Shown piece after piece: positions 1-64,000 of a stretch of DNA of 64,000 nt; the stretch's first letter is position 1; each line of letters begins with the position of its first letter. Source of the stretch: Eubacteriales bacterium. Lineage in GTDB: Bacteria; Bacillota; Clostridia; Oscillospirales; CAG-272. The notes beneath the pieces are model-generated. The model worked only from the letters and a program-made list of their open reading frames with translations, searched no databases and had not been told where the DNA came from. The stretch spans positions 4,497-68,496 of the forward strand of contig JAZQFQ010000020.1 of assembly GCA_045539595.1 (NCBI GenBank), read 5' to 3'. A program made the position numbers and the translations under genes.

Positions 1-840
1 GTAGAAGTTATCGATCAGCTGGCCCTGATAGGAAAGGGGCTTGGTGGAAACCAGTTTACCGTCGGCGCATCCCTTTTTGGGGCTGGTAAAGATCTCCTCG
101 GTGGGCATGTTGGGGTTGAAGAAGTTGCCCAGCAGAGACACCTCCCCGCCGCCGCACCAATGGCCTTCGGGAATGAGGGAGGCACGGAAATCCGTTCCGT
201 TGGAGCTCTTATATTCCAGATAGTCGAACTTCTGCTCGTTAAGCCATGCACATCTTGCTTTGAACGCCTCGTTGTGCTTGTCCCACTCAGCCACGGGATC
301 GTTATCCTTGGTGACGCGGACGGTCTTCAGAATCTCCTCCCACAGCATCTCATAGGCGCGGTTCTTCTTCTCGCCGGGGAACACTTTCTTCGCCCATGCG
401 TAGGAAGGAACGGCCACGATGGTCCACTGCTCCTTATTCTCCAGCGCGTCGTTGTACTTCTTCACGATGGGATAGGTGGCGATGCGGGCCTTTTGCATCT
501 TTTCCTGATTGATGCCGCGGAGGCCGTCGGGATCCTCACCGATGATGTGGATGCGGCAGGGCACCTCCTCCACCGCCAGCTTCAGTTTCTCCTCTTCCCA
601 CGCGGGAACGGTGGACAGGGATTTCAGTGTGCGGTACTTGTAGTGCATTTTGGTGATGGCCTGGCAGCTCCACTCGTGATCCACGCGGGATGCGCCTGCC
701 TTGTAGCACTCCTCGGTCACATAGGCGGCAAATTCGCTGTGCTCCACGCTGGCGCTGATTACGACCACCTGTCCTTTTTTCACATTGGCACCTACGCGGG
801 CAACCAGTGCCGCGTATTTTTTCATCATAGTTTTTGTCAT
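1..840 (-). CDS. M29-family aminopeptidase (AmpS/PepS/aminopeptidase T-like), first 280 codons; 3' end lies beyond window start
   Basis: Absent from the ORF track because it has no in-window stop. My reverse-strand translation from ATG (838-840) reads MTKTMMKKYAALVARVGANVKKGQVVVISASVEHSEFAAYVTEECYKAGASRVDHEW...FFNPNMPTEEIFTSPKKGCADGKLVSTKPLSYQGQLIDNFY and stays open to nt 1. It resembles M29 aminopeptidases as I remember them. Track ORFs 160..969(+) and 536..997(-) are off-frame shadows. Confidence 0.8.
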   Translation of the reverse strand, partial: MTKTMMKKYAALVARVGANVKKGQVVVISASVEHSEFAAYVTEECYKAGASRVDHEWSCQAITKMHYKYRTLKSLSTVPAWEEEKLKLAVEEVPCRIHIIGEDPDGLRGINQEKMQKARIATYPIVKKYNDALENKEQWTIVAVPSYAWAKKVFPGEKKNRAYEMLWEEILKTVRVTKDNDPVAEWDKHNEAFKARCAWLNEQKFDYLEYKSSNGTDFRASLIPEGHWCGGGEVSLLGNFFNPNMPTEEIFTSPKKGCADGKLVSTKPLSYQGQLIDNFY

Positions 841-940
841 AGTATTCTCCATGTATGTTATCAGAATGGTTTCTTTGAATATTGTACACCACACAGCGGT
901 GGAAGTCAAGGAATCCCGGGAGATATTTTCGACAGGATTC

Positions 941-970
941 TTGACAGGCATTTGCTGTATAGTGTATAAT
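941..970 (+). promoter_or_regulatory. SigA-type promoter upstream of the DUF1508 gene
   Basis: TTGACA 941-946, 18-nt spacer, TATAAT 965-970. AAGGAG RBS at 1033-1038 precedes ATG 1048. Confidence 0.6.
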
Positions 971-1047
971 AACCACAGATGGGTGTGTTATACGCACCCG
1001 GATTGTTCATACTGAAATACTTTATTTACTATAAGGAGACATGTGTC

Positions 1048-1419
1048 ATGGGAAAGTTTGCAGTTAGAAAGACCAACACCGGCTTCAAATTTGATCTGGT
1101 TGCCGGCAACGGCGAGACTATCGCGACCTCTGAGGTATATGCCGCTGAGGCATCCTGCCTGAACGGTATCGCCAGCGTAGTGAAGTGCTCTGCTGCCGCT
1201 GAAGTAGAGGATCTCACCGCAGAAGTTGTAGAGACCAAGAAGCATCCCAAATTTGAAGTGTACGCCGACAAGGCGGGCGAATTCCGTTTCCGTCTGAAGG
1301 CTACCAACGGTCAGGTCATCGCCGTATCCGAAGGATACAAGGCAAAGGCATCCTGCCTGAATGGCATCGAGAGCGTAAAGAAGAACGCCGCTGACGCTGA
1401 AACCGTTAAGGAATACTGA
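1048..1419 (+). CDS. YegP/DUF1508 (UPF0339) protein with two tandem DUF1508 repeats
   Basis: Internal ATG of track ORF 979..1419, preceded by AAGGAG. Two repeats: KFxL(V/K)A.NG(E/Q).IA.SE.Y....(A)SC.NGI.SV. Confidence 0.8.
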   Translation: MGKFAVRKTNTGFKFDLVAGNGETIATSEVYAAEASCLNGIASVVKCSAAAEVEDLTAEVVETKKHPKFEVYADKAGEFRFRLKATNGQVIAVSEGYKAKASCLNGIESVKKNAADAETVKEY

Positions 1420-1427
1420 TACTTATT

Positions 1428-1461
1428 AAAAAATCCCACGGCACAAGCCGTGGGATTTTTT
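1428..1461. terminator. Bidirectional intrinsic terminator between convergent genes
   Basis: A6, then TCCCACGGC (1434-1442), loop ACAA, GCCGTGGGA (1447-1455), then T6. 9-bp GC-rich stem with A/T runs on both sides. Confidence 0.85.
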
Positions 1462-1468
1462 GTCTATA

Positions 1469-2590
1469 TCAGGCATCCTTGTAATGCTCTGCCACTTCTT
1501 TCAGATGCTGGATGATGGGCAGATGCTGGGGGCAGACCTGCTCACACTGACCGCATTCCAGGCACTGATCGGCCGCGCCGAACTCCTTGGTCAAATTGAC
1601 GTAATAAGACTCCTGGGGCGTCCAGGATTTGCCGGGCATCTCCTGTTTATCCGCGTTGTACAAAGAGAAATACTGAGGGATGGGGATGCCGACGGGACAG
1701 CCGTCCACGCAATAGGCGCATCCCGTACAGGGGATGGCGATGCTTCCGTTGATGAATCCCACAGCGCGGCGGATGATTTCCTGCTCTTCCCCGCTCAGCG
1801 GCTTCTGATCCATCATATAGGAAGTGTTGTCCAGCAACTGCTCCATATTGCTCATGCCGGAGAGCACCATGAACACGTTATCCAGATCCGCCGTGAAGCG
1901 GACAGCCCAGGATGCCACGGACATATCCGGCTGATGGCGTTGGAACATATCTTTCACGGCTTCGGGCACATTGGCCAGCGTGCCGCCTTTCACCGGCTCC
2001 ATCACGATGACGGGGACGCCGTGGCGGGTAGCCACTTCGTAGCACTTGCGGGACTGGACGCCCTCGCTGTCCCAATCCAGGTAATTGATCTGGAGCTGTA
2101 CGAACTCCATCTCCGGATGCTCCGTCAGCACCTGGTCAAGAAACTCCGCGTCATCGTGGAAGGAGAATCCCATATGACGCACCAGGCCGGCCGCCTTCTT
2201 ATCCCGGAGCCAGGTAAAGCAATCCATATCGTTATAGGCGGCATAATTCTCCCGCCCGATGGCGTGGAGCAGATAATAATCAAAATAGGTTACGCCGGTT
2301 TTCTTCAGCTGCTCGCCGAAGATACGATCCCGGTCCTCCTTGGTTTTCACAAAAGAGGAATGCAGTTTGGTGGCAAGGGTATAGGCATCCCGGGGATGCC
2401 GCACCACCAGTGCCTCGCGGATAGCGCACTCGCTTTGAAAATTGCAATACATCCACGCGGTATCGAAATAGGTAAATCCCCGCGCGAGGAAGGTATCCAC
2501 CATTTCTTTCAGATGCTCGATATCGATTTTCTTCTCTCCGTCCACTTCCTTCGTGGGAAGGCGCATCAGGCCAAAGCCCAGTTTTTTCAT
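1469..2590 (-). CDS. Aldo/keto reductase with C-terminal 4Fe-4S ferredoxin-type Cys clusters
   Basis: Start set at MKKLGFGLMRLP (cat at 2588-2590) inside track ORF 1469..2719. AKR-like core (GFTYFDTAWMY, HMGFSFHD). C-terminal CTGCAYCVDGCP and CLECGQCEQVCP motifs. Confidence 0.85.
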   Translation of the reverse strand: MKKLGFGLMRLPTKEVDGEKKIDIEHLKEMVDTFLARGFTYFDTAWMYCNFQSECAIREALVVRHPRDAYTLATKLHSSFVKTKEDRDRIFGEQLKKTGVTYFDYYLLHAIGRENYAAYNDMDCFTWLRDKKAAGLVRHMGFSFHDDAEFLDQVLTEHPEMEFVQLQINYLDWDSEGVQSRKCYEVATRHGVPVIVMEPVKGGTLANVPEAVKDMFQRHQPDMSVASWAVRFTADLDNVFMVLSGMSNMEQLLDNTSYMMDQKPLSGEEQEIIRRAVGFINGSIAIPCTGCAYCVDGCPVGIPIPQYFSLYNADKQEMPGKSWTPQESYYVNLTKEFGAADQCLECGQCEQVCPQHLPIIQHLKEVAEHYKDA

Positions 2591-2780
2591 AATATCCACT
2601 GCCTTTCGGTTCGTATCTTTACATATATTATACATTTTCTTCCCCGCCGTAGCAAGGGGGAACGGAAAACTTTGCTGAAATGTCAGACCAAGTACACCAT
2701 ATTTTTGAAAACAAGTCAACCGGTTGGCGAAAAGCGAGCGCCCTTGCAGGCACGCCGTTGATCAACGCCAGGTGCAATAC

Positions 2781-2811
2781 AACAAAAAAGAGAGCCTTGG
2801 GGCTCTCTTTT
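2781..2811 (-). terminator. Intrinsic terminator downstream of pepF
   Basis: On the minus strand: AGAGAGCC, loop CCAA, GGCTCTCT, then TTTTTTG. Lies 12 nt after the pepF stop. Confidence 0.75.
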
Positions 2812-2822
2812 CGTTTGATATA

Positions 2823-4598
2823 TCACAGCTGCTCGAATTCTTCCAGGGCCGCCTTGAAGGATGCCATGCAGGCCTCGAAGGCGTCGGGCTTGGTCAGATC
2901 CACGCCGGCCAGTTTCAAGAGTTCTACGGGACTGTCGCTGCCGCCGGAGGACAGGAAGCGGAAGTAATCATCCACAGCGGTCTGGCCTTCCTTCAGGATT
3001 CGCTCGGCGATGGACACGGCGGACACGATACCGGTGGCGTACTTATACACATAGAACCGGCGATACAGATGGGGGATCCGCGCCCATTCGTAGGCGATCT
3101 CGGGATCGGACTCCACGGCGGGGCCGTAGTACTTCTTATTCAGCTCCAGATAGGCCTGGCAGAGGGCATCTTTGGTGAGAGGCTGGCCCTTCTCTGCCAT
3201 ATCGTGGGACAGATACTCAAACTCCGCGAACTGGGTCTGGCGGAACAAAGTGCCCTTCAGGGTATCCATATAATAGGAAAGGAGATACTTCTTCAGCTTC
3301 ACGTCGTCCGTGTTTTTCAGCAGATGCTTGAGCAGAAGAACCTCGTTGACGGTGCTGGCCACTTCGGCCACGAAAATCTTGTAGCTGGCCTTCTCGTAGG
3401 GCTGATTCCGCTCGGAGAAGTAGGAGTGCATGGCGTGACCCAGCTCATGGGCTACGGTGAACACATCGCCCGTGGTCTTCTGGTAATTGAGAAGCACGTA
3501 GGGATGCTTCAATCCGAACACACTGATGGAGTAAGCGCCGCTGCGTTTGCCCTCGGTTTCCTCCACGTCGATCCATCCGTTATCGTGGGCCTGCTGCAGA
3601 AGCTGTCCGTACTGCTCACCCAAAGGAGCCAGTCCTTCCTTGACGATGCGGAAGGCCTCGTCGTAATCCACGCGGATCTCCGCATCCTCCACCAGGGAGG
3701 TATAGATATCGTACATATGGAGCGTCTTGACACCCAGGATCTTTTTGCGGTCCTTGAAGTAGCGATGCAGGAGCGGCAGATTCGCGTTCACGCTGTCGAG
3801 GAGGTTCTTGTAAACCTGCACATCCACGTCCTCACCGGCCAGGGCCATCTCCAGGCAGGAGTTGTACTTGCGGGTGCGGGCCAGGAACACGTCCTTATCG
3901 ATATTGCCCACATAGGTGGCGGTGATGGTGTTGATCAGATCCATATAGACCTTATTGAATGCCTTGAATGCGGCGCGGCGGACGCGGCGATCGGGGGAAT
4001 GGAGCATGAGGCCGTAGGTGCCGTGGGTCAGGCGGACCTTTTCACCGTTCACACGGATGGTGGGCAAGGGCAGATCGGCGTTGTTGATCATGGAGAAGAT
4101 ATTCTGGAATCCGCCGAAGATACGGGACTCCTGGGAGAGGAGGGTTTCGATCTCCTCGGAAAGTACGTGGGGCTTGCCTTTGATGATGCCGCGGATGGTA
4201 TAATCATAATCCTTCAGGCGGGGATCGGCGGCCAGCTCCTCCAGTTTCTCCACCGGCAGGGCGGTCAATTCCGGATTGATGAAGGACACGTTCGCGGAGA
4301 ATTTCATCGACAGCATCTGCACGCGGGTTTGGAGAGCATCAAACTCGGACAGGCGGGTATCCTCATCCCGACGCATGAAGGCGTACACGGACAAAAGGCT
4401 CAGATCCTTCACCACCGCGTTGACTTCTTCCATGCAGGCAAGGATGGTTTCGGCATTGTTCAACTTGCCTTTGTAGGCGGAAAAATCCAATTTTCCCTCC
4501 AGGGAGGCATACAGATCATCCCATTCTTTCTGGGAGGCGAAGATATCGTCGGTATTCCATTTCCGGCTGGCGGGAACGTCTTTTCTTTCTTTTGCCAT
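2823..4598 (-). CDS. pepF: Oligoendopeptidase F (M3B metallopeptidase)
   Basis: 591-aa ORF with zinc motif HELGHAMH and PepF-like length and N-terminus (RKWNTDDIF...). AAAGGA RBS upstream. Confidence 0.9.
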   Translation of the reverse strand: MAKERKDVPASRKWNTDDIFASQKEWDDLYASLEGKLDFSAYKGKLNNAETILACMEEVNAVVKDLSLLSVYAFMRRDEDTRLSEFDALQTRVQMLSMKFSANVSFINPELTALPVEKLEELAADPRLKDYDYTIRGIIKGKPHVLSEEIETLLSQESRIFGGFQNIFSMINNADLPLPTIRVNGEKVRLTHGTYGLMLHSPDRRVRRAAFKAFNKVYMDLINTITATYVGNIDKDVFLARTRKYNSCLEMALAGEDVDVQVYKNLLDSVNANLPLLHRYFKDRKKILGVKTLHMYDIYTSLVEDAEIRVDYDEAFRIVKEGLAPLGEQYGQLLQQAHDNGWIDVEETEGKRSGAYSISVFGLKHPYVLLNYQKTTGDVFTVAHELGHAMHSYFSERNQPYEKASYKIFVAEVASTVNEVLLLKHLLKNTDDVKLKKYLLSYYMDTLKGTLFRQTQFAEFEYLSHDMAEKGQPLTKDALCQAYLELNKKYYGPAVESDPEIAYEWARIPHLYRRFYVYKYATGIVSAVSIAERILKEGQTAVDDYFRFLSSGGSDSPVELLKLAGVDLTKPDAFEACMASFKAALEEFEQL

Positions 4599-4676
4599 GG
4601 TGATTCATCCTTTCTTATATATAATTTCATGCACAAATGGGGGTGTCACACTCGTGCCATCCCCATTTCATTTTTA

Positions 4677-5663
4677 TTACAGCGTTGCGGCCATCACCGC
4701 TTTGATGGTATGCATGCGGTTCTCCGCTTCATCAAAGACGATGGACTGCTCGCTCTCAAACACGCCATCGGTGACTTCCATGCAGGTGATGCCGTATTTC
4801 TCGCAGATATCCCGGCCGATCGCCGTATTGGTATCGTGGAACGCAGGCAGGCAGTGCATAAAGCGGCACTGGGGACCGGCGTTGGCCATGATCTCCTCCG
4901 TTACCCGGTAGGGGGTAAGATCAGCAATTCTCTCCTGCCATACGGATGCCGCCTCGCCCATGGACACCCACACATCGGTGTAGATCACGTCCGCGCCCTT
5001 AGTGGCGGCGATGGGATCCTCACTGAACTCCAGCGTGGCGCCGGTTTCTTTTGCAATGGCCTGGCACTGAGCCACCAGATCCGCATTGGGGAAATACTTG
5101 GCGGGGGCACAGGCAACGAAATGCATACCCATCTTGGCGCATCCCACCATGAGGGAATTGCCCATATTGTAGCGGGCGTCGCCCATGTAAACCAGTTTCT
5201 TACCGGCCAGGGGGCCGCAATGCTCACGGATGGTAAGGAAATCCGCCAGGATCTGGGTAGGATGGAACTCGTTGGTCAGGCCGTTCCACACGGGAACGCC
5301 GGCGTAGCGGGCGAGATCCTCCACGATTTCCTGGCCGAAGCCGCGGTACTCGATGCCGTCAAACATACGGCCGAGGACCCGGGCGGTATCGGCGATGCTT
5401 TCCTTTTTGCCGATCTGGGAGCCGGTGGGGCCCAGATACACGGGATGCATACCCAGATCCGCCGCGGCCACTTCAAAGGCACAGCGGGTACGGGTGCTGT
5501 CCTTCTCAAACACCAGGGCGATGGACTTACCCTCGCACAGGCGGTGAGGGATGCCGGCTTTCTTCTGTGCCTTCAATTCGGCGGACAGATCCAGAAGGCC
5601 TGTGATCTCCTCCGGGGTGAAATCCAGCAGTTTCAGAAAATGCTTACCTTTCAATGATATCAT
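4677..5663 (-). CDS. argF: Ornithine carbamoyltransferase
   Basis: Start at [15 protein letters not shown] (cat at 5661-5663). Carbamoyl-phosphate motif STRTR, HPTQ, and ornithine-site HCLPAFH. The anabolic versus catabolic role is not decidable from sequence. Confidence 0.9.
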
Positions 5664-5694
5664 AATTGACTCCGTTGTTGACAAAGTTGGTATT

Positions 5695-6450
5695 TTACAG
5701 TACTTTCGCCAAAAAAGACTGCAGACGCTCGCACTGGGGATTTTCAAAGATTTCCGTAGGAGTTCCCTCCTCGGCAATCACGCCGTCATCCAGGAAGATG
5801 ACGCGGTTGGACACCTCGCGGGCAAAGCCCATCTCGTGGGTAACGACCACCATGGTCATGCCCTCTTTGGCCAGTTCCTTCATAACGTCCAGAACCTCGC
5901 CGACCATCTCGGGGTCGAGAGCGGAGGTGGGTTCGTCGAAGAGCATCACATCCGGCTCCATGCAAAGCGCACGGACGATGGCCACACGCTGTTTCTGGCC
6001 GCCGGACAACTGACTCGGATAACTGTCCGCACGGTCGGACAGACCGACGCGGGCCAGCAGTTCCATGGCTTTGGCTTTTGCCTGCTCCGGGGTGGCTTTC
6101 TTCAGCATGACCGGCGCGCAGGTCAGATTCTCCAGAATGGACATATGAGGGAACAGATTGAACTGCTGGAACACCATGCCCATCTTCTGGCGGTGGAGGT
6201 TCAGATCCACTTTCTTATCGGTCAGATCCGCACCCTCAAAATAGATGCTGCCGCCCGTGGGCTGTTCCAGCAGATTGAGGCAGCGGAGAAAGGTGGATTT
6301 ACCGGAGCCGGAGGCGCCGATAACGCACACCACGTCTCCCTTATGGATATCGATATCGATTCCCTTCAATACGGACACATCGGCAAAATCCTTTTTCAAT
6401 CCGCGCACGCGGATGGTTACTTCGCCGGAAGCATAATTCTTATTTTCCAT
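5695..6450 (-). CDS. Polar amino-acid ABC transporter, ATP-binding subunit (GlnQ-like)
   Basis: Walker [10 protein letters not shown], signature LSGGQKQR, Walker [12 protein letters not shown]. Overlaps the permease stop by 11 nt. Confidence 0.9.
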
Positions 6451-7126
6451 CGCTTCTGCGCAACCTCCTTTCCAGAACGGCCAACAAACGGGTCATCGCC
6501 ACGACCATCACCAGATATACAAGAGCAAGGAGAAGGATGGGGTTCACCGCATCAAACGTTTTGTTTCGGATATTGGTGGCTGCCTTGGTGATATCCACCA
6601 CAGCCACGTAACCGGCAACGGAAGTCTCTTTCAGAAGAGCAATGCACTCATTACCGATGGCGGGCAGAATGTTTTTGATAGCCTGGGGAAGGATGATCTT
6701 GGCCATGGCCTGCCCTTTGGAAAGGCCCAGGCTTCTTGCCGCCTCCATCTGTCCCTTATCCACTGCGTTGATACCGCTGCGGATCAGCTCCGCCATATAG
6801 GCACCGGAATTGATACCGAAAGCCACGATGGCCACCGGCACGCCGTCCTTGACGGAAACGAAAATAATATAAAAGAACACCAGCAAAAGAACTGTAACGG
6901 GAATACCGCGGATCACCGTGGTATACAGATCGCACAGCCAGTTGAAGATGCGGAGCTTCTTATTGCCCTCGCAGAAATACTTGGTAATGGCGATCACCGC
7001 ACCGATGATCACACCGATGATCAAGGCACCCAGCGTGATCAGAAGGGTGTTTCCGAGGCCTTCCACCAGCCACATATAGCGGTTGTCCTCCAGAAAGGTC
7101 TCCTGCAATTTTGCAAACCAATTCAT
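6440..7126 (-). CDS. Polar amino-acid ABC transporter permease (HisM/GlnP-like)
   Basis: Start at MNWFAKLQ (cat at 7124-7126) with AAGGAAG RBS. Multi-TM protein with an EAA-loop-like segment [23 protein letters not shown]. Confidence 0.85.
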
Positions 7127-7244
7127 TATGTAATCTTCCTTAAATGCTTCGTAAAAATCCTCCCAAAAACCGGGGAATAAACCCAAGCAGGCTCCGCGCT
7201 TTCACGCGGAGCCGCCGTGGTATATTATCTTATGTATACCGGAA

Positions 7245-8009
7245 TCAGGGCTTGATGTAGGTCTCGCCGTAGCTGGCAAAGATGCTCTCCATGGTACCGT
7301 CCTCGATCAGTTTCTCAAGGATGGTATCGATCTTCTCTACCAGATCCTCGGAACCGAAAGCAAAGGCAAATGCATAGGGCTCATCGGTCATCTTCTCCTC
7401 CAGGATAACCAGGCCGTCGCCTTCCTGTACCATCTGGATCGCGGTCAGGTTGTCTACAACCCACGCGTCTACCTTGCCGGTGGTCAGAGCAGCCTTTGCA
7501 TCGGCGTTGGCAGCGAAGGCCTGCACAGCGATACCCGCATCGGTACAGCCCTTATCGGCAGTGGTACCGGTCTGAACGGATACAGTCTTGTCGGCCAGAT
7601 CCGCCTTACCCTGTATGGTACTGCCCTCTTTTACAACGATAACCTGTGCAGCGTTGTAATAAGGTGTGGTGAACAGCATGTTCTTCTGACGGTCCGCGTC
7701 CACAGTGATACCGGACATACCGCAGTCGTACTTAGCGGACTGCACACCCAGCAGAACAGAATCGAAGTCCATCTGCACGATATCCAGCTGAACGCCCAGT
7801 TCCTCGCAGATCAACTTCAGAACGTCCACTTCAATACCGACAACCTCGCCGCCCTCCAGGCTCTCAAAGGGAGGGAAGTCAGGGCTGGTAGCCACAACGA
7901 GTTTGCCTGCCGCCTCTACGTCAGCCAGGGTTTTGCCCTTGGCACCGCAGCCTGCCAGGCACAGGGACAGCATAAGAGCTGCCATCAAAAATGCAATAAT
8001 CTTTTTCAT
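7245..8009 (-). CDS. Amino-acid ABC transporter substrate-binding lipoprotein
   Basis: Signal peptide with lipobox LSLCLAGC. Type-3 SBP-like body (GFDVD-type motif IEVDVLKLI...). Confidence 0.85.
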   Translation of the reverse strand: MKKIIAFLMAALMLSLCLAGCGAKGKTLADVEAAGKLVVATSPDFPPFESLEGGEVVGIEVDVLKLICEELGVQLDIVQMDFDSVLLGVQSAKYDCGMSGITVDADRQKNMLFTTPYYNAAQVIVVKEGSTIQGKADLADKTVSVQTGTTADKGCTDAGIAVQAFAANADAKAALTTGKVDAWVVDNLTAIQMVQEGDGLVILEEKMTDEPYAFAFAFGSEDLVEKIDTILEKLIEDGTMESIFASYGETYIKP

Positions 8010-8096
8010 GATACAATATCCTTTCCCAATGTAACAAATACAAAATCTTGCGCAATCCGGAGGAAAATCTCCGGTGTTTCATTCTTTACGGATGAA

Positions 8097-8125
8097 ATTA
8101 TACATCAGTTGTAAGCAAATGTCAA
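8097..8125 (-). promoter_or_regulatory. Consensus SigA promoter of the ABC-argF operon
   Basis: Minus strand reads TTGACA (8125-8120), 17 nt, TATAAT (8102-8097). About 85-nt leader before ATG 8009. Confidence 0.75.
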
Positions 8126-8380
8126 TAGATTTTTGAATATTTTTTCAATTTTTTCTGTATAATTATCAATCTGTCTTCCAACCAATCCCGCGTTCTGCAC
8201 ACCGTTTCCCGCCTTGGCCGTATCTTTATGGATCCGGCGCGTCCCACTCCTCCGCCCTTTTTTGATTTAAAGAGACAAAAAGTGCTGGGACAGCCCCGCG
8301 GGAAATGGTGCTTTTGCCATGGTTCTGCCTCAGTTGAGAAAATATTCACTCCCGCTGCATAAACATCCAACCAATATCTC

Positions 8381-9004
8381 TTATCGGATCCGGCTGACAA
8401 ATGCCACCGCCAGTCCCAGGATACGGATCTCCTCCCCGGCATCGGGGGTCAGAATGATCGGTTTATAGGCGGGATTCTCCGCCTGCAGAATCAGATTTCG
8501 CCCATCCCGGTACACCCGCTTCAGGGTGGCCTCCTGACCGATCAGCACGGCGGCGATCTGTCCGTCATCCACCGTTTCCTGCCGCCGGACATACACCAGA
8601 TCTCCCTCCAGAATCCGGGCACCGATCATGCTGTCGCCGCGGCACCGCAGGCAGAAATCCGCCGTGATATCCAGGGGCACCGCCACCATCTCCTCCGCCA
8701 TTTCCGCCGCCAGGATCGGATCGCCGCAGGCGATATCCCCCAGCAGGGGTACCCGGTACGTCCGGGGGATCGGATGGATTTTTCTGCCCTCGCCGTACTC
8801 ATCCGGGGTAGAGATGCGCCCGGTCAGGTAATCCACGCTGACGTGAAATCCGTCGGCGATCCGGTTCAGCATATGTATATCGGGATTTCGCTTGCCGCTC
8901 TCCCAATTGCCCACGGCACCCACGGACACCTGCAGCGCCCGGGCCAATTCGGTCTGGGTGATCCCTTCCCGGCGCCTTAATTCTTTTAAACGATCCTTCA
9001 GCAT
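8381..9004 (-). CDS. XRE-HTH / S24-peptidase autocleavable repressor (phage CI-like, LexA-fold C-terminal domain)
   Basis: N-terminal Cro/C1 HTH (GITQTELARALQVSVGAVGNWESGKRNP). Putative Cys-Gly cleavage site in DIACGDPILA. Catalytic Ser in RGDSM and Lys in TLKRVY. It is not the winged-helix LexA type. Confidence 0.85.
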   Translation of the reverse strand: MLKDRLKELRRREGITQTELARALQVSVGAVGNWESGKRNPDIHMLNRIADGFHVSVDYLTGRISTPDEYGEGRKIHPIPRTYRVPLLGDIACGDPILAAEMAEEMVAVPLDITADFCLRCRGDSMIGARILEGDLVYVRRQETVDDGQIAAVLIGQEATLKRVYRDGRNLILQAENPAYKPIILTPDAGEEIRILGLAVAFVSRIR

Positions 9005-9024
9005 ATTCTTTCACCTCGCGCTCC

Positions 9025-9053
9025 ATTATATCACATTCTGTGAGAATTTGCAA
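9025..9053 (-). promoter_or_regulatory. Consensus promoter of the repressor gene with an operator palindrome in its spacer
   Basis: Minus strand reads TTGCAA (9053-9048, itself palindromic), 17 nt, TATAAT (9030-9025). The spacer contains the perfect 13-bp palindrome ATTCTGTGAGAAT (9035-9047). GAGGTGA RBS before ATG 9004. Confidence 0.75.
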
Positions 9054-9119
9054 GAGGGATTCTCACAACGAGGGAAATATATTTGTATATCCGCTCCGTC
9101 CATGGTATGCTGTTCTCAC
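9035..9119. promoter_or_regulatory. Operator half-site set (heptamer TTCTCAC/GTGAGAA, three copies) in the divergent control region
   Basis: GTGAGAA at 9040-9046, TTCTCAC at 9060-9066 and TTCTCAC at 9113-9119. TGTGAGAAT (9039-9047) and ATTCTCACA (9059-9067) form a 9-bp inverted repeat spaced by 11 nt. Confidence 0.6.
9083..9111 (+). promoter_or_regulatory. Candidate promoter of the fibre-lysis transcription unit
   Basis: TTGTAT 9083-9088, 17 nt, TATGCT 9106-9111 with upstream TGG (extended -10 like). It is followed immediately by the third TTCTCAC heptamer. Confidence 0.45.
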
Positions 9120-9201
9120 GCGGCGAAAGATACCAGGCATCATCCACCCGTCACAAAATCGATCGCCGCGAATTTCCGTTTGGAAAGAAAGGAACTCTTA
9201 T

Positions 9202-12200
9202 ATGAAAATGATAGAAAAGAATCACAGCATACTTCGCATCGGAAAAACCGGAGAGAACGCGTTCCGCACGTTTTCCTTTGATGTGAGCGATTGGGTGGCG
9301 GAGTATCCCCGGGGGGAGATCACCGGCGTCTATCGCCGGCCGGATGATGCTGTATATCCGGTGAAAATCCATGTAAAAAAAGGCACAGCCCACTGGACCG
9401 TCACCGCCACGGATTTGGCCATCGCCGGCAGCGGGGAAATGGAATTGCGGATCACAGACGGTGACGTGATCGGAAAATCCATGCGCTTCCCGTGTATCGT
9501 CAGCGAAGCCCTGTGCGCGGGCGAGGAACCGCCGGCTCCGGCCAGGGACTGGATCACGGAAGTCATGCACGATGCCCGAGAAGCTGCCGAGGCGGCCACC
9601 ATGGCAAAAAACGAGCTGACAGCGGCAGCAGAACGGGGAGATTTTGACGGTGATGCCGGTCCCCAAGGCCCACAGGGACCGAAGGGCGATAAGGGTGACA
9701 AAGGCGATCCGGGAGAGGACGGCAAAAACGGCAAGGATTACATCTTAACCGACGAAGACAAATCCGAGATTGCCGCCGCGGCGGCGGATTTGGTGGAGGT
9801 GCCGGCCTCGCCGAAGGATTACGGCGCTATCGGATTGGGCGCAACGGATGACACGGCGGCATTCAAGCAGGCGCTGGCGGAAAACCGCATCGTACGCGTT
9901 CCCGGCGGCCGATACGTGCTCTCGGACACGCTGGTGGTGCGGGAAAACTGCTGTCTGGAACTGTCCCAGGACACGGTGCTGGAGTTTGTGAGTGAGGAAA
10001 AGAACGCCATCACGCTGCTCCGCGCGGCCCATCTGAAGGGCAACCACGCGACGATCACTGTGCCGTACACCTTCTCGGCGAACGTAATCCACTGCGACAC
10101 GGGAGAGGATGAAGCGGCGCTGGGTGTTGATGCCACAGACGATGAGGCTATGAAAGCCGCCAACAACACCGCCGTTCCGCCGTTTGTCAAGTGGGATCCC
10201 CAGTGGAAGATGACCCGCTATGTGACGGATGTGAACATCTGCAAGCCGGACGACCGGGGATTCCACTATTCCAAGGACGGCGACTGCTTCGGCACGGCGA
10301 TCTATCTCCATTGCGATGCGGCGGATTACGTATCCTACATGTGGGGCGTGAGCATGAGCGGTGTCCGCATTGCGGGCGGATTTGCATACGGTATCCGAGC
10401 CCACAACATCGGGGACGCATGGAATCACGATATGCGGATCGAGGCGTTGATCGACGCCTGCAAGGTGGGCGTGTCCATGGAAAACTGCCACTATGCCCGA
10501 CTGGCCGTCACCATTCAGCCGCGGCGGGCCTACAGCGATTCCGAGGTATACAAGCCCTATGCGGAGCACGGCATCCTGCTCAAAGACTGCCGGGGCATCG
10601 ATCTGTCCGGCTCCCGCGTATGGGACTGGAACGCTGAAACCACCCTGTGGGCGGAGGGCAACTACTATCAGCACATCGCCCTGCTGGGCGAGTGCCGCGG
10701 ATTGATTCTGGATGACTTTTTGTACCACGAGCAGCCGTCCATCGACATCCGCCGCCTGATCTACACCGACACGCCCAGCAATCTGGAGAACATGACGATC
10801 CTGCAGGAGCCCATTGACCGATGGTTTAAGACCAAAAACGGGGAGGCGTACTTCCACGACGGATACCGTGACCGCAAGCTGGTTTCCCAGGAGGAAATGG
10901 ATGCCCACTTCGGCACGGATTTTGTGAAGGGCTTCACCGATGTGCTGGCAAGTGCGGAGGACACGGACGGCACGATCCTGAACGGAGTGGGATACAAGAT
11001 CGGCGCGCGCCTGCACGAAAGCGGCACGGTGACCGAATCCCCCTATTACGGATACACGGGATTCATCCCCTGTGCGAAGGGCTCCACCATTTACGCCCAG
11101 GATCTGACGTTTGATGTGGGCGATCAATTCTGTAAGGTGATCTTCTACGATGCGGACAAGAACTTTGTGCGGCACATCAACCGAAGCAACATCGTGGGCG
11201 GAAGCCAGTATTACACCGCCTACCGATCCACCGAGGGCGGCTTTGCGCTTACCGTCAACAGCATATCCGACAACAACGATGTGGCCTATGCCCGCTTCAC
11301 CTTCTACAAAACCGCCTTTGGTGAGAATCCCATGATGGCGGTGGATGAGGAAATCCAGTACACCGTGGAGGGATACCTGGCCGACAATGTGAAAGTGAAG
11401 GCAAAGAACGTCATCGGACTGCCCGATGGCGGAAGCGGAGCCCAATCCGATTGGAGTGCCGCGGAGGGCGAGCCGGGGCATGTATTGAGCCGCACCCACT
11501 ACGAGGATGCGGACGGAACGGTACACAAGCTGGACAACAAATTCATCGATGCGGAATGGATGGCGACCATGGTGGCGGAGGGCGAGGAGGAGGAAATCCT
11601 GCCCGAGCGCACCATCTCTTTCACATCGAAGGCCGCCATGGTGGCGGGCGATTCCTACAAGCTGCTGGAGGGCAGCCGATACACCGTGTACTGGAACGGG
11701 ACAGCCTACGCCTGCACGGCAGCTCTGGCATCCAGCGGCGACATGGTGCTGGGCAATGGGTACTATCACATGACCACCATGCAGAACACCGGCGAGCCGT
11801 TCTGCTTCACGGAAAGCGGCGGCAGCGGATATGTGAAAAAGAGTACCGCCACCGCCGAAACCTTTACGGTGCGGATCGTGAAGCTTCCCGATCTGGTGCC
11901 GAACAAGCTTCCCGCTGAGTTTTTGCCGGATGGTATCGGCGGCAATGCCAACATCGACGTAACCGCAGAAGTAGGACAGACCATCGTGGTGAAAGCCGTG
12001 GACGAAAACGGCAAACCGACGGCATGGGAGAGCGCAGACTATCAGGAAAGAACGCATTGGACATTTTCCGGCGGCGGGCTTGTCCTTGACGGTCAGACGG
12101 TCACTTTCGGAAGTGATGGAATGGGTGCGATTTCGGGCACGTTGGACATTGAAGCGGGAAAAACGTATACCGTAATATGGGACGGCGCGGAGTATATCTG

Positions 12201-12768
12201 CGATTGCAAGACCGTCTATTACAGCGGAATGGCTGTTGTTTACATCGGTAATCCTGCTGTTGTGGGACTGGATAACAACGGTTTGCCGTTTGTAATCGGT
12301 AAGGTATTGGCAAATGGTTATACAATGGCCGCTTGCTTGCAGCCGAACACAACGCATTCGGTGGGTATTCTTTCGGCAACTGTCAACAAAATCCCTGAGA
12401 GGTATATGGGTGACAATGAATTTGTCCTTCACTTTGAGGGCGATCCCGACTCGGACGGTGGTTTATCCCTTAAAGAAACGGCGGATGAAATCGTGGCGGC
12501 TATCGAATCTGGAAAAAGATTACGCGGCGAACTTTATAGCCTGAATGGGGGCGAAAACCGTGCAACCATGAGTGATTGTACCTGTTTTACCCTGCCTGCC
12601 GAAGGTGCTGTAATTATCACGCTTTCTATCGGTACTTTGCAGTGGAGAGGATACTCATTCGCCATTGACATTGGACTCTCAAAAGCCCCAGACGGGACAT
12701 GCCTCATAACGGATCTTTCAACAGCCCGCTTTGAGAATGCGAGATGGTATGATCACATGACAACCTGA
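9202..12768 (+). CDS. Phage tail-fibre / receptor-binding protein with collagen-like stalk and pectate-lyase-3 (beta-helix) depolymerase-like domain, 1188 aa
   Basis: Start at MKMIEKNHSILRIGKTGENAFRTFSFDV (ATG 9202) inside track ORF 9040..12768. The N-terminus resembles BppU-type baseplate/fibre anchors. Also 10 Gly-X-Y triplets, DYGAIGLGATDDTAAFKQALAENRIVRVPGGRYV typical of pectate_lyase_3, and repeated C-terminal modules. No signal peptide. Confidence 0.75.
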   Translation: MKMIEKNHSILRIGKTGENAFRTFSFDVSDWVAEYPRGEITGVYRRPDDAVYPVKIHVKKGTAHWTVTATDLAIAGSGEMELRITDGDVIGKSMRFPCIVSEALCAGEEPPAPARDWITEVMHDAREAAEAATMAKNELTAAAERGDFDGDAGPQGPQGPKGDKGDKGDPGEDGKNGKDYILTDEDKSEIAAAAADLVEVPASPKDYGAIGLGATDDTAAFKQALAENRIVRVPGGRYVLSDTLVVRENCCLELSQDTVLEFVSEEKNAITLLRAAHLKGNHATITVPYTFSANVIHCDTGEDEAALGVDATDDEAMKAANNTAVPPFVKWDPQWKMTRYVTDVNICKPDDRGFHYSKDGDCFGTAIYLHCDAADYVSYMWGVSMSGVRIAGGFAYGIRAHNIGDAWNHDMRIEALIDACKVGVSMENCHYARLAVTIQPRRAYSDSEVYKPYAEHGILLKDCRGIDLSGSRVWDWNAETTLWAEGNYYQHIALLGECRGLILDDFLYHEQPSIDIRRLIYTDTPSNLENMTILQEPIDRWFKTKNGEAYFHDGYRDRKLVSQEEMDAHFGTDFVKGFTDVLASAEDTDGTILNGVGYKIGARLHESGTVTESPYYGYTGFIPCAKGSTIYAQDLTFDVGDQFCKVIFYDADKNFVRHINRSNIVGGSQYYTAYRSTEGGFALTVNSISDNNDVAYARFTFYKTAFGENPMMAVDEEIQYTVEGYLADNVKVKAKNVIGLPDGGSGAQSDWSAAEGEPGHVLSRTHYEDADGTVHKLDNKFIDAEWMATMVAEGEEEEILPERTISFTSKAAMVAGDSYKLLEGSRYTVYWNGTAYACTAALASSGDMVLGNGYYHMTTMQNTGEPFCFTESGGSGYVKKSTATAETFTVRIVKLPDLVPNKLPAEFLPDGIGGNANIDVTAEVGQTIVVKAVDENGKPTAWESADYQERTHWTFSGGGLVLDGQTVTFGSDGMGAISGTLDIEAGKTYTVIWDGAEYICDCKTVYYSGMAVVYIGNPAVVGLDNNGLPFVIGKVLANGYTMAACLQPNTTHSVGILSATVNKIPERYMGDNEFVLHFEGDPDSDGGLSLKETADEIVAAIESGKRLRGELYSLNGGENRATMSDCTCFTLPAEGAVIITLSIGTLQWRGYSFAIDIGLSKAPDGTCLITDLSTARFENARWYDHMTT
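9649..9738 (+). repeat. Collagen-like Gly-X-Y x10 coding repeat
   Basis: GDA GPQ GPQ GPK GDK GDK GDP GED GKN GKD, in frame with the fibre gene. Confidence 0.95.
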
Positions 12769-12798
12769 CGAACGCAGAGCCATCGAAAGGAGCAACAC

Positions 12799-13128
12799 AT
12801 GAATGAAATCGCATCAAAAATCCTCAGCGTGATTCTGTCGGCGGTGGCGTCGGGTGCCATCTCCGGCGTGGCGGTGTGGCTGAGGATGCGCAAAAAGAAG
12901 GACAGCGCCGTGGCGGACGGAGTGCAGTGCCTTCTCCGAGAGAAGATCATCGAAAAGCACGCCAAGTACGTGGAGGAAAAGCACTACTGCCCCATCTACG
13001 CCAAGGAATCCATCCGCAAGGCATACGCCGCCTATCACGCTCTGGGCGGCAATGACGTGGCCACGTCGCTGTATAAGGAAATGATGGCCCTCCACACGGA
13101 GCCGCCGGAGAAGGAGGAGAGTGCATGA
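12799..13128 (+). CDS. Phage-associated membrane-anchored protein (N-terminal TM helix plus soluble domain), function unknown
   Basis: AAAGGAG RBS. TM segment ILSVILSAVASGAISGVAVWL followed by RMRKKK. Its stop overlaps the next start (ATGA at 13125-13128). Confidence 0.65.
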   Translation: MNEIASKILSVILSAVASGAISGVAVWLRMRKKKDSAVADGVQCLLREKIIEKHAKYVEEKHYCPIYAKESIRKAYAAYHALGGNDVATSLYKEMMALHTEPPEKEESA

Positions 13129-13766
13129 ACATTACATCCGTATTGCCCATTCTGACGGAGGGGACAACCCTGCACGTCACCTCTCCCTTCGGATGGCGCA
13201 CCGATCCCGTGACGGGGGAGGGCGGCCAGGGGCACAAGGGCATCGACGTGACGCTGTGGCGGGGGTGGAGTGCCTTGTCCGGCATCGGTGCCGCCTGGGA
13301 TGGTGTGGTGATCGGTGTCCGGGACGGAGTGGAGGGATTCGACAAAAACCGCTCCGCCGGCAACCGGGTGACCATCGATCACGGGGACGGGGTGGTGACC
13401 AAATATTTCCACCTGGCAAACGGAAGTATTCCGGTGCAGCTGGGCGATCACGTCACCGCCGGGCAGATGATCGGACAAATGGGATCCACCGGGTATTCTA
13501 CCGGGGCGCACCTGCATTTCCAGTTGGAGATCGGCGGCGAACCCGTGGATCCTCTGCCGTTCCTTCTCGGGGAGGAGGGCGTCCCGGAGCAGCCCACCGA
13601 CGACATGGACAACACCCCCGCCGCCTGGGCGGAGGAGGCGGTGTCCTGGGCGGTGGAAAACGGGATCCTGTACGGGGACGAGCACGGCAACTACCGGCTC
13701 CACGAAAACTGCACCCGGGAGATGATGCTGGTGTTCCTCTACCGGGCGGTGGGAGGCGGCGCATGA
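13125..13766 (+). CDS. M23 (LytM-type) peptidoglycan endopeptidase endolysin with one C-terminal SLH-like module
   Basis: HxxxD motif HKGID and HxH motif GAHLHFQ. C-terminal AAWAEEAVSWAVENGILYGDEHGNYRLHENCTREMMLVFLYRA matches the S-layer-homology consensus. AAGGAGGAGA RBS. Confidence 0.85.
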   Translation: MNITSVLPILTEGTTLHVTSPFGWRTDPVTGEGGQGHKGIDVTLWRGWSALSGIGAAWDGVVIGVRDGVEGFDKNRSAGNRVTIDHGDGVVTKYFHLANGSIPVQLGDHVTAGQMIGQMGSTGYSTGAHLHFQLEIGGEPVDPLPFLLGEEGVPEQPTDDMDNTPAAWAEEAVSWAVENGILYGDEHGNYRLHENCTREMMLVFLYRAVGGGA

Positions 13767-14023
13767 AGAAGATGGAGTTTTCCAAGATCATCGTGGCCGC
13801 CACGATCCTGCTGGTATATCCGGCGGTGATCCTGCTGTCCTGGCGGGTGATCGAGTTGGCGGAGATGGCCGTTACCCTGAAATTCACGGGTGCGCTGCCG
13901 TACCTGACCGCCATTATCACCCCCGCCTGGGCGGCCTTCGCCACCATCCTTGGCTTCTATTTCAACAAGGCCAAGGGCGAGAACAAAGAGAAGATCCGCA
14001 AATCGGGAAAAATTGATTATTAA
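13763..14023 (+). CDS. Holin (two TM helices, basic C-terminal tail), 86 aa
   Basis: ATGA overlap with the endolysin stop. MKKMEFSKIIVAATILLVYPAVILLSW ... LPYLTAIITPAWAAFATILGFYF, then KAKGENKEKIRKSGK. It is the C-terminal part of spurious track ORF 13121..14023. Confidence 0.7.
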   Translation: MKKMEFSKIIVAATILLVYPAVILLSWRVIELAEMAVTLKFTGALPYLTAIITPAWAAFATILGFYFNKAKGENKEKIRKSGKIDY

Positions 14024-14036
14024 GAAAGAGGTACAT

Positions 14037-14327
14037 ATGGAAAGGCTGAAACAGAAACTGTCCTCCCGCAAGCTGTGGGCGGCCATCATCGCGGTGATCG
14101 TGGTGCTGGCGGTCACAATCCTGGGGGAGGAATTGACCCCCGAAACCGTCGCCACGCTGGAATGCGTGGTGGGCGCCGCCATGGCCTACATCTTCGGCGA
14201 GGGCGCCGTGGATGTGGCCCGCGTCATCGCCGAGGCGGTGAAGAAAGCGTATGCGGCGGCGTATGAGGTGGTCGGGGAGGACACCGAAACGGGCGAGGAA
14301 GACTGGCTTTTGTATAAAAAAGAATAA
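14037..14327 (+). CDS. Small two-TM membrane protein with acidic tail (second holin/antiholin-like)
   Basis: Internal ATG of track ORF 13950..14327, preceded by AAGAGG. TM segments LWAAIIAVIVVLAVTILG and VVGAAMAYIFGEGAV. Last gene before the terminator. Confidence 0.6.
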   Translation: MERLKQKLSSRKLWAAIIAVIVVLAVTILGEELTPETVATLECVVGAAMAYIFGEGAVDVARVIAEAVKKAYAAAYEVVGEDTETGEEDWLLYKKE

Positions 14328-14334
14328 CGACACC

Positions 14335-14376
14335 GGGCGGGAGGGCAATATTGCCCTGCCGCTTGCTTCCTTTTTT
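14335..14376 (+). terminator. Probable terminator of the fibre-lysis unit
   Basis: Imperfect stem around the palindrome GGGCAATATTGCCC (14343-14356), extended by GCGG/CCGC. A T6 run at 14371-14376 is somewhat distal. Confidence 0.5.
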
Positions 14377-14386
14377 ATAAAATACC

Positions 14387-14415
14387 TTGACAAAAACCAC
14401 GCTCTGTGCTACAAT
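14387..14415 (+). promoter_or_regulatory. Consensus SigA promoter of ileS
   Basis: TTGACA 14387-14392, 17 nt, TACAAT 14410-14415. Confidence 0.8.
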
Positions 14416-14419
14416 TTCC

Positions 14420-14652
14420 TTGTCTATAAAGGCGCAGAGGAAGAGAGTACGTGCGGCGCAAAAAAGGCACAGCGAGTCGGGGGCGGTGAAAGCCCGGCAT
14501 CTTTTTTCGCACGGAAGATCACTTCGGAGCCGCAGGGGTGAAAGCAGTAGCTCCTGCCGGATACCGTCCGTTACCACGGTCGCATATGTTCGTATGCAGG
14601 TGGTATAGCGAAGCGCGCCTTCGTCCTGTGGGACGGGGGATTTTTATTTTTC
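14420..14652 (+). promoter_or_regulatory. T-box riboswitch leader, isoleucine specifier (AUC)
   Basis: Conserved elements in order:
- AGAGAGTA (AGTA-I region).
- AGCGA bulge.
- GGTGAAAG distal loop.
- Specifier context GAAG-AUC-A-CUUCGG, with AUC at 14518-14520 followed by A.
- F-box CCGTTA at 14568-14573.
- T-box core AGGTGGTATAGCG at 14598-14610.
- Terminator CCUUCGUCC/GGACGGGGG (14618-14639) followed by a U-run. Confidence 0.85.
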
Positions 14653-14676
14653 GATTATTATTGTAAGGAGTGCGTT

Positions 14677-17600
14677 ATGTACAAGAAAGTCCCAACGAAT
14701 CTGGATTTCGTAAGCCGTGAACAAGAAACCCTTGCGTTCTGGAACGAAAATCACATTTTCGAGAAGTCCCTGGAGCACCGCAAGGGCGGCCGGGGTTACA
14801 CATTCTATGACGGTCCTCCCACCGCCAACGGCAAGCCCCACATCGGTCACGTGCTGACCCGTGTCACCAAGGACATGATTCCCCGCTACCGCTGCATGAA
14901 GGGTTACGATGTGCCCCGCAAGGCGGGCTGGGACACCCACGGTCTGCCGGTAGAGCTGGAAGTGGAGAAGCTTCTTGGCCTGGACGGCAAGGAGCAGATC
15001 GAAACCTACGGTATCGATCCCTTCATCACCAAGTGTAAGGAGAGCGTCTGGAAATACAAGGGCATGTGGGAGGATTTCTCCGGCACCGTCGGTTTCTGGG
15101 CGGATATGGATCATCCCTATGTTACCTATCACAACGACTATATTGAATCCGAGTGGTGGGCACTGAAGAAGATCTGGGAGAAGGATCTGCTCTATAAGGG
15201 CTTCAAGATCGTTCCCTACTGCCCCCGCTGCGGAACCCCTCTGTCCACTCACGAGGTGGCCCAGGGCTACAAGGCGGTCAAGGAGCGCTCTGCCATCGCC
15301 CGCTTCAAGGTAAAGGAGGAGGACGCCTACATCCTGGCATGGACAACCACTCCCTGGACTCTTCCCTCAAACGTTGCTCTCTGCGTAAATCCCGACGAGA
15401 TCTACGTGAAGGTAAAGGCCGCCGACGGCTACACCTACTATCTGGCTAAGGCACTGGCGGATACCGTTCTCGGTTCTTTGAAAACCGAGGATACCCCCGC
15501 TTACGAGATCCTCGCTGAGTACAAGGGTACCGATCTGGAATACAAGGAATATGAGCCTTTGTTCGAGTGCGCTATCCCCGTTTGCGAGAAGCAGCACAAG
15601 AAGGCGCACTATGTGACCTGCGACAACTACGTTACCATGTCCGACGGTACCGGTGTGGTTCACATCGCGCCCGCCTTCGGTGCGGATGACGCCAATGTGG
15701 GCCGCAAATACGATCTGCCCTTCGTGCAGTTCGTGGACGCCAAGGGTGACATGACCGAGGAGACTCCCTTCGCCGGCGTATTTGTCAAGAAGGCGGATCC
15801 TATGGTGCTCACCGATCTGGACAAGCGCGGTCTGCTCTTCGACGCGCCCAAGTTCGAGCATGAGTATCCCTTCTGCTGGCGCTGTGACACTCCCCTGATC
15901 TACTACGCAAGAGAATCCTGGTTCATCAAGATGACCGCGGTTCGTGAGGATCTGATCCGCAACAACAACACCATCAACTGGATCCCCGAATCCATCGGCA
16001 AGGGCCGCTTCGGCGACTGGCTGGAGAATGTACAGGATTGGGGTATCAGCCGTAACCGCTATTGGGGCACGCCTCTGAACATCTGGGAATGCTCCTGCGG
16101 TCACCGCCACGCCATCGGCTCCATCGCCGAACTCAAGGAAATGGCCATCGAGTGCCCGGAGGAGATCGAACTCCACCGCCCCTACGTGGATGCCGTAAAA
16201 CTGAAGTGTCCCGAGTGCGGCGGCGAGATGACGCGCGTGCCCGAGGTCATCGACTGCTGGTTCGACTCCGGTGCCATGCCCTTCGCACAGCATCACTATC
16301 CCTTTGAAAATCACGAGGCATTTGAGGCACAGTTCCCCGCCGACTTCATCTCCGAGGCAGTGGACCAGACCCGCGGTTGGTTCTATTCCCTGCTCGCCAT
16401 CTCTACCCTGCTCTTCAACCGTGCGCCCTTCAAGAACGTCATCGTTCTCGGCCACGTGCAGGATGAAAACGGACAGAAGATGTCCAAGTCCAAGGGCAAC
16501 GCGGTGGATCCCTTCGATGCTCTTTCCACCTACGGTGCCGACGCGATCCGCTGGTACTTCTACACCAACTCCGCGCCCTGGCTGCCCAACCGCTTCTACG
16601 GCAAGGCCGTGGTGGAAGGTCAGCGCAAGTTCATGGGCACTTTGTGGAACACCTACGCGTTCTGGGTACTGTACGCGGACATCGATTCCTTCGATCCCAC
16701 CAAGTACAACCTGAAGGACTGCGCCCTGACCGTGATGGATCGCTTCATTCTGTCCCGTCTGAACACCACCGTGGCGGAGACCGACGATCATCTGGCGAAC
16801 TACCGTATCCCCGAGGCAGCCAAGTCTCTCTCCACCTTCGTGGATGAGCTGTCCAACTGGTATGTGCGCCGCTGCCGTGAGCGTTTCTGGGGCAAGGATA
16901 TGACGGAGGACAAGATTGCCGCGTTCATGACGCTGTACACCTGTCTGGTCACCATCGCCAAGGCATCCGCCCCCATGATCCCCTTCATGGCCGAGGATAT
17001 CTATCAGAATCTGGTGCGCACCGTGGACGTAAATGCTCCCGAGAGCATCCATCTGTGCGATTATCCCGAATCTGACGCTTCCTACATCGACCGCCAGCTG
17101 GAGACCGACATGGACTTCGTTCTGCGTGTGGTTGTTCTGGGCCGCAGCGCCCGCAACGGCTCCAACATCAAGAACCGTCAGCCTCTGTCCGATATGTACG
17201 TGAAGTGCGAGCGGGAGATCAGCGACTATTATCGCCAGATCGTTGAGGAAGAATTGAACATCAAGCACGTGGAATTTGTGGCCGATGTATCCCCCTTCTC
17301 CTCTTACAGCTTCAAGCCCCAGCTGAAGACCGTAGGTCCCAAGTACGGCAAGCTGCTGGGCAAGATCCGCACCGCTCTTACCGAATTGGACGGCAACGCC
17401 GCCAAAGCCGAGTTGGATGCAAACGGCTCCCTGAAGTTTGACTTCGACGGGGAGGAAGTGATCCTCACCGAAGCGGATCTGCTCATCGAGATCCAGCAGA
17501 AGGAAGGCTACTTCTCCGCCGCAGAGCGTGACATCGTGATTGCTTTGAACACCACCCTGACGGATGCGCTGATTGAGGAAGGTTTCGTAAGAGAGATCAT

Positions 17601-17820
17601 CTCCAAGATCCAGACCATGCGTAAGGATGCGGACTTCAACGTAACCGATCACATCCGCGTAGGCATCACGGGAAGCGAAAAGCTTCTGGCCATCGCCGCG
17701 CGTGGCCGTGATGAGATCGCCGGTGCGGTTCTGGCCGATGCATTCGATTGCACCGACGGCATCGCCAAGGATTGGAATATCAACGGCGAGGACGTAACCA
17801 TCACCGTAGCGAAGATCTGA
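14677..17820 (+). CDS. ileS: Isoleucine--tRNA ligase, type 2 (IleRS2-like)
   Basis: 1047 aa. YTFYDGPPTANGKPHIGH (HIGH region), KMSKSKGN, and no C-terminal CxxC zinc-finger tail. AAGGAG RBS. Confidence 0.95.
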   Translation: MYKKVPTNLDFVSREQETLAFWNENHIFEKSLEHRKGGRGYTFYDGPPTANGKPHIGHVLTRVTKDMIPRYRCMKGYDVPRKAGWDTHGLPVELEVEKLLGLDGKEQIETYGIDPFITKCKESVWKYKGMWEDFSGTVGFWADMDHPYVTYHNDYIESEWWALKKIWEKDLLYKGFKIVPYCPRCGTPLSTHEVAQGYKAVKERSAIARFKVKEEDAYILAWTTTPWTLPSNVALCVNPDEIYVKVKAADGYTYYLAKALADTVLGSLKTEDTPAYEILAEYKGTDLEYKEYEPLFECAIPVCEKQHKKAHYVTCDNYVTMSDGTGVVHIAPAFGADDANVGRKYDLPFVQFVDAKGDMTEETPFAGVFVKKADPMVLTDLDKRGLLFDAPKFEHEYPFCWRCDTPLIYYARESWFIKMTAVREDLIRNNNTINWIPESIGKGRFGDWLENVQDWGISRNRYWGTPLNIWECSCGHRHAIGSIAELKEMAIECPEEIELHRPYVDAVKLKCPECGGEMTRVPEVIDCWFDSGAMPFAQHHYPFENHEAFEAQFPADFISEAVDQTRGWFYSLLAISTLLFNRAPFKNVIVLGHVQDENGQKMSKSKGNAVDPFDALSTYGADAIRWYFYTNSAPWLPNRFYGKAVVEGQRKFMGTLWNTYAFWVLYADIDSFDPTKYNLKDCALTVMDRFILSRLNTTVAETDDHLANYRIPEAAKSLSTFVDELSNWYVRRCRERFWGKDMTEDKIAAFMTLYTCLVTIAKASAPMIPFMAEDIYQNLVRTVDVNAPESIHLCDYPESDASYIDRQLETDMDFVLRVVVLGRSARNGSNIKNRQPLSDMYVKCEREISDYYRQIVEEELNIKHVEFVADVSPFSSYSFKPQLKTVGPKYGKLLGKIRTALTELDGNAAKAELDANGSLKFDFDGEEVILTEADLLIEIQQKEGYFSAAERDIVIALNTTLTDALIEEGFVREIISKIQTMRKDADFNVTDHIRVGITGSEKLLAIAARGRDEIAGAVLADAFDCTDGIAKDWNINGEDVTITVAKI

Positions 17821-17833
17821 GAATAACAAAAGA

Positions 17834-17866
17834 GGCGGCTGCCATCGGGCAGCCCCCTTTGTTTTA
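17834..17866. terminator. Bidirectional terminator between ileS and convergent murE paralogue
   Basis: GGCTGCC (17837-17843), loop ATCG, GGCAGCC (17848-17854), then CCCTTTGTTTTATTT. The complementary strand also ends in a T-run. Confidence 0.7.
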
Positions 17867-19348
17867 TTTCTTTGATTTTTCCTCCGCCAGGATCGCGGCA
17901 CATTCCTCTTCCAGAATAACCCGCTCCCGAAAGGGCACCTTCCGTCCGCCGATAAGCTGGTAGGTTTCGTGTCCTTTTCCGGCAAACAGCACGATATCGC
18001 CCGGTCGGGACATACGGACGGCAGTGCGCACCGCCACTTCCCGATCCTCGATCTCTGCCCGAGGGCAGTCGGGATGGAGATGCTCACCGATCTCCCGAAT
18101 GATGGCCATTGGCGATTCGAAATCCGGATTATCGGAGGTGATGATGCAGAAATCCGCAAGCTCGCCTGCGGCGGATGCCAACTCCGCCCGGCGGTTCTGG
18201 GACTTGCCCCCCACCGATCCGAACACGCAGATCAGCCGCACAGGACGGTATTCCCGAAGCACCGACAATGCACTGCGCAAACTGAGGCCGTTGTGGGCGT
18301 AATCGATCACAAACGTCCGCCCCGGCAGGTTGCCCGCAATTTCAAACCGGCCCTGCACCGGAGCAGTTTTCAGCGCGTCAGCGCTGTCCTTCACGCTCAC
18401 GCCGTACACGGATGCTACCGCCATGGCGGCCAGGGCATTATGCACGGAGAAGTGGCCCGGGGACAAAACGGACACAGGGGTACTTCCCTCCGCCGTCACG
18501 CAGTCGAAGCGGACGCCCAGGGTGGTATCCTCCCGATAATTCTCAATATCCCTTGCCACCAGATCCGCCTTGCCCAAGCCGAAGGAGATGCGGCGGGCAT
18601 CGGTTTCGCCCAGCATATCCGGCCACATGGCGTCGTCGGCGTTATAGATGGCATAACGGACGCCGTATTCGGAAAACAGCCGGGCTTTCGATGCGGCGTA
18701 ATGTTCAAAATTGGGATGCTCCACATCGCTGATGTGATCGGGGGACAGATTGGTAAACACGCCCACCTCGAAGGGAATGCCGTACACGCGGCTGTGAGCC
18801 AGGGCCTGGGAGGACACCTCCAATACCGCGTACTCCATCCCGGCACGGAGCATCTGATCGAAATACATATGAAGCTCCCGGCTCTCGGGGGTGGTGTTCA
18901 CCGTCTCCAGATGGGTATCTCCGATGGTGACTCCGTTGGAGCCAATATAGGCGCATTTTTTGCCCATACGGTTCAGGATGGCCGCTACCATCAGCGCGGT
19001 GGTGGTCTTCCCTTTGGTGCCGGTGATGCCGATGATGTGCAGCCGATCTGCCGGACGTCCGTAGAACTCCGCGCTGATGACCGCCAGGGTCTGTCTTGTA
19101 TCCTCCACGCGAATCACCACCGCGTCCGGGGGCAGATCCACTTCCCGACAAACAAGAAACGCCCGGCATCCCTGCGCATAGGCAGACGGGGCGTAGTTAT
19201 GCCCGTCGGACCGGGCACCCACCAGACACACAAACAGGCACCCTTCCCCCGCACGGCGGGAATCGTATTCGATACGCCGGATGTCCGTATCGGGGATCGG
19301 AGAGGATCCCGAAACGGAAACGCGGGCGAACAGATCACACAGACGCAT
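17864..19348 (-). CDS. murE: Mur ligase, MurE paralogue (UDP-MurNAc-L-Ala-D-Glu : diamino-acid ligase) with a non-canonical specificity motif DNPD
   Basis: 494 aa. N-terminal MurE domain, P-loop GITGTKGKTT, and DNPD (18122-18133) where mDAP-type enzymes have DNPR. Last gene of a four-gene operon. Confidence 0.85.
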   Translation of the reverse strand: MRLCDLFARVSVSGSSPIPDTDIRRIEYDSRRAGEGCLFVCLVGARSDGHNYAPSAYAQGCRAFLVCREVDLPPDAVVIRVEDTRQTLAVISAEFYGRPADRLHIIGITGTKGKTTTALMVAAILNRMGKKCAYIGSNGVTIGDTHLETVNTTPESRELHMYFDQMLRAGMEYAVLEVSSQALAHSRVYGIPFEVGVFTNLSPDHISDVEHPNFEHYAASKARLFSEYGVRYAIYNADDAMWPDMLGETDARRISFGLGKADLVARDIENYREDTTLGVRFDCVTAEGSTPVSVLSPGHFSVHNALAAMAVASVYGVSVKDSADALKTAPVQGRFEIAGNLPGRTFVIDYAHNGLSLRSALSVLREYRPVRLICVFGSVGGKSQNRRAELASAAGELADFCIITSDNPDFESPMAIIREIGEHLHPDCPRAEIEDREVAVRTAVRMSRPGDIVLFAGKGHETYQLIGGRKVPFRERVILEEECAAILAEEKSKK

Positions 19349-19373
19349 AGAAAAACGGCTCCTTTCGGCTCAA

Positions 19374-20120
19374 TCAGATCTGCATTTCGGGATCCATCCG
19401 AGAGAACTCCTCCCGGAATCCCTGGGTTTGACTGCCGCACATGGTGATGGCCCGGCAGGCCAGCACCTGCAAGGAATCGATAAACATTTCCTCCCGGGGA
19501 ATCTCCCGTGCCGCCACGGACAACTCGGTACAGCCGAGGATCATGCAGTCGCATCCCTGCTGCTGCAGGGGACGGACGGCTTCATACAAGAGGGCGGGAT
19601 CGCTTCGCAGGCCCCGCTTGACATAATCGTAAATGATGTGGGTCAGTTTCGCCTGACAGGCAGCATCCGGCACGGCGTAGCCGATGCCCTCTTTTTCCAA
19701 AGCACTCTGATACGCCCCCGAGGCAATGGTACCCTCGGTGGCCAGAATGCCCGCCTTTGTATGCCCGCAACTCCGGACAAAATGGGCCGTTTCCCGTATG
19801 ATGCTGGGCACGGGCACGGACACGGAGTCACGAACCTGATCGATAAAATAGTGGGCGGTATTGCAGGGGATCACAATGGCGCGGGCGCCGAAGGCTTCCA
19901 GAGCCTTGGCATCCTCGATCATAGCCGGCAAAGGGCTGTCGGCACTGCGGCCCAGGATGAAATCCGTCCGATCGGGCGTGGACGCACGGCTGGACAGTAT
20001 GATATCGATATGATCCTGATCCCGCTCGGCCTTGGTGTGGGCGGTGATCATCTCATAGAAATACGCGCTCGCCATCGGGCCAAGCCCGCCGAGAACGCCC
20101 AAAAGATGCGGTGAATGCAT
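19374..20120 (-). CDS. Aspartate/glutamate-family amino-acid racemase (aspartate racemase-like)
   Basis: 248 aa. GGLGPMAS, and the two catalytic Cys motifs IPCNTAH and LGCTEL. Confidence 0.85.
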   Translation of the reverse strand: MHSPHLLGVLGGLGPMASAYFYEMITAHTKAERDQDHIDIILSSRASTPDRTDFILGRSADSPLPAMIEDAKALEAFGARAIVIPCNTAHYFIDQVRDSVSVPVPSIIRETAHFVRSCGHTKAGILATEGTIASGAYQSALEKEGIGYAVPDAACQAKLTHIIYDYVKRGLRSDPALLYEAVRPLQQQGCDCMILGCTELSVAAREIPREEMFIDSLQVLACRAITMCGSQTQGFREEFSRMDPEMQI

Positions 20121-20143
20121 AATAGCCCCCGTTTAGGTTTTCG

Positions 20144-21373
20144 TTATTTTTGTGTGGGATAGTATTTCTTGAACTTCTTGCCCTGGCGGCGCAGAACCTC
20201 GCACACGCAGATCAGCCGCAGGGGATTCAGACAAAGATCCTTCGTATACCAGAGGGAGGAGGTGTGCTTGCCGCGGCGGGCCAAATCCCGGGCACACTTC
20301 ACAAGCGATGCGTCCTCCGTGTATGTATATGCGACAGAGCGCGGAACATGATGCCAGAAATGCACGTTTTCACACATAAGGCAGTCCTCGCCCTCGGATT
20401 CGTATACCTCCGCCGCCAGACGGGCGATATTGATTCCCGCAGAGGTGACGTAGAAGTTGCTCCGTCCCTGGCGGAGATTGATCTCAAACACCCGATAATC
20501 CTCGCCCTCGCCGGTGTATTTGATATCAAAATTGGAGAAGCCGGTGTAGCCCATATCCTCCAGCATCGCCCGGATCTTATCCGCAAAAGGCAGATTGGAG
20601 AGGGGCTCGGTCACGATGGCAGCGTGGTTGCCCAATCCCTTGGGAGTGTGCTCCTCTATCATAGTATGACCGAGGCACATAGCGCGCACGCGGCCCTTTT
20701 TATCGGAAAAGGCAGTGAGCACCCGCATGTGGGCATCACCGCCGGGGATAAACTCCTGCAGAATCATCCGCTCATCGTAGCCTGAATCGTAGATCTCGGC
20801 GATGATCGCCTCTGCATCAGCGGCAGATTTTGCGATGTACACCTTTTTCATTCCGTCAAAGGGATGCTTCCAGTACACCACGCTGGAGGAGGGCTTGATG
20901 ACGATGGGATAGTCAAAGCCCAGCACATCGGCGGACAGATCCGCCGCGTCTGTTTTTTCTGCCAGCACCACCGTCTTCGGATAGGGGATGCCGTACTTCT
21001 CGCAGATCTCGTAAAACTCCGCCTTGCGGGATACGGAATCGAGAAACGATTCGTTCGGGCAGGCGCACAGATACCGGGGCAGCTTGTCCTTATTGCGGAT
21101 GATCATAGCGGCGTAATCGTCGGTGCATCCGAACAGGATCAGTTTTCCGTCGGGATGATTTTCGGCAAATGCCGTTAACGTTCCCAGCATTACTTCGTCC
21201 CGATCGATCTCGGGCACGGCGGTGAAGCGGATAATGCGGGAATATTTGGTGGCGGAAACCGCATACCGGCCGAAGGCGTAGGAGATCACGCCATACTGCT
21301 CGTGAAAGGCTCTTGCCACGTTATAACAGTTCAGATCGGCGCCAAGGAGCACCGGGATAATCTTCTCAGTCAT
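20144..21373 (-). CDS. ATP-grasp carboxylate-amine ligase; D-aspartate-ligase-like by context
   Basis: 409 aa. The N-terminus PVLLGADLNCYNVARAFHEQYG and the ATP-grasp core (IVIKPSS..., LQEFIPGGD, FEINLRQGRS) support the family call. The specific D-Asp ligase role is inferred from the adjacent racemase and MurE. Confidence 0.7.
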   Translation of the reverse strand: MTEKIIPVLLGADLNCYNVARAFHEQYGVISYAFGRYAVSATKYSRIIRFTAVPEIDRDEVMLGTLTAFAENHPDGKLILFGCTDDYAAMIIRNKDKLPRYLCACPNESFLDSVSRKAEFYEICEKYGIPYPKTVVLAEKTDAADLSADVLGFDYPIVIKPSSSVVYWKHPFDGMKKVYIAKSAADAEAIIAEIYDSGYDERMILQEFIPGGDAHMRVLTAFSDKKGRVRAMCLGHTMIEEHTPKGLGNHAAIVTEPLSNLPFADKIRAMLEDMGYTGFSNFDIKYTGEGEDYRVFEINLRQGRSNFYVTSAGINIARLAAEVYESEGEDCLMCENVHFWHHVPRSVAYTYTEDASLVKCARDLARRGKHTSSLWYTKDLCLNPLRLICVCEVLRRQGKKFKKYYPTQK

Positions 21374-21387
21374 TCTGTTTTCCTCAA

Positions 21388-23223
21388 TCAGATTCCGAAA
21401 AATACTTTATGCCAGGTAAGGAAGGTGTAGACCGTCCAGATCTTGCGGCCGTTGTTCGTGCCGTTTCTGTGGTCGTCCAAAAGACGCACCAGGGCATCGG
21501 TGTCGAAATACTCCGCCGCCGCATCGGAGGTGAAGGCTTCCTTCACCAAATTATAGTAGCGATCCTCTCTGAGCCAGTTGCGGATCGGCACGGGGAATCC
21601 TTTTTTGGTGCGGTTTGCCCACGCATCGGGCAAGGTCTTGTTGGCGGCCGCACGGAGCACGTGCTTGGTGTTCACGCCATCGATCTTATAATGGGCAGGC
21701 AGGCTCTGGGCCTGTGCCATGATGTCCCGATCCAGATAGGGTACCCGCAACTCCAGGGAGTGGGCCATGCTCATCTTGTCTGCCTTGAGGAGGATATCTC
21801 CCGGCAGCCACAGATTCAGATCCAGATACTGCTTCTTTTCCAACTCACTCAGCCCCTGTGCCCGATCGTAAATGGGGGCGGTGATATCTCTCACGGAGGG
21901 GCCGGCCTTGTATTTGGGCTTCAGGATGGCAAGGGCATCCTTCTCTCCCCACACCATAGCCTGTCCGATGAAATAATCCTCGGGGCGGCCGCTGCCCTTG
22001 ATGATGAAATCGTGTCCTTTGAAGTAAGGCAGACCTGCGCTGAGTGACGCCGCCGCCCGGCGCAGGGGCGCGGGGATCCTTTTATATTTCCGCATCAGCG
22101 GGGTTTCGTCATACCATTCGTATCCGCCGTAGATCTCATCGGCGCCCTCGCCGGAGAGGACTACGGTCACGTGCTCTCTCGCCAGAGAGGAGAGAAACCA
22201 CAGCGGCACGGAGGACGGATTGGACTGGGGCTCATCCATATGATACTGGATGTCGGCAAAGGCGTCGAAGCACTGCTCCGCTGTCAGCTCCCGCCGGAAA
22301 TTGCGGATGCCCAGGATATCGGACAGTTCTTTCGCTTCGGTGGTTTCGTCAAACTTCTTCTCACCGAATCCCACGGAGAAGGTATTCTCCGGCATCAGGG
22401 CCGCGGTGATGTAACTGGAATCCACGCCGCCGGAGAGAAAAGCACCCAGGGGCACGTCGCTGATCCGATGGGCGGCCACGGATTCCCGCACGGCACAGTC
22501 GATGGCGTCCGCCATATCCTCAAAGGAGGCAGTGGTCTTTTTGGTGAAATCCACATCCCAATACCGGCGGATTTCCATCTTGCCGTCCCGGAAGGTGAAG
22601 GTGTGGGCGGGGGGCAGTTTATACGTACCGCGGAAGAAGGTCTCCGCCATGGAGGAATACTGGAAGGTCAGATACGGCCGGAGCGCTTCGGGATTCACCT
22701 CACGGCGGAAACCGGGATGCTCCAGAAAACTTTTGATCTCCGAGCCAAAGATCAGATTGCCCTGCTCCGTCACCGAATAATAGAAGGGCTTGATGCCGAA
22801 GTAGTCCCGTGCGCCGAACAGAGTGCGCGTCCGCTCATCCCAGATGACGAAAGCAAACATACCCCGCAGCATGGGGACGATGGCCTCGCCGAACTCCTCA
22901 TAGCCGTGGATGATGACCTCCGTATCGCAGCGGGTGCGGAACACGTGTCCCCGGGCGATGAGATCCTCCCGCAGCTGGGCGAAGTTATAGATCTCCCCGT
23001 TGAACACCATGACCATGGAGTTATCTTCATTATACATAGGCTGGGCGCCATCCGCCAGATCGATGATGCTGAGGCGGCGGAAGCCCAAGGTCACATCATC
23101 CTCGGCCACACCGATATGGTATCCTTCCATATCCGGGCCGCGGTGGATGATCCGATCCGCCATTTTCTTGATGATCGCCGCTCTGTCGGGCAGAGGGCCG
23201 GTAAATCCTGCAAATCCGCACAT
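21388..23223 (-). CDS. Glutamine-hydrolysing asparagine synthetase family amidotransferase (AsnB/AsnH-like)
   Basis: Start at MCGFAGF (cat at 23221-23223; Cys2 is the Ntn nucleophile) inside track ORF 21388..23427. PP-loop SGGVDSS. Confidence 0.9.
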   Translation of the reverse strand: MCGFAGFTGPLPDRAAIIKKMADRIIHRGPDMEGYHIGVAEDDVTLGFRRLSIIDLADGAQPMYNEDNSMVMVFNGEIYNFAQLREDLIARGHVFRTRCDTEVIIHGYEEFGEAIVPMLRGMFAFVIWDERTRTLFGARDYFGIKPFYYSVTEQGNLIFGSEIKSFLEHPGFRREVNPEALRPYLTFQYSSMAETFFRGTYKLPPAHTFTFRDGKMEIRRYWDVDFTKKTTASFEDMADAIDCAVRESVAAHRISDVPLGAFLSGGVDSSYITAALMPENTFSVGFGEKKFDETTEAKELSDILGIRNFRRELTAEQCFDAFADIQYHMDEPQSNPSSVPLWFLSSLAREHVTVVLSGEGADEIYGGYEWYDETPLMRKYKRIPAPLRRAAASLSAGLPYFKGHDFIIKGSGRPEDYFIGQAMVWGEKDALAILKPKYKAGPSVRDITAPIYDRAQGLSELEKKQYLDLNLWLPGDILLKADKMSMAHSLELRVPYLDRDIMAQAQSLPAHYKIDGVNTKHVLRAAANKTLPDAWANRTKKGFPVPIRNWLREDRYYNLVKEAFTSDAAAEYFDTDALVRLLDDHRNGTNNGRKIWTVYTFLTWHKVFFGI

Positions 23224-23272
23224 ATATCTGAATTCCTTTGTTATCTGTCGTATAGAACTGCATACATAATGT

Positions 23273-23281
23273 ATTATAGCA
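23273..23281 (-). promoter_or_regulatory. Extended -10 (TGcTATAAT) candidate promoter of the asnB-to-murE operon
   Basis: Minus strand reads TGCTATAAT about 50 nt upstream of ATG 23223. The -35 is poor (TTTATT). Confidence 0.4.
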
Positions 23282-23359
23282 TACTCTTTTCCCAAAATAA
23301 ATAGCCGAGGGGAAAAAAGTGGCTTCCGAAAAAAATTTGTAAAAATCACGCGAAACCGC

Positions 23360-23388
23360 TTGACAATCACTTGAACGTATGGTATACT
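23360..23388 (+). promoter_or_regulatory. Promoter P1 (upstream copy of a duplicated promoter)
   Basis: TTGACA 23360-23365, 17 nt, TGgTATACT (TATACT at 23383-23388). Confidence 0.65.
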
Positions 23389-23398
23389 GTATTCACAA

Positions 23399-23435
23399 GG
23401 ATCCCCGTAGGATGCGGCGGTATCCATAATTTTTT
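23399..23435 (+). terminator. Hairpin plus T6 immediately downstream of P1 (terminator or attenuator candidate)
   Basis: GGATCCCCGTAGGATGCGGCGGTATCC folds with GGAT/ATCC closing pairs and internal C-G pairs. It is followed by ATAATTTTTT (T6 at 23430-23435). Confidence 0.4.
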
Positions 23436-23461
23436 CGGCAGCAGAAATCTATAGAAACCCA

Positions 23462-23490
23462 TTGACAATCATCCGACTGCGTGTTATACT
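23462..23490 (+). promoter_or_regulatory. Promoter P2 of the DUF1836-to-flotillin operon
   Basis: TTGACA 23462-23467, 17 nt, TGtTATACT (TATACT at 23485-23490). It shares TTGACAATCA and TATACTGT with P1. Confidence 0.7.
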
Positions 23491-23546
23491 GTGTATGTAA
23501 GCAAAATACCACAACCACCGCCCGCGGGCGGCACGGAGGATTTTAT

Positions 23547-24131
23547 ATGGATTTCGGAATTGCATTGACACGGATACCGGGAACGATTCTCGACCGACAG
23601 AAAATGGGCGGTGCCACCGGCATCGAATTTCTCAACAAGATTTTCTACATCACCGACGGAATCATGCTGGCACAGATACGGGAGATCGCCGGCGTGGACG
23701 GCACCACCCTGCAGAACTGGCTGAAGCGGGGCTGGGTCATCAACCCCGTCAACAAGATGTACAACAAGGACCAGCTGGCCCGCATTCTCATCATCAATAT
23801 GATGCGCGCCACCATGCAGCTCAGCGACATCTCGTTTCTGCTGACCTATGTGAACGGCGATCCGGGATGCCGGGAGGACGATATCATCCCCGAATCCCAG
23901 CTGTACGATTACATCTGCCGGCTGGTTGACAAACTGACCGGAGAAAACGCGGATCTTCCCCAGGAGTCTCTTTCCAAACTGATCGACACCTACACCGCCG
24001 ATTATGTGGAAACGCTGGGCGGTGCCCGCCGTCGGCTGAACCGGGCTCTGGAGATCATCCTCATGTCCTATTACGCCAACACGCTGAAACTGCGGGCGGA
24101 CGCTCTGGTCCACGCCCTGCGTGAGCGTTGA
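23547..24131 (+). CDS. DUF1836 protein with a MerR-like helix-turn-helix segment
   Basis: Start MDFGIAL (ATG 23547) after GGAGG. MLAQIREIAGVDGTTLQNWLKRGWVINPVNKMYNKDQLARILIINMM resembles DUF1836/MerR-type wHTH. Confidence 0.7.
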   Translation: MDFGIALTRIPGTILDRQKMGGATGIEFLNKIFYITDGIMLAQIREIAGVDGTTLQNWLKRGWVINPVNKMYNKDQLARILIINMMRATMQLSDISFLLTYVNGDPGCREDDIIPESQLYDYICRLVDKLTGENADLPQESLSKLIDTYTADYVETLGGARRRLNRALEIILMSYYANTLKLRADALVHALRER

Positions 24132-24168
24132 TTTTTCGATTCTTTCACCGATTTTCAGGAGGTTAATT

Positions 24169-24762
24169 ATGATTCAGTGGTGGAACAGTCTTGACACATT
24201 TGCCCGCGTCTATGCCTTTATTGCCATTCCCTCTACCCTCGTTTTGATCGTGCAGTCGATCCTTCTGATGATCGGATTGAACGACGGCGACGAAGGATTG
24301 GATCTGACGGACAACGGTTTTTCCGACACGCCGGGTGATGGCGGCTCCGACGGCTTGGCTCTGTTTTCAATCCGCGGCATCATGGCCCTGCTCACCGTAG
24401 GCGGCTGGAGCGGCCTGGCCCTGTACGCCTCCGGCGTAAACCGTCCCCTCACGATCCTCATCTCCGCCGTATGCGGTATTGCCGCCCTGTTCGCCATCGC
24501 GTATCTGATGCGCGCTGTCATGAAGCTCCAGTCCAACGGCAATATCAGCCTGAGCCACGCCATCGGCAAGACCGGCCGGGTGTACATCCCGATCCCGCCC
24601 CACACCCAGGGCAGCGGTAAAATCACGCTGACCTTGCAGGAGCGTTTTCTGGAAGCCGACGCGGTTACCACCGCGGAGCGCAAGCTGATTACCGGGGAGG
24701 CGGTACGCGTTGTCGCCACCGACGATTCCGGTCTCTTGGTTGTGGAGCCTGTGGTAAAGTAA
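24169..24762 (+). CDS. NfeD-family membrane protein (C-terminal OB-fold)
   Basis: Start MIQWWNSL after AGGAGG. TM helices, then GKTGRVYIPIPPHTQGSGKITLTLQERFLEADAVT...GEAVRVVATDDSGLLVVEP, typical of the NfeD C-terminal domain. Confidence 0.8.
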   Translation: MIQWWNSLDTFARVYAFIAIPSTLVLIVQSILLMIGLNDGDEGLDLTDNGFSDTPGDGGSDGLALFSIRGIMALLTVGGWSGLALYASGVNRPLTILISAVCGIAALFAIAYLMRAVMKLQSNGNISLSHAIGKTGRVYIPIPPHTQGSGKITLTLQERFLEADAVTTAERKLITGEAVRVVATDDSGLLVVEPVVK

Positions 24763-24785
24763 ATTCCACATAACGGAGTACAACT

Positions 24786-25124
24786 ATGGAACTATTCATG
24801 GGATTGTTTTTCATTCTGTTCTTTGTCGCGTTCTTCAGTATTCTGATCCGCAACATCGGAGAGTGGTTTAAAAACAACGCCTCCCCCCGCCTGACGGTAC
24901 CGGCGAAAGTGGTCAGCAAACGCAGCAGCCATCATCACCATCACCACGCCCACGGCGGTATGCATCACAGCACGAGTTACTATGTCACCTTTGAGGTGGA
25001 AAGCGGCGACCGGATGGAGTTGTCCCTCAGCGGTCACGAGTACGGACTCCTCGCCGAGGGCGACACCGGACGGCTCTCCTTCCAGGGCACCCGGTATCTG
25101 TCCTTTGAGCGATCCGTTCAGTAA
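24786..25124 (+). CDS. DUF2500-like single-pass membrane protein with a natural His-run
   Basis: N-terminal TM, then SSHHHHHHAHGGMHH, then YYVTFEVESGDRMELSLSGHEYGLLAEGDTGRLSFQGTRYLSFER, which matches my recollection of the DUF2500 core. Confidence 0.7.
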   Translation: MELFMGLFFILFFVAFFSILIRNIGEWFKNNASPRLTVPAKVVSKRSSHHHHHHAHGGMHHSTSYYVTFEVESGDRMELSLSGHEYGLLAEGDTGRLSFQGTRYLSFERSVQ

Positions 25125-25136
25125 AATCACACAGTC

Positions 25137-26321
25137 ATGAAACAACTACTCACATCCGACCGTCTGAAACGTATCGGACGATCTGCCCTGCTGTACGCGT
25201 TCTTCCTTCTGTTGTACTGGATCAGTTACGAAGCGGCGCTGGGGCGATTCTCCCTGCTGGAGGATGCCATCGACACCTTCTTCCCCTATGTGCCCGTATG
25301 GCTGCCGCCCCTTATACAAATACTAATTCTCCCCGCCACGTTTTACTCGGCCGCCCGGCTCTTCGCCATCCACGATCCGATTCTGAAAAAGAATCGCCCC
25401 GCGGAGGAGGATGCGCTTGCCAACTGGTTTGTGCGCACCGAGGAATTCCGCCTGGAGATGGCGGTGATCCTGCTTCTCTCCCTGCTTCTCCCTGCCGGAT
25501 GGGGAGACGGCGGCATCTTTACCCTCTTCCCCATGCATTTTCTTTTGGAAAAATTGTGCCGGATCCTGTTATTTTCGCCTTTGCTGATCGTTATTACTAT
25601 ACACGCCCATCACTGTGCGGAAATCGTATGGGACACCCCGCAAAAGCGGTTCTGGCAGAAAACCCCGCCGGCACTGCAGTTCGCAAAATCGGTCCTGCTT
25701 ACGCTGGGCGCGTACTTTGTGGGATTTATGTTCCTTCCCGTGGTGCTTCCGGCCATCCATTCCGCCTTGTACCTGCTGGCGCAGGTGGTTTGGGGATTCC
25801 GCTATTTCATCCTTGTAGGCTTCACTGCCCTGCTGCTCTTTCTGTACACGAGGGCCTGGCGGATCCGCCGGCGGTTTCTTAAGGACCTGAAAAAGATGGC
25901 GCAGGATCGGAAGTCCCACTTCCATCTCTCCCCCGTCAAGCGGGCGTGGATCTCGCTGTTCTTCCCCTCCCACCGGGCGAATTTCACCGTGCGGGTGCGG
26001 GATAAGGTATACAGCGTGCGGCTGATGGCCGATCCGATCCGCTACCGCACCATGTACTTCGGTCCGGAGGGCGCAGGCATCAAGCACAGCTCCCTCAGCC
26101 TACGGGGTATGGAGATTTTCAATATCGACATTCCCTTCACCTACGATTTTGAGGGAGAGGGAGAAAAACTAATCGTGCTGTCTCCCGTCCCGAAATTCAT
26201 CCGTTCCGTATCCAAAAACCACACCGCCGATCTGGACACCGGCGATCGGGTGGGTGAGTACCGTCTCTTCAACGGAAGCGGATTCCTCGGTATGCTGGAG
26301 CGGGACTGTCTGGAGCGATAA
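25137..26321 (+). CDS. Uncharacterised polytopic membrane protein (about 6 TM) with a ~145-aa C-terminal soluble domain; paralogue A
   Basis: 394 aa. Ends ...DTGDRVGEYRLFNGSGFLGMLERDCLER, shared with the next gene. No family recognised. Confidence 0.7.
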   Translation: MKQLLTSDRLKRIGRSALLYAFFLLLYWISYEAALGRFSLLEDAIDTFFPYVPVWLPPLIQILILPATFYSAARLFAIHDPILKKNRPAEEDALANWFVRTEEFRLEMAVILLLSLLLPAGWGDGGIFTLFPMHFLLEKLCRILLFSPLLIVITIHAHHCAEIVWDTPQKRFWQKTPPALQFAKSVLLTLGAYFVGFMFLPVVLPAIHSALYLLAQVVWGFRYFILVGFTALLLFLYTRAWRIRRRFLKDLKKMAQDRKSHFHLSPVKRAWISLFFPSHRANFTVRVRDKVYSVRLMADPIRYRTMYFGPEGAGIKHSSLSLRGMEIFNIDIPFTYDFEGEGEKLIVLSPVPKFIRSVSKNHTADLDTGDRVGEYRLFNGSGFLGMLERDCLER

Positions 26322-26336
26322 GTTGGGAGTTTATCT

Positions 26337-27542
26337 ATGAGTAACGACAAACGCATACCTATCGGCACGATACTGGCGCAGTCGGTTTTGCAATGCATCG
26401 TTTTCGCTGGAATTACGAAACTGTCGCAGATTTTGTTTCGATCCAATATGTTCGGGGAAGAGTATTTTACGTACGGACACCCGTCCATCTGCGATCTGAT
26501 TCTTCTTGTGCTGATTTTTGAATCCACCGTGTACACCTTCCGTGTCCATGATAATACTGCACAGGCGGCGTATCTGGCAGATCCAGCCACAGGCGGCGTG
26601 CTTTCCGACATGCGTTATGTGCTGACATCCGTGGATTTCTGGCTGGGATACATCGTTCATTCGCTGTTTTCCGTGCTTCTTCCCGTATCCTTTATCTACG
26701 GATGTGTCGGTGACACGCTCTGGCGCGATGTCCCATGGACATCATCCCGGAATAAGCTGTATACCCTGCTCGTTCTTCTTCCGCTGTTCTTCGCGGCGGC
26801 ACTGTACGCCCACATCTCAGCCAGAAGAAAATGGTACGGCATGAAAGTCCGAAATCAGACCACCACCGCATCGCAGGAAAAATACCAAACCGCAAAAGCG
26901 GTGCTGATCATTGCGCTTATATATGGCGCTGTATCCATAGCACTTCCGTGGTTCTTCCCGTTTGTTGTAACGATTTTAAATCTGGCCAACAACTACGATG
27001 TGTTTTTGTGGTTGGGAATCCTCGCCGTTGCTGTCATTCTGGCAGTGGCTGCATGGTTGCTCTTCCACTATATCCGCGCCTGCCTGAAGCGGCGCCGATT
27101 TATAGAAAACCTCACCGCCATGTGCGAGAGGGACGGGGTGGAACTGTCCACCATTCGCCGGCCGTATGCTTCCCTGCTCTCCCTGCAGAGCGGATCGGAT
27201 TTTACCCTCACAAAATCCGGCAGACAATACGATTGCAAGTTCATCGCGGGTATTCTGCCCAACTCTCCCATTGTATTTACCGAGAGGGGCAACGGAATGT
27301 GTCAGCACACGCTCCACTTGTTCCGTGTACCGCTTCTGCATCTTAATTCACGTATCGATTTCGCCTTCGAGGCGGACGGCACAAAGATACTGATTCTTTT
27401 ACCGATTCCCAAGGACATTTACACTGCCACACAAACCACCAAGCCCCTCCCCGCTGACACGGGAGAGCGGATCGGTGACTACCGCATTTACAACGCCAGC
27501 GGTTTCCTCCATGCCCTGGAGCGGGACTGTCTTCACCGTTAA
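26337..27542 (+). CDS. Uncharacterised polytopic membrane protein; paralogue B
   Basis: 401 aa, GGGAG RBS. Ends ...DTGERIGDYRIYNASGFLHALERDCLHR. Post-TM RRRF motif as in paralogue A. Confidence 0.7.
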   Translation: MSNDKRIPIGTILAQSVLQCIVFAGITKLSQILFRSNMFGEEYFTYGHPSICDLILLVLIFESTVYTFRVHDNTAQAAYLADPATGGVLSDMRYVLTSVDFWLGYIVHSLFSVLLPVSFIYGCVGDTLWRDVPWTSSRNKLYTLLVLLPLFFAAALYAHISARRKWYGMKVRNQTTTASQEKYQTAKAVLIIALIYGAVSIALPWFFPFVVTILNLANNYDVFLWLGILAVAVILAVAAWLLFHYIRACLKRRRFIENLTAMCERDGVELSTIRRPYASLLSLQSGSDFTLTKSGRQYDCKFIAGILPNSPIVFTERGNGMCQHTLHLFRVPLLHLNSRIDFAFEADGTKILILLPIPKDIYTATQTTKPLPADTGERIGDYRIYNASGFLHALERDCLHR

Positions 27543-27597
27543 CCTTGTTGTTCATCACATACGTGATTTGCAAAATATTATTTAAAGGAGAAACAAT

Positions 27598-29043
27598 ATG
27601 ATGTTTCATACTGCCGCAAACTATCTTTTGACCGCCGGCCCGGACAGCGGTGCCATGATTCTCGTGCTTGTGTGCGTTGTTGCCCTTCTGCTCCTGACCA
27701 CCGTCACGCTGATTCTGTCCCGCTACAAGCGCTGTCCTTCCGATAAGATCCTGGTTATCTACGGTAAGGTCGGCACCGGCTCCGATGGAACCAGTCGCTC
27801 CGCTAAGTGTATCCACGGCGGCGCGGCCTTCATCTGGCCCATCGTACAGGCGTACGAGTTCTTGGACTTGACTCCCATGTCTCTGTCTGTGGATCTGCGC
27901 AACGCGCTGTCCCGCCAGAACATCCGTGTGGACGTTCCTTCCCGATTCACCGTTGGTATCTCCACCGAGGTGGGCGTCATGCAGAACGCCGCGGAACGCT
28001 TGCTCGGTATGAAACTGGACGAGATCAAGCAGATCGCCGAAGATATCATCTTCGGTCAGATGCGTCTGATCATCGCTACCATGGACATCGAGGAGATCAA
28101 CACCGACCGTGATAAGTTCCTCGACGCCGTATCCGGCAACGTGGAAACCGAGCTGAAGAAGATCGGTCTCCGTCTGATCAACGTAAACGTAACTGACATC
28201 AACGACGAGAGCGGCTACATCGTAGCTCTCGGTAAGGAAGCTGCCGCTAAGGCCATCAACGACGCGAAGATCTCCGTGGCAGAGGCTGACCGTAACGGTG
28301 CCATCGGTTCCGCTGAGGCTGACCGCGATATGCGTATTAACGTATCCAAGTCCAACTCCGAAGCCATCAAGGGTGAAAACGAGGCGAAGGTACAGGTTGC
28401 CGAGTCCGAGGCTACCCGCCGTGGGCGCGAGGCAGAGGCTCTGAAGCGCGCTACCGCCGCCGAGAACATCCAGGCTGCAAAGGCAATGGAAGAATCCTAC
28501 GAAGCCCAGAAGGCTGCCGAGCAGGCCCGTGCCTCCTTCGAGCAGGCTAAGATGGAAGCCGACGTCATCGTTAAGACTCAGATCGAAAAGCGTCAGCTGG
28601 AATTGCAGGCTGAGGCTGAGGCTGAGCAGATCCGCCGCCGTGCAAAGGGTGAAGCCGATGCGATCCTGATGAAGATGCAGGCAGAGGCCGACGGTATGCG
28701 TGAGATGCTGACCAAGCAGGCAGAAGGTTTTGCTGAGATCGTTAAGTCCGCGGGCGGTCACTCCGACGACGCAATCCGCCTGATGATTGCCGACAAGATG
28801 GAAGAGCTGGTCAAGATCCAGGTACAGGCTATCCAGGATCTGAAGATCGACAAGATCACCGTTTGGGACAACGGCGGAACCTCCCCCGACGGCAAGAGCA
28901 CCACGGCCAACTTCGTATCCGGTCTCATGAAGGCCGTTCCCCCGATGAACGAGCTGTTCGATATGGCCGGTATGCAGCTGCCCAAGTATCTGGGCGAGAA
29001 CAAGCCCACCGATGTGGAAGTTCCCGCTGCTCCCGCCGAATAA
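27598..29043 (+). CDS. Flotillin (SPFH/band-7 domain protein, FloT/YuaG-like)
   Basis: 481 aa. N-terminal TM, SPFH core, and a long Ala/Glu-rich flotillin coiled coil (EAEALKRATAAENIQAAKAMEES...). AAAGGAG RBS. Confidence 0.9.
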   Translation: MMFHTAANYLLTAGPDSGAMILVLVCVVALLLLTTVTLILSRYKRCPSDKILVIYGKVGTGSDGTSRSAKCIHGGAAFIWPIVQAYEFLDLTPMSLSVDLRNALSRQNIRVDVPSRFTVGISTEVGVMQNAAERLLGMKLDEIKQIAEDIIFGQMRLIIATMDIEEINTDRDKFLDAVSGNVETELKKIGLRLINVNVTDINDESGYIVALGKEAAAKAINDAKISVAEADRNGAIGSAEADRDMRINVSKSNSEAIKGENEAKVQVAESEATRRGREAEALKRATAAENIQAAKAMEESYEAQKAAEQARASFEQAKMEADVIVKTQIEKRQLELQAEAEAEQIRRRAKGEADAILMKMQAEADGMREMLTKQAEGFAEIVKSAGGHSDDAIRLMIADKMEELVKIQVQAIQDLKIDKITVWDNGGTSPDGKSTTANFVSGLMKAVPPMNELFDMAGMQLPKYLGENKPTDVEVPAAPAE

Positions 29044-29055
29044 GAAAACCGAAAG

Positions 29056-29084
29056 GATGCCGCAGAAATGCGGCATCTTTTTTG
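29056..29084 (+). terminator. Intrinsic terminator of the flotillin operon
   Basis: GATGCCGCA, loop GAAA, TGCGGCATC, then TTTTTTG. Confidence 0.9.
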
Positions 29085-29136
29085 TATATCTGTAATTATT
29101 TAAGTGTATCTTAATGTTTCATTAAGAAATTCTCTG

Positions 29137-29165
29137 TTGTCAAAGACGCGGCGATTTGGTAAGAT
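29137..29165 (+). promoter_or_regulatory. Candidate promoter of the XRE-TPR regulator
   Basis: TTGTCA 29137-29142, 17 nt, TAAGAT 29160-29165. Confidence 0.45.
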
Positions 29166-29220
29166 ATACTCACAGAAGCGCTTCTGATTCCCAAAACATC
29201 ATCAAACGGAGGTACACACT

Positions 29221-30348
29221 ATGCAAATTGGAACCAATATTAAACGGCTTCGCCGCGCAAAGGATATGACACAGGAATCCCTGGCGGAATATCTGGGTGT
29301 ATCCGTATCCGCTGTGTCCCAGTGGGAATCGGAGAAAACCGCACCGGATCTATCTCTGATCCCGCCGCTGTGCCATCTGCTGGGCGTCACGTCCGATCAG
29401 CTTCTGGGGATCGATCTGGAAGCGAAAGAAAGGCGGATTGAGGAGATCCGCAATAAGGCTGAATCCTTCAGCAGCCGTGGATACAATGCGGAGGCGCACA
29501 AAATTCTCGCCGCGGGATTGCGGGAGTACCCGGACAGCTTCAAACTCATGCAGGATCTGATGTACGCAATTTATCCCCTCATATACGATACCGCCTACAG
29601 CAAGGAAGAGCGACAGAATTTCAGCGATGAGATCATCCGCTTGGGCGAGTTGATTCTGGAAAAATGCGTGGACGATAATACCCGCCACAGTGCCATACAG
29701 CTGCTATGCTTTGTGTATTCCAAAAACGGTAATCAGGATCGTGCGGTGGAACTGGCCATGAAGATGCCTAATATAGCCGTCTCCAGAATGATGCTGCTTT
29801 CAAATATCTACAATGGTGAAGAAGGGCATCAATGCGATAACAAGCTGCTGAATAACCTTATTCAGTTTCTGTCCAATAAAATTGTGGCATACGGACGCAA
29901 ACGGGATAACGGCGAATTCTACTATACGGAGGACGACAAGGCCGTACTCCGTGACAAACAAATCGCCTTTCTCTCTCTTATGTTTGAAGACGGAGATATG
30001 GGATTTTATCATTGCCATCTTGCGAATACCCACGCGGAGCAAGCAAGCTATTACGCGAAGAAAAATGATTCCGCAGACACCCTTGCACATCTTACCAAAG
30101 CCGCTGATCACGCAATTGGTTTTGTTACGTATTCTACGCAGGAGTGTTTTGTTCACACTTCCCTGCTTCTGCGGGAGTACCAATGTAACGGAACCGAATT
30201 CACCACATCCGACAGCGACAACGACGCACAGGTTTTGCTGAACCGCATGAATGACAAGGTATACGACTTCATCCGCGACACGGAGGAGTTCCGCCGCATC
30301 GCGGAGACGCTGACACCCTACGCCGGCAAGTGGGATCCGGCGAAATAA
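29221..30348 (+). CDS. XRE-family HTH regulator with a long helical-repeat (TPR-like) C-terminal domain
   Basis: N-terminus IKRLRRAKDMTQESLAEYLGVSVSAVSQWESEKTAPD, plus a ~300-aa helical region. The architecture resembles RRNPP-type regulators. Confidence 0.75.
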   Translation: MQIGTNIKRLRRAKDMTQESLAEYLGVSVSAVSQWESEKTAPDLSLIPPLCHLLGVTSDQLLGIDLEAKERRIEEIRNKAESFSSRGYNAEAHKILAAGLREYPDSFKLMQDLMYAIYPLIYDTAYSKEERQNFSDEIIRLGELILEKCVDDNTRHSAIQLLCFVYSKNGNQDRAVELAMKMPNIAVSRMMLLSNIYNGEEGHQCDNKLLNNLIQFLSNKIVAYGRKRDNGEFYYTEDDKAVLRDKQIAFLSLMFEDGDMGFYHCHLANTHAEQASYYAKKNDSADTLAHLTKAADHAIGFVTYSTQECFVHTSLLLREYQCNGTEFTTSDSDNDAQVLLNRMNDKVYDFIRDTEEFRRIAETLTPYAGKWDPAK

Positions 30349-30388
30349 GCCGTACCTTTATTCGGGAAAATAGAGGATTCCAGCGCAT

Positions 30389-30433
30389 AAATCACCTCGT
30401 TTTGGTCAACAACAAAGGCGAGGTGATTTTTTT
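30389..30433 (+). terminator. Intrinsic terminator after the XRE-TPR gene
   Basis: AAATCACCTCG (30389-30399) pairs with CGAGGTGATTT (30419-30429), extendable with G-U pairs, followed by a T-run. Confidence 0.75.
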
Positions 30434-30845
30434 GCGCAAGGTTTTGGAATTTACCACTGTATTTCTCACGGGCGGGGCGGCCTACAGCCTGCTGGAGATC
30501 CTTTGGCGGGGCTACACCCACTGGACCATGACCATCACGGGCGGAGTTTGCTTCACCGTTCTGTACATCCTTCACGTGTACGGCCTGCGGATCCCCTTCT
30601 TTGTCCGGTGCGTCATCGGCAGCGCGGCCATCACGCTGGTGGAATTCGCCGTGGGATGCACCGTCAATCTGTGGCTGGGGTGGGGGGTATGGAACTACGC
30701 GAACGTGCCCGGCAACGTGCTGGGGCAGATCTGCCTGCCCTTCTCCCTGATCTGGCTTCTGTTGTGCGCCGCGGCCTGCCCCATCTGCCGTCGGCTGGCG
30801 GGATGCTTCCCTCCCTCTTGCAATCCGCGCCCGAAACGTATATAA
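30432..30845 (+). CDS. CmpB-like 'putative ABC-transporter type IV' (DUF1113) membrane protein
   Basis: LEILWRGYTHW...TLVEFAVGCTVNLWLGWGVWNYANVPGNVLGQICLPFSLIW matches my recollection of the family. The start is uncertain (TTG 30432 or TTG 30444), because the upstream part of track ORF 30330..30845 overlaps the terminator. Confidence 0.6.
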   Translation: MRKVLEFTTVFLTGGAAYSLLEILWRGYTHWTMTITGGVCFTVLYILHVYGLRIPFFVRCVIGSAAITLVEFAVGCTVNLWLGWGVWNYANVPGNVLGQICLPFSLIWLLLCAAACPICRRLAGCFPPSCNPRPKRI

Positions 30846-30876
30846 TTATACCAACACACAACGGAGGTAGATATAC

Positions 30877-31755
30877 GTGAAGTTCCGCCGATCATCCCCT
30901 ATCCATGGGAGTTTCCGCGGCGTAGCCGTCTTTTTATCCATAGTGGCTCTGCTGATCGCGGGAGCGCTGTCCTTCCGCATGCTCCAGCCGGCACCGGAAT
31001 ATCTGGAGATCCGTTTCCTGGACGTGGGACAGGGGGACAGCGCGCTGATTATTCACAAGGACGGCACCGTGATGATCGACACGGGCGAGAGCGAAAACGG
31101 CCCATATCTGGGAAACATTCTGGACATGTGCGGCGGGAAACTCTCCTGCCTGGTCCTCACCCATCCCCATGGGGATCACATCGGTGGGGCCGCCTACATA
31201 CTGGAGCATTATGATGTGGACACGGTGATCCTGCCCACCGGTCCCGGTGGGGACGGTGGATATACTGCCCTACTTGCACTTATCCGGGACAAGGGAATCG
31301 CCACCGCCACCATGGCGTCGGGAGAAGCGTTCCGCCTCGGGGATCTTCACTTCACCTGCCTGGCACCGCTGACCGATCACGATTGGGAAAACGACAACAG
31401 TTACGTCCTCCGCCTGGATTACGGCGAGATATCCGCCTTGTTCACGGGAGATGCGGAAAGTGCCTCCGAAGCCACCCAGTTGGCCGTATACGGTGCCGCG
31501 CCGGGCGGATTTCTCGATGTGGATTTGCTGAAGGTGGGCCATCACGGCTCCGCCACCTCCTCGACTGATCTGTATCTGGCGGCGGTAACGCCGGAGTATG
31601 CCGTCATCTCCTGCGGAGCGGACAACGCCTACGGCCATCCTCACAAGGAAGTCATCACCCACCTGACGCAGGCGGGTGCCCGGATTCTCCGCACAGATCT
31701 GTCGGGCACCGTGGTGTTCCGCACCGACGGGAATACCCTGGAGCTGATTCCCTGA
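30877..31755 (+). CDS. Membrane-anchored MBL-fold hydrolase (ComEC C-terminal-domain-like)
   Basis: GTG start after GGAGG. TM anchor, FLDVGQGDSALI, and HPHGDHIGG metal motif. Confidence 0.85.
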   Translation: MKFRRSSPIHGSFRGVAVFLSIVALLIAGALSFRMLQPAPEYLEIRFLDVGQGDSALIIHKDGTVMIDTGESENGPYLGNILDMCGGKLSCLVLTHPHGDHIGGAAYILEHYDVDTVILPTGPGGDGGYTALLALIRDKGIATATMASGEAFRLGDLHFTCLAPLTDHDWENDNSYVLRLDYGEISALFTGDAESASEATQLAVYGAAPGGFLDVDLLKVGHHGSATSSTDLYLAAVTPEYAVISCGADNAYGHPHKEVITHLTQAGARILRTDLSGTVVFRTDGNTLELIP

Positions 31756-31760
31756 TAGGC

Positions 31761-31798
31761 AGAAAAGATCCACTCGAAGGGCGAGTGGATCTTTTCTT
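31761..31798. terminator. Bidirectional terminator between the MBL gene and convergent spo0A
   Basis: AAAA, GATCCACTCG (31767-31776), loop AAGGG, CGAGTGGATC (31782-31791), TTTT. Confidence 0.9.
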
Positions 31799-31822
31799 AT
31801 GGATGCATACGCATTTCCCGCC

Positions 31823-32593
31823 TCAGCGGATTTTATATTTCAGTCGCAGATTGTCTGCGATCATGGCAATGAATTCCGAGTTGGTGGGCTTGCCCCGATT
31901 GTTCTGCACCGTATAGCCGAAATAGGAATTCAGCGTATCGATGTCGCCCCGATCCCACGCCACCTCGATGGCATGGCGGATGGCCCGCTCCACCCGGGAT
32001 GTGGTGGTGGCGTACTTTTTCGCCACGGAAGGATACAGCACCTTGGTAACGGAATTGATGATATCGCTGTCGCTGATGGTCATGAGAATCGCTGTGCGCA
32101 GATACTGATACCCTTTGATGTGGGCCGGCACGCCGATCTGGTGGATGATTTTCGTCACCTGCGTCTCGATATCCGGCGACGCCCCGGCGGCGGGCGCGGA
32201 ACTGCTTCCCCGATTGTGGGTCAAAGTGCCGATGTGATCCACCAGACCGGCATAATCGATGGGCATGGGCAAACACAGCGATGCGCCCGCATTGCTGGCT
32301 TCCACGAAAATATTGTGGTTGGTCACCATGGACACCACGATGAACACCGGCTCCCGATCCGGTGCATAACTGCGATGGAGAGCCTGGCGGATCAGGGTGA
32401 TCCCATCCAGGCGGGACAGCCACACGTCCACGATTACCACATCCGGATGAACCCGCTCGATCATCTGCATGGCATCGGCTCCGTTGGTCACCTCATCAAT
32501 GTTTGTATATCCCGCACGGGACAGCGCTTCGCGGCAATTCTTGCGCATTTCCGTATTTTCGTTTGCAATCAGTATTTTTGCCCCATTTCCCAT
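31823..32593 (-). CDS. spo0A: Spo0A-family response regulator with non-canonical receiver residues
   Basis: Start [13 protein letters not shown] (cat at 32591-32593). Spo0A C-terminal signatures [38 protein letters not shown] and [15 protein letters not shown]. Confidence 0.9.
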
Positions 32594-32732
32594 TGGTTCT
32601 CTCTTCTCCTTTATAGCACAATTCCTTTTTTGGTATCCACATTTTACCATATTCAAGGGAAAATTACAATATATTTCCAGATGAAATACTGCACGAAAAA
32701 TTCTGTCAATTGTTGGTAATTTTCACCATTTG

Positions 32733-32773
32733 ATATAAAAACAGGAGACCTCGCATCCTGCGCAAGGTCTCCT
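32733..32773 (-). terminator. Intrinsic terminator downstream of the glp-like trio
   Basis: On the minus strand AGGAGACCT pairs with AGGTCTCCT (32743-32751 / 32765-32773), followed by GTTTTTATAT. Confidence 0.8.
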
Positions 32774-32902
32774 TTATGCGTATTCGTTTTTGTATCAGGC
32801 TTTATCGGACGCCTCAACTTCATTTATAGCCTTCACCTTGGAGAATTTTCCTCCGGGAAAATTCTCACGAGGCAGACGGATGTCTTGCAATCCAGAGACA
32901 TA

Positions 32903-33274
32903 TTATTCTGCCTCAACCGTTTTGCAAGCCACCAGATTGGTGCCATCCTCCACGAAATCCCGTACCACGATGTCCCCGCGCCGGATCGGTGCCTGCACCG
33001 TAATCCCCGCGATGATTCGCATGGCATCAAACAACGCCGCTTTGGAGATCGGTTTGTCCGTCTTCACCGGCAGGCGGCATTCCTCCGCTCCCTCCAGCGC
33101 CACCGTGGAGGTCAGCGTGCGCACAGGATGGGTCAGTTCCGCCTCCGCGTAGGTCTTTCCGCGAGGACAGGTGTTCCCCGTCACGCTCAGGATTGTTCCG
33201 TCCTCCGCCCGCGTCACCGTAATGGGACAGCCGGCGGGACATACCACACATGTCAGTTTTACTACCGTTTCCAT
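32903..33274 (-). CDS. DUF1667 protein (small Cys-containing subunit accompanying clostridial glycerol-3-P dehydrogenase-like enzymes)
   Basis: 123 aa. CVVCPAGCPI...GNTCPRG motif, with conserved neighbourhood to the two flavoproteins. Confidence 0.75.
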   Translation of the reverse strand: METVVKLTCVVCPAGCPITVTRAEDGTILSVTGNTCPRGKTYAEAELTHPVRTLTSTVALEGAEECRLPVKTDKPISKAALFDAMRIIAGITVQAPIRRGDIVVRDFVEDGTNLVACKTVEAE

Positions 33275-33277
33275 CCG

Positions 33278-34564
33278 TTACCCCTCCATCTGCTCCAGGC
33301 ACAGCCCGATCTGAGTGCATCCGCTGTCCGCCAGCGTGCGGATCGCATCCGCCCTCAGCGTGATGCTTTCCATCTCGCCCGGTGCCACCGCGTTTCTCGC
33401 CCGTTTGGCGATTGCATTTCCCTGTTCATCCGTCACCAGCACCCGTACCTTTTTGTACGGATCTCCCACGCGGAAGAACAGACGAACATCCTCCACGCCA
33501 TCCGTCACATCGATCCGTTGGGGCACGCTGTACCGCACGCCAAATCCCGGTTTTACGGTAATCGTGCGGGCGGGTGCCTTTTCCTCAGTCAGAATCCGCT
33601 GAGCGGCGGCCCGTCCCGCGATCTCCGCTTCCTCGGACACGTAATCCACCAGATCATGCACATGCAAGGCGTTACCGCACGCGTAAATGCCCTCTGCGGA
33701 GGTTTCCCGATGCTGATTCACATCCGCGCCGCCCGTCACGGGATCCATACGGATGCCCGCGCCCACGGTCAGCTCGTTCTCGGGGATCAGTCCCACGGAC
33801 AACAGCAGCGTATCGCAGGGGATATACTGCTCCGTGCCCGGGATGGGACGGCGGCCGTTTGCCTCATCCACCGCGGCAATGGTCACGCCCGTGACCCGAT
33901 CTTTGCCGTGGATCTGCGTCACCGTATGGGACAGATGCAAAGGAATATCAAAATCGTTCAGGCACTGGACGATGTTCCGCGCCAGGCCGCCGGAATACGG
34001 CATCAGCTCACACACGCACAACACCTTCGCCTCCTCCAGCGTCATGCGGCGGGCCATAATCAGTCCGATATCGCCAGAGCCCAGGATCACCACCCGGCTT
34101 CCGGGCATGTATCCTTCCATATTTACATATCGCTGGGCACAGCCGGCGGTGTACACACCGGCAGGACGCGTGCCGGGAATGCTCAAAGCACCACGGGTCC
34201 GCTCACGGCATCCCATGGCCAGAATGACCGCATCCGCCTCTGCGCGGACAAATCCCGTTGCGGGAGAAACAAAACTCAGATGCCGATCCTCCGTCAGGGA
34301 CAAGACCATGGCGTCGGTGACAATCTCGATCTGTCGCTGACGCACCATATCCACATACCGGCCCGCGTACTCGGGACCGGACAATTCCTCCCCGAAGCGG
34401 TGGAGTCCGAATCCGGTATGGATGCACTGATTCAAAATACCGCCCGGCTCCCGATCCCGTTCCAGAATCAGAATATCCGAGGGAGCGATTCCCGCATCAC
34501 AGGCGGCCACCGCCGCGGCCAATCCCGCCGGGCCGCCGCCGATCACAATCAGTTTCTTATGCAT
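33278..34564 (-). CDS. NAD(P)/FAD-dependent pyridine-nucleotide-disulfide-type oxidoreductase
   Basis: Two Rossmann motifs (VIGGGPAGLAAA, ILGSGDIGL). Overlaps the upstream gene by 8 nt. Confidence 0.8.
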   Translation of the reverse strand: MHKKLIVIGGGPAGLAAAVAACDAGIAPSDILILERDREPGGILNQCIHTGFGLHRFGEELSGPEYAGRYVDMVRQRQIEIVTDAMVLSLTEDRHLSFVSPATGFVRAEADAVILAMGCRERTRGALSIPGTRPAGVYTAGCAQRYVNMEGYMPGSRVVILGSGDIGLIMARRMTLEEAKVLCVCELMPYSGGLARNIVQCLNDFDIPLHLSHTVTQIHGKDRVTGVTIAAVDEANGRRPIPGTEQYIPCDTLLLSVGLIPENELTVGAGIRMDPVTGGADVNQHRETSAEGIYACGNALHVHDLVDYVSEEAEIAGRAAAQRILTEEKAPARTITVKPGFGVRYSVPQRIDVTDGVEDVRLFFRVGDPYKKVRVLVTDEQGNAIAKRARNAVAPGEMESITLRADAIRTLADSGCTQIGLCLEQMEG

Positions 34565-36029
34565 GATCCTCCACCTCCCGCACTATGTCTTCTCTCTTGC
34601 GCACCAGCCAGGATCCGCCGCCGGATTTCGTGATGTGATCCAGCGTGGTGTCCTGATCCGCTGCCAGCAGTGCCGCCGCACGGGGGGAGCAGAATCCGCC
34701 CTGACAGCGTCCCATACCGGCCCGCGTGCGCCGCTTCAGCATATCGATATCCCGGGCCGGGAGGGGCGAGTGCATGGCACTCAGCAGATCGCCCTCCGTC
34801 ACCGTTTCGCATCGGCAGATGATCCGTCCGTAGGCGGGATCGGCGGCGATGGCGGCGGCGCGCTCCTCGTCCGTCATCTCGGCGAACAGCTTGGGATTGC
34901 CCTCCGTCCGCCGGGTGGGGATGTAATTCTCCCGCTTTCGCAAGATCAATCCGTCCTCAGAGAGCAGCTGCACAATATACTCCGCCACAGCGGGTGAGGA
35001 CGCCAGTCCCGGGGATTCCACGCCGATGGCGTGGATGATGCCTTTTTTCTCCTCCGAGGCAAAGAGCATGAAATCGTGGGTGGACGGCGTGGCACGGATG
35101 CCCGCGAAGTTCGTGATGGACTGGCGGGGATTCACCGACGGCACGAGCCGTTTAGCCCCCGCCGTGATCTCGGCCAGGCCGGCCGCCGTCACGGATGTAT
35201 CGCCCCGCTCCACTTCATTGGCGTTGGGGCCGATCAGCAGATTCCCGTGGACGGTGCGCGCCACCAAAACGCCCTTGCCTTTGGCGGAGGGCGCGGCAAA
35301 CAGCGTGGAGTTCACTGTACCGCCGCACTTTTTATCCATCAGGATATATTCGCCGCGGCGCGGAGTGATCTGTACATCCAGCCCCTCGTCGCCCAGCATT
35401 TTTGCCACATCCGCCGAGGATACCCCGGCCGCATTGACGATGCGGCGAGCGCAGATGGTATCCGTTCCGTTACTCACCGTATAGTAGCCATCCGTCTCCC
35501 GGGCACTGCTGACGGTGAATCGGAAATAGAAATCCACCCCGTTGGTGGCGGCATTCTCCGCCGCCGCGATGGCCAGCCCATAGGGGCACACGATGCCCGC
35601 GCCGGGTGCCCACAGCGAGGCGGTAGCCGCCTCGGAGATGTTGGGCTCCACTTGCCGCAGTTCCTCCCGGGTCAGTATCCGCAGGCCCGGCACACCGTTT
35701 CGGATGCCCCGGTCGTACAGTTCGCGCAGAGTGGCCTCATCTTCCTCGCCGAAAGCTACCACATGGGATCCGCACTTCTTGTAGGACACGCCCAGCGTGC
35801 GGCAGATCTCCTCCATCATGGCGCATCCGCGCACGTTCATTTTCGCTTTCATGGTGCCGGGCACGCAGTCGTATCCCGCATGGACAATGGCGGAATTGGC
35901 ACGGGTGGCCTCCCAGGCCACGTCCGGTCCCGCCTCGGCCACGGCCACTGAGCAGTCGTATGCCGCCAGGCAGCGTGCCGTCATCGTCCCCGTGATTCCT
36001 GCACCGATAATCAGTACATCGTAAATCAT
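34557..36029 (-). CDS. FAD-dependent glycerol-3-phosphate dehydrogenase/oxidase-like flavoprotein with a BFD-like [2Fe-2S] segment
   Basis: Start MIYDVLIIGAGITG (cat at 36027-36029, GGAG RBS) inside track ORF 34557..36230. C-terminal CRCETVTEGDL...GMGRCQGGFC. Confidence 0.8.
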   Translation of the reverse strand: MIYDVLIIGAGITGTMTARCLAAYDCSVAVAEAGPDVAWEATRANSAIVHAGYDCVPGTMKAKMNVRGCAMMEEICRTLGVSYKKCGSHVVAFGEEDEATLRELYDRGIRNGVPGLRILTREELRQVEPNISEAATASLWAPGAGIVCPYGLAIAAAENAATNGVDFYFRFTVSSARETDGYYTVSNGTDTICARRIVNAAGVSSADVAKMLGDEGLDVQITPRRGEYILMDKKCGGTVNSTLFAAPSAKGKGVLVARTVHGNLLIGPNANEVERGDTSVTAAGLAEITAGAKRLVPSVNPRQSITNFAGIRATPSTHDFMLFASEEKKGIIHAIGVESPGLASSPAVAEYIVQLLSEDGLILRKRENYIPTRRTEGNPKLFAEMTDEERAAAIAADPAYGRIICRCETVTEGDLLSAMHSPLPARDIDMLKRRTRAGMGRCQGGFCSPRAAALLAADQDTTLDHITKSGGGSWLVRKREDIVREVEDHA

Positions 36030-36247
36030 GTTGTCACTCCGTTTCCGTCTGCAAACGTATTTCTTCAATAGAAGTATAGCACATTTTTTTCGCGCAAACA
36101 AGCGGTTATGCCGTATTTTATGCCGTCGAAATATATAAATATACTGTTTGTAAAAATACAAAATCCGGCACTTTGCACATCCCGTACATACACAGTGAGA
36201 AAAAACGTCCGTCCATGGGAAAAGATGCATCTTTTTTTCGCCGCATC

Positions 36248-36276
36248 TTGCAAATCGCCGCGGCGGATGCTATACT
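36248..36276 (+). promoter_or_regulatory. Promoter of the mini-RNase III gene; geometry implies a leaderless mRNA
   Basis: TTGCAA 36248-36253, 17 nt, TGcTATACT (TATACT at 36271-36276). ATG 36283 lies 7 nt after the -10 and no SD is present. Confidence 0.6.
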
Positions 36277-36282
36277 AATAGT

Positions 36283-36684
36283 ATGGATATGAATTTGAAC
36301 AATAAACAAACGGCGCAAGCCGCTTCCTCCGCGCAGTTGGCTTATCTGGGCGACGCGGTACTGGAAGTGCTGGTCCGCCGCCAACTGGTGCTGAACAACG
36401 CACCCCACCCCAGCGAAACAGCGCTCTCCTATGTAACCGCCGCCGCGCAAAGCGATGCCCTGGAGCGGATTCTTCCCCATTTGACGGAGGAGGAAGAGGC
36501 CATCTACCGCCGGGCGCGCAACTCGGTGCACGCCAATGTGCCCAAGCGGGCTACCGTGGCACAATACCGCCGCGCCACGGGCTTTGAGGCTCTCTTTGCC
36601 TATCTGCACCTGATGGGGGATACGGATCGCATGGAGTGTCTGTTCCGCCTTGCCTACCCGGATATTATGGGGACGGAACCGTAA
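36283..36684 (+). CDS. mrnC: Mini-ribonuclease 3 (Mini-III)
   Basis: LAYLGDAVLEVLVRR catalytic signature and GFEALFAYLHL. At 133 aa the N-terminal length matches B. subtilis MrnC as I recall it. Confidence 0.85.
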   Translation: MDMNLNNKQTAQAASSAQLAYLGDAVLEVLVRRQLVLNNAPHPSETALSYVTAAAQSDALERILPHLTEEEEAIYRRARNSVHANVPKRATVAQYRRATGFEALFAYLHLMGDTDRMECLFRLAYPDIMGTEP

Positions 36685-36724
36685 TCCTTGTCCCCGCATA
36701 GAATAGAACATGGAGGATCTACAT

Positions 36725-37105
36725 ATGGATTTCATGGATAAGATGAGTGAATGGGCGCAGAAGATTTCCGACAAGACCAACGAAGTGGTGGAAATCGGCA
36801 AACTGCACGCCAGCAATTTCAGCAAAAACGAAAAGGCAAACGAACTGAAAAAACAGATCGGTGAGATCTGCTTCAGCAAGTACCGGGCCGGAGACGAGCT
36901 CGATCCGGAGATTGAGAATCTTTGCGCCGAGATCAAGAAACTCAAAGGACAGATCGCAGAAAACGAGCGAACCATCCGCCGCATGAAGGAAACCGCCAAC
37001 GGCACCGTAGATATGGCGGCGGCGGGATTCTGTCCCTATTGCGGTGCGGATCTGGCCAAGGATTCCAGATTCTGTGCCCGGTGCGGCAAGGAGATTGTAC
37101 GGTAA
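36725..37105 (+). CDS. Coiled-coil protein with a C-terminal zinc ribbon
   Basis: Start MDFMDKM (ATG 36725) 7 nt after GGAGGA, inside track ORF 36710..37105. C-terminal CPYCGADL...CARCG. Confidence 0.7.
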   Translation: MDFMDKMSEWAQKISDKTNEVVEIGKLHASNFSKNEKANELKKQIGEICFSKYRAGDELDPEIENLCAEIKKLKGQIAENERTIRRMKETANGTVDMAAAGFCPYCGADLAKDSRFCARCGKEIVR

Positions 37106-37121
37106 CAAAAAGAAGATGATT

Positions 37122-37160
37122 TATGCCAAGTACCCGTAAGGATACTTGGCATAACCATTT
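37122..37160 (+). terminator. Hairpin terminator after the zinc-ribbon gene
   Basis: TATGCCAAGTA (37122-37132) pairs with TACTTGGCATA (37143-37153), 11 bp. The following T tract is weak (ACCATTTTAT). Confidence 0.55.
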
Positions 37161-37234
37161 TATATCGCTTAATAATATTATTGCTTACAGTAGCGTATTT
37201 AGTTACAATTGAATAAATTTTCGGGAGGTGCAAT

Positions 37235-37819
37235 ATGAAAACTTTTAGTTTTCTAAAAAAGATAAAATACGAACAAATCGAAGACAACCTTTCTCAAACA
37301 GAAATCGAAACATTTGAAAAAACAAATAACATTTCCTTACCGGAAGATTATAAATATTTTTTGATGCATATTGGAAATGGTGTTCGTATTACCATGCCTA
37401 ATGGTAAAGAAAGAATTGTAAACGGAATTAAACGTGCAAATCTTTATAATCACAACAAGTTATTGAGTCAACCTTTTATCTTTGATAAAGCTTTTTTACA
37501 TACCGAGAATCAAGACCCTGTAGAGTGGTTTAAGGATTGCATAAATCCCGAACTTGACGATGAAGAAATTTGTTCTAAATGCAGGCACTTTGATAAATGC
37601 CCTTTTGCTTATGCTGATTCTCTTGATATAGATAGTATGCCATACTATAGTGGTGTGATTTCAATCTGTCATGCGGGCTGCACTTATCAATATTGTTTAG
37701 TGCTCACGGGAAACCATTTTGGAGAAATTTGGATGGATAATGAATTGCGTGATTTTATTCCATCTAAACGAACTTTTGCGGAGTTTATAAAATGGGTTGC
37801 AACTTCAAAGTTTTATTAA
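37235..37819 (+). CDS. SMI1/KNR4 (SUKH-1 superfamily) protein, immunity-protein-like
   Basis: LPEDYKYFLMHIGNG signature of SMI1_KNR4, and a Cys-rich insert CSKCRHFDKCPF...CHAGC. GGGAGG RBS. Confidence 0.75.
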   Translation: MKTFSFLKKIKYEQIEDNLSQTEIETFEKTNNISLPEDYKYFLMHIGNGVRITMPNGKERIVNGIKRANLYNHNKLLSQPFIFDKAFLHTENQDPVEWFKDCINPELDDEEICSKCRHFDKCPFAYADSLDIDSMPYYSGVISICHAGCTYQYCLVLTGNHFGEIWMDNELRDFIPSKRTFAEFIKWVATSKFY

Positions 37820-37911
37820 GTTTTTTGAGTTAGTCAAAGGGGTTTAGGTTCACCTAACGAGTGATACTTGGGCGCCCAAATGTCCTGCTTGTTATGGTAT
37901 AAGATATAATT

Positions 37912-37946
37912 AAAGGAAGCATGAAAATTCGTGCTTCCTTTTTTAT
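37912..37946. terminator. Bidirectional terminator between the SUKH gene and the convergent ABC exporter
   Basis: AAGGAAGCA (37913-37921) pairs with TGCTTCCTT (37932-37940), followed by TTTTT. Confidence 0.8.
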
Positions 37947-37981
37947 TATCCTTTAGAGTATAACCCTTATGGCATCTCCTT

Positions 37982-39691
37982 TTATTTTTCCACGCCGCGC
38001 CACAGGCCGGCGTATATTCCGTTTTGCGCAAGCAGGCTGTCGTGATTGCCCCGCTCCGCGATGCCGCTGTCCGTCACCACCAGGATCTCGTCCGCGTTCC
38101 GCACCGTGGTCAATCGGTGAGCCACCACGATGGTGGTTCTGCCCTTACAGAGCTCCTCCAGGCTGTGCTGGATCATCTGCTCCGTCACGTTATCGAGGGC
38201 GGAGGTGGCCTCATCCAAAATCAGAATGGGCGGATTCTTCAAAAAGATGCGGGCGATGGCCAATCTCTGCTTCTGGCCGCCGGACAGCTTCATGCCCCGC
38301 TCGCCCACCACGGTCTGATATCCCTCGGGCATGGTCAAAATATAGTCGTGGATATTGGCACGCCGTGCCGCCTCTTCCACCGCTTCGCGGGTGGCGTCGG
38401 GGCATCCGTAGGCAATATTATCGTAAATGGACGCGTTGAACATAAACACATCCTGAGCCACGATGCCGATGTTATGCCGCAGGGACAAACGGCTCATCGC
38501 CCGGACATCCATCCCATCGATGGAGATGGATCCGCCATCCACCTCGTAGAAGCGGGGGATCAGATGGCAGATGGTGGTTTTACCGCCGCCGGAGGGGCCA
38601 ACCAGCGCCAGCGTTTTGCCTGCCTCCAGGGTGAAGGACAGGCCATCCAGCACTGTCTTGCCGTCGTCGTAGGAGAAGGTCACATCGTTGAAGGCGATCT
38701 CGCCCCGCAGAGTTCCCACATCCACCGCGTCGGGAGCATCCTGCTCGGGCCGGGCTTCCATGATCTCCACGAACCGCTTGAAGCCCGTCATACCGTTCTG
38801 GAACTGTTCCACAAAGCCGATCAGCCGGCGGATGGGATTCATGAACACGCTGATGTACAGAAGGAACGCGGCAAAGTCACCTACATTGATTTTTCCATAG
38901 TAGACAAAAAGGCCGCCGGACAGATACAAAACCACATTCAGCAGATCCCCGATCATGGTCGTGCCGGCGGAAAATTCCGCCATGACCTTGTACGCCCCGG
39001 TGCGGGCGTGGACGAATCGGTTATTGCCTGCGGCAAAATTCGCATTCTCGTACGCCCGGTTGGTGTACGCCTTGGACACCCGGATACCGGAAATGCTGTT
39101 TTCCAGATTGGCATTGATTTCGCCCATCTCCACGCGGGTGGCCGCAAAGGCATCGCTCATTTTACGCCGTTTTTTAGCGGCAAAGAATACCATAAACGGC
39201 ACCATTGCCACCACGATCAGTGCCAAGGGCACGTAGATGTCACACATCAGAATAAAGGAACCGATCAGCATAATGAGGGAGATAAACAGATCCTCCGGTC
39301 CGTGGTGGGCCAGTTCTGTAATATCCATCAGGTCGCTGGTGATGCGGGACATGATGGTACCCGTTTTATGATTGTCGAAATAGGAAAAAGGCAGTTTCTG
39401 CAGATGGTCAAACACATCCCGGCGCATATCCGCCTGCATCCGCACGCCCACCAGATGGCCGTAGTACTGGATGAAGTAATTCAGGCACATTTTCAGAATA
39501 TAAATACCGAGAAGGACGGCGGCGCAGAGGAGCAGCGAATCCAGCATCCGATTGGGAATGTGATCGTTGATCATCTCCCGGGTGATCATGGGGTACACCA
39601 GATCGCAGAAGGACAACAGAAGTGCGCAAGCCAGATCGGCCATAAACAGCCGCATATGGGGCTTATAATATCGGATAAATCGTTGAATCAT
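37982..39691 (-). CDS. ABC exporter, fused permease/ATPase (MsbA/multidrug type)
   Basis: 569 aa. Six-TM N-terminal half, Walker A GPSGGGKTT, signature [13 protein letters not shown], Walker B LILDEATSALD. Confidence 0.9.
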   Translation of the reverse strand: MIQRFIRYYKPHMRLFMADLACALLLSFCDLVYPMITREMINDHIPNRMLDSLLLCAAVLLGIYILKMCLNYFIQYYGHLVGVRMQADMRRDVFDHLQKLPFSYFDNHKTGTIMSRITSDLMDITELAHHGPEDLFISLIMLIGSFILMCDIYVPLALIVVAMVPFMVFFAAKKRRKMSDAFAATRVEMGEINANLENSISGIRVSKAYTNRAYENANFAAGNNRFVHARTGAYKVMAEFSAGTTMIGDLLNVVLYLSGGLFVYYGKINVGDFAAFLLYISVFMNPIRRLIGFVEQFQNGMTGFKRFVEIMEARPEQDAPDAVDVGTLRGEIAFNDVTFSYDDGKTVLDGLSFTLEAGKTLALVGPSGGGKTTICHLIPRFYEVDGGSISIDGMDVRAMSRLSLRHNIGIVAQDVFMFNASIYDNIAYGCPDATREAVEEAARRANIHDYILTMPEGYQTVVGERGMKLSGGQKQRLAIARIFLKNPPILILDEATSALDNVTEQMIQHSLEELCKGRTTIVVAHRLTTVRNADEILVVTDSGIAERGNHDSLLAQNGIYAGLWRGVEK

Positions 39692-39792
39692 ACAACAACC
39701 TCGATTATAGATAGATCGCAGGCCGCGATGCGGCCCGTCAATGGAAAGGGATGCCGCAAAAACGGCATCCCTTTCGTATTTCGTTGATGGAA

Positions 39793-40929
39793 TCAGAACA
39801 ACTGGGTTCCGTTGTTCTTGGCAGGCTCTGCCTTGCGGCGGTTCTTCAGCATATCGATGATCTCGTTGAACTCGTCGTCAGAGATGGAGGAAGCATTCTC
39901 CTCGTCGTTCACATCATTATTTTTTTTTTCGTCTTCCGCCGATGCAGCGCCGTTCTGCGCAGCCTCTTCTGCCTTGTTGGCAAAACCAGTAGCGATGATG
40001 GTGATCTTCATCTTATCTTCCAACTCAGGATCGAAGGCCACACCGAAGATTACGTTGGCGTCGGGTGCAGTCTCGGACTTGATCATAGTGGAAGCAATAT
40101 CGATATCCTCCAGACCGATGTCGGGAGAAGCAGTGATGCTGATGATGATACCGCGTGCGCCGGAGATGGAGGTCTCAAGCAGCGGGCTGGAGATAGCGGC
40201 CTTGGCTGCCAGCTCTGCCTTTTCCTTGCCGGTAGCCTCGCCTACGCCCATGTGTGCGTAGCCGGCTTCCTTCATAACAGCGGTTACGTCGGCAAAGTCC
40301 AGGTTGATGTAGCCGGGAACATTGATCATCTCGCAGATGCTCTGTACGCCGTGGCTGAGAACATCGTCCGCGATAGCGAATGCATTGAACAGGGTGATGC
40401 GGGTTTCGGAAACCTGCTTCAGTCTTTCGTTGGGGATGATAACCAGAGAATCCACGAACTGGCCGAACTCCTGGATACCGGCCTCCGCCTGGGTCATTCT
40501 CTTCTCACCCTCGAAGGCGAAGGGCTTGGTTACCACACCGATGGTGAGGATACCCATTTCCTGCGCGATCTTGGCTACGATGGGAGCCGCACCGGTACCG
40601 GTACCGCCGCCCATACCGGCGGTGATGAACACCATATCCGCACCGGTAATGGAGTTGCGGATCTCCTCCAGGCTCTCCTCAGCGGCGCGTGCGCCGATCT
40701 CGGGATTCGCACCGGCACCGTGACCCTTGGTGATCTTCTCACCGATCGGAATCTTGTGCTGTGCGCTGGAGCGGGCCAGGGCCTGCTTGTCCGTGTTGAT
40801 GGCGATGAAATCCACGCCGCGGACATTGGACGAAATCATGCGGTTGACAGCGTTGTTTCCGCCGCCGCCGACACCAATCACTTTAATATTTACACCGGTT
40901 TCAAAGTTATCATCAAATTCGAATGGCAT
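39793..40929 (-). CDS. ftsZ: Cell division GTPase FtsZ
   Basis: Start MPFEFDD (cat at 40927-40929, GGAGG RBS). [10 protein letters not shown] and tubulin signature [10 protein letters not shown]. Confidence 0.95.
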
Positions 40930-41159
40930 TATTATGTCCTCCGTTAACATTATTTATGGAAGCGTGCCGCCGCACAGGCATAGTGCGGCAATTGTCTTAT
41001 ACAATATAATATACTTAATTTTTGATTTTTGCAATACATTTCGCAGATTTTTTCAAGATTTTTTTGATTTTTTGCCGTTTTTTTATCAAAAGCGGGCTAA
41101 AATCGTTTTTCTGCATCTGCAGAATGTTATTTTCTGGTTTTATTCATTTGCAGAAAAGT

Positions 41160-42458
41160 TTATGCGTCCAAATCCAGCTGATTGTCCAGAATGACACTGG
41201 TGGAATCGCTGACGCTCAAGTCAATCTGGGCCTTGACATCCGTTTTGAACAACTCGTCCGCCAGTACCGCGGAGGCCACCTTCATCTTGATGCCCAGATC
41301 CGTATTGCTGCCGAACTCCAGAAGGAACCGCTTGTCCGCCACCATGCTCACCTGATAGGGGTTGCGCAGATCCACCGACGTGATCCTCTCCGACAGCACG
41401 GAGGATAATATCTCCGCCGTAGTCTCCCGGATCTGCCGGGCGAGTTTTTCCTCCCGGAACTGGACGACGCGGCCCGCCATGGCACTCTGGATCTCGGGCA
41501 TACGCAGGCGGATCAAGCCGAGTGCATCGATATCGCTCTGGCTGACCCGATCCAGTACGCGAAGGGACGGCGACAATGCTCGCACTTCCCCGTAGATCTC
41601 CGCATAGAAGACCGCCGTGTCCTCCGTAACGGTGAAGTGCACCGTGGAGGGAGCTTTGCGGGACACATCCAATTCCCGCACATAGGGATATTGCAGTGTC
41701 ACCGCGTTTTCCGCGATCCGCGAGCTGAAGGAATACAGATTGTCTCCCGCCTCCACACCGGATGCCTGCAAAATCTCCTCGGAGGTATACCGCTGGGAGC
41801 CCGACACATCCACGTCCCGGATCACATACAACAGCTTGTACACCACCGCCAGTGCACAGCCCACGAACAAAGTCATCATGAGAAGGGCGGACAGCGCCCG
41901 GTTTATCTGGTATCGGATCTTCCGCTTGCGGGCCAGCCGATAGGCTTCCAGTTTGCGGGCATCCCGCTCCTTCTGGCTGATGAAAATTTCGTCCGTATTC
42001 ATCGCCGGATCGGGATCACTGCGGCGTCCCTGCCGCGGGGCGGCCCGGGGGGGAGCTTTCGGCGCCGCCTGACCGGTATGAGGCCCACGGCGAATGCCCT
42101 CTGTTCCCATCCGGCTTACGCGTTTTGCACCGGCTGCCGGTCCATGGGACGCGGCTTGCGCGCGGGCAGGCCGGGCTCGTCCGGGTGGTGCCGCGGCGGC
42201 GGTTCGCACCATGGCATCCCGTACCTTATACGGATTTCGCGCCCGCGGCTCATCTTGGGGGCGCATGCCGTACAGAATCTCCGCCTCACGGATTTTCTGC
42301 GCCAATCCGGCATTGGGCACGGTTGGCTGTACCCGGGATGGCCGCCGCAGAGGCACCGCGTCCTCGCCACGAATCTCGTGCACCGGGCGGCGGGTTTTGG
42401 CGTAATGCCCTGCCCGTTCTCTTACGCCGTAGGCAGTGAAATACTCCGTTTTGTTCAC
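41160..42458 (-). CDS. ftsQ: FtsQ/DivIB-type division protein (POTRA) with a ~186-aa basic low-complexity N-terminal tail
   Basis: GTG start after AGGAGGAG. One TM (ALSALLMMTLFVGCALAVV), then a POTRA-like segment IRDVDVSGSQRYTSEEILQASGV. Gene position is between murG and ftsZ. Confidence 0.8.
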   Translation of the reverse strand: MNKTEYFTAYGVRERAGHYAKTRRPVHEIRGEDAVPLRRPSRVQPTVPNAGLAQKIREAEILYGMRPQDEPRARNPYKVRDAMVRTAAAAPPGRARPARAQAASHGPAAGAKRVSRMGTEGIRRGPHTGQAAPKAPPRAAPRQGRRSDPDPAMNTDEIFISQKERDARKLEAYRLARKRKIRYQINRALSALLMMTLFVGCALAVVYKLLYVIRDVDVSGSQRYTSEEILQASGVEAGDNLYSFSSRIAENAVTLQYPYVRELDVSRKAPSTVHFTVTEDTAVFYAEIYGEVRALSPSLRVLDRVSQSDIDALGLIRLRMPEIQSAMAGRVVQFREEKLARQIRETTAEILSSVLSERITSVDLRNPYQVSMVADKRFLLEFGSNTDLGIKMKVASAVLADELFKTDVKAQIDLSVSDSTSVILDNQLDLDA

Positions 42459-42491
42459 CGCATCTCCTCCTCTCTTGTGGGATGTGCGTGA

Positions 42492-43628
42492 TTACTTCTT
42501 TTTCTTTTTCACCAGATCCAATAGATCCAGATAAATTTTCTTGTTGGCATCGGGTACAGCGAAGGAACGGATTTTTCCTTCCATTTCGTGCCGCTCCGCC
42601 GCACCGGCGTCGGAGAGCAGATATGCCACCTTCTGTGTCAGAGGGGCCGCCTCCGTGGTTTCCAGATCCTTTTCCTCAAACAGCGCCGCCGCGCCCGCAT
42701 CCACCAGTACCTTGGCATTTTTGTACTGATGATTATCCGTCACGTTGGGGGACGGGATGAACACAGCGCACTTGCTGCCGATGGCCAATTCCGATATGGT
42801 CATGGCACCGGCACGGCAGATGGTCACATCTGCCGCCGCCATCTGGTACGGCATATCGTAGATATATTCCACCAGCTTGATGTTTTCATACTGATCCAGT
42901 CCCATTTCCTTGAACCAGCCGCCGCACAGTTCTTTTTCAATGGCGCCGGTGGCATGGAGATGATAGACCTCGGGATGCTTGGCGGTGAAATCCCGCATCA
43001 GTTTCAGAACGGCAGCATTCAGGCGCTCCGCGCCCATGCTTCCGCCGTAGGAAAGAATGAAATACTTATATTTATCGGGAATGCCGAGAATCCTCCGCGC
43101 TTCCTCGCGGCTGGGTGCCACGGCGGGATGCAGGGTGGGATTGCCCACGCGAAGCAGTTTCTCTGGGCATTTCAGCGCATTCCCCGTTTCCGCAAAATTC
43201 AGATACACGCGGTCCACGCAGGGGGCCAGCATACGAACCGCCACGCCGGGGATGGCGTTGGACTCGTGCAAGGCGCAGGGGATCCCCATCCGGGATGCGG
43301 CCTTCACCACCGGCCAGCTCACATAGCCGCCCGTTCCCACCACCAGGTCGGGCCGGAACTCCCGCAGGATCTTTTTGGCCTTGATGGGAGAAACCAGGGT
43401 CAGATAGGCGGTTTTCAGGTTGGATAAGGACAGAGATCGGCGGATACCGCGAATCTCCACAAAATACAACGGATATCCGGCGGCGGGCACCAGCTTGGAT
43501 TCGATGCCGTGCTGTGTTCCCACATACGCGATCTCGGCCGTGGAGTCATTCTGTTTGATGGTATTGGCAATGGCGAGGGCGGGATTCACATGGCCACCCG
43601 TGCCGCCGCCGGTCATTAGAACACGCAT
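42492..43628 (-). CDS. murG: UDP-GlcNAc:lipid I GlcNAc transferase MurG
   Basis: MRVLMTGGGTGGHVNPALA N-terminus. 378 aa. Confidence 0.95.
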   Translation of the reverse strand: MRVLMTGGGTGGHVNPALAIANTIKQNDSTAEIAYVGTQHGIESKLVPAAGYPLYFVEIRGIRRSLSLSNLKTAYLTLVSPIKAKKILREFRPDLVVGTGGYVSWPVVKAASRMGIPCALHESNAIPGVAVRMLAPCVDRVYLNFAETGNALKCPEKLLRVGNPTLHPAVAPSREEARRILGIPDKYKYFILSYGGSMGAERLNAAVLKLMRDFTAKHPEVYHLHATGAIEKELCGGWFKEMGLDQYENIKLVEYIYDMPYQMAAADVTICRAGAMTISELAIGSKCAVFIPSPNVTDNHQYKNAKVLVDAGAAALFEEKDLETTEAAPLTQKVAYLLSDAGAAERHEMEGKIRSFAVPDANKKIYLDLLDLVKKKKK

Positions 43629-43640
43629 AAATCCTCCGGA

Positions 43641-44984
43641 TTATTTTTTCTGATAGGAATGTTTGGAAACGGACAAAACGATGCCCATTTCCGCCAACAG
43701 GATAATGAGCGACGTGCCTCCGTAGGAGAAAAACGGAAGGGCGATGCCCGTATTGGGCAACACATCGGTGACCACACCGATATTGAGGAATGCCTGGATG
43801 CCCACCTGGCTGATGATGCCGAAGACCAGCAGCGCGGAGAAGGTATCCGGTGCCCGCATGGCGATCACATACCCTCGCCAGATGAACAGAAGGAACAACA
43901 CGATCAGCACCACCGCGCCGACGAATCCCATCTCCTCACACCAGATGGTGAAGATAAAGTCGTTCTGCGCCTCGGATACGTAACTGTATTTCTGACGGCT
44001 GGCGCCGAGGCCCACGCCCAGTGCGCCGCCGGAGCCGATGGCATACAGCCCCTGGGTGGTCTGCCACGCCTCATCCAGTTTGTCGGCATTCTCGTCCGTG
44101 AAGCTGGTGATTCGCTTCCAAGCGTAGGGATTGGCCGCCAGAAACGCGGCGATGGCTCCGATGCCGCCCACGCCCACCACAGCCGACATCCATCCGGGAT
44201 GGACACCGCCGATGAACATCACGCACACGCCGATCATGCCCACGATGATGGTCCCCGACAGATGCTTTTCCAGCATCACGAGAATGCAGGCCAGGCCCAC
44301 CAGGGCACAGGGAAACAGCGTGCCGTACAGGATGTATTTTTTCCTGTCCAGCCGATCCAGCACCGCATCACGGAAGCGATCCAGATACCAGGCAAGCACC
44401 ATAACCAGCGCTACTTTCATCAATTCCGACGGCTGGAATGTGAAGGGCGTGCCTTTCAGGCCCAGCCACCGGCGGGCCTCGCCGTTGCTGATGCCGATCC
44501 CGGGGATCAGCACGATCACCAACAGAAACAAGGCCGCAGCGAACGCAATAATCGATACTTTTTTGTACAGGGACGGCGGCACAACACTGGCCAGAATCAT
44601 GGCACCCACGCCCACAGCAATGAACAAAAGCTGTTTTTTGATATAGTACAGGCTATCTCCCCGCTCGGCCAGAGCCGACGGATAACTGGCACTGAACACC
44701 ATAATGGAGCCGAGGGAAAGAAGGATCAGAATCAAGACCAGCATGGTACGGTCCACGCCGGTTTTGACGCGAACAATCTCCGCCTCCCCCGTCTTCGGTT
44801 TGGCGGGGTGAAGATTCTCCCGCTGCACCGTCAGATCGCTGACACGGCGCACAGCGCGGCCGCGGCGGGCGGTTGTTCCCTCCGATGCCTGGCGGGGTTC
44901 TTCGGAAACAGCGCTGCGCTTGCGCGAGGCGTTGGTATTGGCTTTGGATGCGCCCGTCGGGCGATTTCCGCTGGGGGTTGGCAT
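43641..44984 (-). CDS. ftsW: SEDS-family peptidoglycan polymerase FtsW/SpoVE with an ~80-aa basic N-terminal extension
   Basis: Ten-TM SEDS body (…LPFFSYGGTSL…). Gene position is between mraY and murG. Confidence 0.9.
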   Translation of the reverse strand: MPTPSGNRPTGASKANTNASRKRSAVSEEPRQASEGTTARRGRAVRRVSDLTVQRENLHPAKPKTGEAEIVRVKTGVDRTMLVLILILLSLGSIMVFSASYPSALAERGDSLYYIKKQLLFIAVGVGAMILASVVPPSLYKKVSIIAFAAALFLLVIVLIPGIGISNGEARRWLGLKGTPFTFQPSELMKVALVMVLAWYLDRFRDAVLDRLDRKKYILYGTLFPCALVGLACILVMLEKHLSGTIIVGMIGVCVMFIGGVHPGWMSAVVGVGGIGAIAAFLAANPYAWKRITSFTDENADKLDEAWQTTQGLYAIGSGGALGVGLGASRQKYSYVSEAQNDFIFTIWCEEMGFVGAVVLIVLFLLFIWRGYVIAMRAPDTFSALLVFGIISQVGIQAFLNIGVVTDVLPNTGIALPFFSYGGTSLIILLAEMGIVLSVSKHSYQKK

Positions 44985-45023
44985 ACGCCGTCTCCTCTCT
45001 GTTTTCCATCGGTACGATCGGTT

Positions 45024-46028
45024 TTACAGTCCGAACCAGGCAAGCGCGCAAAAGAGTGCACTCACAGCCGTAAATACCGATACAATCTTTACTTCGCTCC
45101 ATCCGCACTGCTCAAAATGATGATGGATGGGCGCCATACGGAACAGTCTTTTTCCGTGAGTCAATTTGAAATAGGTTACCTGCAGCATTACGGAGGCGGT
45201 CTCGCAGATGTACACGATGCCGCACACCACAACGATCAGGGGATTTCCCAGAAGGAATGCGCCGGCGACTACCATGCCGCCGAGGAACAGGGAGCCCGTG
45301 TCGCCCATGAACACCCGGGCCGGATAGAAATTATACACCAGGAATCCCAGCGTTCCGCCGATCAGCGTAGCGCCAAGAAGCGCCAGCGCGGTGGAAAACG
45401 GTGCCGCCTGGATGGCGAAAAACGCGGCCGCGGAGAAGAAAATGCCCACTACCAGCGTCACCGAGGACGCCAGTCCGTCGATTCCGTCGGTCAGGTTGAC
45501 GCTGTTGACCATACCGGTCAGCAGCAGAAGGGCAATGATATAATAGAAGATGCCCAATTTCAGCGTAACACCGATAAACGGGATATACAAAGTAGTGTTC
45601 ACGATGCCTGTTGCGGCAATCAGAATCAGGAACAAGGCGGCAGCCACCAGCTGCAAAAGATACTTCTGCCGGGCGGTCAGTCCCTCGTTCTGCTTTTTGC
45701 GCAGTTTGGCACTGTCATCCACCACGCCGATAAGGCCGTTGAGCACGCCGTACAGAAGCACATACACAAAAGGAAGCACCTCTTTGCTGTTTCCCCATAC
45801 AGCGGCGGCAATGCAGGCAAGGATACACACGATCACCGACGCGGCAATGAAGGCGATACCGCCCATGGTGGGGGTACCCTCTTTGCTCTTGTGCCAGCGG
45901 GGCCCGATCTCCAGAATCTTCTGCCCCATCTTTTTGCTTTTCAGCACGGGGATCAGTTTATGGGAGATCACCACCGTGATCACGAAGGTCAGAATCAGCG
46001 CGGAAATATACAAGATTACGTCAAACAT
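45024..46028 (-). CDS. mraY: Phospho-MurNAc-pentapeptide translocase MraY
   Basis: 334 aa. NLTDGIDGLA and FMGDTGSL motifs. Confidence 0.95.
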   Translation of the reverse strand: MFDVILYISALILTFVITVVISHKLIPVLKSKKMGQKILEIGPRWHKSKEGTPTMGGIAFIAASVIVCILACIAAAVWGNSKEVLPFVYVLLYGVLNGLIGVVDDSAKLRKKQNEGLTARQKYLLQLVAAALFLILIAATGIVNTTLYIPFIGVTLKLGIFYYIIALLLLTGMVNSVNLTDGIDGLASSVTLVVGIFFSAAAFFAIQAAPFSTALALLGATLIGGTLGFLVYNFYPARVFMGDTGSLFLGGMVVAGAFLLGNPLIVVVCGIVYICETASVMLQVTYFKLTHGKRLFRMAPIHHHFEQCGWSEVKIVSVFTAVSALFCALAWFGL

Positions 46029-46043
46029 ACAAAAACGCTTCCT

Positions 46044-47477
46044 TTACTTTTTCTGTTTGCGGCCGTAGTATTCCCGCAGACATTCGATTACATTTTCTGC
46101 CGCTACGCCGCGGCTGGCCTTCACCAGAAGCACATCCCCCGGCTGCAGAGCGGAGGATATCATCTCCGCCATGGCCGCCGGATTTTTGGTGTCCAGGCAG
46201 ACAAACACATTCTCCGCCCGGATCCCGTTCTTGATGGCCGCTTCGGCCACCACATCCGCCATCATGCCGTAGCAGAACAACTGGTTTACCTTCATCTGGG
46301 CGGCGTACTGCCCCACCTGATCGTGCATCAGACGGGAATACTCACCCAATTCCAGCATATCGCCCAACAGCGCGGCCGCGCGCTTTCCTTTGGAGGCGGC
46401 CACGGAAGCCAGCACATCCAGCGCCGCCCGCATGGATTCGGGGCTGGCGTTGTAGCAATCGTCGATCACTGTGACCTGGCCGATTTCGTAGATCTTCTGG
46501 CGGCGATCCGCACCGCGGAACTGAAGCAGCCCCTCACGAATCGTCTCCTCCTCCAGGCCCAGGAGATGGCCGACGGCGTACGCCGCCAGCGCGTTGTATA
46601 CATTGTGCCGCCCCAGGGTAGGGATGGACACATTGGTCAGCACTTTTTCATCATAAATCAGATCAAACAGCATGCCCTCGCCCGCCTGGCGGACGTTGAC
46701 CGCGCGGTAATCCCCCTCGCGGCTGTCCGCACTGAAGGTGCGCGTGGTATGAAAGGATGCGGGCGCGCCCTCCCGAAGAAGCGGCTCGTCGCCGTTGAAC
46801 AGAAGGATTCCCCCCTCCCGCATACCGGACACGATCTCCAGCTTGGCACGGCAGATGTTCTCCCGGGAGCCGAGAGATGCCATATGGGAGGTGCCGATAT
46901 TGGTGATGACGGCGATATCCGGCTTCGCCAATTCCGACAAACGGCGGATTTCCCCGGCGTTGCTCATGCCCATCTCCAGAACGGATACCCGATCCTCCGG
47001 CGACAAAGTAAACAGCGTCATGGACATGCCCAGATCGTTGTTGTGATTGCCCTCGGTTTTGTGGGTTTTGAATCCGGCGGCGGCCACGGCGGCGATGAAT
47101 TCTTTGGTGGTCGTCTTTCCCACACTGCCCGTGATGGCCACTACCCGCACGGCGGACTGATCCCGATAATGGCCCGCCAGCTCGCCTATGGCGCGGACCG
47201 TGTCCGGCACGATGACCACATCGCACGGGCAATCCGTGGGTTTCTGCTGGGCCAGGATGCAGGCGGCACCGGCCCGGCAGGCCGTGTCAATATACAAATG
47301 TCCGTCCGTACGCTCGCCAACGATGGCACAGAACAACGTACCCTCCGTCACTTCCCGGGAATCGGTGCAGATACCGGTACACACTCCGCTCCCCTTGGTC
47401 CCGCGACAGAGCGTACCGCCCGTAATTCCGGCGATCTCCTCAGAGGTATAGGATCGGATCTTCCACTCAGCTTTCAT
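46044..47477 (-). CDS. murF: UDP-MurNAc-tripeptide--D-Ala-D-Ala ligase MurF
   Basis: Start MKAEWKIRSY (cat at 47475-47477) inside track ORF 46044..47534. P-loop GITGSVGKTTTKE. Confidence 0.9.
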   Translation of the reverse strand: MKAEWKIRSYTSEEIAGITGGTLCRGTKGSGVCTGICTDSREVTEGTLFCAIVGERTDGHLYIDTACRAGAACILAQQKPTDCPCDVVIVPDTVRAIGELAGHYRDQSAVRVVAITGSVGKTTTKEFIAAVAAAGFKTHKTEGNHNNDLGMSMTLFTLSPEDRVSVLEMGMSNAGEIRRLSELAKPDIAVITNIGTSHMASLGSRENICRAKLEIVSGMREGGILLFNGDEPLLREGAPASFHTTRTFSADSREGDYRAVNVRQAGEGMLFDLIYDEKVLTNVSIPTLGRHNVYNALAAYAVGHLLGLEEETIREGLLQFRGADRRQKIYEIGQVTVIDDCYNASPESMRAALDVLASVAASKGKRAAALLGDMLELGEYSRLMHDQVGQYAAQMKVNQLFCYGMMADVVAEAAIKNGIRAENVFVCLDTKNPAAMAEMISSALQPGDVLLVKASRGVAAENVIECLREYYGRKQKK

Positions 47478-47533
47478 TCTGTATTTCCTGCGGCTGGAGC
47501 CGCTTATTCCCTTTCCTTGGTATGGGGGATACA

Positions 47534-49039
47534 CTACCCCCGTGTGATCTCCGCATAGGCACGGCGGGCTATGTCCGCTTCATCAAACGGATGCTTACCG
47601 CAGGCGTCGATCTCGTATTTTTCATGTCCTTTGCCCGCAAACAGAAGGATATCCCCCGTCCCCGCTTCGCGGATAGCATAGCGGATCGCTTCCCGCCGGT
47701 CGGGGAGGACGATGTGGGGCTTTTCCCGATCCATCCCCCGCCGGATCTGCGAGAGGATTTCCGCGGGATTCTCCGTGCGGCAATTGTCGGAGGTCAGGAT
47801 CACAAAATCCGCCAGAGCGGATGCAATCCGCCCCATAACGGGCCGTTTGGCGGGATCTCTGTCCCCGCCGCATCCAAACAGCAAGGTGATCTTCTGCCCC
47901 ACCCGCCGGGCTTGGCGGACAGTACGCAAAAGCGTTTCCAGCGCCGCCGGCGTATGGGCATAATCGAGAAACAATGTAAACGGTGCGCCGGGGAGGATCA
48001 CCCGCTCCATGCGCCCCTCCACCCCGGAGAAGCTGCGCAGGGCATCCTGAATCGTCAGCGGATCGATGCCGAGACGCAAAGCCGCTGTGATGGCCAGCAT
48101 AGTGTTGGCCACGGTGAACTGTCCCGGCACGGGGCACTTCACCCGAAACACCGTGTTTTTTGCATAATATACATAGGACACGCCGTCAATGCCCTGCATC
48201 TGCTGCCGCAGGGCGTAAACATCCCCCTCGGCATCCTCTCGGGCGCGGCATCGGATATACCGGCACGCCGGTGCCAGCTCCATCAGCGGCCCGGCGTACG
48301 GATCGTCAGCCAGGACGATACCCACGGGGCACATGGCGAACAGGCGGGCCTTCGCCGCCAGATAGCGATCCATGGTGCCGTGATAATCCATATGCTCCGG
48401 CGTCAGATTGGTAAAGATACCGATGTCGATGTGCATGGCATCCACCTTATGCAGATCCAAGGCGTGGGAGGTGGCTTCCAGAATCAGCACCTCCGTCCCC
48501 CGATCCCGCATCTGCGCCGCCGCGCCGTATAGAAATTCCGGATCGGGCGTGGTCATGGCGGCCGGCACATCGGCGATTTCGCCGCCGCCGCCCAGATCGA
48601 TCTCCTCGTCCCCGCACAGACAGCGCACCGTGCCGATCAGCCCGGTTTTGTACCCGGCGGCGGCCAGGATGGCACGCAGGATGTAGGACGTGGATGTTTT
48701 TCCGTTTGTTCCCGTGATGGCCACCACCCGCATATCCCGGGTGGGATCACCGTAGTAATTGTTCCAAATCTGCGCCGCCGCGGCGCGGGTATTCCCCACC
48801 ACCACATAGGGCAGATCCGCCGGCGCACAGGCTGTATCGTCAATGACGGCCACAGCCGCGCCCTTCTCTTTTGCCTGCGGTATGTACCGATGTCCGTCGG
48901 TGCGCACGCCGCGCAGGCAAAGAAACATACATCCCGCCCGCGCCCGACGGGAATCGGACACGATATGGGGAATCTCCATGCACTCGTCGGCGTGCGATTG
49001 AAGCACATCCACGCCGCGCAAAAGTTCATACAGCCGCAT
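47534..49039 (-). CDS. murE: MurE of the dcw cluster; specificity motif DNCR (Arg retained, mDAP-type-like)
   Basis: 501 aa. GITGTNGKTST, and DNCR at 47777-47788 in place of the canonical DNPR. Confidence 0.9.
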   Translation of the reverse strand: MRLYELLRGVDVLQSHADECMEIPHIVSDSRRARAGCMFLCLRGVRTDGHRYIPQAKEKGAAVAVIDDTACAPADLPYVVVGNTRAAAAQIWNNYYGDPTRDMRVVAITGTNGKTSTSYILRAILAAAGYKTGLIGTVRCLCGDEEIDLGGGGEIADVPAAMTTPDPEFLYGAAAQMRDRGTEVLILEATSHALDLHKVDAMHIDIGIFTNLTPEHMDYHGTMDRYLAAKARLFAMCPVGIVLADDPYAGPLMELAPACRYIRCRAREDAEGDVYALRQQMQGIDGVSYVYYAKNTVFRVKCPVPGQFTVANTMLAITAALRLGIDPLTIQDALRSFSGVEGRMERVILPGAPFTLFLDYAHTPAALETLLRTVRQARRVGQKITLLFGCGGDRDPAKRPVMGRIASALADFVILTSDNCRTENPAEILSQIRRGMDREKPHIVLPDRREAIRYAIREAGTGDILLFAGKGHEKYEIDACGKHPFDEADIARRAYAEITRG

Positions 49040-49088
49040 AGGATACCTCCGGAAGTGAAGTTGTATGACTTTTCACTTCCGGCCCGTA

Positions 49089-51449
49089 TCAGTCGTCCGT
49101 CAGTCCCAGATGGCGCACCTCAATGGTGACAACGGTGGCGGACGGAACCGTTTCGCCCGCGGCGGGCGTCTGGCTGATAACCGTTGCGGTATCGCCGTTG
49201 GTCGCGCCGGTGATCGAAACATTCAGGCCTGCATTCACAAGCAGTCGATTGGCCGCCTCCGCCGTCTTACCGACGAGATCGGGCACTTTGACTGTATTTT
49301 TCGGCACTTCCTCACCTGTATACAGGATCAGTTTGCCGGTATCCTTGAATATGGTGGATCCGGCGGCAGGAACCTGCGCCGTGATCTTGTCGCCATCGCC
49401 TACGATGGTGTACTGGATGCCGCGCCAGCCCAGATCGGCTTTGGACGCCTCCACGGTAGCACCCACGTAGTTGGATAGGCTGATCTCGATTTTCTTCAGT
49501 TCTTCCTCGGTATACTGGGCCTCGATTCCCATGTAAGGGAGAACGAAGGACAACAGTTTGGACACATAGGGAGCCGCCACCACGCTGCCGTACACCGAGC
49601 CTTTCATAGGTTCATCTACCATGATCAATGCGGCGATTTTGGCGTCATCGGCGGGGGCATAAGCCACACAGGAGCCGATACGGAAGGAACGCTCTCCGTT
49701 TGCGTCGTATTTATCCTGTTTCTGGGAGGTACCGGTCTTGGCCGCTACCTTGTATCCTTTCACGTAGGCGTTTTTCGCGCCGCCGTTGCCGGACACGCCG
49801 TCTTCCAGAATCCAGTCGATGGTGTCACAGGTTTCCGTGCTGACCACCTGACGGACTGCGTCCGTCTCGTAGGACTGGATCACGTTGCCTTCATCGTCCA
49901 CGATTTCCCGCAGGAGATGGGGCGTCATCAGATATCCGCCGTTGGCCACGGCGGATACCGCCGTGATCTGCTGGATGGGGGTAATCTTGAAGGTCTGACC
50001 GAAGGAATAGACCGCCAGGGAAACCCCGCCGAAATTGTTTTTGGAGCTGACGATGGGATAGCTTTCTCCGGGCAGATCAATGCCCGTGATGGAATTGTAT
50101 CCGAAGGACAGAAAATAGTTATAGAAGGTATCCTGCCCCAGCCGGTTGGCCAGCTGCATCATGGTGGGGTTACAGGATTGCTGCAGCATCTGATAGAACG
50201 GCAAGGTGCCGTGACCGCCTTTTTTGTGGCATTTGATCGGCTGTGTCCAGCCCTCGATCTTAAGCGCACCGGTGCAGGTAAAATTCTCCTCCAGACGGAT
50301 GACGTTTTCCTCCAGGCCCATGGCGGTGGTGACGATCTTGAACGTGGATCCCGGCTCATACAGCTCTGTGGTAGCCTTGTTTTTCCACATGGTGTAGAGC
50401 AGGTTGTAGTACATCTGGGTGTACTCGTCGGATTCCGGATCCAGTGTATCCAGTTTCTTCTGGGAATCCTCATCCAGCTTGTAGGGATTGTTCAAATCAA
50501 AGGCGGGATAGGTGGCCATAGCCAGAACACCGCCCGTATTTACATCGATCACGATACCGGACACGCGGTTGCCCGCCCCCGATTCGTAATAGGTGGTTTT
50601 CAGTTGGTTTTCCAACTCATACTGGATATACAAATCCAAGGTAGTGACGATGTTGTAGCCGTTTTCGGCCTCCACATAACTCTCGTAGTCGAAGGGCATA
50701 TCCCCGTTATGGGCGTCCTGAGCCTTGATATAGCGGCCGGATGTGCCCTCCAGGATGTTGTTGTACTGGGCCTCCAGACCGTAGATGCCCACGCCGTCGC
50801 TGTTGGTGAATCCCAGAACGTGGCAGGCCAGCGTATCGTAAGGATAGTATCGCTTGGCCGAGGCGCGCAGGTAGATCTGGCGGGTGAAGCCGTATTCGGA
50901 GATAAACTCCCGCACCCGCTCCGCGTCTGATTGCTCCACGTTTTTCTTGATCACCTCATACCGGCGGCCGTTCTTCGCCGCTTTCTCGATCACGGAATCG
51001 TAATCCACGCCGAGAATGTCCGACAGTGCCCGGGCGATCAGTTCGTTCATCTTCACATCGTTATGTACCGTTCCGTCGGCGGATGTCCATGTATAGGCGG
51101 TCCGGAAATCCGATTCGGATTCCTTCCCGTCCGCGGCGGCTTCCACGGCCGCGGCTTCCGCCTCCGCCATGGCGTCGATGATATCCTGGGGGGAGATGAA
51201 GATCAGATACACTGTGGTGTTGGTAGCCAGGATATTTCCGTTCCGATCGTAGATGATGCCCCGCTCCGGATTGACCTCCGTTTCGTGGGTCAGCTGATCG
51301 ATTACTTCTTTTTGGTAATAATCGTATTCCAGAATCTGCAGCCGGAACAGCGCAAAAATCAGCACTGCCGCCACCAGCAGAAACACGGCCATAACGATCA
51401 GCGACCGCATCACGGTGCGCCGGTCAATCCTTTTGGCAGATGACGCCAC
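49089..51449 (-). CDS. Class B penicillin-binding protein (FtsI/SpoVD/PBP2B-like) with two PASTA domains
   Basis: GTG start (51447-51449) after GGAGGAG. STFK, SCN and KTGT motifs. Two C-terminal PASTA repeats. Confidence 0.9.
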   Translation of the reverse strand: MASSAKRIDRRTVMRSLIVMAVFLLVAAVLIFALFRLQILEYDYYQKEVIDQLTHETEVNPERGIIYDRNGNILATNTTVYLIFISPQDIIDAMAEAEAAAVEAAADGKESESDFRTAYTWTSADGTVHNDVKMNELIARALSDILGVDYDSVIEKAAKNGRRYEVIKKNVEQSDAERVREFISEYGFTRQIYLRASAKRYYPYDTLACHVLGFTNSDGVGIYGLEAQYNNILEGTSGRYIKAQDAHNGDMPFDYESYVEAENGYNIVTTLDLYIQYELENQLKTTYYESGAGNRVSGIVIDVNTGGVLAMATYPAFDLNNPYKLDEDSQKKLDTLDPESDEYTQMYYNLLYTMWKNKATTELYEPGSTFKIVTTAMGLEENVIRLEENFTCTGALKIEGWTQPIKCHKKGGHGTLPFYQMLQQSCNPTMMQLANRLGQDTFYNYFLSFGYNSITGIDLPGESYPIVSSKNNFGGVSLAVYSFGQTFKITPIQQITAVSAVANGGYLMTPHLLREIVDDEGNVIQSYETDAVRQVVSTETCDTIDWILEDGVSGNGGAKNAYVKGYKVAAKTGTSQKQDKYDANGERSFRIGSCVAYAPADDAKIAALIMVDEPMKGSVYGSVVAAPYVSKLLSFVLPYMGIEAQYTEEELKKIEISLSNYVGATVEASKADLGWRGIQYTIVGDGDKITAQVPAAGSTIFKDTGKLILYTGEEVPKNTVKVPDLVGKTAEAANRLLVNAGLNVSITGATNGDTATVISQTPAAGETVPSATVVTIEVRHLGLTDD

Positions 51450-51628
51450 GATATCTCCTCCATTACCGAACAGTTTGCAAAGCCACTTACTGGTCGAAAA
51501 ACCGCAAGCACCCACTATGCTTGCGGATTCCCGTATGTATTGTACGCGCGCCTTGACGCAAATATGCAAAAAACGGGATATGTGTATCTTTTTGGAAAAA
51601 CGCGGGGGCGCAATGCTGCATCCTCGCG

Positions 51629-52465
51629 TCAGTCCACGTACTCTCTCAATTTATCCAGATTTTCCCCGATAGCCGACAGCATGGTGGAGAACAATCCATA
51701 ACCGCCCTCCTGCTTTTCGGATTCCTGGACGGTGTTATTCAAAACAATGCGGTCACCGCCGGACACGGACACAAATCGGCTTTCCACCAGATTGCCGCGG
51801 ACCATACCGATGCGGTTGATGGCGATATCCTCGATGACGCGGATGTCGTCCCGCTCCTCCAAAGCCAGAGACAGTTCTCTCTCACTCTGTGCCAGCGCCT
51901 GTGCCTGGGCTTCCAAGGCGGAGATCTCGCCGTTCAGTTCATAATTCTGTGCGAAACTGACCATGATGACCATGATCATTACAGTGAAGATGGCAAGCAG
52001 GGATACCGTTGCCAGCGGGAAGGGCTTGCTGGCCATGCGGATTTCCTTTGCCGCGGGAGCGCGTCTCACAGCGGATACGGGCATAGGACGGCGGGCGGTG
52101 GGGGCTGCCTGTCTGGTGCGGGCGGCCGGAGCGGCGGATTTTTTCACACGGTCCCCAGCAGGTCTTGCCTGGGCATTCCGGCGTACGGTCTCCGTGCGGG
52201 CGGGTGCCGGACGGCTCATCGACTGCGGTGCGCGATTCTGCATCGGCTGTGCAGGACGGGCCGGTGCCGGGCGGGCACTCTGATAGGTAACGGCGGGAGT
52301 ATTCTCATAGGGATTCAGCCCCTGCTGTACCCGTGCCATCAATTCCGATGTGGGTACGGAGCGGGCGGCAGCGGCGGTAAGACGCCCGCTGTACTGCCGT
52401 CTCAGTTTATCGCAGAGGGGATTCCCGGTAGTGGCGCGCGGATCAGCAGCATGATACGTGGTCAT
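51629..52465 (-). CDS. FtsL-position bitopic division protein with a ~149-aa basic Pro/Ala/Arg-rich N-terminal tail
   Basis: Start MTTYHAAD (cat at 52463-52465, GGGAGG RBS). Single TM followed by coiled coil ELNGEISALEAQAQALAQSERELS. Located between rsmH and pbp. Confidence 0.7.
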   Translation of the reverse strand: MTTYHAADPRATTGNPLCDKLRRQYSGRLTAAAARSVPTSELMARVQQGLNPYENTPAVTYQSARPAPARPAQPMQNRAPQSMSRPAPARTETVRRNAQARPAGDRVKKSAAPAARTRQAAPTARRPMPVSAVRRAPAAKEIRMASKPFPLATVSLLAIFTVMIMVIMVSFAQNYELNGEISALEAQAQALAQSERELSLALEERDDIRVIEDIAINRIGMVRGNLVESRFVSVSGGDRIVLNNTVQESEKQEGGYGLFSTMLSAIGENLDKLREYVD

Positions 52466-52500
52466 ATGAGAGCCTCCCAAATACTAATCAAATTCGTTCG

Positions 52501-53439
52501 TTACAATTTTTCCACCCCGCGCAGTTTCGCACTGCGGGAGCGGGGGTTATCGTTCATCTCCGCCTCAGAGGGGAGAATCGGTTTTTTGTTCAGAATTTTG
52601 ACGGTGGGTTTCTTGCCGCACACACACACGGGGAAGTTGGGCGGGCAAGTGCATCCCGATGCCAGATTGGCAAAGGTTTGCTTGGCGATGCGGTCCTCCA
52701 GGGAATGGAAGGTGATCACCGCGGCGCGGCCGCCGGGGGCCAGCCGCCGGATCGCCTCCTCCAGGGAGGGCGGGATGGAATCCAGTTCCCCGTTCACCTC
52801 GATGCGGATCGCCTGGAAGGTGCGGCGTGCGGGATGCTGATTCTCTTTAAACCGAGCCGCCGCGGGAATCGCCTGCTGGACGATCTGCGCCAACTCGGAG
52901 GTAGTTTCGATTTCTTTTTCTGCGCGGGCTTCACAAATAAAGTGAGCCACACGGGCGGCGAATTTTTCCTCGCCGTAGTCACGGATGATGCGGGTAAGTT
53001 CCGCCTCGGAGTATCCGTTGACCACATCTCGTGCACAGAAGGCGGCGGTCTGATCCATCCGCATATCCAAGGGAGCCTCGGCGGTATAGGAGAAGCCCCG
53101 TCCTTTTTCGTCCAACTGGTAGGAGGACACGCCCAGATCCCACATAACGCCGTGAATCTGTTCGATGCCCAGCATATCCAGCGCGGCACCGATGCCGGAG
53201 AAATTCGTTTTCACTAAAGTTACCCGATCGGAGAAGGGAGCGAGCCGCTTCTCGCAGGCCGCCAGGGCGGCATCATCCCGATCCAGGCAGATCAGCCGAC
53301 TGCCCTCGGGCAGCCGCCGTGCTATTTCAAAGGAGTGCCCGCCGCCGCCGGCCGTGCAATCCACATACACACCGCCGCGCTCCGGCTGCAGGATCTCCAT
53401 ACATTCGGGAGCCAGAATCGATACGTGAGAAAATTCCAT
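52501..53439 (-). CDS. rsmH: 16S rRNA m4C1402 methyltransferase RsmH (MraW)
   Basis: YVDCTAGGGGHS SAM motif. 312 aa. Follows mraZ. Confidence 0.95.
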   Translation of the reverse strand: MEFSHVSILAPECMEILQPERGGVYVDCTAGGGGHSFEIARRLPEGSRLICLDRDDAALAACEKRLAPFSDRVTLVKTNFSGIGAALDMLGIEQIHGVMWDLGVSSYQLDEKGRGFSYTAEAPLDMRMDQTAAFCARDVVNGYSEAELTRIIRDYGEEKFAARVAHFICEARAEKEIETTSELAQIVQQAIPAAARFKENQHPARRTFQAIRIEVNGELDSIPPSLEEAIRRLAPGGRAAVITFHSLEDRIAKQTFANLASGCTCPPNFPVCVCGKKPTVKILNKKPILPSEAEMNDNPRSRSAKLRGVEKL

Positions 53440-53458
53440 AGATGAAACTCCGTATCCG

Positions 53459-53878
53459 TCAGAAGCCGAGACGGATCATCTGCTCCGTCAGGGACTCTGC
53501 ATTTTCGCCGCTGTTCTTTTCGTTCCAGATTTCCTCTGCCCAGATCTCCGCATGGCGGCCGCAGCCAACCACCACAGCACTCTTTTCGATGCCGGCGTAG
53601 GCAAGCAGTTCGGCGGGAATCAGAACACGTCCCTGGGAGTCAGGCTGTACATCCGCGGCGTTGGAGTAGATGAAGCGGGCGATCTCACGGGCCTGGGTGG
53701 AGGGGAGCTGTTCCAGCTTGTCCGTGTACTTTTCCCACTCTTCCATGGAGAACACAGAAAGGCACTTGTCTATATTGCGGGTAATCACAAAAGTTTCGCC
53801 CAACTGATCCCGATGCTTGGCCGGGATGAACAGACGATTCTTCGCATCCAGATTATGCGTGAATTTCCCCATCAACAT
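53459..53878 (-). CDS. mraZ: Transcriptional regulator MraZ
   Basis: MLMGKFTHNLDAKNRLFIPAKHR, with a second DxxxR-type repeat DSQGRVLIPAEL. Confidence 0.95.
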   Translation of the reverse strand: MLMGKFTHNLDAKNRLFIPAKHRDQLGETFVITRNIDKCLSVFSMEEWEKYTDKLEQLPSTQAREIARFIYSNAADVQPDSQGRVLIPAELLAYAGIEKSAVVVGCGRHAEIWAEEIWNEKNSGENAESLTEQMIRLGF

Positions 53879-53907
53879 AGATTTCAGCTCCTTTCCTGTG
53901 GAATTTT

Positions 53908-53972
53908 ACACTACTTCCCCCCACACTTCACCACACTGTAAACATTATAATACACTTTCATGGGAAATTCAA
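53908..53972 (-). promoter_or_regulatory. dcw promoter (TTGAAT-17-TATAAT) overlapping four AGTGT (MraZ-box-like) repeats
   Basis: On the minus strand: -35 at 53972-53967 and -10 at 53949-53944. ACACT on the plus strand occurs at 53908, 53923, 53933 and 53952. The central pair, AGTGTGG x2, is exactly 10 nt apart. Confidence 0.65.
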
Positions 53973-54149
53973 TAGTTTTTTTCGCATTTTACGAAATTTT
54001 TCTTCGTATTTCTCCTCATTTTTCACAAATCCGCATCATTTCCCGAGGGGGATTCTGCTCCTCCCAACATTTTCCAACATTTTGGTCACTCCTGCACTTT
54101 CCGCAATCGCCAAAATTATACATTTTTCGCACACGGATAACCGTATTCG

Positions 54150-54190
54150 GAGTGCAAAAAAACAAAGGCGAGAGTTTCCTCTCGCCCTGT
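54150..54190 (-). terminator. Intrinsic terminator downstream of the EEP lipoprotein gene
   Basis: On the minus strand GGCGAGA pairs with TCTCGCC (54167-54173 / 54180-54186), followed by TTTGTTTTTTTG. Confidence 0.8.
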
Positions 54191-54202
54191 TTGTTAGGTT
54201 AT

Positions 54203-55924
54203 TCAATCCGGCAGTTTCAAGTCCGCCATCACCCACGGGTGATCCGTTCCCAGATCCGGTTTTCTGTGGTATTCCAGCCGATCCCAGCGGATCACGCTCA
54301 CATCTTTGGTAGCCAGAATCATATCGATATAATTAATCTGTTCCGGGTGCAGCACCTGGCGGGTATTCACCATGTCCATCTCCTTGAGGAAGTTCCGCAT
54401 GATGTCGGAAGTCTCTGCTGTGTTCCAATCCGCCGTGCAGATCACGGGAAGGTCATACTTCGCCTGCAGATCCCGGAGCATGGTCACCGTCTCCGCGGCC
54501 TGTTGCGGCTTGTATCCGGGGTTTTTTGTGCCGTCGTCATTCACTCCGTCCACATCCCAATGGGTGTTGAGAAAGATGAACCGCTCCCCGGTGGCCTTCA
54601 CCTTGAACACACCCCAGCACATCACGCGACACCGGCCGTTGGTGTTGTATTTGTAGTAAACATTCCCTCCCTCTTCCATCTCCAGAAGATCGGTGCGGTA
54701 GATGATGTTGGATAGGTATTTTTCCCCACTGACTCTGGGATTGTCGGCTGTATGGATCGCATACTGATCCTTGTGCGCGTAATTGTTCCATTCCCGCCAC
54801 CAGTATTTATCAAACTCCTGGGCACCTATGATGGCAGGCTGATAATATTCCAGAGCGGCAAAGAACATCTCGCTCCGATGCTCGACGTGGGGATATGCAT
54901 TCCAATCCACAATATACGTATCCGCCAGCACGTTGGCGCTCATGACGCGAATGTCCGTACCCTCGGCCCATGCAGCCTCCCAGGCGGGCTTGTGAATGGT
55001 GCCGGAGGCCGTATATCCGTTCTCCAAAGCGATATTCTTGCCCAGGGCGGCAAAATGATCGGCAGTGAGCCCTGCCCCCCGGATCAGGGAATGAAGTCCC
55101 GCGGATTTCAGCACCAGATTTCCCTCGGACACACTCCAGACATAGCCCAGCGCGTCGGTAGGCGCCGCAACGGATTTGGATGCCGCGCGTTTCGTTTCGC
55201 CCACCAGAATCTCATGTCCCGTGGGGTCCGCTTCCCAGTCCATATATACCGGCAAAAGGTAGCCGTAGGCATCAAACATCTGTGCCTGCACCGCCAAAGC
55301 CGCCTCGGCGTTTTCATCCTTTCCGTAAACGATGGCAAACTCACTCAGCGACACGCCCTCCACCGTGAAGGAGCGCAGGCGGTATCCGGTGAACGTGACC
55401 GACTCGTTCAGCGACAAAACCAGGGGAGTGGCCGATGTATCGTCATACTCCGCGATGGCATCGATCAGTACGTCCAGCGCGTTGTCCGCTGCCTTTTCAC
55501 CGATCACACCGAGCACAAGATGGGTGCCGTCCGTGCGCACCGTGTAGTCATGAGCGCGCATTCCGTCACACACCGCATTCGACTGGGCAAAGGAGGTGGG
55601 GCCTACCAGAATACAGTTCTCGGTGGGCGCACCGGTGGATCCGTCCCGGCTCATGGGCAGCTTTATCCCGGTGTATTTCTCAATCTGCCGCTGCACATCC
55701 GTTGCAATGGATCGATAATCCACGCCGCTTCCGGATGCATACACAATGGTGTACGCGCTCCCGCCGTTCTCGATCAAGGTGATCTCCGAGGGCACAAAAC
55801 CTTGCTGTCCCGGTGTTTGAGATGTGTCAGGCGGTGTGTCGGGATTCTCATGGCCCGTGCATCCGCTGAAAACCACACAGGACAACAGCACACACGCCAT
55901 GATCCATCGAAAACCGTGTTTCAT
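54203..55924 (-). CDS. Lipoprotein with a duplicated N-terminal domain and a C-terminal endonuclease/exonuclease/phosphatase (EEP) domain
   Basis: Start MKHGFRWIMAC (cat at 55922-55924, GGAGGA RBS). Lipobox VFSGC. The C-terminal part (IRVMSANVL...LNTHWD...DHPWVMADL) is EEP-like. Confidence 0.75.
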   Translation of the reverse strand: MKHGFRWIMACVLLSCVVFSGCTGHENPDTPPDTSQTPGQQGFVPSEITLIENGGSAYTIVYASGSGVDYRSIATDVQRQIEKYTGIKLPMSRDGSTGAPTENCILVGPTSFAQSNAVCDGMRAHDYTVRTDGTHLVLGVIGEKAADNALDVLIDAIAEYDDTSATPLVLSLNESVTFTGYRLRSFTVEGVSLSEFAIVYGKDENAEAALAVQAQMFDAYGYLLPVYMDWEADPTGHEILVGETKRAASKSVAAPTDALGYVWSVSEGNLVLKSAGLHSLIRGAGLTADHFAALGKNIALENGYTASGTIHKPAWEAAWAEGTDIRVMSANVLADTYIVDWNAYPHVEHRSEMFFAALEYYQPAIIGAQEFDKYWWREWNNYAHKDQYAIHTADNPRVSGEKYLSNIIYRTDLLEMEEGGNVYYKYNTNGRCRVMCWGVFKVKATGERFIFLNTHWDVDGVNDDGTKNPGYKPQQAAETVTMLRDLQAKYDLPVICTADWNTAETSDIMRNFLKEMDMVNTRQVLHPEQINYIDMILATKDVSVIRWDRLEYHRKPDLGTDHPWVMADLKLPD

Positions 55925-56007
55925 ATTTTTCAATTCCTCCACTGCGTTTATTATTTTGATTATAGCACATATTCCCTCCGTCCGCAACCCGCTCCGATAA
56001 TTTGCAA

Positions 56008-56040
56008 TAAAAAAACAGCGCCTGTCCGGCGCTGTTTTTG
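56008..56040 (-). terminator. Intrinsic terminator downstream of coaD
   Basis: ACAGCGCC (56015-56022) pairs with GGCGCTGT (56028-56035), flanked by A-run and T-run. Confidence 0.85.
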
Positions 56041-56045
56041 AAATA

Positions 56046-56567
56046 TTATTTTTTCCCATAGAGGGACACAGCCAACCGTGCTGCGCTCTTCGGCATGGCA
56101 TCGCCGATGGGATGGCCATATTTGATCAATTCCCGCACGTAGGTGGAGCTAACACAGGCGATGGATGGCTCTGCGGGCAGCATCACCGTTTCCAGATCCG
56201 CGTCAAACCGCTTCATGATGGCGGCAAGGGAGTATTCGTAATCGAAATCCGACGCGCTGCGCACGCCGCGGACGATATATTTCACACCCCGCTCCGCAGC
56301 ATAGGCGGAGGACAGGCCGACGCATAATTCCGCCTTCACGTTGGTGATTCCCTCCCCTGCCAGATCGGCGCAGGCCGCTTCCAGCATGGCAAGACGCTCC
56401 CCATAGGTGAACATACCGCCGCCGGAGGAATCCTTCTCCCCGTTGGACATGAGGGCTACATAGACAACATCAAACATTCTTGCCGCCCGGCGGATCAGAT
56501 CCGCATGGCCGCTTGTCACCGGATCAAAGCTGCCGGTGATCATCGCAATCCGCTTTGTTTCCGCCAT
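56046..56567 (-). CDS. coaD: Phosphopantetheine adenylyltransferase
   Basis: Start MAETKRIAMITGSFDPVTSGHADL (ATG 56565-56567), 1 nt after the rsmD stop. Confidence 0.9.
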   Translation of the reverse strand: MAETKRIAMITGSFDPVTSGHADLIRRAARMFDVVYVALMSNGEKDSSGGGMFTYGERLAMLEAACADLAGEGITNVKAELCVGLSSAYAAERGVKYIVRGVRSASDFDYEYSLAAIMKRFDADLETVMLPAEPSIACVSSTYVRELIKYGHPIGDAMPKSAARLAVSLYGKK

Positions 56568-56568
56568 A

Positions 56569-57216
56569 TCACGCCTCACTTACCACCGGGCGAAGCAGTG
56601 TGATCCGCGACCGCCCGTAGGATACGGATTTCTGCACGGTATACAGCGCGGCCAGCTCCTCGCTTCCACCGAATACGTCCCGCAGAATCGCCTCGTTTTC
56701 CCGCGCCTCGATCTCCTCCTCGCTCCGGTTCCGGCGGGAAGGACGGGCATCGGTACCGTTGTCCGTCTCGCACACGATCACCGCACCGGGAGCGTACAGA
56801 TCCCCCTGGGCCAATTTGCGCAGCGCCTCCGGCACCAGTCCAGCGGCGTAAGGCGGATCCAGGAACACGATATCGTACTGTTCGCGATGGGCGGCGCCCC
56901 GGATAAAGGACGCATAATCCGCACAGGAAATGCGGCACCGATCAAACAGACGGGTCTTTTTGGCGTTGTCCATAATCACATTGGCTGCCTCGCGGGAGGC
57001 GTCGATAATCGTAGCACGGGCCGCGCCGCGGCTCAGTGCCTCCAGGGCCAGCTGGCCCGATCCCGCAAAGAGATCCAGCACCGCCCGTCCCTCGATCTCA
57101 AACTGGATCATGGAAAAAACAGCTTCCTTCACCCGCTCGGCGGTGGGGCGAGTGGTCTCGCCCTCCAGCGTGGTCAATTTAATTCCCCGGGCTGTGCCCG
57201 TAATAATCCGCATCAT
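56569..57216 (-). CDS. rsmD: 16S rRNA m2G966 methyltransferase RsmD
   Basis: RIITGTARG, DLFAGSGQLALEALSRGA and FLDPPY motifs. Carries an acidic insert near the C-terminus. Confidence 0.9.
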   Translation of the reverse strand: MMRIITGTARGIKLTTLEGETTRPTAERVKEAVFSMIQFEIEGRAVLDLFAGSGQLALEALSRGAARATIIDASREAANVIMDNAKKTRLFDRCRISCADYASFIRGAAHREQYDIVFLDPPYAAGLVPEALRKLAQGDLYAPGAVIVCETDNGTDARPSRRNRSEEEIEARENEAILRDVFGGSEELAALYTVQKSVSYGRSRITLLRPVVSEA

Positions 57217-57234
57217 GTTTACTTACCTCATTAT

Positions 57235-59115
57235 TCAATCCGATGTGTTTTTATGCAAAAATTCGTAGACATTCTCCGCATCCGCCCGGGACAGACCGCG
57301 CACCTCCTCGATGTCGGCCACGGAAGCGAGGCGCATATTGGCCAGCGTGCCGAAATGGGAGAGCAGTGTTTTGGCCTTGGCGGGGCCGATGCCTTTTACT
57401 TTCTCCAAAGACGATGTGCGCAGGGTTTTCCGCTTGGCGGCACTCATGCCGGACACGGTGAAGCGGTGAACCTCCTCCTGCAGCCTATACAGAAACGGGA
57501 ACACCAAGGGATCCCGTGCGATCTGGATTTCCTCCTCCTCGCCCACCACGGTGCGGGTCTTGTGATGCTCATCCTTGGCAAGACCGTACACGGGGATATC
57601 CACCCCCGCCTCCCGGAGTGCTTCCCGCACCACGGACACATGTCCCTTACCGCCGTCCAACAGGATCAGATCGGGACGGATGGAATACCCTCCCGACGTA
57701 TCCTCCAGATGAGCGATCCGCCGAAGAATCACCTCCCGCATGGAGGCATAATCATCGGGCGCGCCCGTGACGGAGCGGATCTTGAAATAGCGATAGTCGC
57801 TCTTTTTGAAGCGGCCGTTTTCCGCCACGATCATACCGGCGGTGATGTGCTCCGCTCCCAGATTGGATATGTCGTACACCTCGATGCGCTCGGGCACCGT
57901 TTCCAATTCCAAAAGGGACGCCAGACGGACGAGGACCTTCATATCGCCCTCCTCCCGTCGCCGCTGATTCTCCCTGTGCTGGGCCGCATCCTTTTCCGCC
58001 ATCAGACAAAGCTGGCGGGTATCGCCCCGCTGGGGCGTGCGCACGACGGTACGGTGACCGGCCCGCTCGCTGAGGCAGGCAGACAGGGCCGCCATCTCCT
58101 CCTCCGGCAGGGGAAAGGACAAAAGGATCTCCCGGGGGATATACTCCCGGCTTTGATACAAGCCCAGAATGAACGCGCTCATGGGGGAATCGGTGTCGCC
58201 GCCGTCCTCCGTGATGGCATCGGGAGCAAAAAGGAACTGTTCGCTGTCCGCAATATAGCCGCCGCGGACATAGAATACGGAGGCACAATCCCCCGCCTCG
58301 TCCCGGGCCAGGGCGATCACATCGCACTCGAAATCCGGTGCGCCCACGGCCTTCTGCTTTTCGCCCAACCGTCTGAGGGCGGCGATAGAATCCCGACAGC
58401 GGGCGGCCTCCTCAAAACGGAGATTTTCCGAGGCGTCGTTCATCCGCGTCTCCAGATCCGCAATGGCATCCTTGGTGCCGCCCCGCAAAATCTGGATCGC
58501 ACAGCGAACCAAGGCGGCGTATTCTTCTTTATCCACATCCCCGGCGCACACGCCCACGCACTTTCCCATCTGCCGATAGACGCAGGGGCGTTCCCGCCCG
58601 ATATCCCGGGGGAAAACCCGCTTGCAGGACGGAAGGCCCAGGGTACTCTCCAGCGTATGGATGATGGAGAACACGGTGGACACGCCGGAATAGGGCCCGA
58701 AGTAGAGGGAATCATCCCCCGTCCGGCTTCGCGTCATGGACAGTCTCGGATACTCTTCCCCCATACTGAGGCGGATATACGGATAGGATTTGGCATCCTT
58801 CAGTCGGATGTTGTACTTGGGAGAATACTGCTTGATCAGGCGGTTTTCCAGCGCCAGCGCTTCCATCTCCGTGTCGCACACGATGAAATCGAAATCGTGG
58901 ACACTGCCCGCCATTCGTGCGGTTTTCACATCGTGGGCACCGTGGAAATACTGGGACACCCGATCCCTAAGAGAGCGGGATTTGCCCACATAGATCACTT
59001 TTCCCGATGGGGCGCGCATGATATACACCCCCGGCACGCGGGGCAGTGCCGCCGCCTTCGCGCGCAGATGGGACAGCACCTGCTCACTTTGCGGGGTATG
59101 TGCCAGTGACTCCAT
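57235..59115 (-). CDS. uvrC: Excinuclease ABC subunit C
   Basis: GIY-YIG N-terminus (PGVYIMRAPSGKVIYVGKSRSLRDRV), UVR domain, and C-terminal (HhH)2. 626 aa. Confidence 0.95.
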   Translation of the reverse strand: MESLAHTPQSEQVLSHLRAKAAALPRVPGVYIMRAPSGKVIYVGKSRSLRDRVSQYFHGAHDVKTARMAGSVHDFDFIVCDTEMEALALENRLIKQYSPKYNIRLKDAKSYPYIRLSMGEEYPRLSMTRSRTGDDSLYFGPYSGVSTVFSIIHTLESTLGLPSCKRVFPRDIGRERPCVYRQMGKCVGVCAGDVDKEEYAALVRCAIQILRGGTKDAIADLETRMNDASENLRFEEAARCRDSIAALRRLGEKQKAVGAPDFECDVIALARDEAGDCASVFYVRGGYIADSEQFLFAPDAITEDGGDTDSPMSAFILGLYQSREYIPREILLSFPLPEEEMAALSACLSERAGHRTVVRTPQRGDTRQLCLMAEKDAAQHRENQRRREEGDMKVLVRLASLLELETVPERIEVYDISNLGAEHITAGMIVAENGRFKKSDYRYFKIRSVTGAPDDYASMREVILRRIAHLEDTSGGYSIRPDLILLDGGKGHVSVVREALREAGVDIPVYGLAKDEHHKTRTVVGEEEEIQIARDPLVFPFLYRLQEEVHRFTVSGMSAAKRKTLRTSSLEKVKGIGPAKAKTLLSHFGTLANMRLASVADIEEVRGLSRADAENVYEFLHKNTSD

Positions 59116-59124
59116 ACGATCCTC

Positions 59125-59169
59125 CCAAAAGCAAAAGTGGCGAAAAGCATACCGACCGCGCTTTTCGCC
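59125..59169 (-). terminator. Intrinsic terminator downstream of ptsH
   Basis: GGCGAAAAGC (59139-59148) pairs with GCTTTTCGCC (59160-59169). The minus strand continues ACTTTTGCTTTTGG. Confidence 0.8.
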
Positions 59170-59214
59170 ATAAAACCTATAGACTTATTGTCCCCATAGC
59201 GGGAACATGCCGGA

Positions 59215-59478
59215 TTATTCGTTGAATCCGGTATCGATCAGCGCGGCAAGGCCGTCCAGAGCCTCGGTTTCATCCGCACCGTCTGCGATCAGAGTAATGG
59301 TAGTTCCCTTCACGATACCCAAGGAGAGAACACCCAGGAGGCTCTTGGCGTTGACACGTCTGTCCTCACGCTCCACCCAGATAGAACTACGATAGGAATT
59401 CGCCTTCTGAATAAAAAATGTTGCGGGTCTTGCGTGCAGACCGACATTATTTTTTATTGTAACATCACGAGAAATCAT
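59215..59478 (-). CDS. ptsH: Phosphocarrier protein HPr
   Basis: Start MISRDVTIKN (cat at 59476-59478). His15 context GLHARPA and Ser46 context NAKSLLGVLSLG. Confidence 0.9.
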   Translation of the reverse strand: MISRDVTIKNNVGLHARPATFFIQKANSYRSSIWVEREDRRVNAKSLLGVLSLGIVKGTTITLIADGADETEALDGLAALIDTGFNE

Positions 59479-59561
59479 ATAATATGCTCCTGTGCACAAA
59501 ATTTCTTTAAATTTATACAAAATTCCGTCCGCTCAGCGACGAAATTCCAATACCTACTATC

Positions 59562-59590
59562 AGTATAGCAAATTTCGTCTGTAAAATCAA
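59562..59590 (-). promoter_or_regulatory. Promoter of ptsH
   Basis: Minus strand reads TTGATT (59590-59585), 17 nt, TGcTATACT (59567-59562). Confidence 0.65.
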
Positions 59591-59697
59591 TAGTTTTTCG
59601 CAAAAAATCCATTTTGGGGATTCGGGGAGACGATTCGCACGGAGCGGTACGTCGTGCCGCATCGCCCTTCCCGGAATTTCCATGGCACACAGGTGCG

Positions 59698-61524
59698 TCA
59701 GGATTTCTTCAGTTTTGCCTCGGCCTTCAGGCGCAATTCCGTATTCAGAATCTTCTTGCGCAGGCGGATGGACTTGGGGGTCACCTCAATCAGTTCATCA
59801 TCACCAATATATTCGATGGCCTGCTCCAGGGACATCACCTTCGGCGGGGTGAGGATCAGTGCCTCATCCGCGCCCTTGGAGCGGATGGAGGTCAGGTGCT
59901 TCTTCTTGCAGACGTTGAGGGCAATATCCTCCTGCTTGGGGCACTCGCCCACGATCATACCCTCGTACACGGGCGTCTGCACGCCGATGAACATGGCGCC
60001 GCGATCCTGTGCGTTGAACAAACCGTAGGAGGTAGCCTCGCCATCCTCGGAAGCGATCAGCGATCCCGTGAAGCGGGTGGTCACGTCGCCCTTGTAAGGC
60101 TGATAACCGTCGAAGAGAGTGTTGATGACGCCCTCGCCCTTGGTATCGGTCATAAACTCGCTGCGGTAGCCGAACAGACAGCGGGAGGGGATGGAGTACT
60201 CGATGCGGGTACGGGATCCCACCTTGGCCATCTCGATGAGTTCACCCTTGCGGGCACCCAGTTTCTGCATAACGCTCCCCACCGCGTCATCAGGCACGTC
60301 GATGGACACCTTCTCCATGGGCTCGCAGAGCTTGCCGTCGATCTCCTTATAGAGAACGTGGGGCATGGAACAGCACAGCTCGTAATTCTCCCGGCGCATG
60401 GTCTCGATGAGGATGGACAGATGCATCTCGCCGCGGCCGGCCACCTTAAAGGAATCGGTGGTCTCGCCGTCGCTGACACGCAGGGACACGTCCTTCAAGG
60501 TCTCCTTGAACAATCTGTCACGGATCTGGCGGGAGGTAACGAATTTGCCCTCCTTACCGGCGAAGGGGCTGTCGTTGACGGAGAAGGTCATCTCCATGGT
60601 GGGCTCGGACACCTTCACAAACTCCAGGGGCTCGGGACGGTCGGTGGCGCACAGGGTGTCGCCGATACCGATATCCGCCGCACCGGAGAAACAGACGATG
60701 TCGCCCATTTTGGCAGAATCCACCGCCACCCGGTCCAGACCGCTGATCTGGTACAAAGCCGCGATACGGGCACGGCGGGTCTCACCGGGATTATGGTAGT
60801 TGCAGATGGTCACATCCTGATTGACACGGAGGGATCCCCGCTCAATACGGCCGATACCGATACGGCCCACGTAATCGTTGTAGTCGATGGAGGAAACCAG
60901 CAGCTGGAGCGGCTCGTCTACCTCGCCCTCGGGGCTGGGGATGTACTCCAGAATGGTGTCGAACAGAGGGCGCAGATCCTCGCCCGGGGTTTCCGGATCC
61001 AGGGAGGCGGTGCCGGAGCGACCGCAGCAAAACAGCATGGGAGAATCCAGCTGCTCGTCGGTGGCGTTCAGATCCATCAGAAGTTCCAGCGTCTCGTCGA
61101 TAACCTCATTGATACGGGCATCGGGTCGGTCCACTTTATTGACCACCACAATGATGCGGTGATTGAGTTCCATAGCCCGCTGAAGCACGAAGCGGGTCTG
61201 GGGCATGGGGCCCTCCGCCGCATCCACGAGCAGGATTACGCCGTTGACCATCTTCAGAATACGCTCGACTTCGCCGCCGAAGTCCGCGTGTCCGGGGGTG
61301 TCTACGATGTTGATCTTTACACCGTTATAATATACGGAGGTGTTCTTTGCGAGGATCGTGATGCCGCGTTCCTTTTCGATGGCGCCCGAGTCCATCACGC
61401 GCTCCACCACGGCCTGGTTTTCATGGTACGCACCGCCCTGCTTCAGCATGCCGTCCACCAGGGTAGTCTTACCGTGGTCAACGTGGGCGATGATCGCTAT
61501 GTTGCGCAAATCTTCTCTTACCAA
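59698..61524 (-). CDS. typA: Translational GTPase TypA/BipA
   Basis: [18 protein letters not shown] and [14 protein letters not shown]. 608 aa. Confidence 0.95.
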
Positions 61525-61683
61525 AATAGTATCCCGATCTTTCCTTAATAATTAACTTAGGTATTATATCACAAAAAAAGCCCGATGAAAACAGGCTTTT
61601 TACATTTTTTTGAATTTCGGCACTGTGCAACAAAAACTGCCATCGTGCCCCCGCGATTCTTCGCAATTTTGTGGGATTTTGGG

Positions 61684-61730
61684 GCGAAAAAGAAAAAATC
61701 GCCTCACCCGCGGGGGGGGCAGAAGCGATT
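61684..61730 (-). terminator. Terminator directly after the helicase gene
   Basis: ATCGC/GCGAT outer pairs with a CCC/GGG apical stem (contains a G8 run at 61712-61719). The minus strand continues TTTTTTCTTTTTC. Confidence 0.6.
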
Positions 61731-64000
61731 TTATTCATCCCAGAACTTTTCCAGAATCCGGCTTAGGGAGTAGGCGTCCCCCGTGTACTGCATCCGATTC
61801 CAATGGGCGGGGAACAATCGCCGTATGCCCGGATCGGCATACCGATCGTCGATCAGCACCACCACGCCCCGATCCTCCTCACTGCGGATCACGCGGCCCG
61901 CCGCCTGCAGGATCTTGTTCATGGCTGGATACAGATAGGCGTAATCGTGGCCGCTTTCTCTTGTCTTTTCGTAATATTCCGAGAGGATATTCAACTCGCT
62001 GGACAAGCCGGGCAGACCGATTCCCACGATGATAGAGCCGATAAGACTCTCTCCCTGCAGATCGATTCCCTCGGAGAAGATGCCGCCCAGCACGCAAAAC
62101 GCGGTCAGGCCCTCTCCCCGTGCGGCGGAGGCGGAAAAGGCACGCAAAAACCGATCCCGCTCGCCGATGCTCATCCCCTGCTTCTGCAAGATCACTTTGC
62201 TGCCCGGGGACAGTTTCAGATACTGCCGGCACACGGCGTTCATGTATTTGTAGGACGGGAAATAGACGATGTAATTCCCTGCCCGGCTCTCCGTCACGGC
62301 GGCGATCAATTCCGCCACGTCGGCGGAGGTATCCCGCCGCTGGGACAAGCGGGTTCCCACGGAATCCACCGTCACCAGGCACAGATTCTCCCGCTCATAG
62401 GGGGAGGGCAAATCCAGCCGCACGGCGTTTTTGCAGCCGCACACGTCGGCATAGTAATCCATGGGAGACAGGGTGGCGGAAAACAGGGCGGTACTCACCG
62501 CCTTCTTCATGGCCTCATCCAGCATCCGCGCAGGATCCAGACACATGAGACGCACAAGGCACTCCCCACCCGCCGCTTCGGCATAGAAGGAGAAGGCATC
62601 GTCCGCCAGGGCGGCGGATTCCGCAAAGCGGCGCAGGGCCGTGCGCATATCCTCAAAGAGGGGGGCGGCGTTATCGTAATCCCGCCGCAGATATTCGTCG
62701 CACACCGCCCGCATACGGCCCACCGCCTCCACAAGGAAGGGCGGCACCGCGGGCAACAGGATGCATCCCGCTCGCTCCCCGTCGGGGGATTCCTCCGCTT
62801 CGGCGGCGCACATGGCTTCGATGCCGTCGAAGGCGGCACGCAAACAATCGCACCCGTCGGCCAGAGGCCGATCGTCGGGCAAGGCGGCGCAGACGCTCTC
62901 CGCAAAGCGGAGAAATTCCGGCCGGCTCAGTGCGGCGGAATAGGTCTCCCTGGCCCGGTCAGGCAGATTGTGGGCCTCATCGAAGAGGAAAATATATTTC
63001 TCCCCCCGGTCCTGCACGAAATACCGCTGAAAACGGACGTGGGGATCCAGCAGGTAGCCGTAATCGCAGACAATCATATCGCAATATTCGCTGACATCCA
63101 GCGACAACTCATAGGGGCAGATGCCGTACTGCTCGGCGATTTTTACCATATCGGGGCTGTCGTACACCGTGCCGCTTTCCAAAACGGAAAGAAGGGCCCG
63201 ATCCCGCCGCTCCTCATAGGACTGCTTCCCCAGCGGGGCCAGCATCTCACAGCGGCGGCACATGCCGTGGGCGTTCTCCCCGTTTTTGCGGCGGGGACAC
63301 AGCCGCTCCTTAGCCGCGATGCGGCAGCACCGCAGGGTGGGACACTGTTCGCTCAGGGTGCGCACCGCATCCAGCGCTGCGTTGCCCGTCACTGTTTTTG
63401 CGGTGAAGTAGAAGATCCGATCCCCGTAACCGGCGCCCAGCGCCCGCAGGGACGGATACACGCCGGACATGGTTTTGCCGATGCCCGTAGGCGCACCGGC
63501 CAGGAGCCGACGGCCTGTCCGCACACAACGGAACATCTCTTCCATCAGATCCCGCTGTCCTTCCCGGATGGACGGATAGGGAAAGCGGAGTTTCCGCAGC
63601 TGTTCCCTACCCTCGCCCCATCGGCGGGCCTCCATAACCAAAAAAGGCTCCGCCCGGGCAAACAGCGCATCCATGGCGCGGACCAGCACCGCCCGGGCAA
63701 ACATGCCCTCCCAGCATTGCACCGCCCCGTCGGATTCACGCACAAACGCCATGCGGATGGCCAGACTCTCCCTGCCCTCTGCTTCCGCCAGCATACAGGC
63801 GCAGAGCATGACTTGCGAAAGCCATGCCGCGTCATCCCCGGGGCGGATCCGCTCCGGATTCCGCCGCACAAATTTGCGCGTCTCACAGCACAGGGTTGTC
63901 CCGTCAAAGGATACCGCATCGATCGCTCCGCGGAACACAAAGGAAAAGCCGCCGGATTCCCGCACAGCGGACACGGGCACATCCCGCCGCACATAGGCGA
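61731..64000 (-). CDS. XPD/DinG (Rad3)-family Fe-S DNA helicase; 5' end probably beyond window end
   Basis: Motif I GAPTGIGKT, DEAH box FDEAHNL, and a Cys cluster (CPRR...CRRC...CPYE) between motifs I and II. The frame stays open upstream of GTG 63990-63992 to the window end. Confidence 0.85.
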   Translation of the reverse strand, partial: AYVRRDVPVSAVRESGGFSFVFRGAIDAVSFDGTTLCCETRKFVRRNPERIRPGDDAAWLSQVMLCACMLAEAEGRESLAIRMAFVRESDGAVQCWEGMFARAVLVRAMDALFARAEPFLVMEARRWGEGREQLRKLRFPYPSIREGQRDLMEEMFRCVRTGRRLLAGAPTGIGKTMSGVYPSLRALGAGYGDRIFYFTAKTVTGNAALDAVRTLSEQCPTLRCCRIAAKERLCPRRKNGENAHGMCRRCEMLAPLGKQSYEERRDRALLSVLESGTVYDSPDMVKIAEQYGICPYELSLDVSEYCDMIVCDYGYLLDPHVRFQRYFVQDRGEKYIFLFDEAHNLPDRARETYSAALSRPEFLRFAESVCAALPDDRPLADGCDCLRAAFDGIEAMCAAEAEESPDGERAGCILLPAVPPFLVEAVGRMRAVCDEYLRRDYDNAAPLFEDMRTALRRFAESAALADDAFSFYAEAAGGECLVRLMCLDPARMLDEAMKKAVSTALFSATLSPMDYYADVCGCKNAVRLDLPSPYERENLCLVTVDSVGTRLSQRRDTSADVAELIAAVTESRAGNYIVYFPSYKYMNAVCRQYLKLSPGSKVILQKQGMSIGERDRFLRAFSASAARGEGLTAFCVLGGIFSEGIDLQGESLIGSIIVGIGLPGLSSELNILSEYYEKTRESGHDYAYLYPAMNKILQAAGRVIRSEEDRGVVVLIDDRYADPGIRRLFPAHWNRMQYTGDAYSLSRILEKFWDE

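Follow-up and report, generated by a model that had tools for sequence, protein, structure and literature searches.

The phage-like genes that lie between an amino-acid ABC operon and ileS in the 64-kb stretch of DNA analysed here (the window) raise the question of why they are there. An initial annotation of the window had offered two answers: the decayed end of a prophage, or a retained unit in which a holin and an endopeptidase release a large fibre. We conclude, with a probability of about 0.6, that the block is a retained and rewired defective prophage of six genes, fixed at this site and acting as an exchange hub for fibre and lysis genes. The host clade is a small group of uncultured gut Oscillospiraceae, relatives of Faecousia.

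The block occupies positions 8381-14327 and consists of a repressor gene divergent from a packed fibre-lysis operon (Table 1). Every part listed in the initial annotation was recovered in place; the extent of the last gene was corrected, to an ATG start at 14037 and 96 aa. Both start/stop overlaps of the ATGA type are confirmed, at 13125-13128 and 13763-13766, and the G+C content, said to resemble that of the flanks, was computed as ~0.57 for the block and ~0.56 for the whole window. Virion, replication and integration genes had been described as missing, and none were detected near the block; a comparison of the 64-kb window with ORFs from 11 phage loci likewise found no homologues elsewhere in it. 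Neither a tRNA gene nor a flanking att-like repeat was found around the block. The ORFs checked on either side encode housekeeping functions, in a family-library scan that ran from the ABC operon to ~32 kb and also took in 37235-37819. The hairpin proposed as the operon terminator is present, but it is part of the host flank, which lineage L037 has too, and not of the island.

Table 1. Features of the prophage-derived block and its right border (window positions).
Feature	Position	Strand	Description
CI-type repressor	8381..9004	-	207 aa; XRE HTH + S24 autopeptidase domain
Repressor promoter	9025..9053	-	TTGCAA-17-TATAAT, TG upstream; consensus scan
Palindromic operator	9039..9067	no strand	TGTGAGAAT-N11-ATTCTCACA
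Candidate fibre-lysis operon promoter	9083..9111	+	TTGTAT-17-TGgTATGCT, extended -10
Third operator half-site	9113-9119		TTCTCAC
Leader hairpin	9119..9170	+	stem 9119-9126 / 9163-9170
Leader loop motif	9144-9155		CCACCCGTCACA; invariant in three lineages
Mosaic tail fibre/tailspike	9202..12768	+	1188 aa; BppU-like baseplate anchor aa 1-145; helix 112-144; collagen triplets 150-179; depolymerase-type beta-helix ~205-735; two Ig-like C-terminal modules 746-1112; tip 1113-1188
Segment collinear with L046 right arm	9838..14303	+	L046 3792-8257
p109 (phrog_4105)	12799..13128	+	109 aa; one N-terminal TM anchor; precedes endolysin in phages
M23 metalloendopeptidase endolysin	13125..13766	+	C-terminal SLH wall-binding module; no signal peptide
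Membrane protein, putative holin	13763..14023	+	86 aa; one strong and one weaker hydrophobic segment
Membrane protein p96, second holin-like	14037..14327	+	96 aa; TM segment, acidic tail
Terminator hairpin	14334..14365	+	-24.3 kcal/mol; right border of block
ileS promoter	14387-14415		3' of terminator hairpin
ileS T-box leader	14426-14631		3' of ileS promoter

The origin of most of the block is indicated by one contiguous blastn match of 4,466 nt, at 95.7% identity, to L046, a metagenomic contig of a temperate myovirus (logan:SRR25542685_92571). The match runs from fibre residue 203 through p96, and the fibre is 95.6% identical to that of L046 over aa 203-1188. Genes in L046 are ordered baseplate J, gp48, tail fibre, fibre, p109, M23, holin and p98, followed by integrase, SHOCT, DUF4236 and an S24 repressor. 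The order fibre-p109-M23-holin recurs in phages L029, L045, L050, L054 and L001, and phages related to L046 (L049, L045, L050, L054, L001) share with it and with the island the fibre region aa 203-1188, p109, M23/SLH, holin and p96 in like order. L046 differs from the island in having baseplate and tail genes upstream, an integrase and a different S24 repressor (28% identity) downstream, and a short fibre N-terminus where the island has the BppU-like anchor; the island lacks the phage's virion, integration and early genes, and in it the repressor lies next to the fibre gene. These alignments identify the block, to judge from sequence comparison, as a truncated right arm of temperate phages that still circulate, comprising the distal fibre and a four-gene lysis cassette. 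At its left end, the repressor, operator, leader and BppU-like anchor fused to the fibre evidently form an island-specific head, which puts the immunity repressor in direct control of the late genes. The right junction is eroded at the 3' end of p96, the last 8 codons of which lie past the end of L046 homology in the junction alignment; this erosion and the missing integrase are remnant-like features. The idea of a decayed prophage end stands as regards origin by truncation and is not supported as regards simple decay. A collinear phage exists, but a complete prophage was never seen at this locus.

A further 17 assemblies (L004-L009, L011, L042, L047, L048, L051, L012, L013, L037-L040), from at least three species-level lineages, have the repressor-fibre junction beside the SBP gene found here, with a like architecture. 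All contigs with the exact SBP protein and enough length carry the repressor, and in L004, L037 and L047, the contigs that reach that far, ileS lies on the opposite flank. An empty SBP-ileS site was not seen in a non-exhaustive search. Contigs often end inside the lysis cassette (L001, L012, L013, L006, L007), as would be expected of a phage fragment mis-joined into a bacterial contig; such breaks indicate a sequence that is repeated within metagenomes. However, both junctions were recovered by different assemblers in the 17 other assemblies, from independent samples, and contigs of 35 kb and 43 kb span both flanks, which makes an assembly artefact scarcely credible.

Seven fibre architectures occur at the locus (1188, 1197, 910+172, 1587 and 607 aa, 235+334+88+139 and 235+188+141), and no stop or frameshift was found in any allele among the 17 assemblies. 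The dN/dS values of the block genes are about 0-0.3 overall; between lineages they are 0.08-0.12 for p109, 0.12-0.17 for M23 (0.10-0.28 over all comparisons), 0.11-0.20 for the holin, 0.04-0.12 for the repressor HTH and 0.15-0.38 for the N-terminal anchor domain of the fibre (N-anchor), compared with 0.07-0.13 for the flanking SBP gene. The flanks of lineages that carry the island differ by dS 0.6-0.9; N-anchor dS is 0.87 within one species and 1.5-2.3 between lineages. The argument that intact reading frames speak against simple decay is supported by the lack of broken alleles and by dN/dS values well below 1 for all ORFs. The conserved junction, intact alleles and low dN/dS therefore strengthen the retained-unit part of the second answer, with caution called for by alleles shared with phages and by a non-cleavable repressor in one lineage.

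The repressor matches HTH_3 (1.8e-15) and Peptidase_S24 (2.7e-26) in Pfam and PHROG_4, 'transcriptional repressor' (2.9e-44). Its Cys93-Gly94 aligns with the LexA cleavage site, and the GDSM Ser125 and Lys162, read from the alignment, are retained; its annotation as an autocleavable XRE-HTH/S24 repressor thus agrees with domains, cleavage site and catalytic residues. It is not a LexA equivalog. Homologues occur in 171 GenBank phage records, all at no more than 41% identity; searches of GenBank phages and IMG/VR gave nothing close to the repressor or to the N-anchor allele. In the L012/L037 lineage the repressor has 163 aa, lacks the cleavage site and has Arg in place of the catalytic Lys; SOS induction therefore cannot be universal.

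The operator occurs once in the 64 kb even when 3 mismatches are allowed (0.02 expected), and 3 of the 11 copies of GTGAGAA in the window fall within 80 nt. It is overlapped by the repressor promoter, the -10 and -35 elements of which do not vary among four alleles that represent three lineages; by alignment, operator and promoters are kept across lineages. We infer the operon promoter from the sequence, because it is absent from the consensus-scan output; it is weak by consensus, and its TTGT and TGnTAT positions are conserved across lineages (alignment A2). The leader hairpin folds at -22.2 kcal/mol (z -2.1), and its stem is kept by RNAalifold with compensatory changes, two pairs being altered on both sides. 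The region ahead of the homologous gene in myovirus L041 lacks the loop motif CCACCCGTCACA, and the hairpin could be an attenuator that requires a phage factor. The searches made gave no close phage counterpart of the regulatory head (repressor, operator, leader and BppU-like N-terminus), which nonetheless evolves under constraint.

The lysis genes begin with p109, for which a single N-terminal TM segment agrees with its earlier description as membrane-anchored. Likewise, Pfam matches to M23 (4e-23) and SLH (2e-6) and intact HxxxD (H37/D41) and HxH (H129/H131) motifs uphold the assignment of the next product, and its PHROG matches are endolysin families. The last two genes had been called a holin and a second small protein. 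Both products are membrane proteins, but the holin-family match, a weak one (phrog_9987, 6e-5), falls on p96 and not on the 86-aa protein, which matches PHROG families of unknown function only; a homologue of the latter comes after the endolysin in phages L029, L045, L046 and L054. In make-up, these genes are a lysis cassette of the usual phage kind and not a diverged device for secretion.

Exchange with phages is apparent along the operon. Window positions 9730-11914 are 95% identical to podovirus-like contig L001, and 11037-12539 match another phage gene, in L002, at 95% identity. At the nucleotide level, island and phage lysis genes share 91-97% identity, and alleles from chromosomes and from phages interleave: between podovirus-like L045 and chromosomal L047 the holin differs by dS 0.065, less than in any chromosome-chromosome pair. 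One and the same p109 protein is found in the myovirus, in podovirus-like phages and on chromosomes, with 0 nonsynonymous and 7-19 synonymous differences across five lineages. Within one species the lysis region is much more polymorphic than the left flank, and L047 combines an L013-like flank (92%) with an island 97-100% identical to the window. These alignments show exchange of the fibre body and lysis cassette with a myovirus and with podovirus-like phages, and of the whole island between lineages via recombination in the flanks. Because phage and chromosomal lysis alleles are interleaved, purifying selection may act partly in phages, and low dN/dS may result from such selection together with gene conversion, not from host benefit.

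The same data invite the reading that the block is a functionless remnant, kept intact in appearance by repeated overwriting, through homologous recombination, by phages with near-identical right arms that infect or lysogenise the host, and giving the host nothing, or repressor immunity at most. Interleaved alleles, the 4.5-kb match to L046, the polymorphic lysis region, the eroded right junction and the non-cleavable repressor all accord with it. Defective prophages are known to serve infecting phages as recombination partners (PMC3945230), and incomplete prophages are enriched in tail-fibre genes (PMC7744054). We nevertheless regard this reading as unlikely, given that no allele is broken among 17 assemblies and that repressor, operator, leader and N-anchor lack a close phage source, yet show dN/dS of 0.04-0.38. 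Moreover, the island stays at one site despite the divergence of its flanks, over which deletion bias in bacteria would be expected to purge neutral DNA. Lysis and release genes, retained here, are usually the first to be lost from incomplete prophages (PMC7744054).

The fibre has no hydrophobic N-terminal segment, as expected from its description as signal-less, and the count of 10 collagen triplets (G-X-Y) is exact. Its repeated C-terminal modules are self-similar, though weakly (25-28% identity). The pectate-lyase-3-like beta-helix is placed very confidently by the AF2 model, whose best PDB fold matches are phage tailspike depolymerases; the Pfam match (Pect-lyase_RHGA_epim) is below threshold, at 25 bits against 27. 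Similarly, the BppU-like N-terminus is supported by fold (TP901-1 baseplate, 4v96, E 2e-5) but matches BppU neither in Pfam nor by hhalign. D475 and E536 are invariant among 80 aligned sequences, 75 of which span the beta-helix.

A signal-less protein with such a beta-helix and invariant acidic residues could be a free polysaccharide depolymerase for which the holin and endopeptidase are a dedicated release system, with a bacteriocin-like or public-good role such as removing a receptor glycan from the surface of neighbouring cells. Tailspikes encoded by a genome can be directed at the surface glycan of their own carrier (PMC3303846), and the regulatory logic is like that of SOS-controlled bacteriocins. 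The variety of fibre architectures (seven) and the age of the N-anchor alleles, which exceeds that of the species, look like diversifying or balancing selection on specificity. However, phage exchange explains the fibre diversity equally well, a depolymerase by itself does not kill, and a baseplate-docking domain, needless for a free enzyme, is kept. The near-identity of the lysis genes to those of active phages also speaks against a specialised secretion device, and we consider dedicated release distinctly unlikely.

With its docking domain, the fibre could instead be supplied in trans to tails encoded elsewhere. The island might belong to a split tailocin or prophage, to which it would contribute the fibre and lysis genes under a shared repressor, or its fibres might load on the baseplates of infecting L041-type myoviruses, retargeting or poisoning progeny as a decoy defence. 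The N-anchor has a baseplate-protein fold, lies downstream of contractile-tail sheath, tube and baseplate genes in the L041 myovirus, and belongs to a large family (6,737 cluster representatives) that is always N-terminal on variable fibres; in all island alleles it remains constrained, whereas the distal fibre is exchanged. Nonetheless, the 64-kb window holds neither tail genes nor a second operator copy, PADLOC gave nothing past a generic HTH, and the anchor may survive just because it offers a recombination arm or the gene's translation start. Known tailocin clusters are, to our knowledge, contiguous. Supply in trans is thus very unlikely.

For the favoured reading, a retained and rewired defective prophage, we envisage that a repressor dimer on the operator would keep both divergent promoters off. 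DNA damage (RecA*) would lead to repressor self-cleavage at Cys93-Gly94; alternatively, an antirepressor from a superinfecting phage might be the trigger. The derepressed operon would yield fibre, p109, M23/SLH endolysin and the two holin-like proteins, and cell lysis would free the signal-less fibre, either unattached or docked by its BppU-like anchor on the baseplates of co-induced or infecting phages. SOS-triggered release of the fibre is plausible. Candidate benefits that may retain the island are repressor immunity, regulated lysis, fibre activity and fibre donation.

Among known systems, type 10 secretion (Serratia ChiWXYZ, C. difficile TcdE/TcdL, Salmonella Typhi TtsA) resembles the island in setting holin-like proteins and a wall hydrolase beside a large signal-less cargo. 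Its components are diverged, often non-lytic and devoted to one cargo, whereas the island has an ordinary lysis cassette shared with active phages, and fibre export is only putative here. Phage tail-like bacteriocins (R/F pyocins, PBSX, diffocin, monocin) are likewise chromosomal, non-replicating and placed between housekeeping genes, with an S24-type SOS-sensitive repressor on top (PrtR in pyocins), a specificity fibre and a phage lysis cassette for release. Unlike them, the island lacks genes for a sheath, tube, tape measure or baseplate, the window has none either, and its lone fibre has no known killing mechanism. The cryptic prophages of E. coli K-12, such as DLP12 with its lysis cassette and Rac, Qin and e14 with their tail-fibre genes, are also phage genes fixed at one site, vertically retained and under purifying selection; domesticated defective prophages were reportedly treated by Bobay et al. 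in PNAS in 2014. In contrast to these, the island is one regulated operon in which an immunity repressor directly faces late genes, and it keeps a complete lysis cassette and many fibre alleles at one locus across species.

Six genes lie between an amino-acid ABC transporter operon and ileS in the window (see table). The first encodes a repressor. Divergent from it, a tightly packed operon encodes a large fibre, the small protein p109, an M23 endopeptidase with an SLH module (M23/SLH), an 86-aa holin-like membrane protein and a 96-aa membrane protein (p96). Both ATGA start/stop overlaps that had been read in this operon are real. The initial annotation saw no terminase, virion, replication or integration genes near the block, and this holds: the flank ORFs checked on both sides by a family-library scan (ABC operon to about 32 kb) are housekeeping genes, and the ORFs of 11 phage loci have no homologues elsewhere in the 64-kb window. 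No tRNA genes or flanking att-like direct repeats were found at the island, and no integrase is left there.

At the right border, a strong hairpin is followed by the ileS promoter and then by a T-box leader (84.7 bits, E 4e-19). The leader escapes default thresholds because the Rfam gathering score is 93. On the left, a 15-nt inverted repeat (93% complementary) flanks a 185-nt stretch that runs from the promoter of the substrate-binding protein gene (SBP) to the repressor stop codon and is unconserved between lineages; it could be a small insertion, or a leftover of the left prophage end. Further along the window are genes for a 375-aa protein whose N-terminal XRE HTH is followed by a long region that lacks a Pfam match, and for a 194-aa SMI1/KNR4 (SUKH) immunity-type protein. 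The latter lies in a patch (37001-38000) with a GC content of 0.36, compared with about 57% in the remaining window, and could belong to a polymorphic-toxin system as an orphan immunity gene.

Coordinates of features in the window and in related contigs
Feature	Contig	Position	Strand	Remarks
ABC operon, ATPase	window	5695-6450	minus	left flank
ABC operon, permease	window		minus	left flank
ABC operon, SBP	window	7245-8009	minus	left flank
Inverted repeat	window	8134-8148 / 8334-8348		15 nt
Repressor	window	8381-9004	minus	XRE HTH and S24 peptidase domain
Leader hairpin	window	9119-9170		loop at 9144-9155
Fibre	window	9202-12768		divergent from repressor, first in operon
p109	window	12799-13128		same operon
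M23/SLH	window	13125-13766		same operon
86-aa membrane protein	window	13763-14023		same operon
96-aa membrane protein (p96)	window	true start ATG 14037		same operon
T-box leader	window	14426-14631		ileS leader
ileS	window	14677-17820		right flank
XRE HTH protein	window	29221-30348		375 aa
SUKH protein	window	37235-37819		194 aa
163-aa repressor	L012	3422-3913		island copy
163-aa repressor	L037	9319-9810		island copy
Tad2-like gene	L004	3620-3922		island copy
Lysogeny module	L046	8516-11726		temperate myovirus
Giant polyvalent protein	L002	8281-14218		
Giant polyvalent protein	L045	8325-14140		podovirus-like
Giant polyvalent protein	L025	1-9917		
Fibre with CotH kinase-like end	L047	3043-7806		island copy
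Fibre with CotH kinase-like end	L001	10001-14554		podovirus-like
Fibre with CotH kinase-like end	L050	4988-9871		podovirus-like

Window positions 9838-14303 match a temperate myovirus contig (L046, logan:SRR25542685_92571) over 4,466 contiguous nt at 95.7% identity. The order in L046 is baseplate J, gp48, tail fibre, a 1036-aa fibre, p109, M23, holin and p98, followed on the other strand by genes for an integrase, SHOCT-domain and DUF4236 proteins and an S24 repressor; the SHOCT-domain and DUF4236 proteins thus sit inside the lysogeny module, between integrase and repressor. The same gene order recurs in contigs L029, L045 and L054, and a 95-kb phage contig has the complete fibre-p109-M23-holin-p101 order. 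In complete phages and prophages, fibre homologues lie at the right end, before the lysis genes. Exact look-up of the p109 protein returned three contexts: the temperate myovirus (L046, L049), podovirus-like contigs (L045, L050, L054) that resemble L001, which encodes terminase, portal and major head protein, and further chromosomal copies. This protein (phrog_4105) is identical in all three, with 7-19 synonymous differences, and conserved Cys and His residues follow its N-terminal TM anchor. Giant proteins of 3,000-4,700 aa, of ART-PolyVal or SNF2-helicase polyvalent type, adjoin the fibre genes in podovirus-like phages that share this pool. Homology to L046 ends 24 nt short of the p96 stop codon; the right junction has therefore been eroded. 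The L046 attP region shares 13 nt with the 3' end of p96, a match set aside as too short and A-rich for interpretation.

The fibre draws on several sources. Its N-terminal 145 residues (the N-anchor) are related (58%) to a 235-aa protein of a myovirus (L041), whose gene follows those for sheath, tube and baseplate; homology starts only at the ribosome-binding site. The beta-helix and that of podovirus-like L001 share 95% identity, as do the C-terminal modules and a different gene, of contig L002. The fibre is thus a mosaic. Together with the L046 match, this leads us to conclude that the block is the right arm of a phage, truncated and joined to a repressor of a different immunity type.

The fibre had been described as having a BppU-like N-terminus. 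The resemblance stands for the fold: a moderately confident model (pLDDT only 71) of the N-terminal beta-sandwich, which is followed by a long helix, matches TP901-1 BppU chains (4v96, E 2e-5) and the NF5 and 80alpha baseplates. It does not extend to sequence profiles, as Pfam BppU_N has no match on residues 1-145 and hhalign against a BppU_N-bearing protein (P0011) gave a probability of 0.2. The ten collagen triplets were confirmed. The beta-helix is modelled very confidently, and the top fold matches of the model are phage tailspike depolymerases. Repeated C-terminal modules are present, two in number, although their similarity is weak. A tblastn search of GenBank phages with the fibre gave zero matches, and a sequence search of the PDB found a collagen match only. 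Seven fibre architectures occur at the SBP-ileS locus. In some fibre alleles, chromosomal and phage alike, the C-terminal module is a CotH kinase-like domain (PF08757), which is unusual among tail fibres.

The window repressor has HTH_3 and S24 domains with Cys93-Gly94, Ser125 and Lys162, and so appears to be of the autocleavable type, as originally proposed. It is up to 41% identical to CI repressors of many Firmicute phages and is not the LexA equivalog. In a 163-aa form (one species, four samples), the 44 residues that surround the cleavage site are missing and the catalytic Lys is replaced by Arg; this form should therefore resist RecA induction. The palindromic operator, TGTGAGAAT-N11-ATTCTCACA, occurs once in the window and overlaps the repressor promoter. 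The fibre-operon promoter is a weak candidate, read by eye from the sequence. Downstream of it, before the fibre start, is a leader hairpin with the invariant loop CCACCYGTCACA. Every island lineage has this hairpin, and the homologous phage gene lacks it in its upstream region; it may serve as an attenuator or as a binding site. Operator, promoter candidates and leader hairpin are conserved in other lineages, and no Firmicute LexA box lies within the island. The operator pattern was found in IMG/VR in two unrelated contigs only, both without homologous proteins. GenBank phages and IMG/VR, in which phage sampling is incomplete, contained no close phage source of the repressor, operator or N-anchor. 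With the repressor, M23, p109 or the N-anchor alignment as query, IMG/VR gave distant relatives or none, and a JGI metagenome scan with the N-anchor returned two short contigs only.

The repressor-fibre junction lies beside SBP in 17 other assemblies from at least three lineages, obtained from independent samples and with independent assemblers. Among them are the GTDB representatives of two further species, with an SBP 85-89% identical, and a 43-kb contig that covers both flanks; ileS is on the other side of the island in the contigs long enough (L004, L037, L047). Faecousia MAGs whose SBP is 77% identical have no island, and have argGH upstream instead. There are no stops or frameshifts in island alleles among the 17. 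Between lineages, dN/dS across island genes is 0.04-0.38 (repressor HTH 0.04-0.12, p109 0.08-0.12, holin 0.11-0.20, M23 0.12-0.17, N-anchor 0.15-0.38), and that of the flanking SBP is 0.07-0.13. N-anchor and repressor reach a dS of 0.87 within one species and of 1.5-2.3 from lineage to lineage, compared with 0.6-0.9 in the flanks; on this sequence comparison, their alleles predate the species. The complete lysis cassette is an unexpected survivor, because incomplete prophages usually drop release genes and retain fibres (PMC7744054). The suggestion that the block is the decayed end of a prophage thus divides: truncation accounts well for its origin, but intact alleles retained across lineages argue against debris. 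There is good support for the view that the fibre-lysis operon, intact, rewired and under repressor control, has been retained over the long term.

A strictly vertical descent of the lysis cassette had been suggested by dS values similar to those of the flanks and saturated against phages L029 and L033. It was rejected in view of much closer phages and of interleaved phage and chromosomal alleles, which are equally constrained in the species complex of the window. Compared with the left flank, the lysis region is a hot spot of polymorphism. Recombination in the flanks also transfers the island between lineages. Thus, the low dN/dS may have been partly earned in phages and then copied into the island; comparable exchange has been reported for defective prophages of E. 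coli (PMC3945230). One island copy (L047) was considered as an island-edge breakpoint and rejected: its recombination tract reaches the SBP promoter and 5' end (alignment A9), and this is ordinary flank recombination. The gap between holin and p96 is a small variable site within the lysis cassette, with a spacer of 13 nt in the window and 138 nt in L006. In the L004 island allele it holds an extra 100-aa Tad2-like (anti-Thoeris) gene (PF11195, 2.8e-20), an anti-defence gene that is a phage trait.

If the island acts as a unit, DNA damage or phage attack would cause the island-bearing cell to lyse itself and free a baseplate-dockable depolymerase fibre. The freed fibre could strip the phage receptor from kin cells, or load onto the tails of co-replicating phages, which would be retargeted or poisoned. 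Frequency-dependent selection would then keep many fibre alleles at the locus. We consider this whole reading, of a selected tail-less module with triggered lysis, fibre action and frequency-dependent alleles, unlikely, with a probability of about 12%.

If truly selected, this would be the smallest known phage-derived unit that combines regulated lysis with a specificity protein, and an intermediate between cryptic prophages and tailocins in abundant uncultured gut Clostridia. Read conservatively, it is still a clear natural case, from outside E. coli, of a chromosomal depot for receptor-binding and lysis modules, traded among phages of different morphotypes (myovirus, podovirus-like) and related host species. 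Either is relevant to the evolution of gut-phage host range and to the annotation of prophage remnants in metagenome-assembled genomes.

Like a cryptic prophage, the island is collinear with part of a phage genome and, in the part of the 64-kb window covered, lacks virion, replication and excision genes. Signs of erosion are mixed: the p96 3' end is cut and neither integrase nor att sites remain, but none of the 17 alleles has a stop or frameshift. Its orthologous position across at least three lineages and dN/dS well below 1 are those of a domesticated prophage module. With tailocins it shares a stress-responsive-type repressor, a specificity fibre, a lysis cassette and the lack of capsid and replication genes; unlike them, it has no tail tube, sheath, tape-measure or baseplate genes between 8010 and 14676, nor are there tail genes related to the examined phage loci elsewhere in the window. 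Phage satellites (PICI, P4-like and similar) bring att sites and their own integrase, replication or packaging-redirection genes, none of which was found in the island. A PADLOC scan of the six proteins gave HTH-domain matches for the repressor and none for the other five. As in type 10 (holin/peptidoglycan-hydrolase) secretion, a holin-like protein and a wall hydrolase lie beside a cargo that lacks a signal peptide. In that system, cargo release depends on the pair and proceeds without general lysis, whereas the island cassette is 91-97% identical to that of active phages, which argues for ordinary lysis; fibre export is one among several possibilities. Origin by truncation is well supported, and a host-level function is what we infer. 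The island is best filed under domesticated or grounded defective prophages, as a variant with tailocin-like regulatory logic and no tail genes.

Follow-up and report, generated by a model that had tools for sequence, protein, structure and literature searches.

A cassette of four genes, coding for an AsnB-like amidotransferase, an ATP-grasp ligase, an aspartate-type racemase and a second MurE (MurE2), probably constitutes a self-contained module that would make a stem peptide of the L-Lys (or L-Orn)–D-Asp/D-iAsn type, running beside the mDAP pathway of the same uncultured organism. The features on which this proposal is based are collected in Table 1, where the window is the whole 64-kb stretch of DNA analysed. 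Each enzymatic function has been assigned by homology and synteny.

Table 1. Features of the cassette, its flanks and the dcw cluster in the window
Feature	Position	Strand	Remarks
AT-rich conserved element CTATTTATTTT	23294..23304	minus	-35 region of cassette promoter
Extended -10 promoter TGCTATAAT	23273..23281	minus	~50 nt 5' of the asnB-like start codon
AsnB/AsnH-like glutamine-dependent amidotransferase	21388-23223	minus	611 aa; N-terminal Met-Cys
ATP-grasp carboxylate-amine ligase, AslA/Aslfm-like, putative D-aspartate ligase	20144-21373	minus	409 aa
PLP-independent aspartate-type racemase	19374-20120	minus	248 aa; Cys86, Cys197
MurE2, full-length MurE, motif DNPD	17864-19348	minus	three Mur ligase domains
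G+C-rich hairpin, bidirectional terminator-like	17837..17854	.	murE2 / convergent ileS intergenic
dcw cluster: rsmH, ftsL-like, PBP, murE1, murF, mraY, ftsW, murG, ftsQ, ftsZ	39793-53439	minus	
MurE1, dcw MurE, motif DNCR, predicted mDAP-adding	47534..49039	minus	NCBIfam MurE models 438-442 bits
MurF	46044..47534	minus	TIGR01143 402 bits

Organization of the operon

The gene order on the minus strand, 5' to 3', is asnB-like, ATP-grasp, racemase and murE2, with families assigned by Pfam and NCBIfam models, and the intergenic gaps, of 14, 23 and 25 nt, all contain purine-rich sequence resembling a Shine-Dalgarno site. A preliminary description of this DNA had seen the genes as co-transcribed on account of this spacing, and had recognised in them all three activities of D-Asp bridge formation; the reading frames and gaps are as claimed, and the ligase is homologous to AslA, with synteny as in lactobacilli. 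The four genes are likely to form a single transcription unit, whose products would make up a self-contained branch in the synthesis of peptidoglycan precursors. The asnB-like reading frame is open upstream to 23427, its true start being placed at MCGFAGF because an Ntn amidotransferase needs Cys2. Long plus-strand ORFs across the operon (e.g. 17969-19447) are probably shadows of the G+C-rich coding sequence and were disregarded, since the family matches fall in the minus-strand frames.

The extended -10 element upstream of the cassette belongs to a recurrent pattern: of 63 orthologous loci, 51 have the motif TGnTA(T/A)AAT in the 200 nt that precede asnB, the background being 0.025 per 200 nt, and it mostly stands 35-60 nt before the ATG. 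In 34 orthologous cassettes a TATTTATTT-like motif is found 12-13 nt upstream of the TG, and this AT-rich element may represent a -35 box, an UP-like element or the site of a regulator. The cassette promoter is conserved and looks sigma-A-like. At the other end, the strong hairpin 3' of murE2, which is common to the convergent ileS, has a 7-pair stem with 6 G-C pairs, and on either strand a T-rich tail follows it. When the entire window was searched with Rfam at the gathering threshold, the region upstream of the operon showed neither a riboswitch nor a T-box nor any other RNA element.

Enzymes of the D-aspartate branch

The racemase belongs to PF01177 and scores 218 bits on TIGR00035 (asp_race; cut-off 93), while its scores on MurI models are far under the cut-offs. 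It carries the motifs IPCNTAH and LGCTELS, whose cysteines, Cys86 and Cys197, we take to be the catalytic pair. The Asp/Glu racemase fold, the two cysteines and the asp_race subfamily all point to an aspartate racemase, and the protein is 36% identical to the Lactobacillus curvatus enzyme named RacD in PMC13631041. It also passes the NCBIfam model for the cysteate racemase CuyB (202, cut-off 190); this reading was set aside, since L. curvatus RacD scores a nearly equal 185 on that model, which is therefore non-discriminating.

The ATP-grasp protein is a putative D-aspartate ligase of the AslA/Aslfm type. Its domain matches are weak and consistent, covering residues ~110-330 (CPSase large subunit 3e-6, Ddl_archaea 2e-5, LysX, ATPgrasp_Ter), and the significant matches of a PDB profile search are all to ATP-grasp enzymes (CPSase 1e-4, 4dim 3e-3). 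The AlphaFold model obtained from a 10-sequence alignment had a mean pLDDT of 56, not good enough for searching by fold, and was left unused. Against the 'carboxylate--amine ligase' proteins of L. crispatus, L. curvatus and L. fermentum, tblastn gave 30-34% identity (E 3e-69 to 6e-56) and MAFFT 33-35%, the aligned part covering 99-100% of the length; the comparison is thus one with the lactobacillal orthologues of Aslfm. Moreover, a homologue at 73% identity carries the JGI name D-aspartate ligase. The genetic context points in the same direction, as the lactobacillal asl genes have racD (L. curvatus) or asnB (L. crispatus) as neighbours, and the pairing with the racemase gene, here 23 nt downstream of the ligase, is also present in L. 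curvatus, Subdoligranulum variabile and ~75 MAG loci. The protein thus combines an ATP-grasp domain, full-length homology to the Asl of bacteria with Lys/Orn–D-Asp walls and linkage to a racemase.

The AsnB-like protein contains the Pfam domains GATase_7 and Asn_synthase and reaches 523 bits on TIGR01536. It is 45% identical to the product of L. crispatus asnB, which sits immediately 5' of the asl homologue, and 64% identical to its S. variabile counterpart, where the ligase gene is also adjacent. Together with the Ntn-type Met-Cys N-terminus, these domains and the linkage to the ligase suggest a putative AsnH-type amidotransferase, for which the D-Asp bridge, mDAP and free Asp are candidate substrates. 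The gene shows dN/dS values of 0.055-0.09.

Two MurE ligases in one genome

The 'extra MurE' of the preliminary description is literally so, since the canonical dcw MurE1 lies in the same window, ~28 kb from the cassette; both paralogues share 34% identity in the alignment. MurE2 has the three Mur ligase domains (PF01225, PF08245, PF02875), exceeds the cut-offs of NF001126 (427 bits, cut-off 373) and TIGR01085 (379, cut-off 257), and retains the P-loop GTKGKT, the conserved Lys (ASKARLF), DYAH and GKGHE. Its specificity motif had been called non-canonical, and in fact reads DNPD, whereas MurE1 has DNCR. This motif is almost invariant across 74 MurE2 orthologues (a few have DNPN), while the dcw MurE orthologues retain DNxR (DNSR, DNPR or DNCR). 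The textbook motif of Lys-type MurE enzymes is D(D,N)P(N,A), to which DNPD is near without being identical. In DNPR, it is the Arg that contacts the distal carboxylate of mDAP, and the Lys enzyme lacks this residue (PMC3829189); MurE2 has Asp in its place and MurE1 keeps it, which supports the earlier proposal of an alternative stem beside the dcw-encoded pathway.

The second-best PDB match of MurE2 is the L-Lys-adding MurE of Staphylococcus aureus (4c12), with which it shares the three domains, the Asp and Asn of DNPx, the Glu of GKGxE and the lack of the mDAP-binding Arg. However, the fourth residue of the motif is Asp in MurE2 and Ala in S. aureus, and MurE2 falls into a distinct subfamily, 'SSQ / DHIxxxEH', which also has DNPR members; its score on the L-lysine-ligase equivalog NF010628 is 330 bits, under the cut-off of 536. 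The nearest MurE2 clusters among 50% representatives are metagenome proteins or bear a generic DAP-ligase label, and no cultured organism of known wall chemistry with a DNPD-type MurE was matched among these representatives and the cluster members. The automatic 'diaminopimelate ligase' label on enzymes of the MurE2 type is probably wrong. Furthermore, an independent association is seen at a related locus (L028), where the ligase and the racemase stand beside a MurE whose motif, DDPN, is the one classically found in Lys-type enzymes.

The cassette genes (dN/dS 0.04-0.17 overall; MurE2 0.08-0.17) and MurE1 (0.13) are all under purifying selection. MurF is the sole D-Ala-D-Ala-adding enzyme seen in the window and is presumably common to both types of tripeptide.

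Conservation of the cassette

Conservation in related genomes, which the preliminary description had raised as a check, was borne out: in one uncultured clade of Oscillospirales, ~70 species-level MAGs keep the order, despite differences in the genes on either side. Where the contig was long enough, the same four-gene order was found in almost all of the 80 species-level genomes, a recurrence which means that the arrangement is not due to chance. Roughly 176 GTDB species bear the cassette. In a second species (contig Ga0208297_1000144), the cassette and an orthologue of the dcw MurE1 (DNSR) lie ~24 kb apart. The same description had known of no account of the arrangement for Clostridia, and none was found in the searchable literature; searches for organisms with two MurE enzymes and for Lys–D-Asp walls in Oscillospiraceae likewise returned nothing relevant.

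Proposed pathway and alternative explanations

According to the proposed scheme, MurE2 would supply residue 3 of the stem, most likely L-Lys and possibly L-Orn, and the pentapeptide would be completed by the dcw-encoded MurF. The racemase would provide D-Asp from L-Asp, the AslA-like ATP-grasp enzyme would activate its beta-carboxyl and join it to the amino group in the side chain of residue 3, and the AsnB/AsnH-like enzyme would amidate the alpha-carboxyl to give D-iso-asparagine. The product would be a precursor of an A4-alpha-type (Lys–D-Asx) wall, made beside the mDAP stem of MurE1 or replacing it.

That at least two species maintain, by purifying selection, two intact MurE paralogues with differing motifs would also fit a developmental partition like that of Lysinibacillus (Bacillus) sphaericus, which according to Tipper and Linnett in 1976 reportedly has a Lys–D-Asp vegetative wall, an mDAP cortex and separate adding activities. 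In such a case the cassette would serve a vegetative Lys–D-Asx wall and MurE1 an mDAP spore cortex, or the reverse, and the two stem types would therefore be separated in time, not mixed. The likeness extends to one organism with two position-3-adding activities and a D-Asp bridge, predicted ones in the present case, and the sigma-A-like cassette promoter is consistent with vegetative expression. Nevertheless, we regard the partition as unlikely: unlike in L. sphaericus, no evidence of sporulation was found in the 64-kb window, where neither a recognisable sporulation gene nor a sporulation-type promoter was seen, the spoIIGA-sigE-sigG block usual after ftsZ is missing, an ABC transporter standing there instead, and the dcw PBP and SEDS proteins fall under the SpoVD/SpoVE cut-offs.

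Somewhat less probable still is that the ligase and the amidotransferase act on mDAP precursors, placing a D-Asx branch on mDAP (A4-gamma-like) and/or amidating mDAP like AsnB1/LtsA, with MurE2 as a differently regulated isozyme. AsnB homologues do amidate mDAP in L. plantarum (PMC4155827). In the part of the S. variabile assembly searched, the ligase-racemase-AsnB trio has no MurE2 adjoining it and the dcw MurE is of the DNPR type, so that the ligase may not strictly need a Lys-type stem. Yet MurE2 lacks the Arg for the mDAP carboxylate, with an acidic residue in its place in essentially all orthologues, and a non-DNPR MurE is tightly linked to the ligase throughout the clade, a linkage that recurs independently at L028 (DDPN). 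There is, finally, very little to be said for a product other than peptidoglycan, such as a peptide-decorated nucleotide sugar or a cyanophycin- or poly-amino-acid-like compound made by Mur-type and ATP-grasp ligases. Although cyanophycin synthetase does join ATP-grasp and Mur-ligase modules, and MurE2 matches those models weakly, its score is 114 bits against a cut-off of 850; moreover, MurE2 is a full three-domain MurE, including the UDP-binding N-domain, with scores above the MurE cut-offs, and the nearest relatives of the ligase with a characterised context are the peptidoglycan Asl enzymes.

Relation to known systems and significance

The closest known system is the RacD-AslA (Aslfm)-AsnH pathway of Lactococcus lactis, Enterococcus faecium and lactobacilli (PMC4155827, PMC13631041), with which the cassette has its three enzyme families in common. 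The synteny also matches, since racD adjoins aslA, as in the L. lactis racD-aslA operon (PMC4155827), and asnB adjoins asl. In contrast to that system, the cassette unites all three genes with a dedicated MurE paralogue in a single operon, its host lineage, of uncultured Clostridia, also keeps an mDAP-type dcw MurE, and identity with the lactobacillal enzymes is just 32-45%. In being a compact operon that would re-specify part of the stem peptide beside a housekeeping pathway, it also resembles the van-type operons. These, however, alter the C-terminal D-Ala-D-Ala and confer inducible resistance under a two-component regulator, whereas the cassette would alter position 3 and the bridge, and has a constitutive-looking promoter and no linked regulator.

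The peptidoglycan chemotype is a classical taxonomic trait, and how lineages change it is poorly understood. In this context, the cassette may tentatively be seen as a portable 'chemotype module', one unit re-specifying both position 3 and the bridge, run with an intact mDAP pathway in a large clade of uncultured gut Clostridia. This would imply either two chemotypes per cell (mixed, spatially separated or condition-dependent) or a preserved intermediate in the evolutionary passage from direct mDAP cross-links (A1-gamma) to Lys–D-Asx (A4-alpha). The organism may thus have walls of two kinds, or stand midway from one to the other. A cassette standing beside a functional mDAP pathway in many species would offer a concrete genetic route for a switch of wall type. 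Muropeptides of the mDAP and Lys types are sensed differently, by NOD1 and NOD2, respectively, in mammals and by peptidoglycan recognition proteins in insects, and the wall type of these abundant uncultured gut Clostridia therefore bears on predictions of host-microbe signalling, as well as on the predicted susceptibility to lysozyme, endolysins and antibiotics.

Identity of the cassette enzymes

The gaps of 14, 23 and 25 nt given in the preliminary description between the four cassette genes agree with the ORF coordinates, and each contains a Shine-Dalgarno-like purine run. Product families were assigned with Pfam and NCBIfam: the AsnB-like product is a Gln-dependent asparagine-synthase-type amidotransferase (TIGR01536, 523 bits), the racemase belongs to the asp_race subfamily (TIGR00035, 218 bits), and MurE2, the MurE of the cassette, is a three-domain protein whose NF001126 and TIGR01085 scores exceed the curated cut-offs. 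The ligase gave only weak ATP-grasp matches; together with its homologues, these assignments bear out the proposed set of amidotransferase, ATP-grasp ligase, Asp racemase and MurE. The racemase has two Cys-containing motifs (Cys86 and Cys197), which we take to be the catalytic pair of PLP-independent racemases. No Rfam family was found in the whole 64 kb scanned.

Features of the window
Feature	Position	Strand	Remarks
Prophage-like or lysis-like stretch	8381-14400
LexA/S24-type repressor	8381-9004
1242-aa ORF	9040-12768		weak, sub-threshold collagen-repeat and pectate-lyase-like matches
M23 peptidase with SLH domain	13125-13766
Small hydrophobic ORF	13950-14327
Hairpin	17837-17854		G+C-rich, between murE2 and convergent ileS
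murE2	17864-19348	-	494 aa
Asp racemase gene	19374-20120	-	248 aa
ATP-grasp ligase gene	20144-21373	-	409 aa
AsnB-like amidotransferase gene	21388-23223	-	611 aa, N-terminus MCGFAGF
Extended -10	23273-23281	-
AT-rich TATTTATTT-like element	23294-23304	-
Promoter-like sites	23360-23388, 23462-23490	+
Terminator-like hairpin	23410-23425		followed by a T-run
Divergent operon	23481-29043	+	DUF1836, membrane protein, DUF2500, two membrane paralogues, SPFH/flotillin protein
Tandem membrane paralogues	25137-26321, 26337-27542	+	about 400 aa each
G+C dip	36001-38000		0.435 vs about 0.56
SUKH/SMI1-KNR4 family gene	37235-37819		in G+C dip
dcw cluster	39793-53439	-	rsmH, ftsL/divIC-like, class B PBP, murE1, murF, mraY, ftsW, murG, ftsQ, ftsZ
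murE1	47534-49039	-	within dcw cluster

Relationship to the D-Asp cross-bridge system

In the PDB, no close solved structure was found for the ligase, and the significant matches of its family profile are all ATP-grasp proteins. Its nearest database relatives are unnamed or called 'ATP-grasp domain-containing protein', and one homologue, 73% identical, has been named D-aspartate ligase by JGI. A tblastn search of PLSDB matched the ligase over its full length in records of chromosome size that carry a plasmid label, from Lactobacillus crispatus (34% identity, E 3e-69), Latilactobacillus curvatus (32%, E 3e-62) and Limosilactobacillus fermentum (30%, E 6e-56), and the four-way alignment is collinear end to end, with motifs in common. 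Immediately 5' of the ligase homologue stand asnB in L. crispatus (45% identity to the AsnB of the window) and an amino acid racemase gene in L. curvatus, where the homologue is called 'carboxylate--amine ligase' and RacD is 36% identical to the racemase of the window. AslA is the ATP-grasp enzyme which joins D-Asp to the L-Lys of the precursor, AsnH then amidating the bridge (PMC4155827; PMC13631041); racD and aslA share one operon in L. lactis (PMC4155827), and RacD, AslA and AsnH have been named for L. curvatus (PMC13631041). The enzyme families and pathway logic are already known from this system of the Lactobacillales, and homologues have also been reported in the literature for Bifidobacterium adolescentis.

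Some database labels deserve comment. The cassette racemase (202 bits) and that of Subdoligranulum variabile (L087 8267-8983; 221 bits) pass the CuyB cysteate-racemase equivalog of NCBIfam (cut-off 190), and L. curvatus RacD lies just below it (185 bits). Since RacD is nearly admitted, the label is not discriminating, so that aspartate-type racemases such as these may be wrongly called cysteate racemases by automatic annotation. The Asl-family profile also matches weakly (E 0.003) PDB 4dim, a 403-aa structural-genomics ATP-grasp protein of Anaerococcus prevotii annotated as phosphoribosylglycinamide synthetase, which could be a mis-annotated cross-bridge ligase, because the wall of this species is Lys–D-Glu. 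On the 546-kb conjugative plasmid pl546 of Bacillus mycoides (L092 5974-7950), two 'hypothetical proteins' together represent a split Asl-like ORF (35% identity, covering 78% of the query), with an amino acid racemase following it, possibly a plasmid-borne, perhaps decayed, ligase-racemase pair.

Two MurE ligases and their motifs

Both further claims of the preliminary description, an extra MurE and a non-canonical diamino-acid motif, were confirmed: the dcw cluster, on the same strand as the cassette, encodes MurE1, 34% identical to MurE2, and where mDAP enzymes have DNPR, MurE1 has DNCR and MurE2 has DNPD. In the MurE structures of E. coli and M. tuberculosis the distal mDAP carboxylate is bound by the motif Asn and Arg, and the L-Lys-adding enzyme of S. 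aureus has DNPA, without this Arg, the epsilon-amine being held by Asp-406 and Glu-460 (PMC3829189). The equivalents of both acidic residues are retained in MurE2, which differs from the S. aureus enzyme in having an extra acidic residue at the Arg site. Judged from its sequence, the MurE2 pocket would suit a positively charged side chain that lacks a distal carboxylate. The DAP-ligase 'equivalog' NF001126 (NCBIfam) is not discriminating here, because DNPD and DDPN proteins pass it.

As regards MurE1, Cys replaces the motif Pro; among its relatives (L093-L122) the motif is DNSR in the close ones and DNPR, DNAR or DNVR at greater distance. In this lineage the Pro is evidently dispensable and the Arg retained.

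Conservation and maintenance

With each GTDB species represented by a single genome, the scan gave a close ligase homologue in 176 genomes. The best 80 of these are all uncultured gut Clostridia MAGs from ruminants, other animals and humans, labelled Oscillospiraceae, Acutalibacteraceae, 'Ca. Avispirillum' or 'Ruminococcus sp.', the closest being a roe-deer rectum MAG (97-98% identity). The survey of operon conservation proposed earlier showed the order AsnB-ligase-racemase-MurE2 to be retained wherever the contig was long enough, with variable flanking genes. Across 74 MurE2 orthologues DNPD is nearly invariant (a few have DNPN), Arg or Lys occupies the position aligned to E. coli R389, and a distinctive EVSSQAL motif and a two-residue insertion, DHIxxxEH, are found. 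An exhaustive search (50%-identity representatives) revealed the last two features as marks of a large MurE subfamily whose members vary at the fourth motif residue: some have R, others D, G, N or A. Diamino-acid specificity therefore appears to have switched repeatedly. At one related locus (L028), the ligase and racemase adjoin a MurE gene on the opposite strand whose product has the textbook Lys-type motif, DDPN.

When MurE1 was used as query in a metagenome scan, the recovered dcw clusters retained the MurE Arg as DNSR, DNPR or DNCR. Moreover, the metagenome contig Ga0208297_1000144 (179,960 bp), from a different species (ligase 75% and MurE1 65% identical to those of the window), holds a complete cassette, adjoined like that of the window by divergent DUF1836...flotillin genes, and a dcw MurE1 orthologue about 24 kb apart. 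By the Nei-Gojobori method, dN/dS was 0.13 for MurE1, and comparison of the four cassette genes with three orthologous loci gave 0.04-0.17; neither MurE looks like a decaying copy.

Expression and the role of two MurEs

An extended -10, TGnTA(T/A)AAT, was found 5' of asnB in 51 of 63 orthologous loci, usually 35-60 nt before the start codon (background 0.025 per 200 nt), and at 34 of them its TG is preceded, at a distance of 12-13 nt, by an AT-rich TATTTATTT motif. This putative promoter looks like the housekeeping-sigma type, which would suggest vegetative, possibly constitutive, expression. No regulator gene accompanies the cassette.

Two MurEs would be explained by a split like that of Lysinibacillus sphaericus, whose vegetative wall is Lys–D-Asp and whose spore cortex is mDAP, a precedent reportedly due to Tipper and Linnett in 1976. 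Nevertheless, no sporulation genes were found in the 64-kb window, and the spoIIGA-sigE-sigG block, usually located 3' of ftsZ in spore-forming Firmicutes, is absent after its ftsZ. In the cultured relative S. variabile (L087 6992-10890) the gene order differs from that of the cassette, ligase-racemase-AsnB being followed by metG, with no adjacent MurE2, and the dcw MurE (L090 7917-9446) is DNPR-type; either a further MurE would lie outside the searched part of the assembly or this ligase family would be able to act on mDAP stems.

In the pathway that we infer from homology for every enzymatic step, MurE2 would form UDP-MurNAc-tripeptide with L-Lys (or L-Orn) and dcw MurF would add D-Ala-D-Ala. 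D-Asp, supplied by the racemase, would be joined via its beta-carboxyl to the side-chain amine by the AslA-like ligase and amidated to D-iAsn by the AsnH-like enzyme, the finished precursor being taken up by MraY, MurG and PBPs, while MurE1 would make the mDAP stem in parallel.

Neighbouring regions

Two near-identical strong promoter-like sites on the plus strand, 102 nt apart (TTGACAATCA...TATACTGT, 11/12 matches, TG-extended), precede the divergent DUF1836 gene, with the terminator-like hairpin between them; they could give a very short transcript or leader, or be a duplicated promoter. The tandem membrane paralogues have no Pfam matches and share similar C-termini (...GFL..LERDCL.R). This DUF1836...Band_7 neighbourhood is also present by the cassette in a second species (L173 1-3908) but absent from that position in more distant ones. 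In the prophage-like or lysis-like stretch, the specificity of the M23 peptidase could indicate the host wall type, since such enzymes often cut peptidoglycan cross-bridges. Proteins of the SUKH/SMI1-KNR4 family are commonly described as conferring immunity in polymorphic toxin systems, and the G+C dip, just downstream of the dcw/ftsZ region, may therefore be a small acquired island.

Significance

In the searchable literature, no description was found of one conserved operon in which a dedicated MurE paralogue joins all three bridge functions, of the cassette in a broad uncultured Clostridia clade, or of such a cassette in company with an intact dcw MurE of the Arg type; within that literature, the arrangement is, as first supposed, undescribed for Clostridia. 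The cassette provides a model, open to test, for changes of peptidoglycan chemotype, and may help to predict the muropeptides that abundant gut Clostridia show their host.
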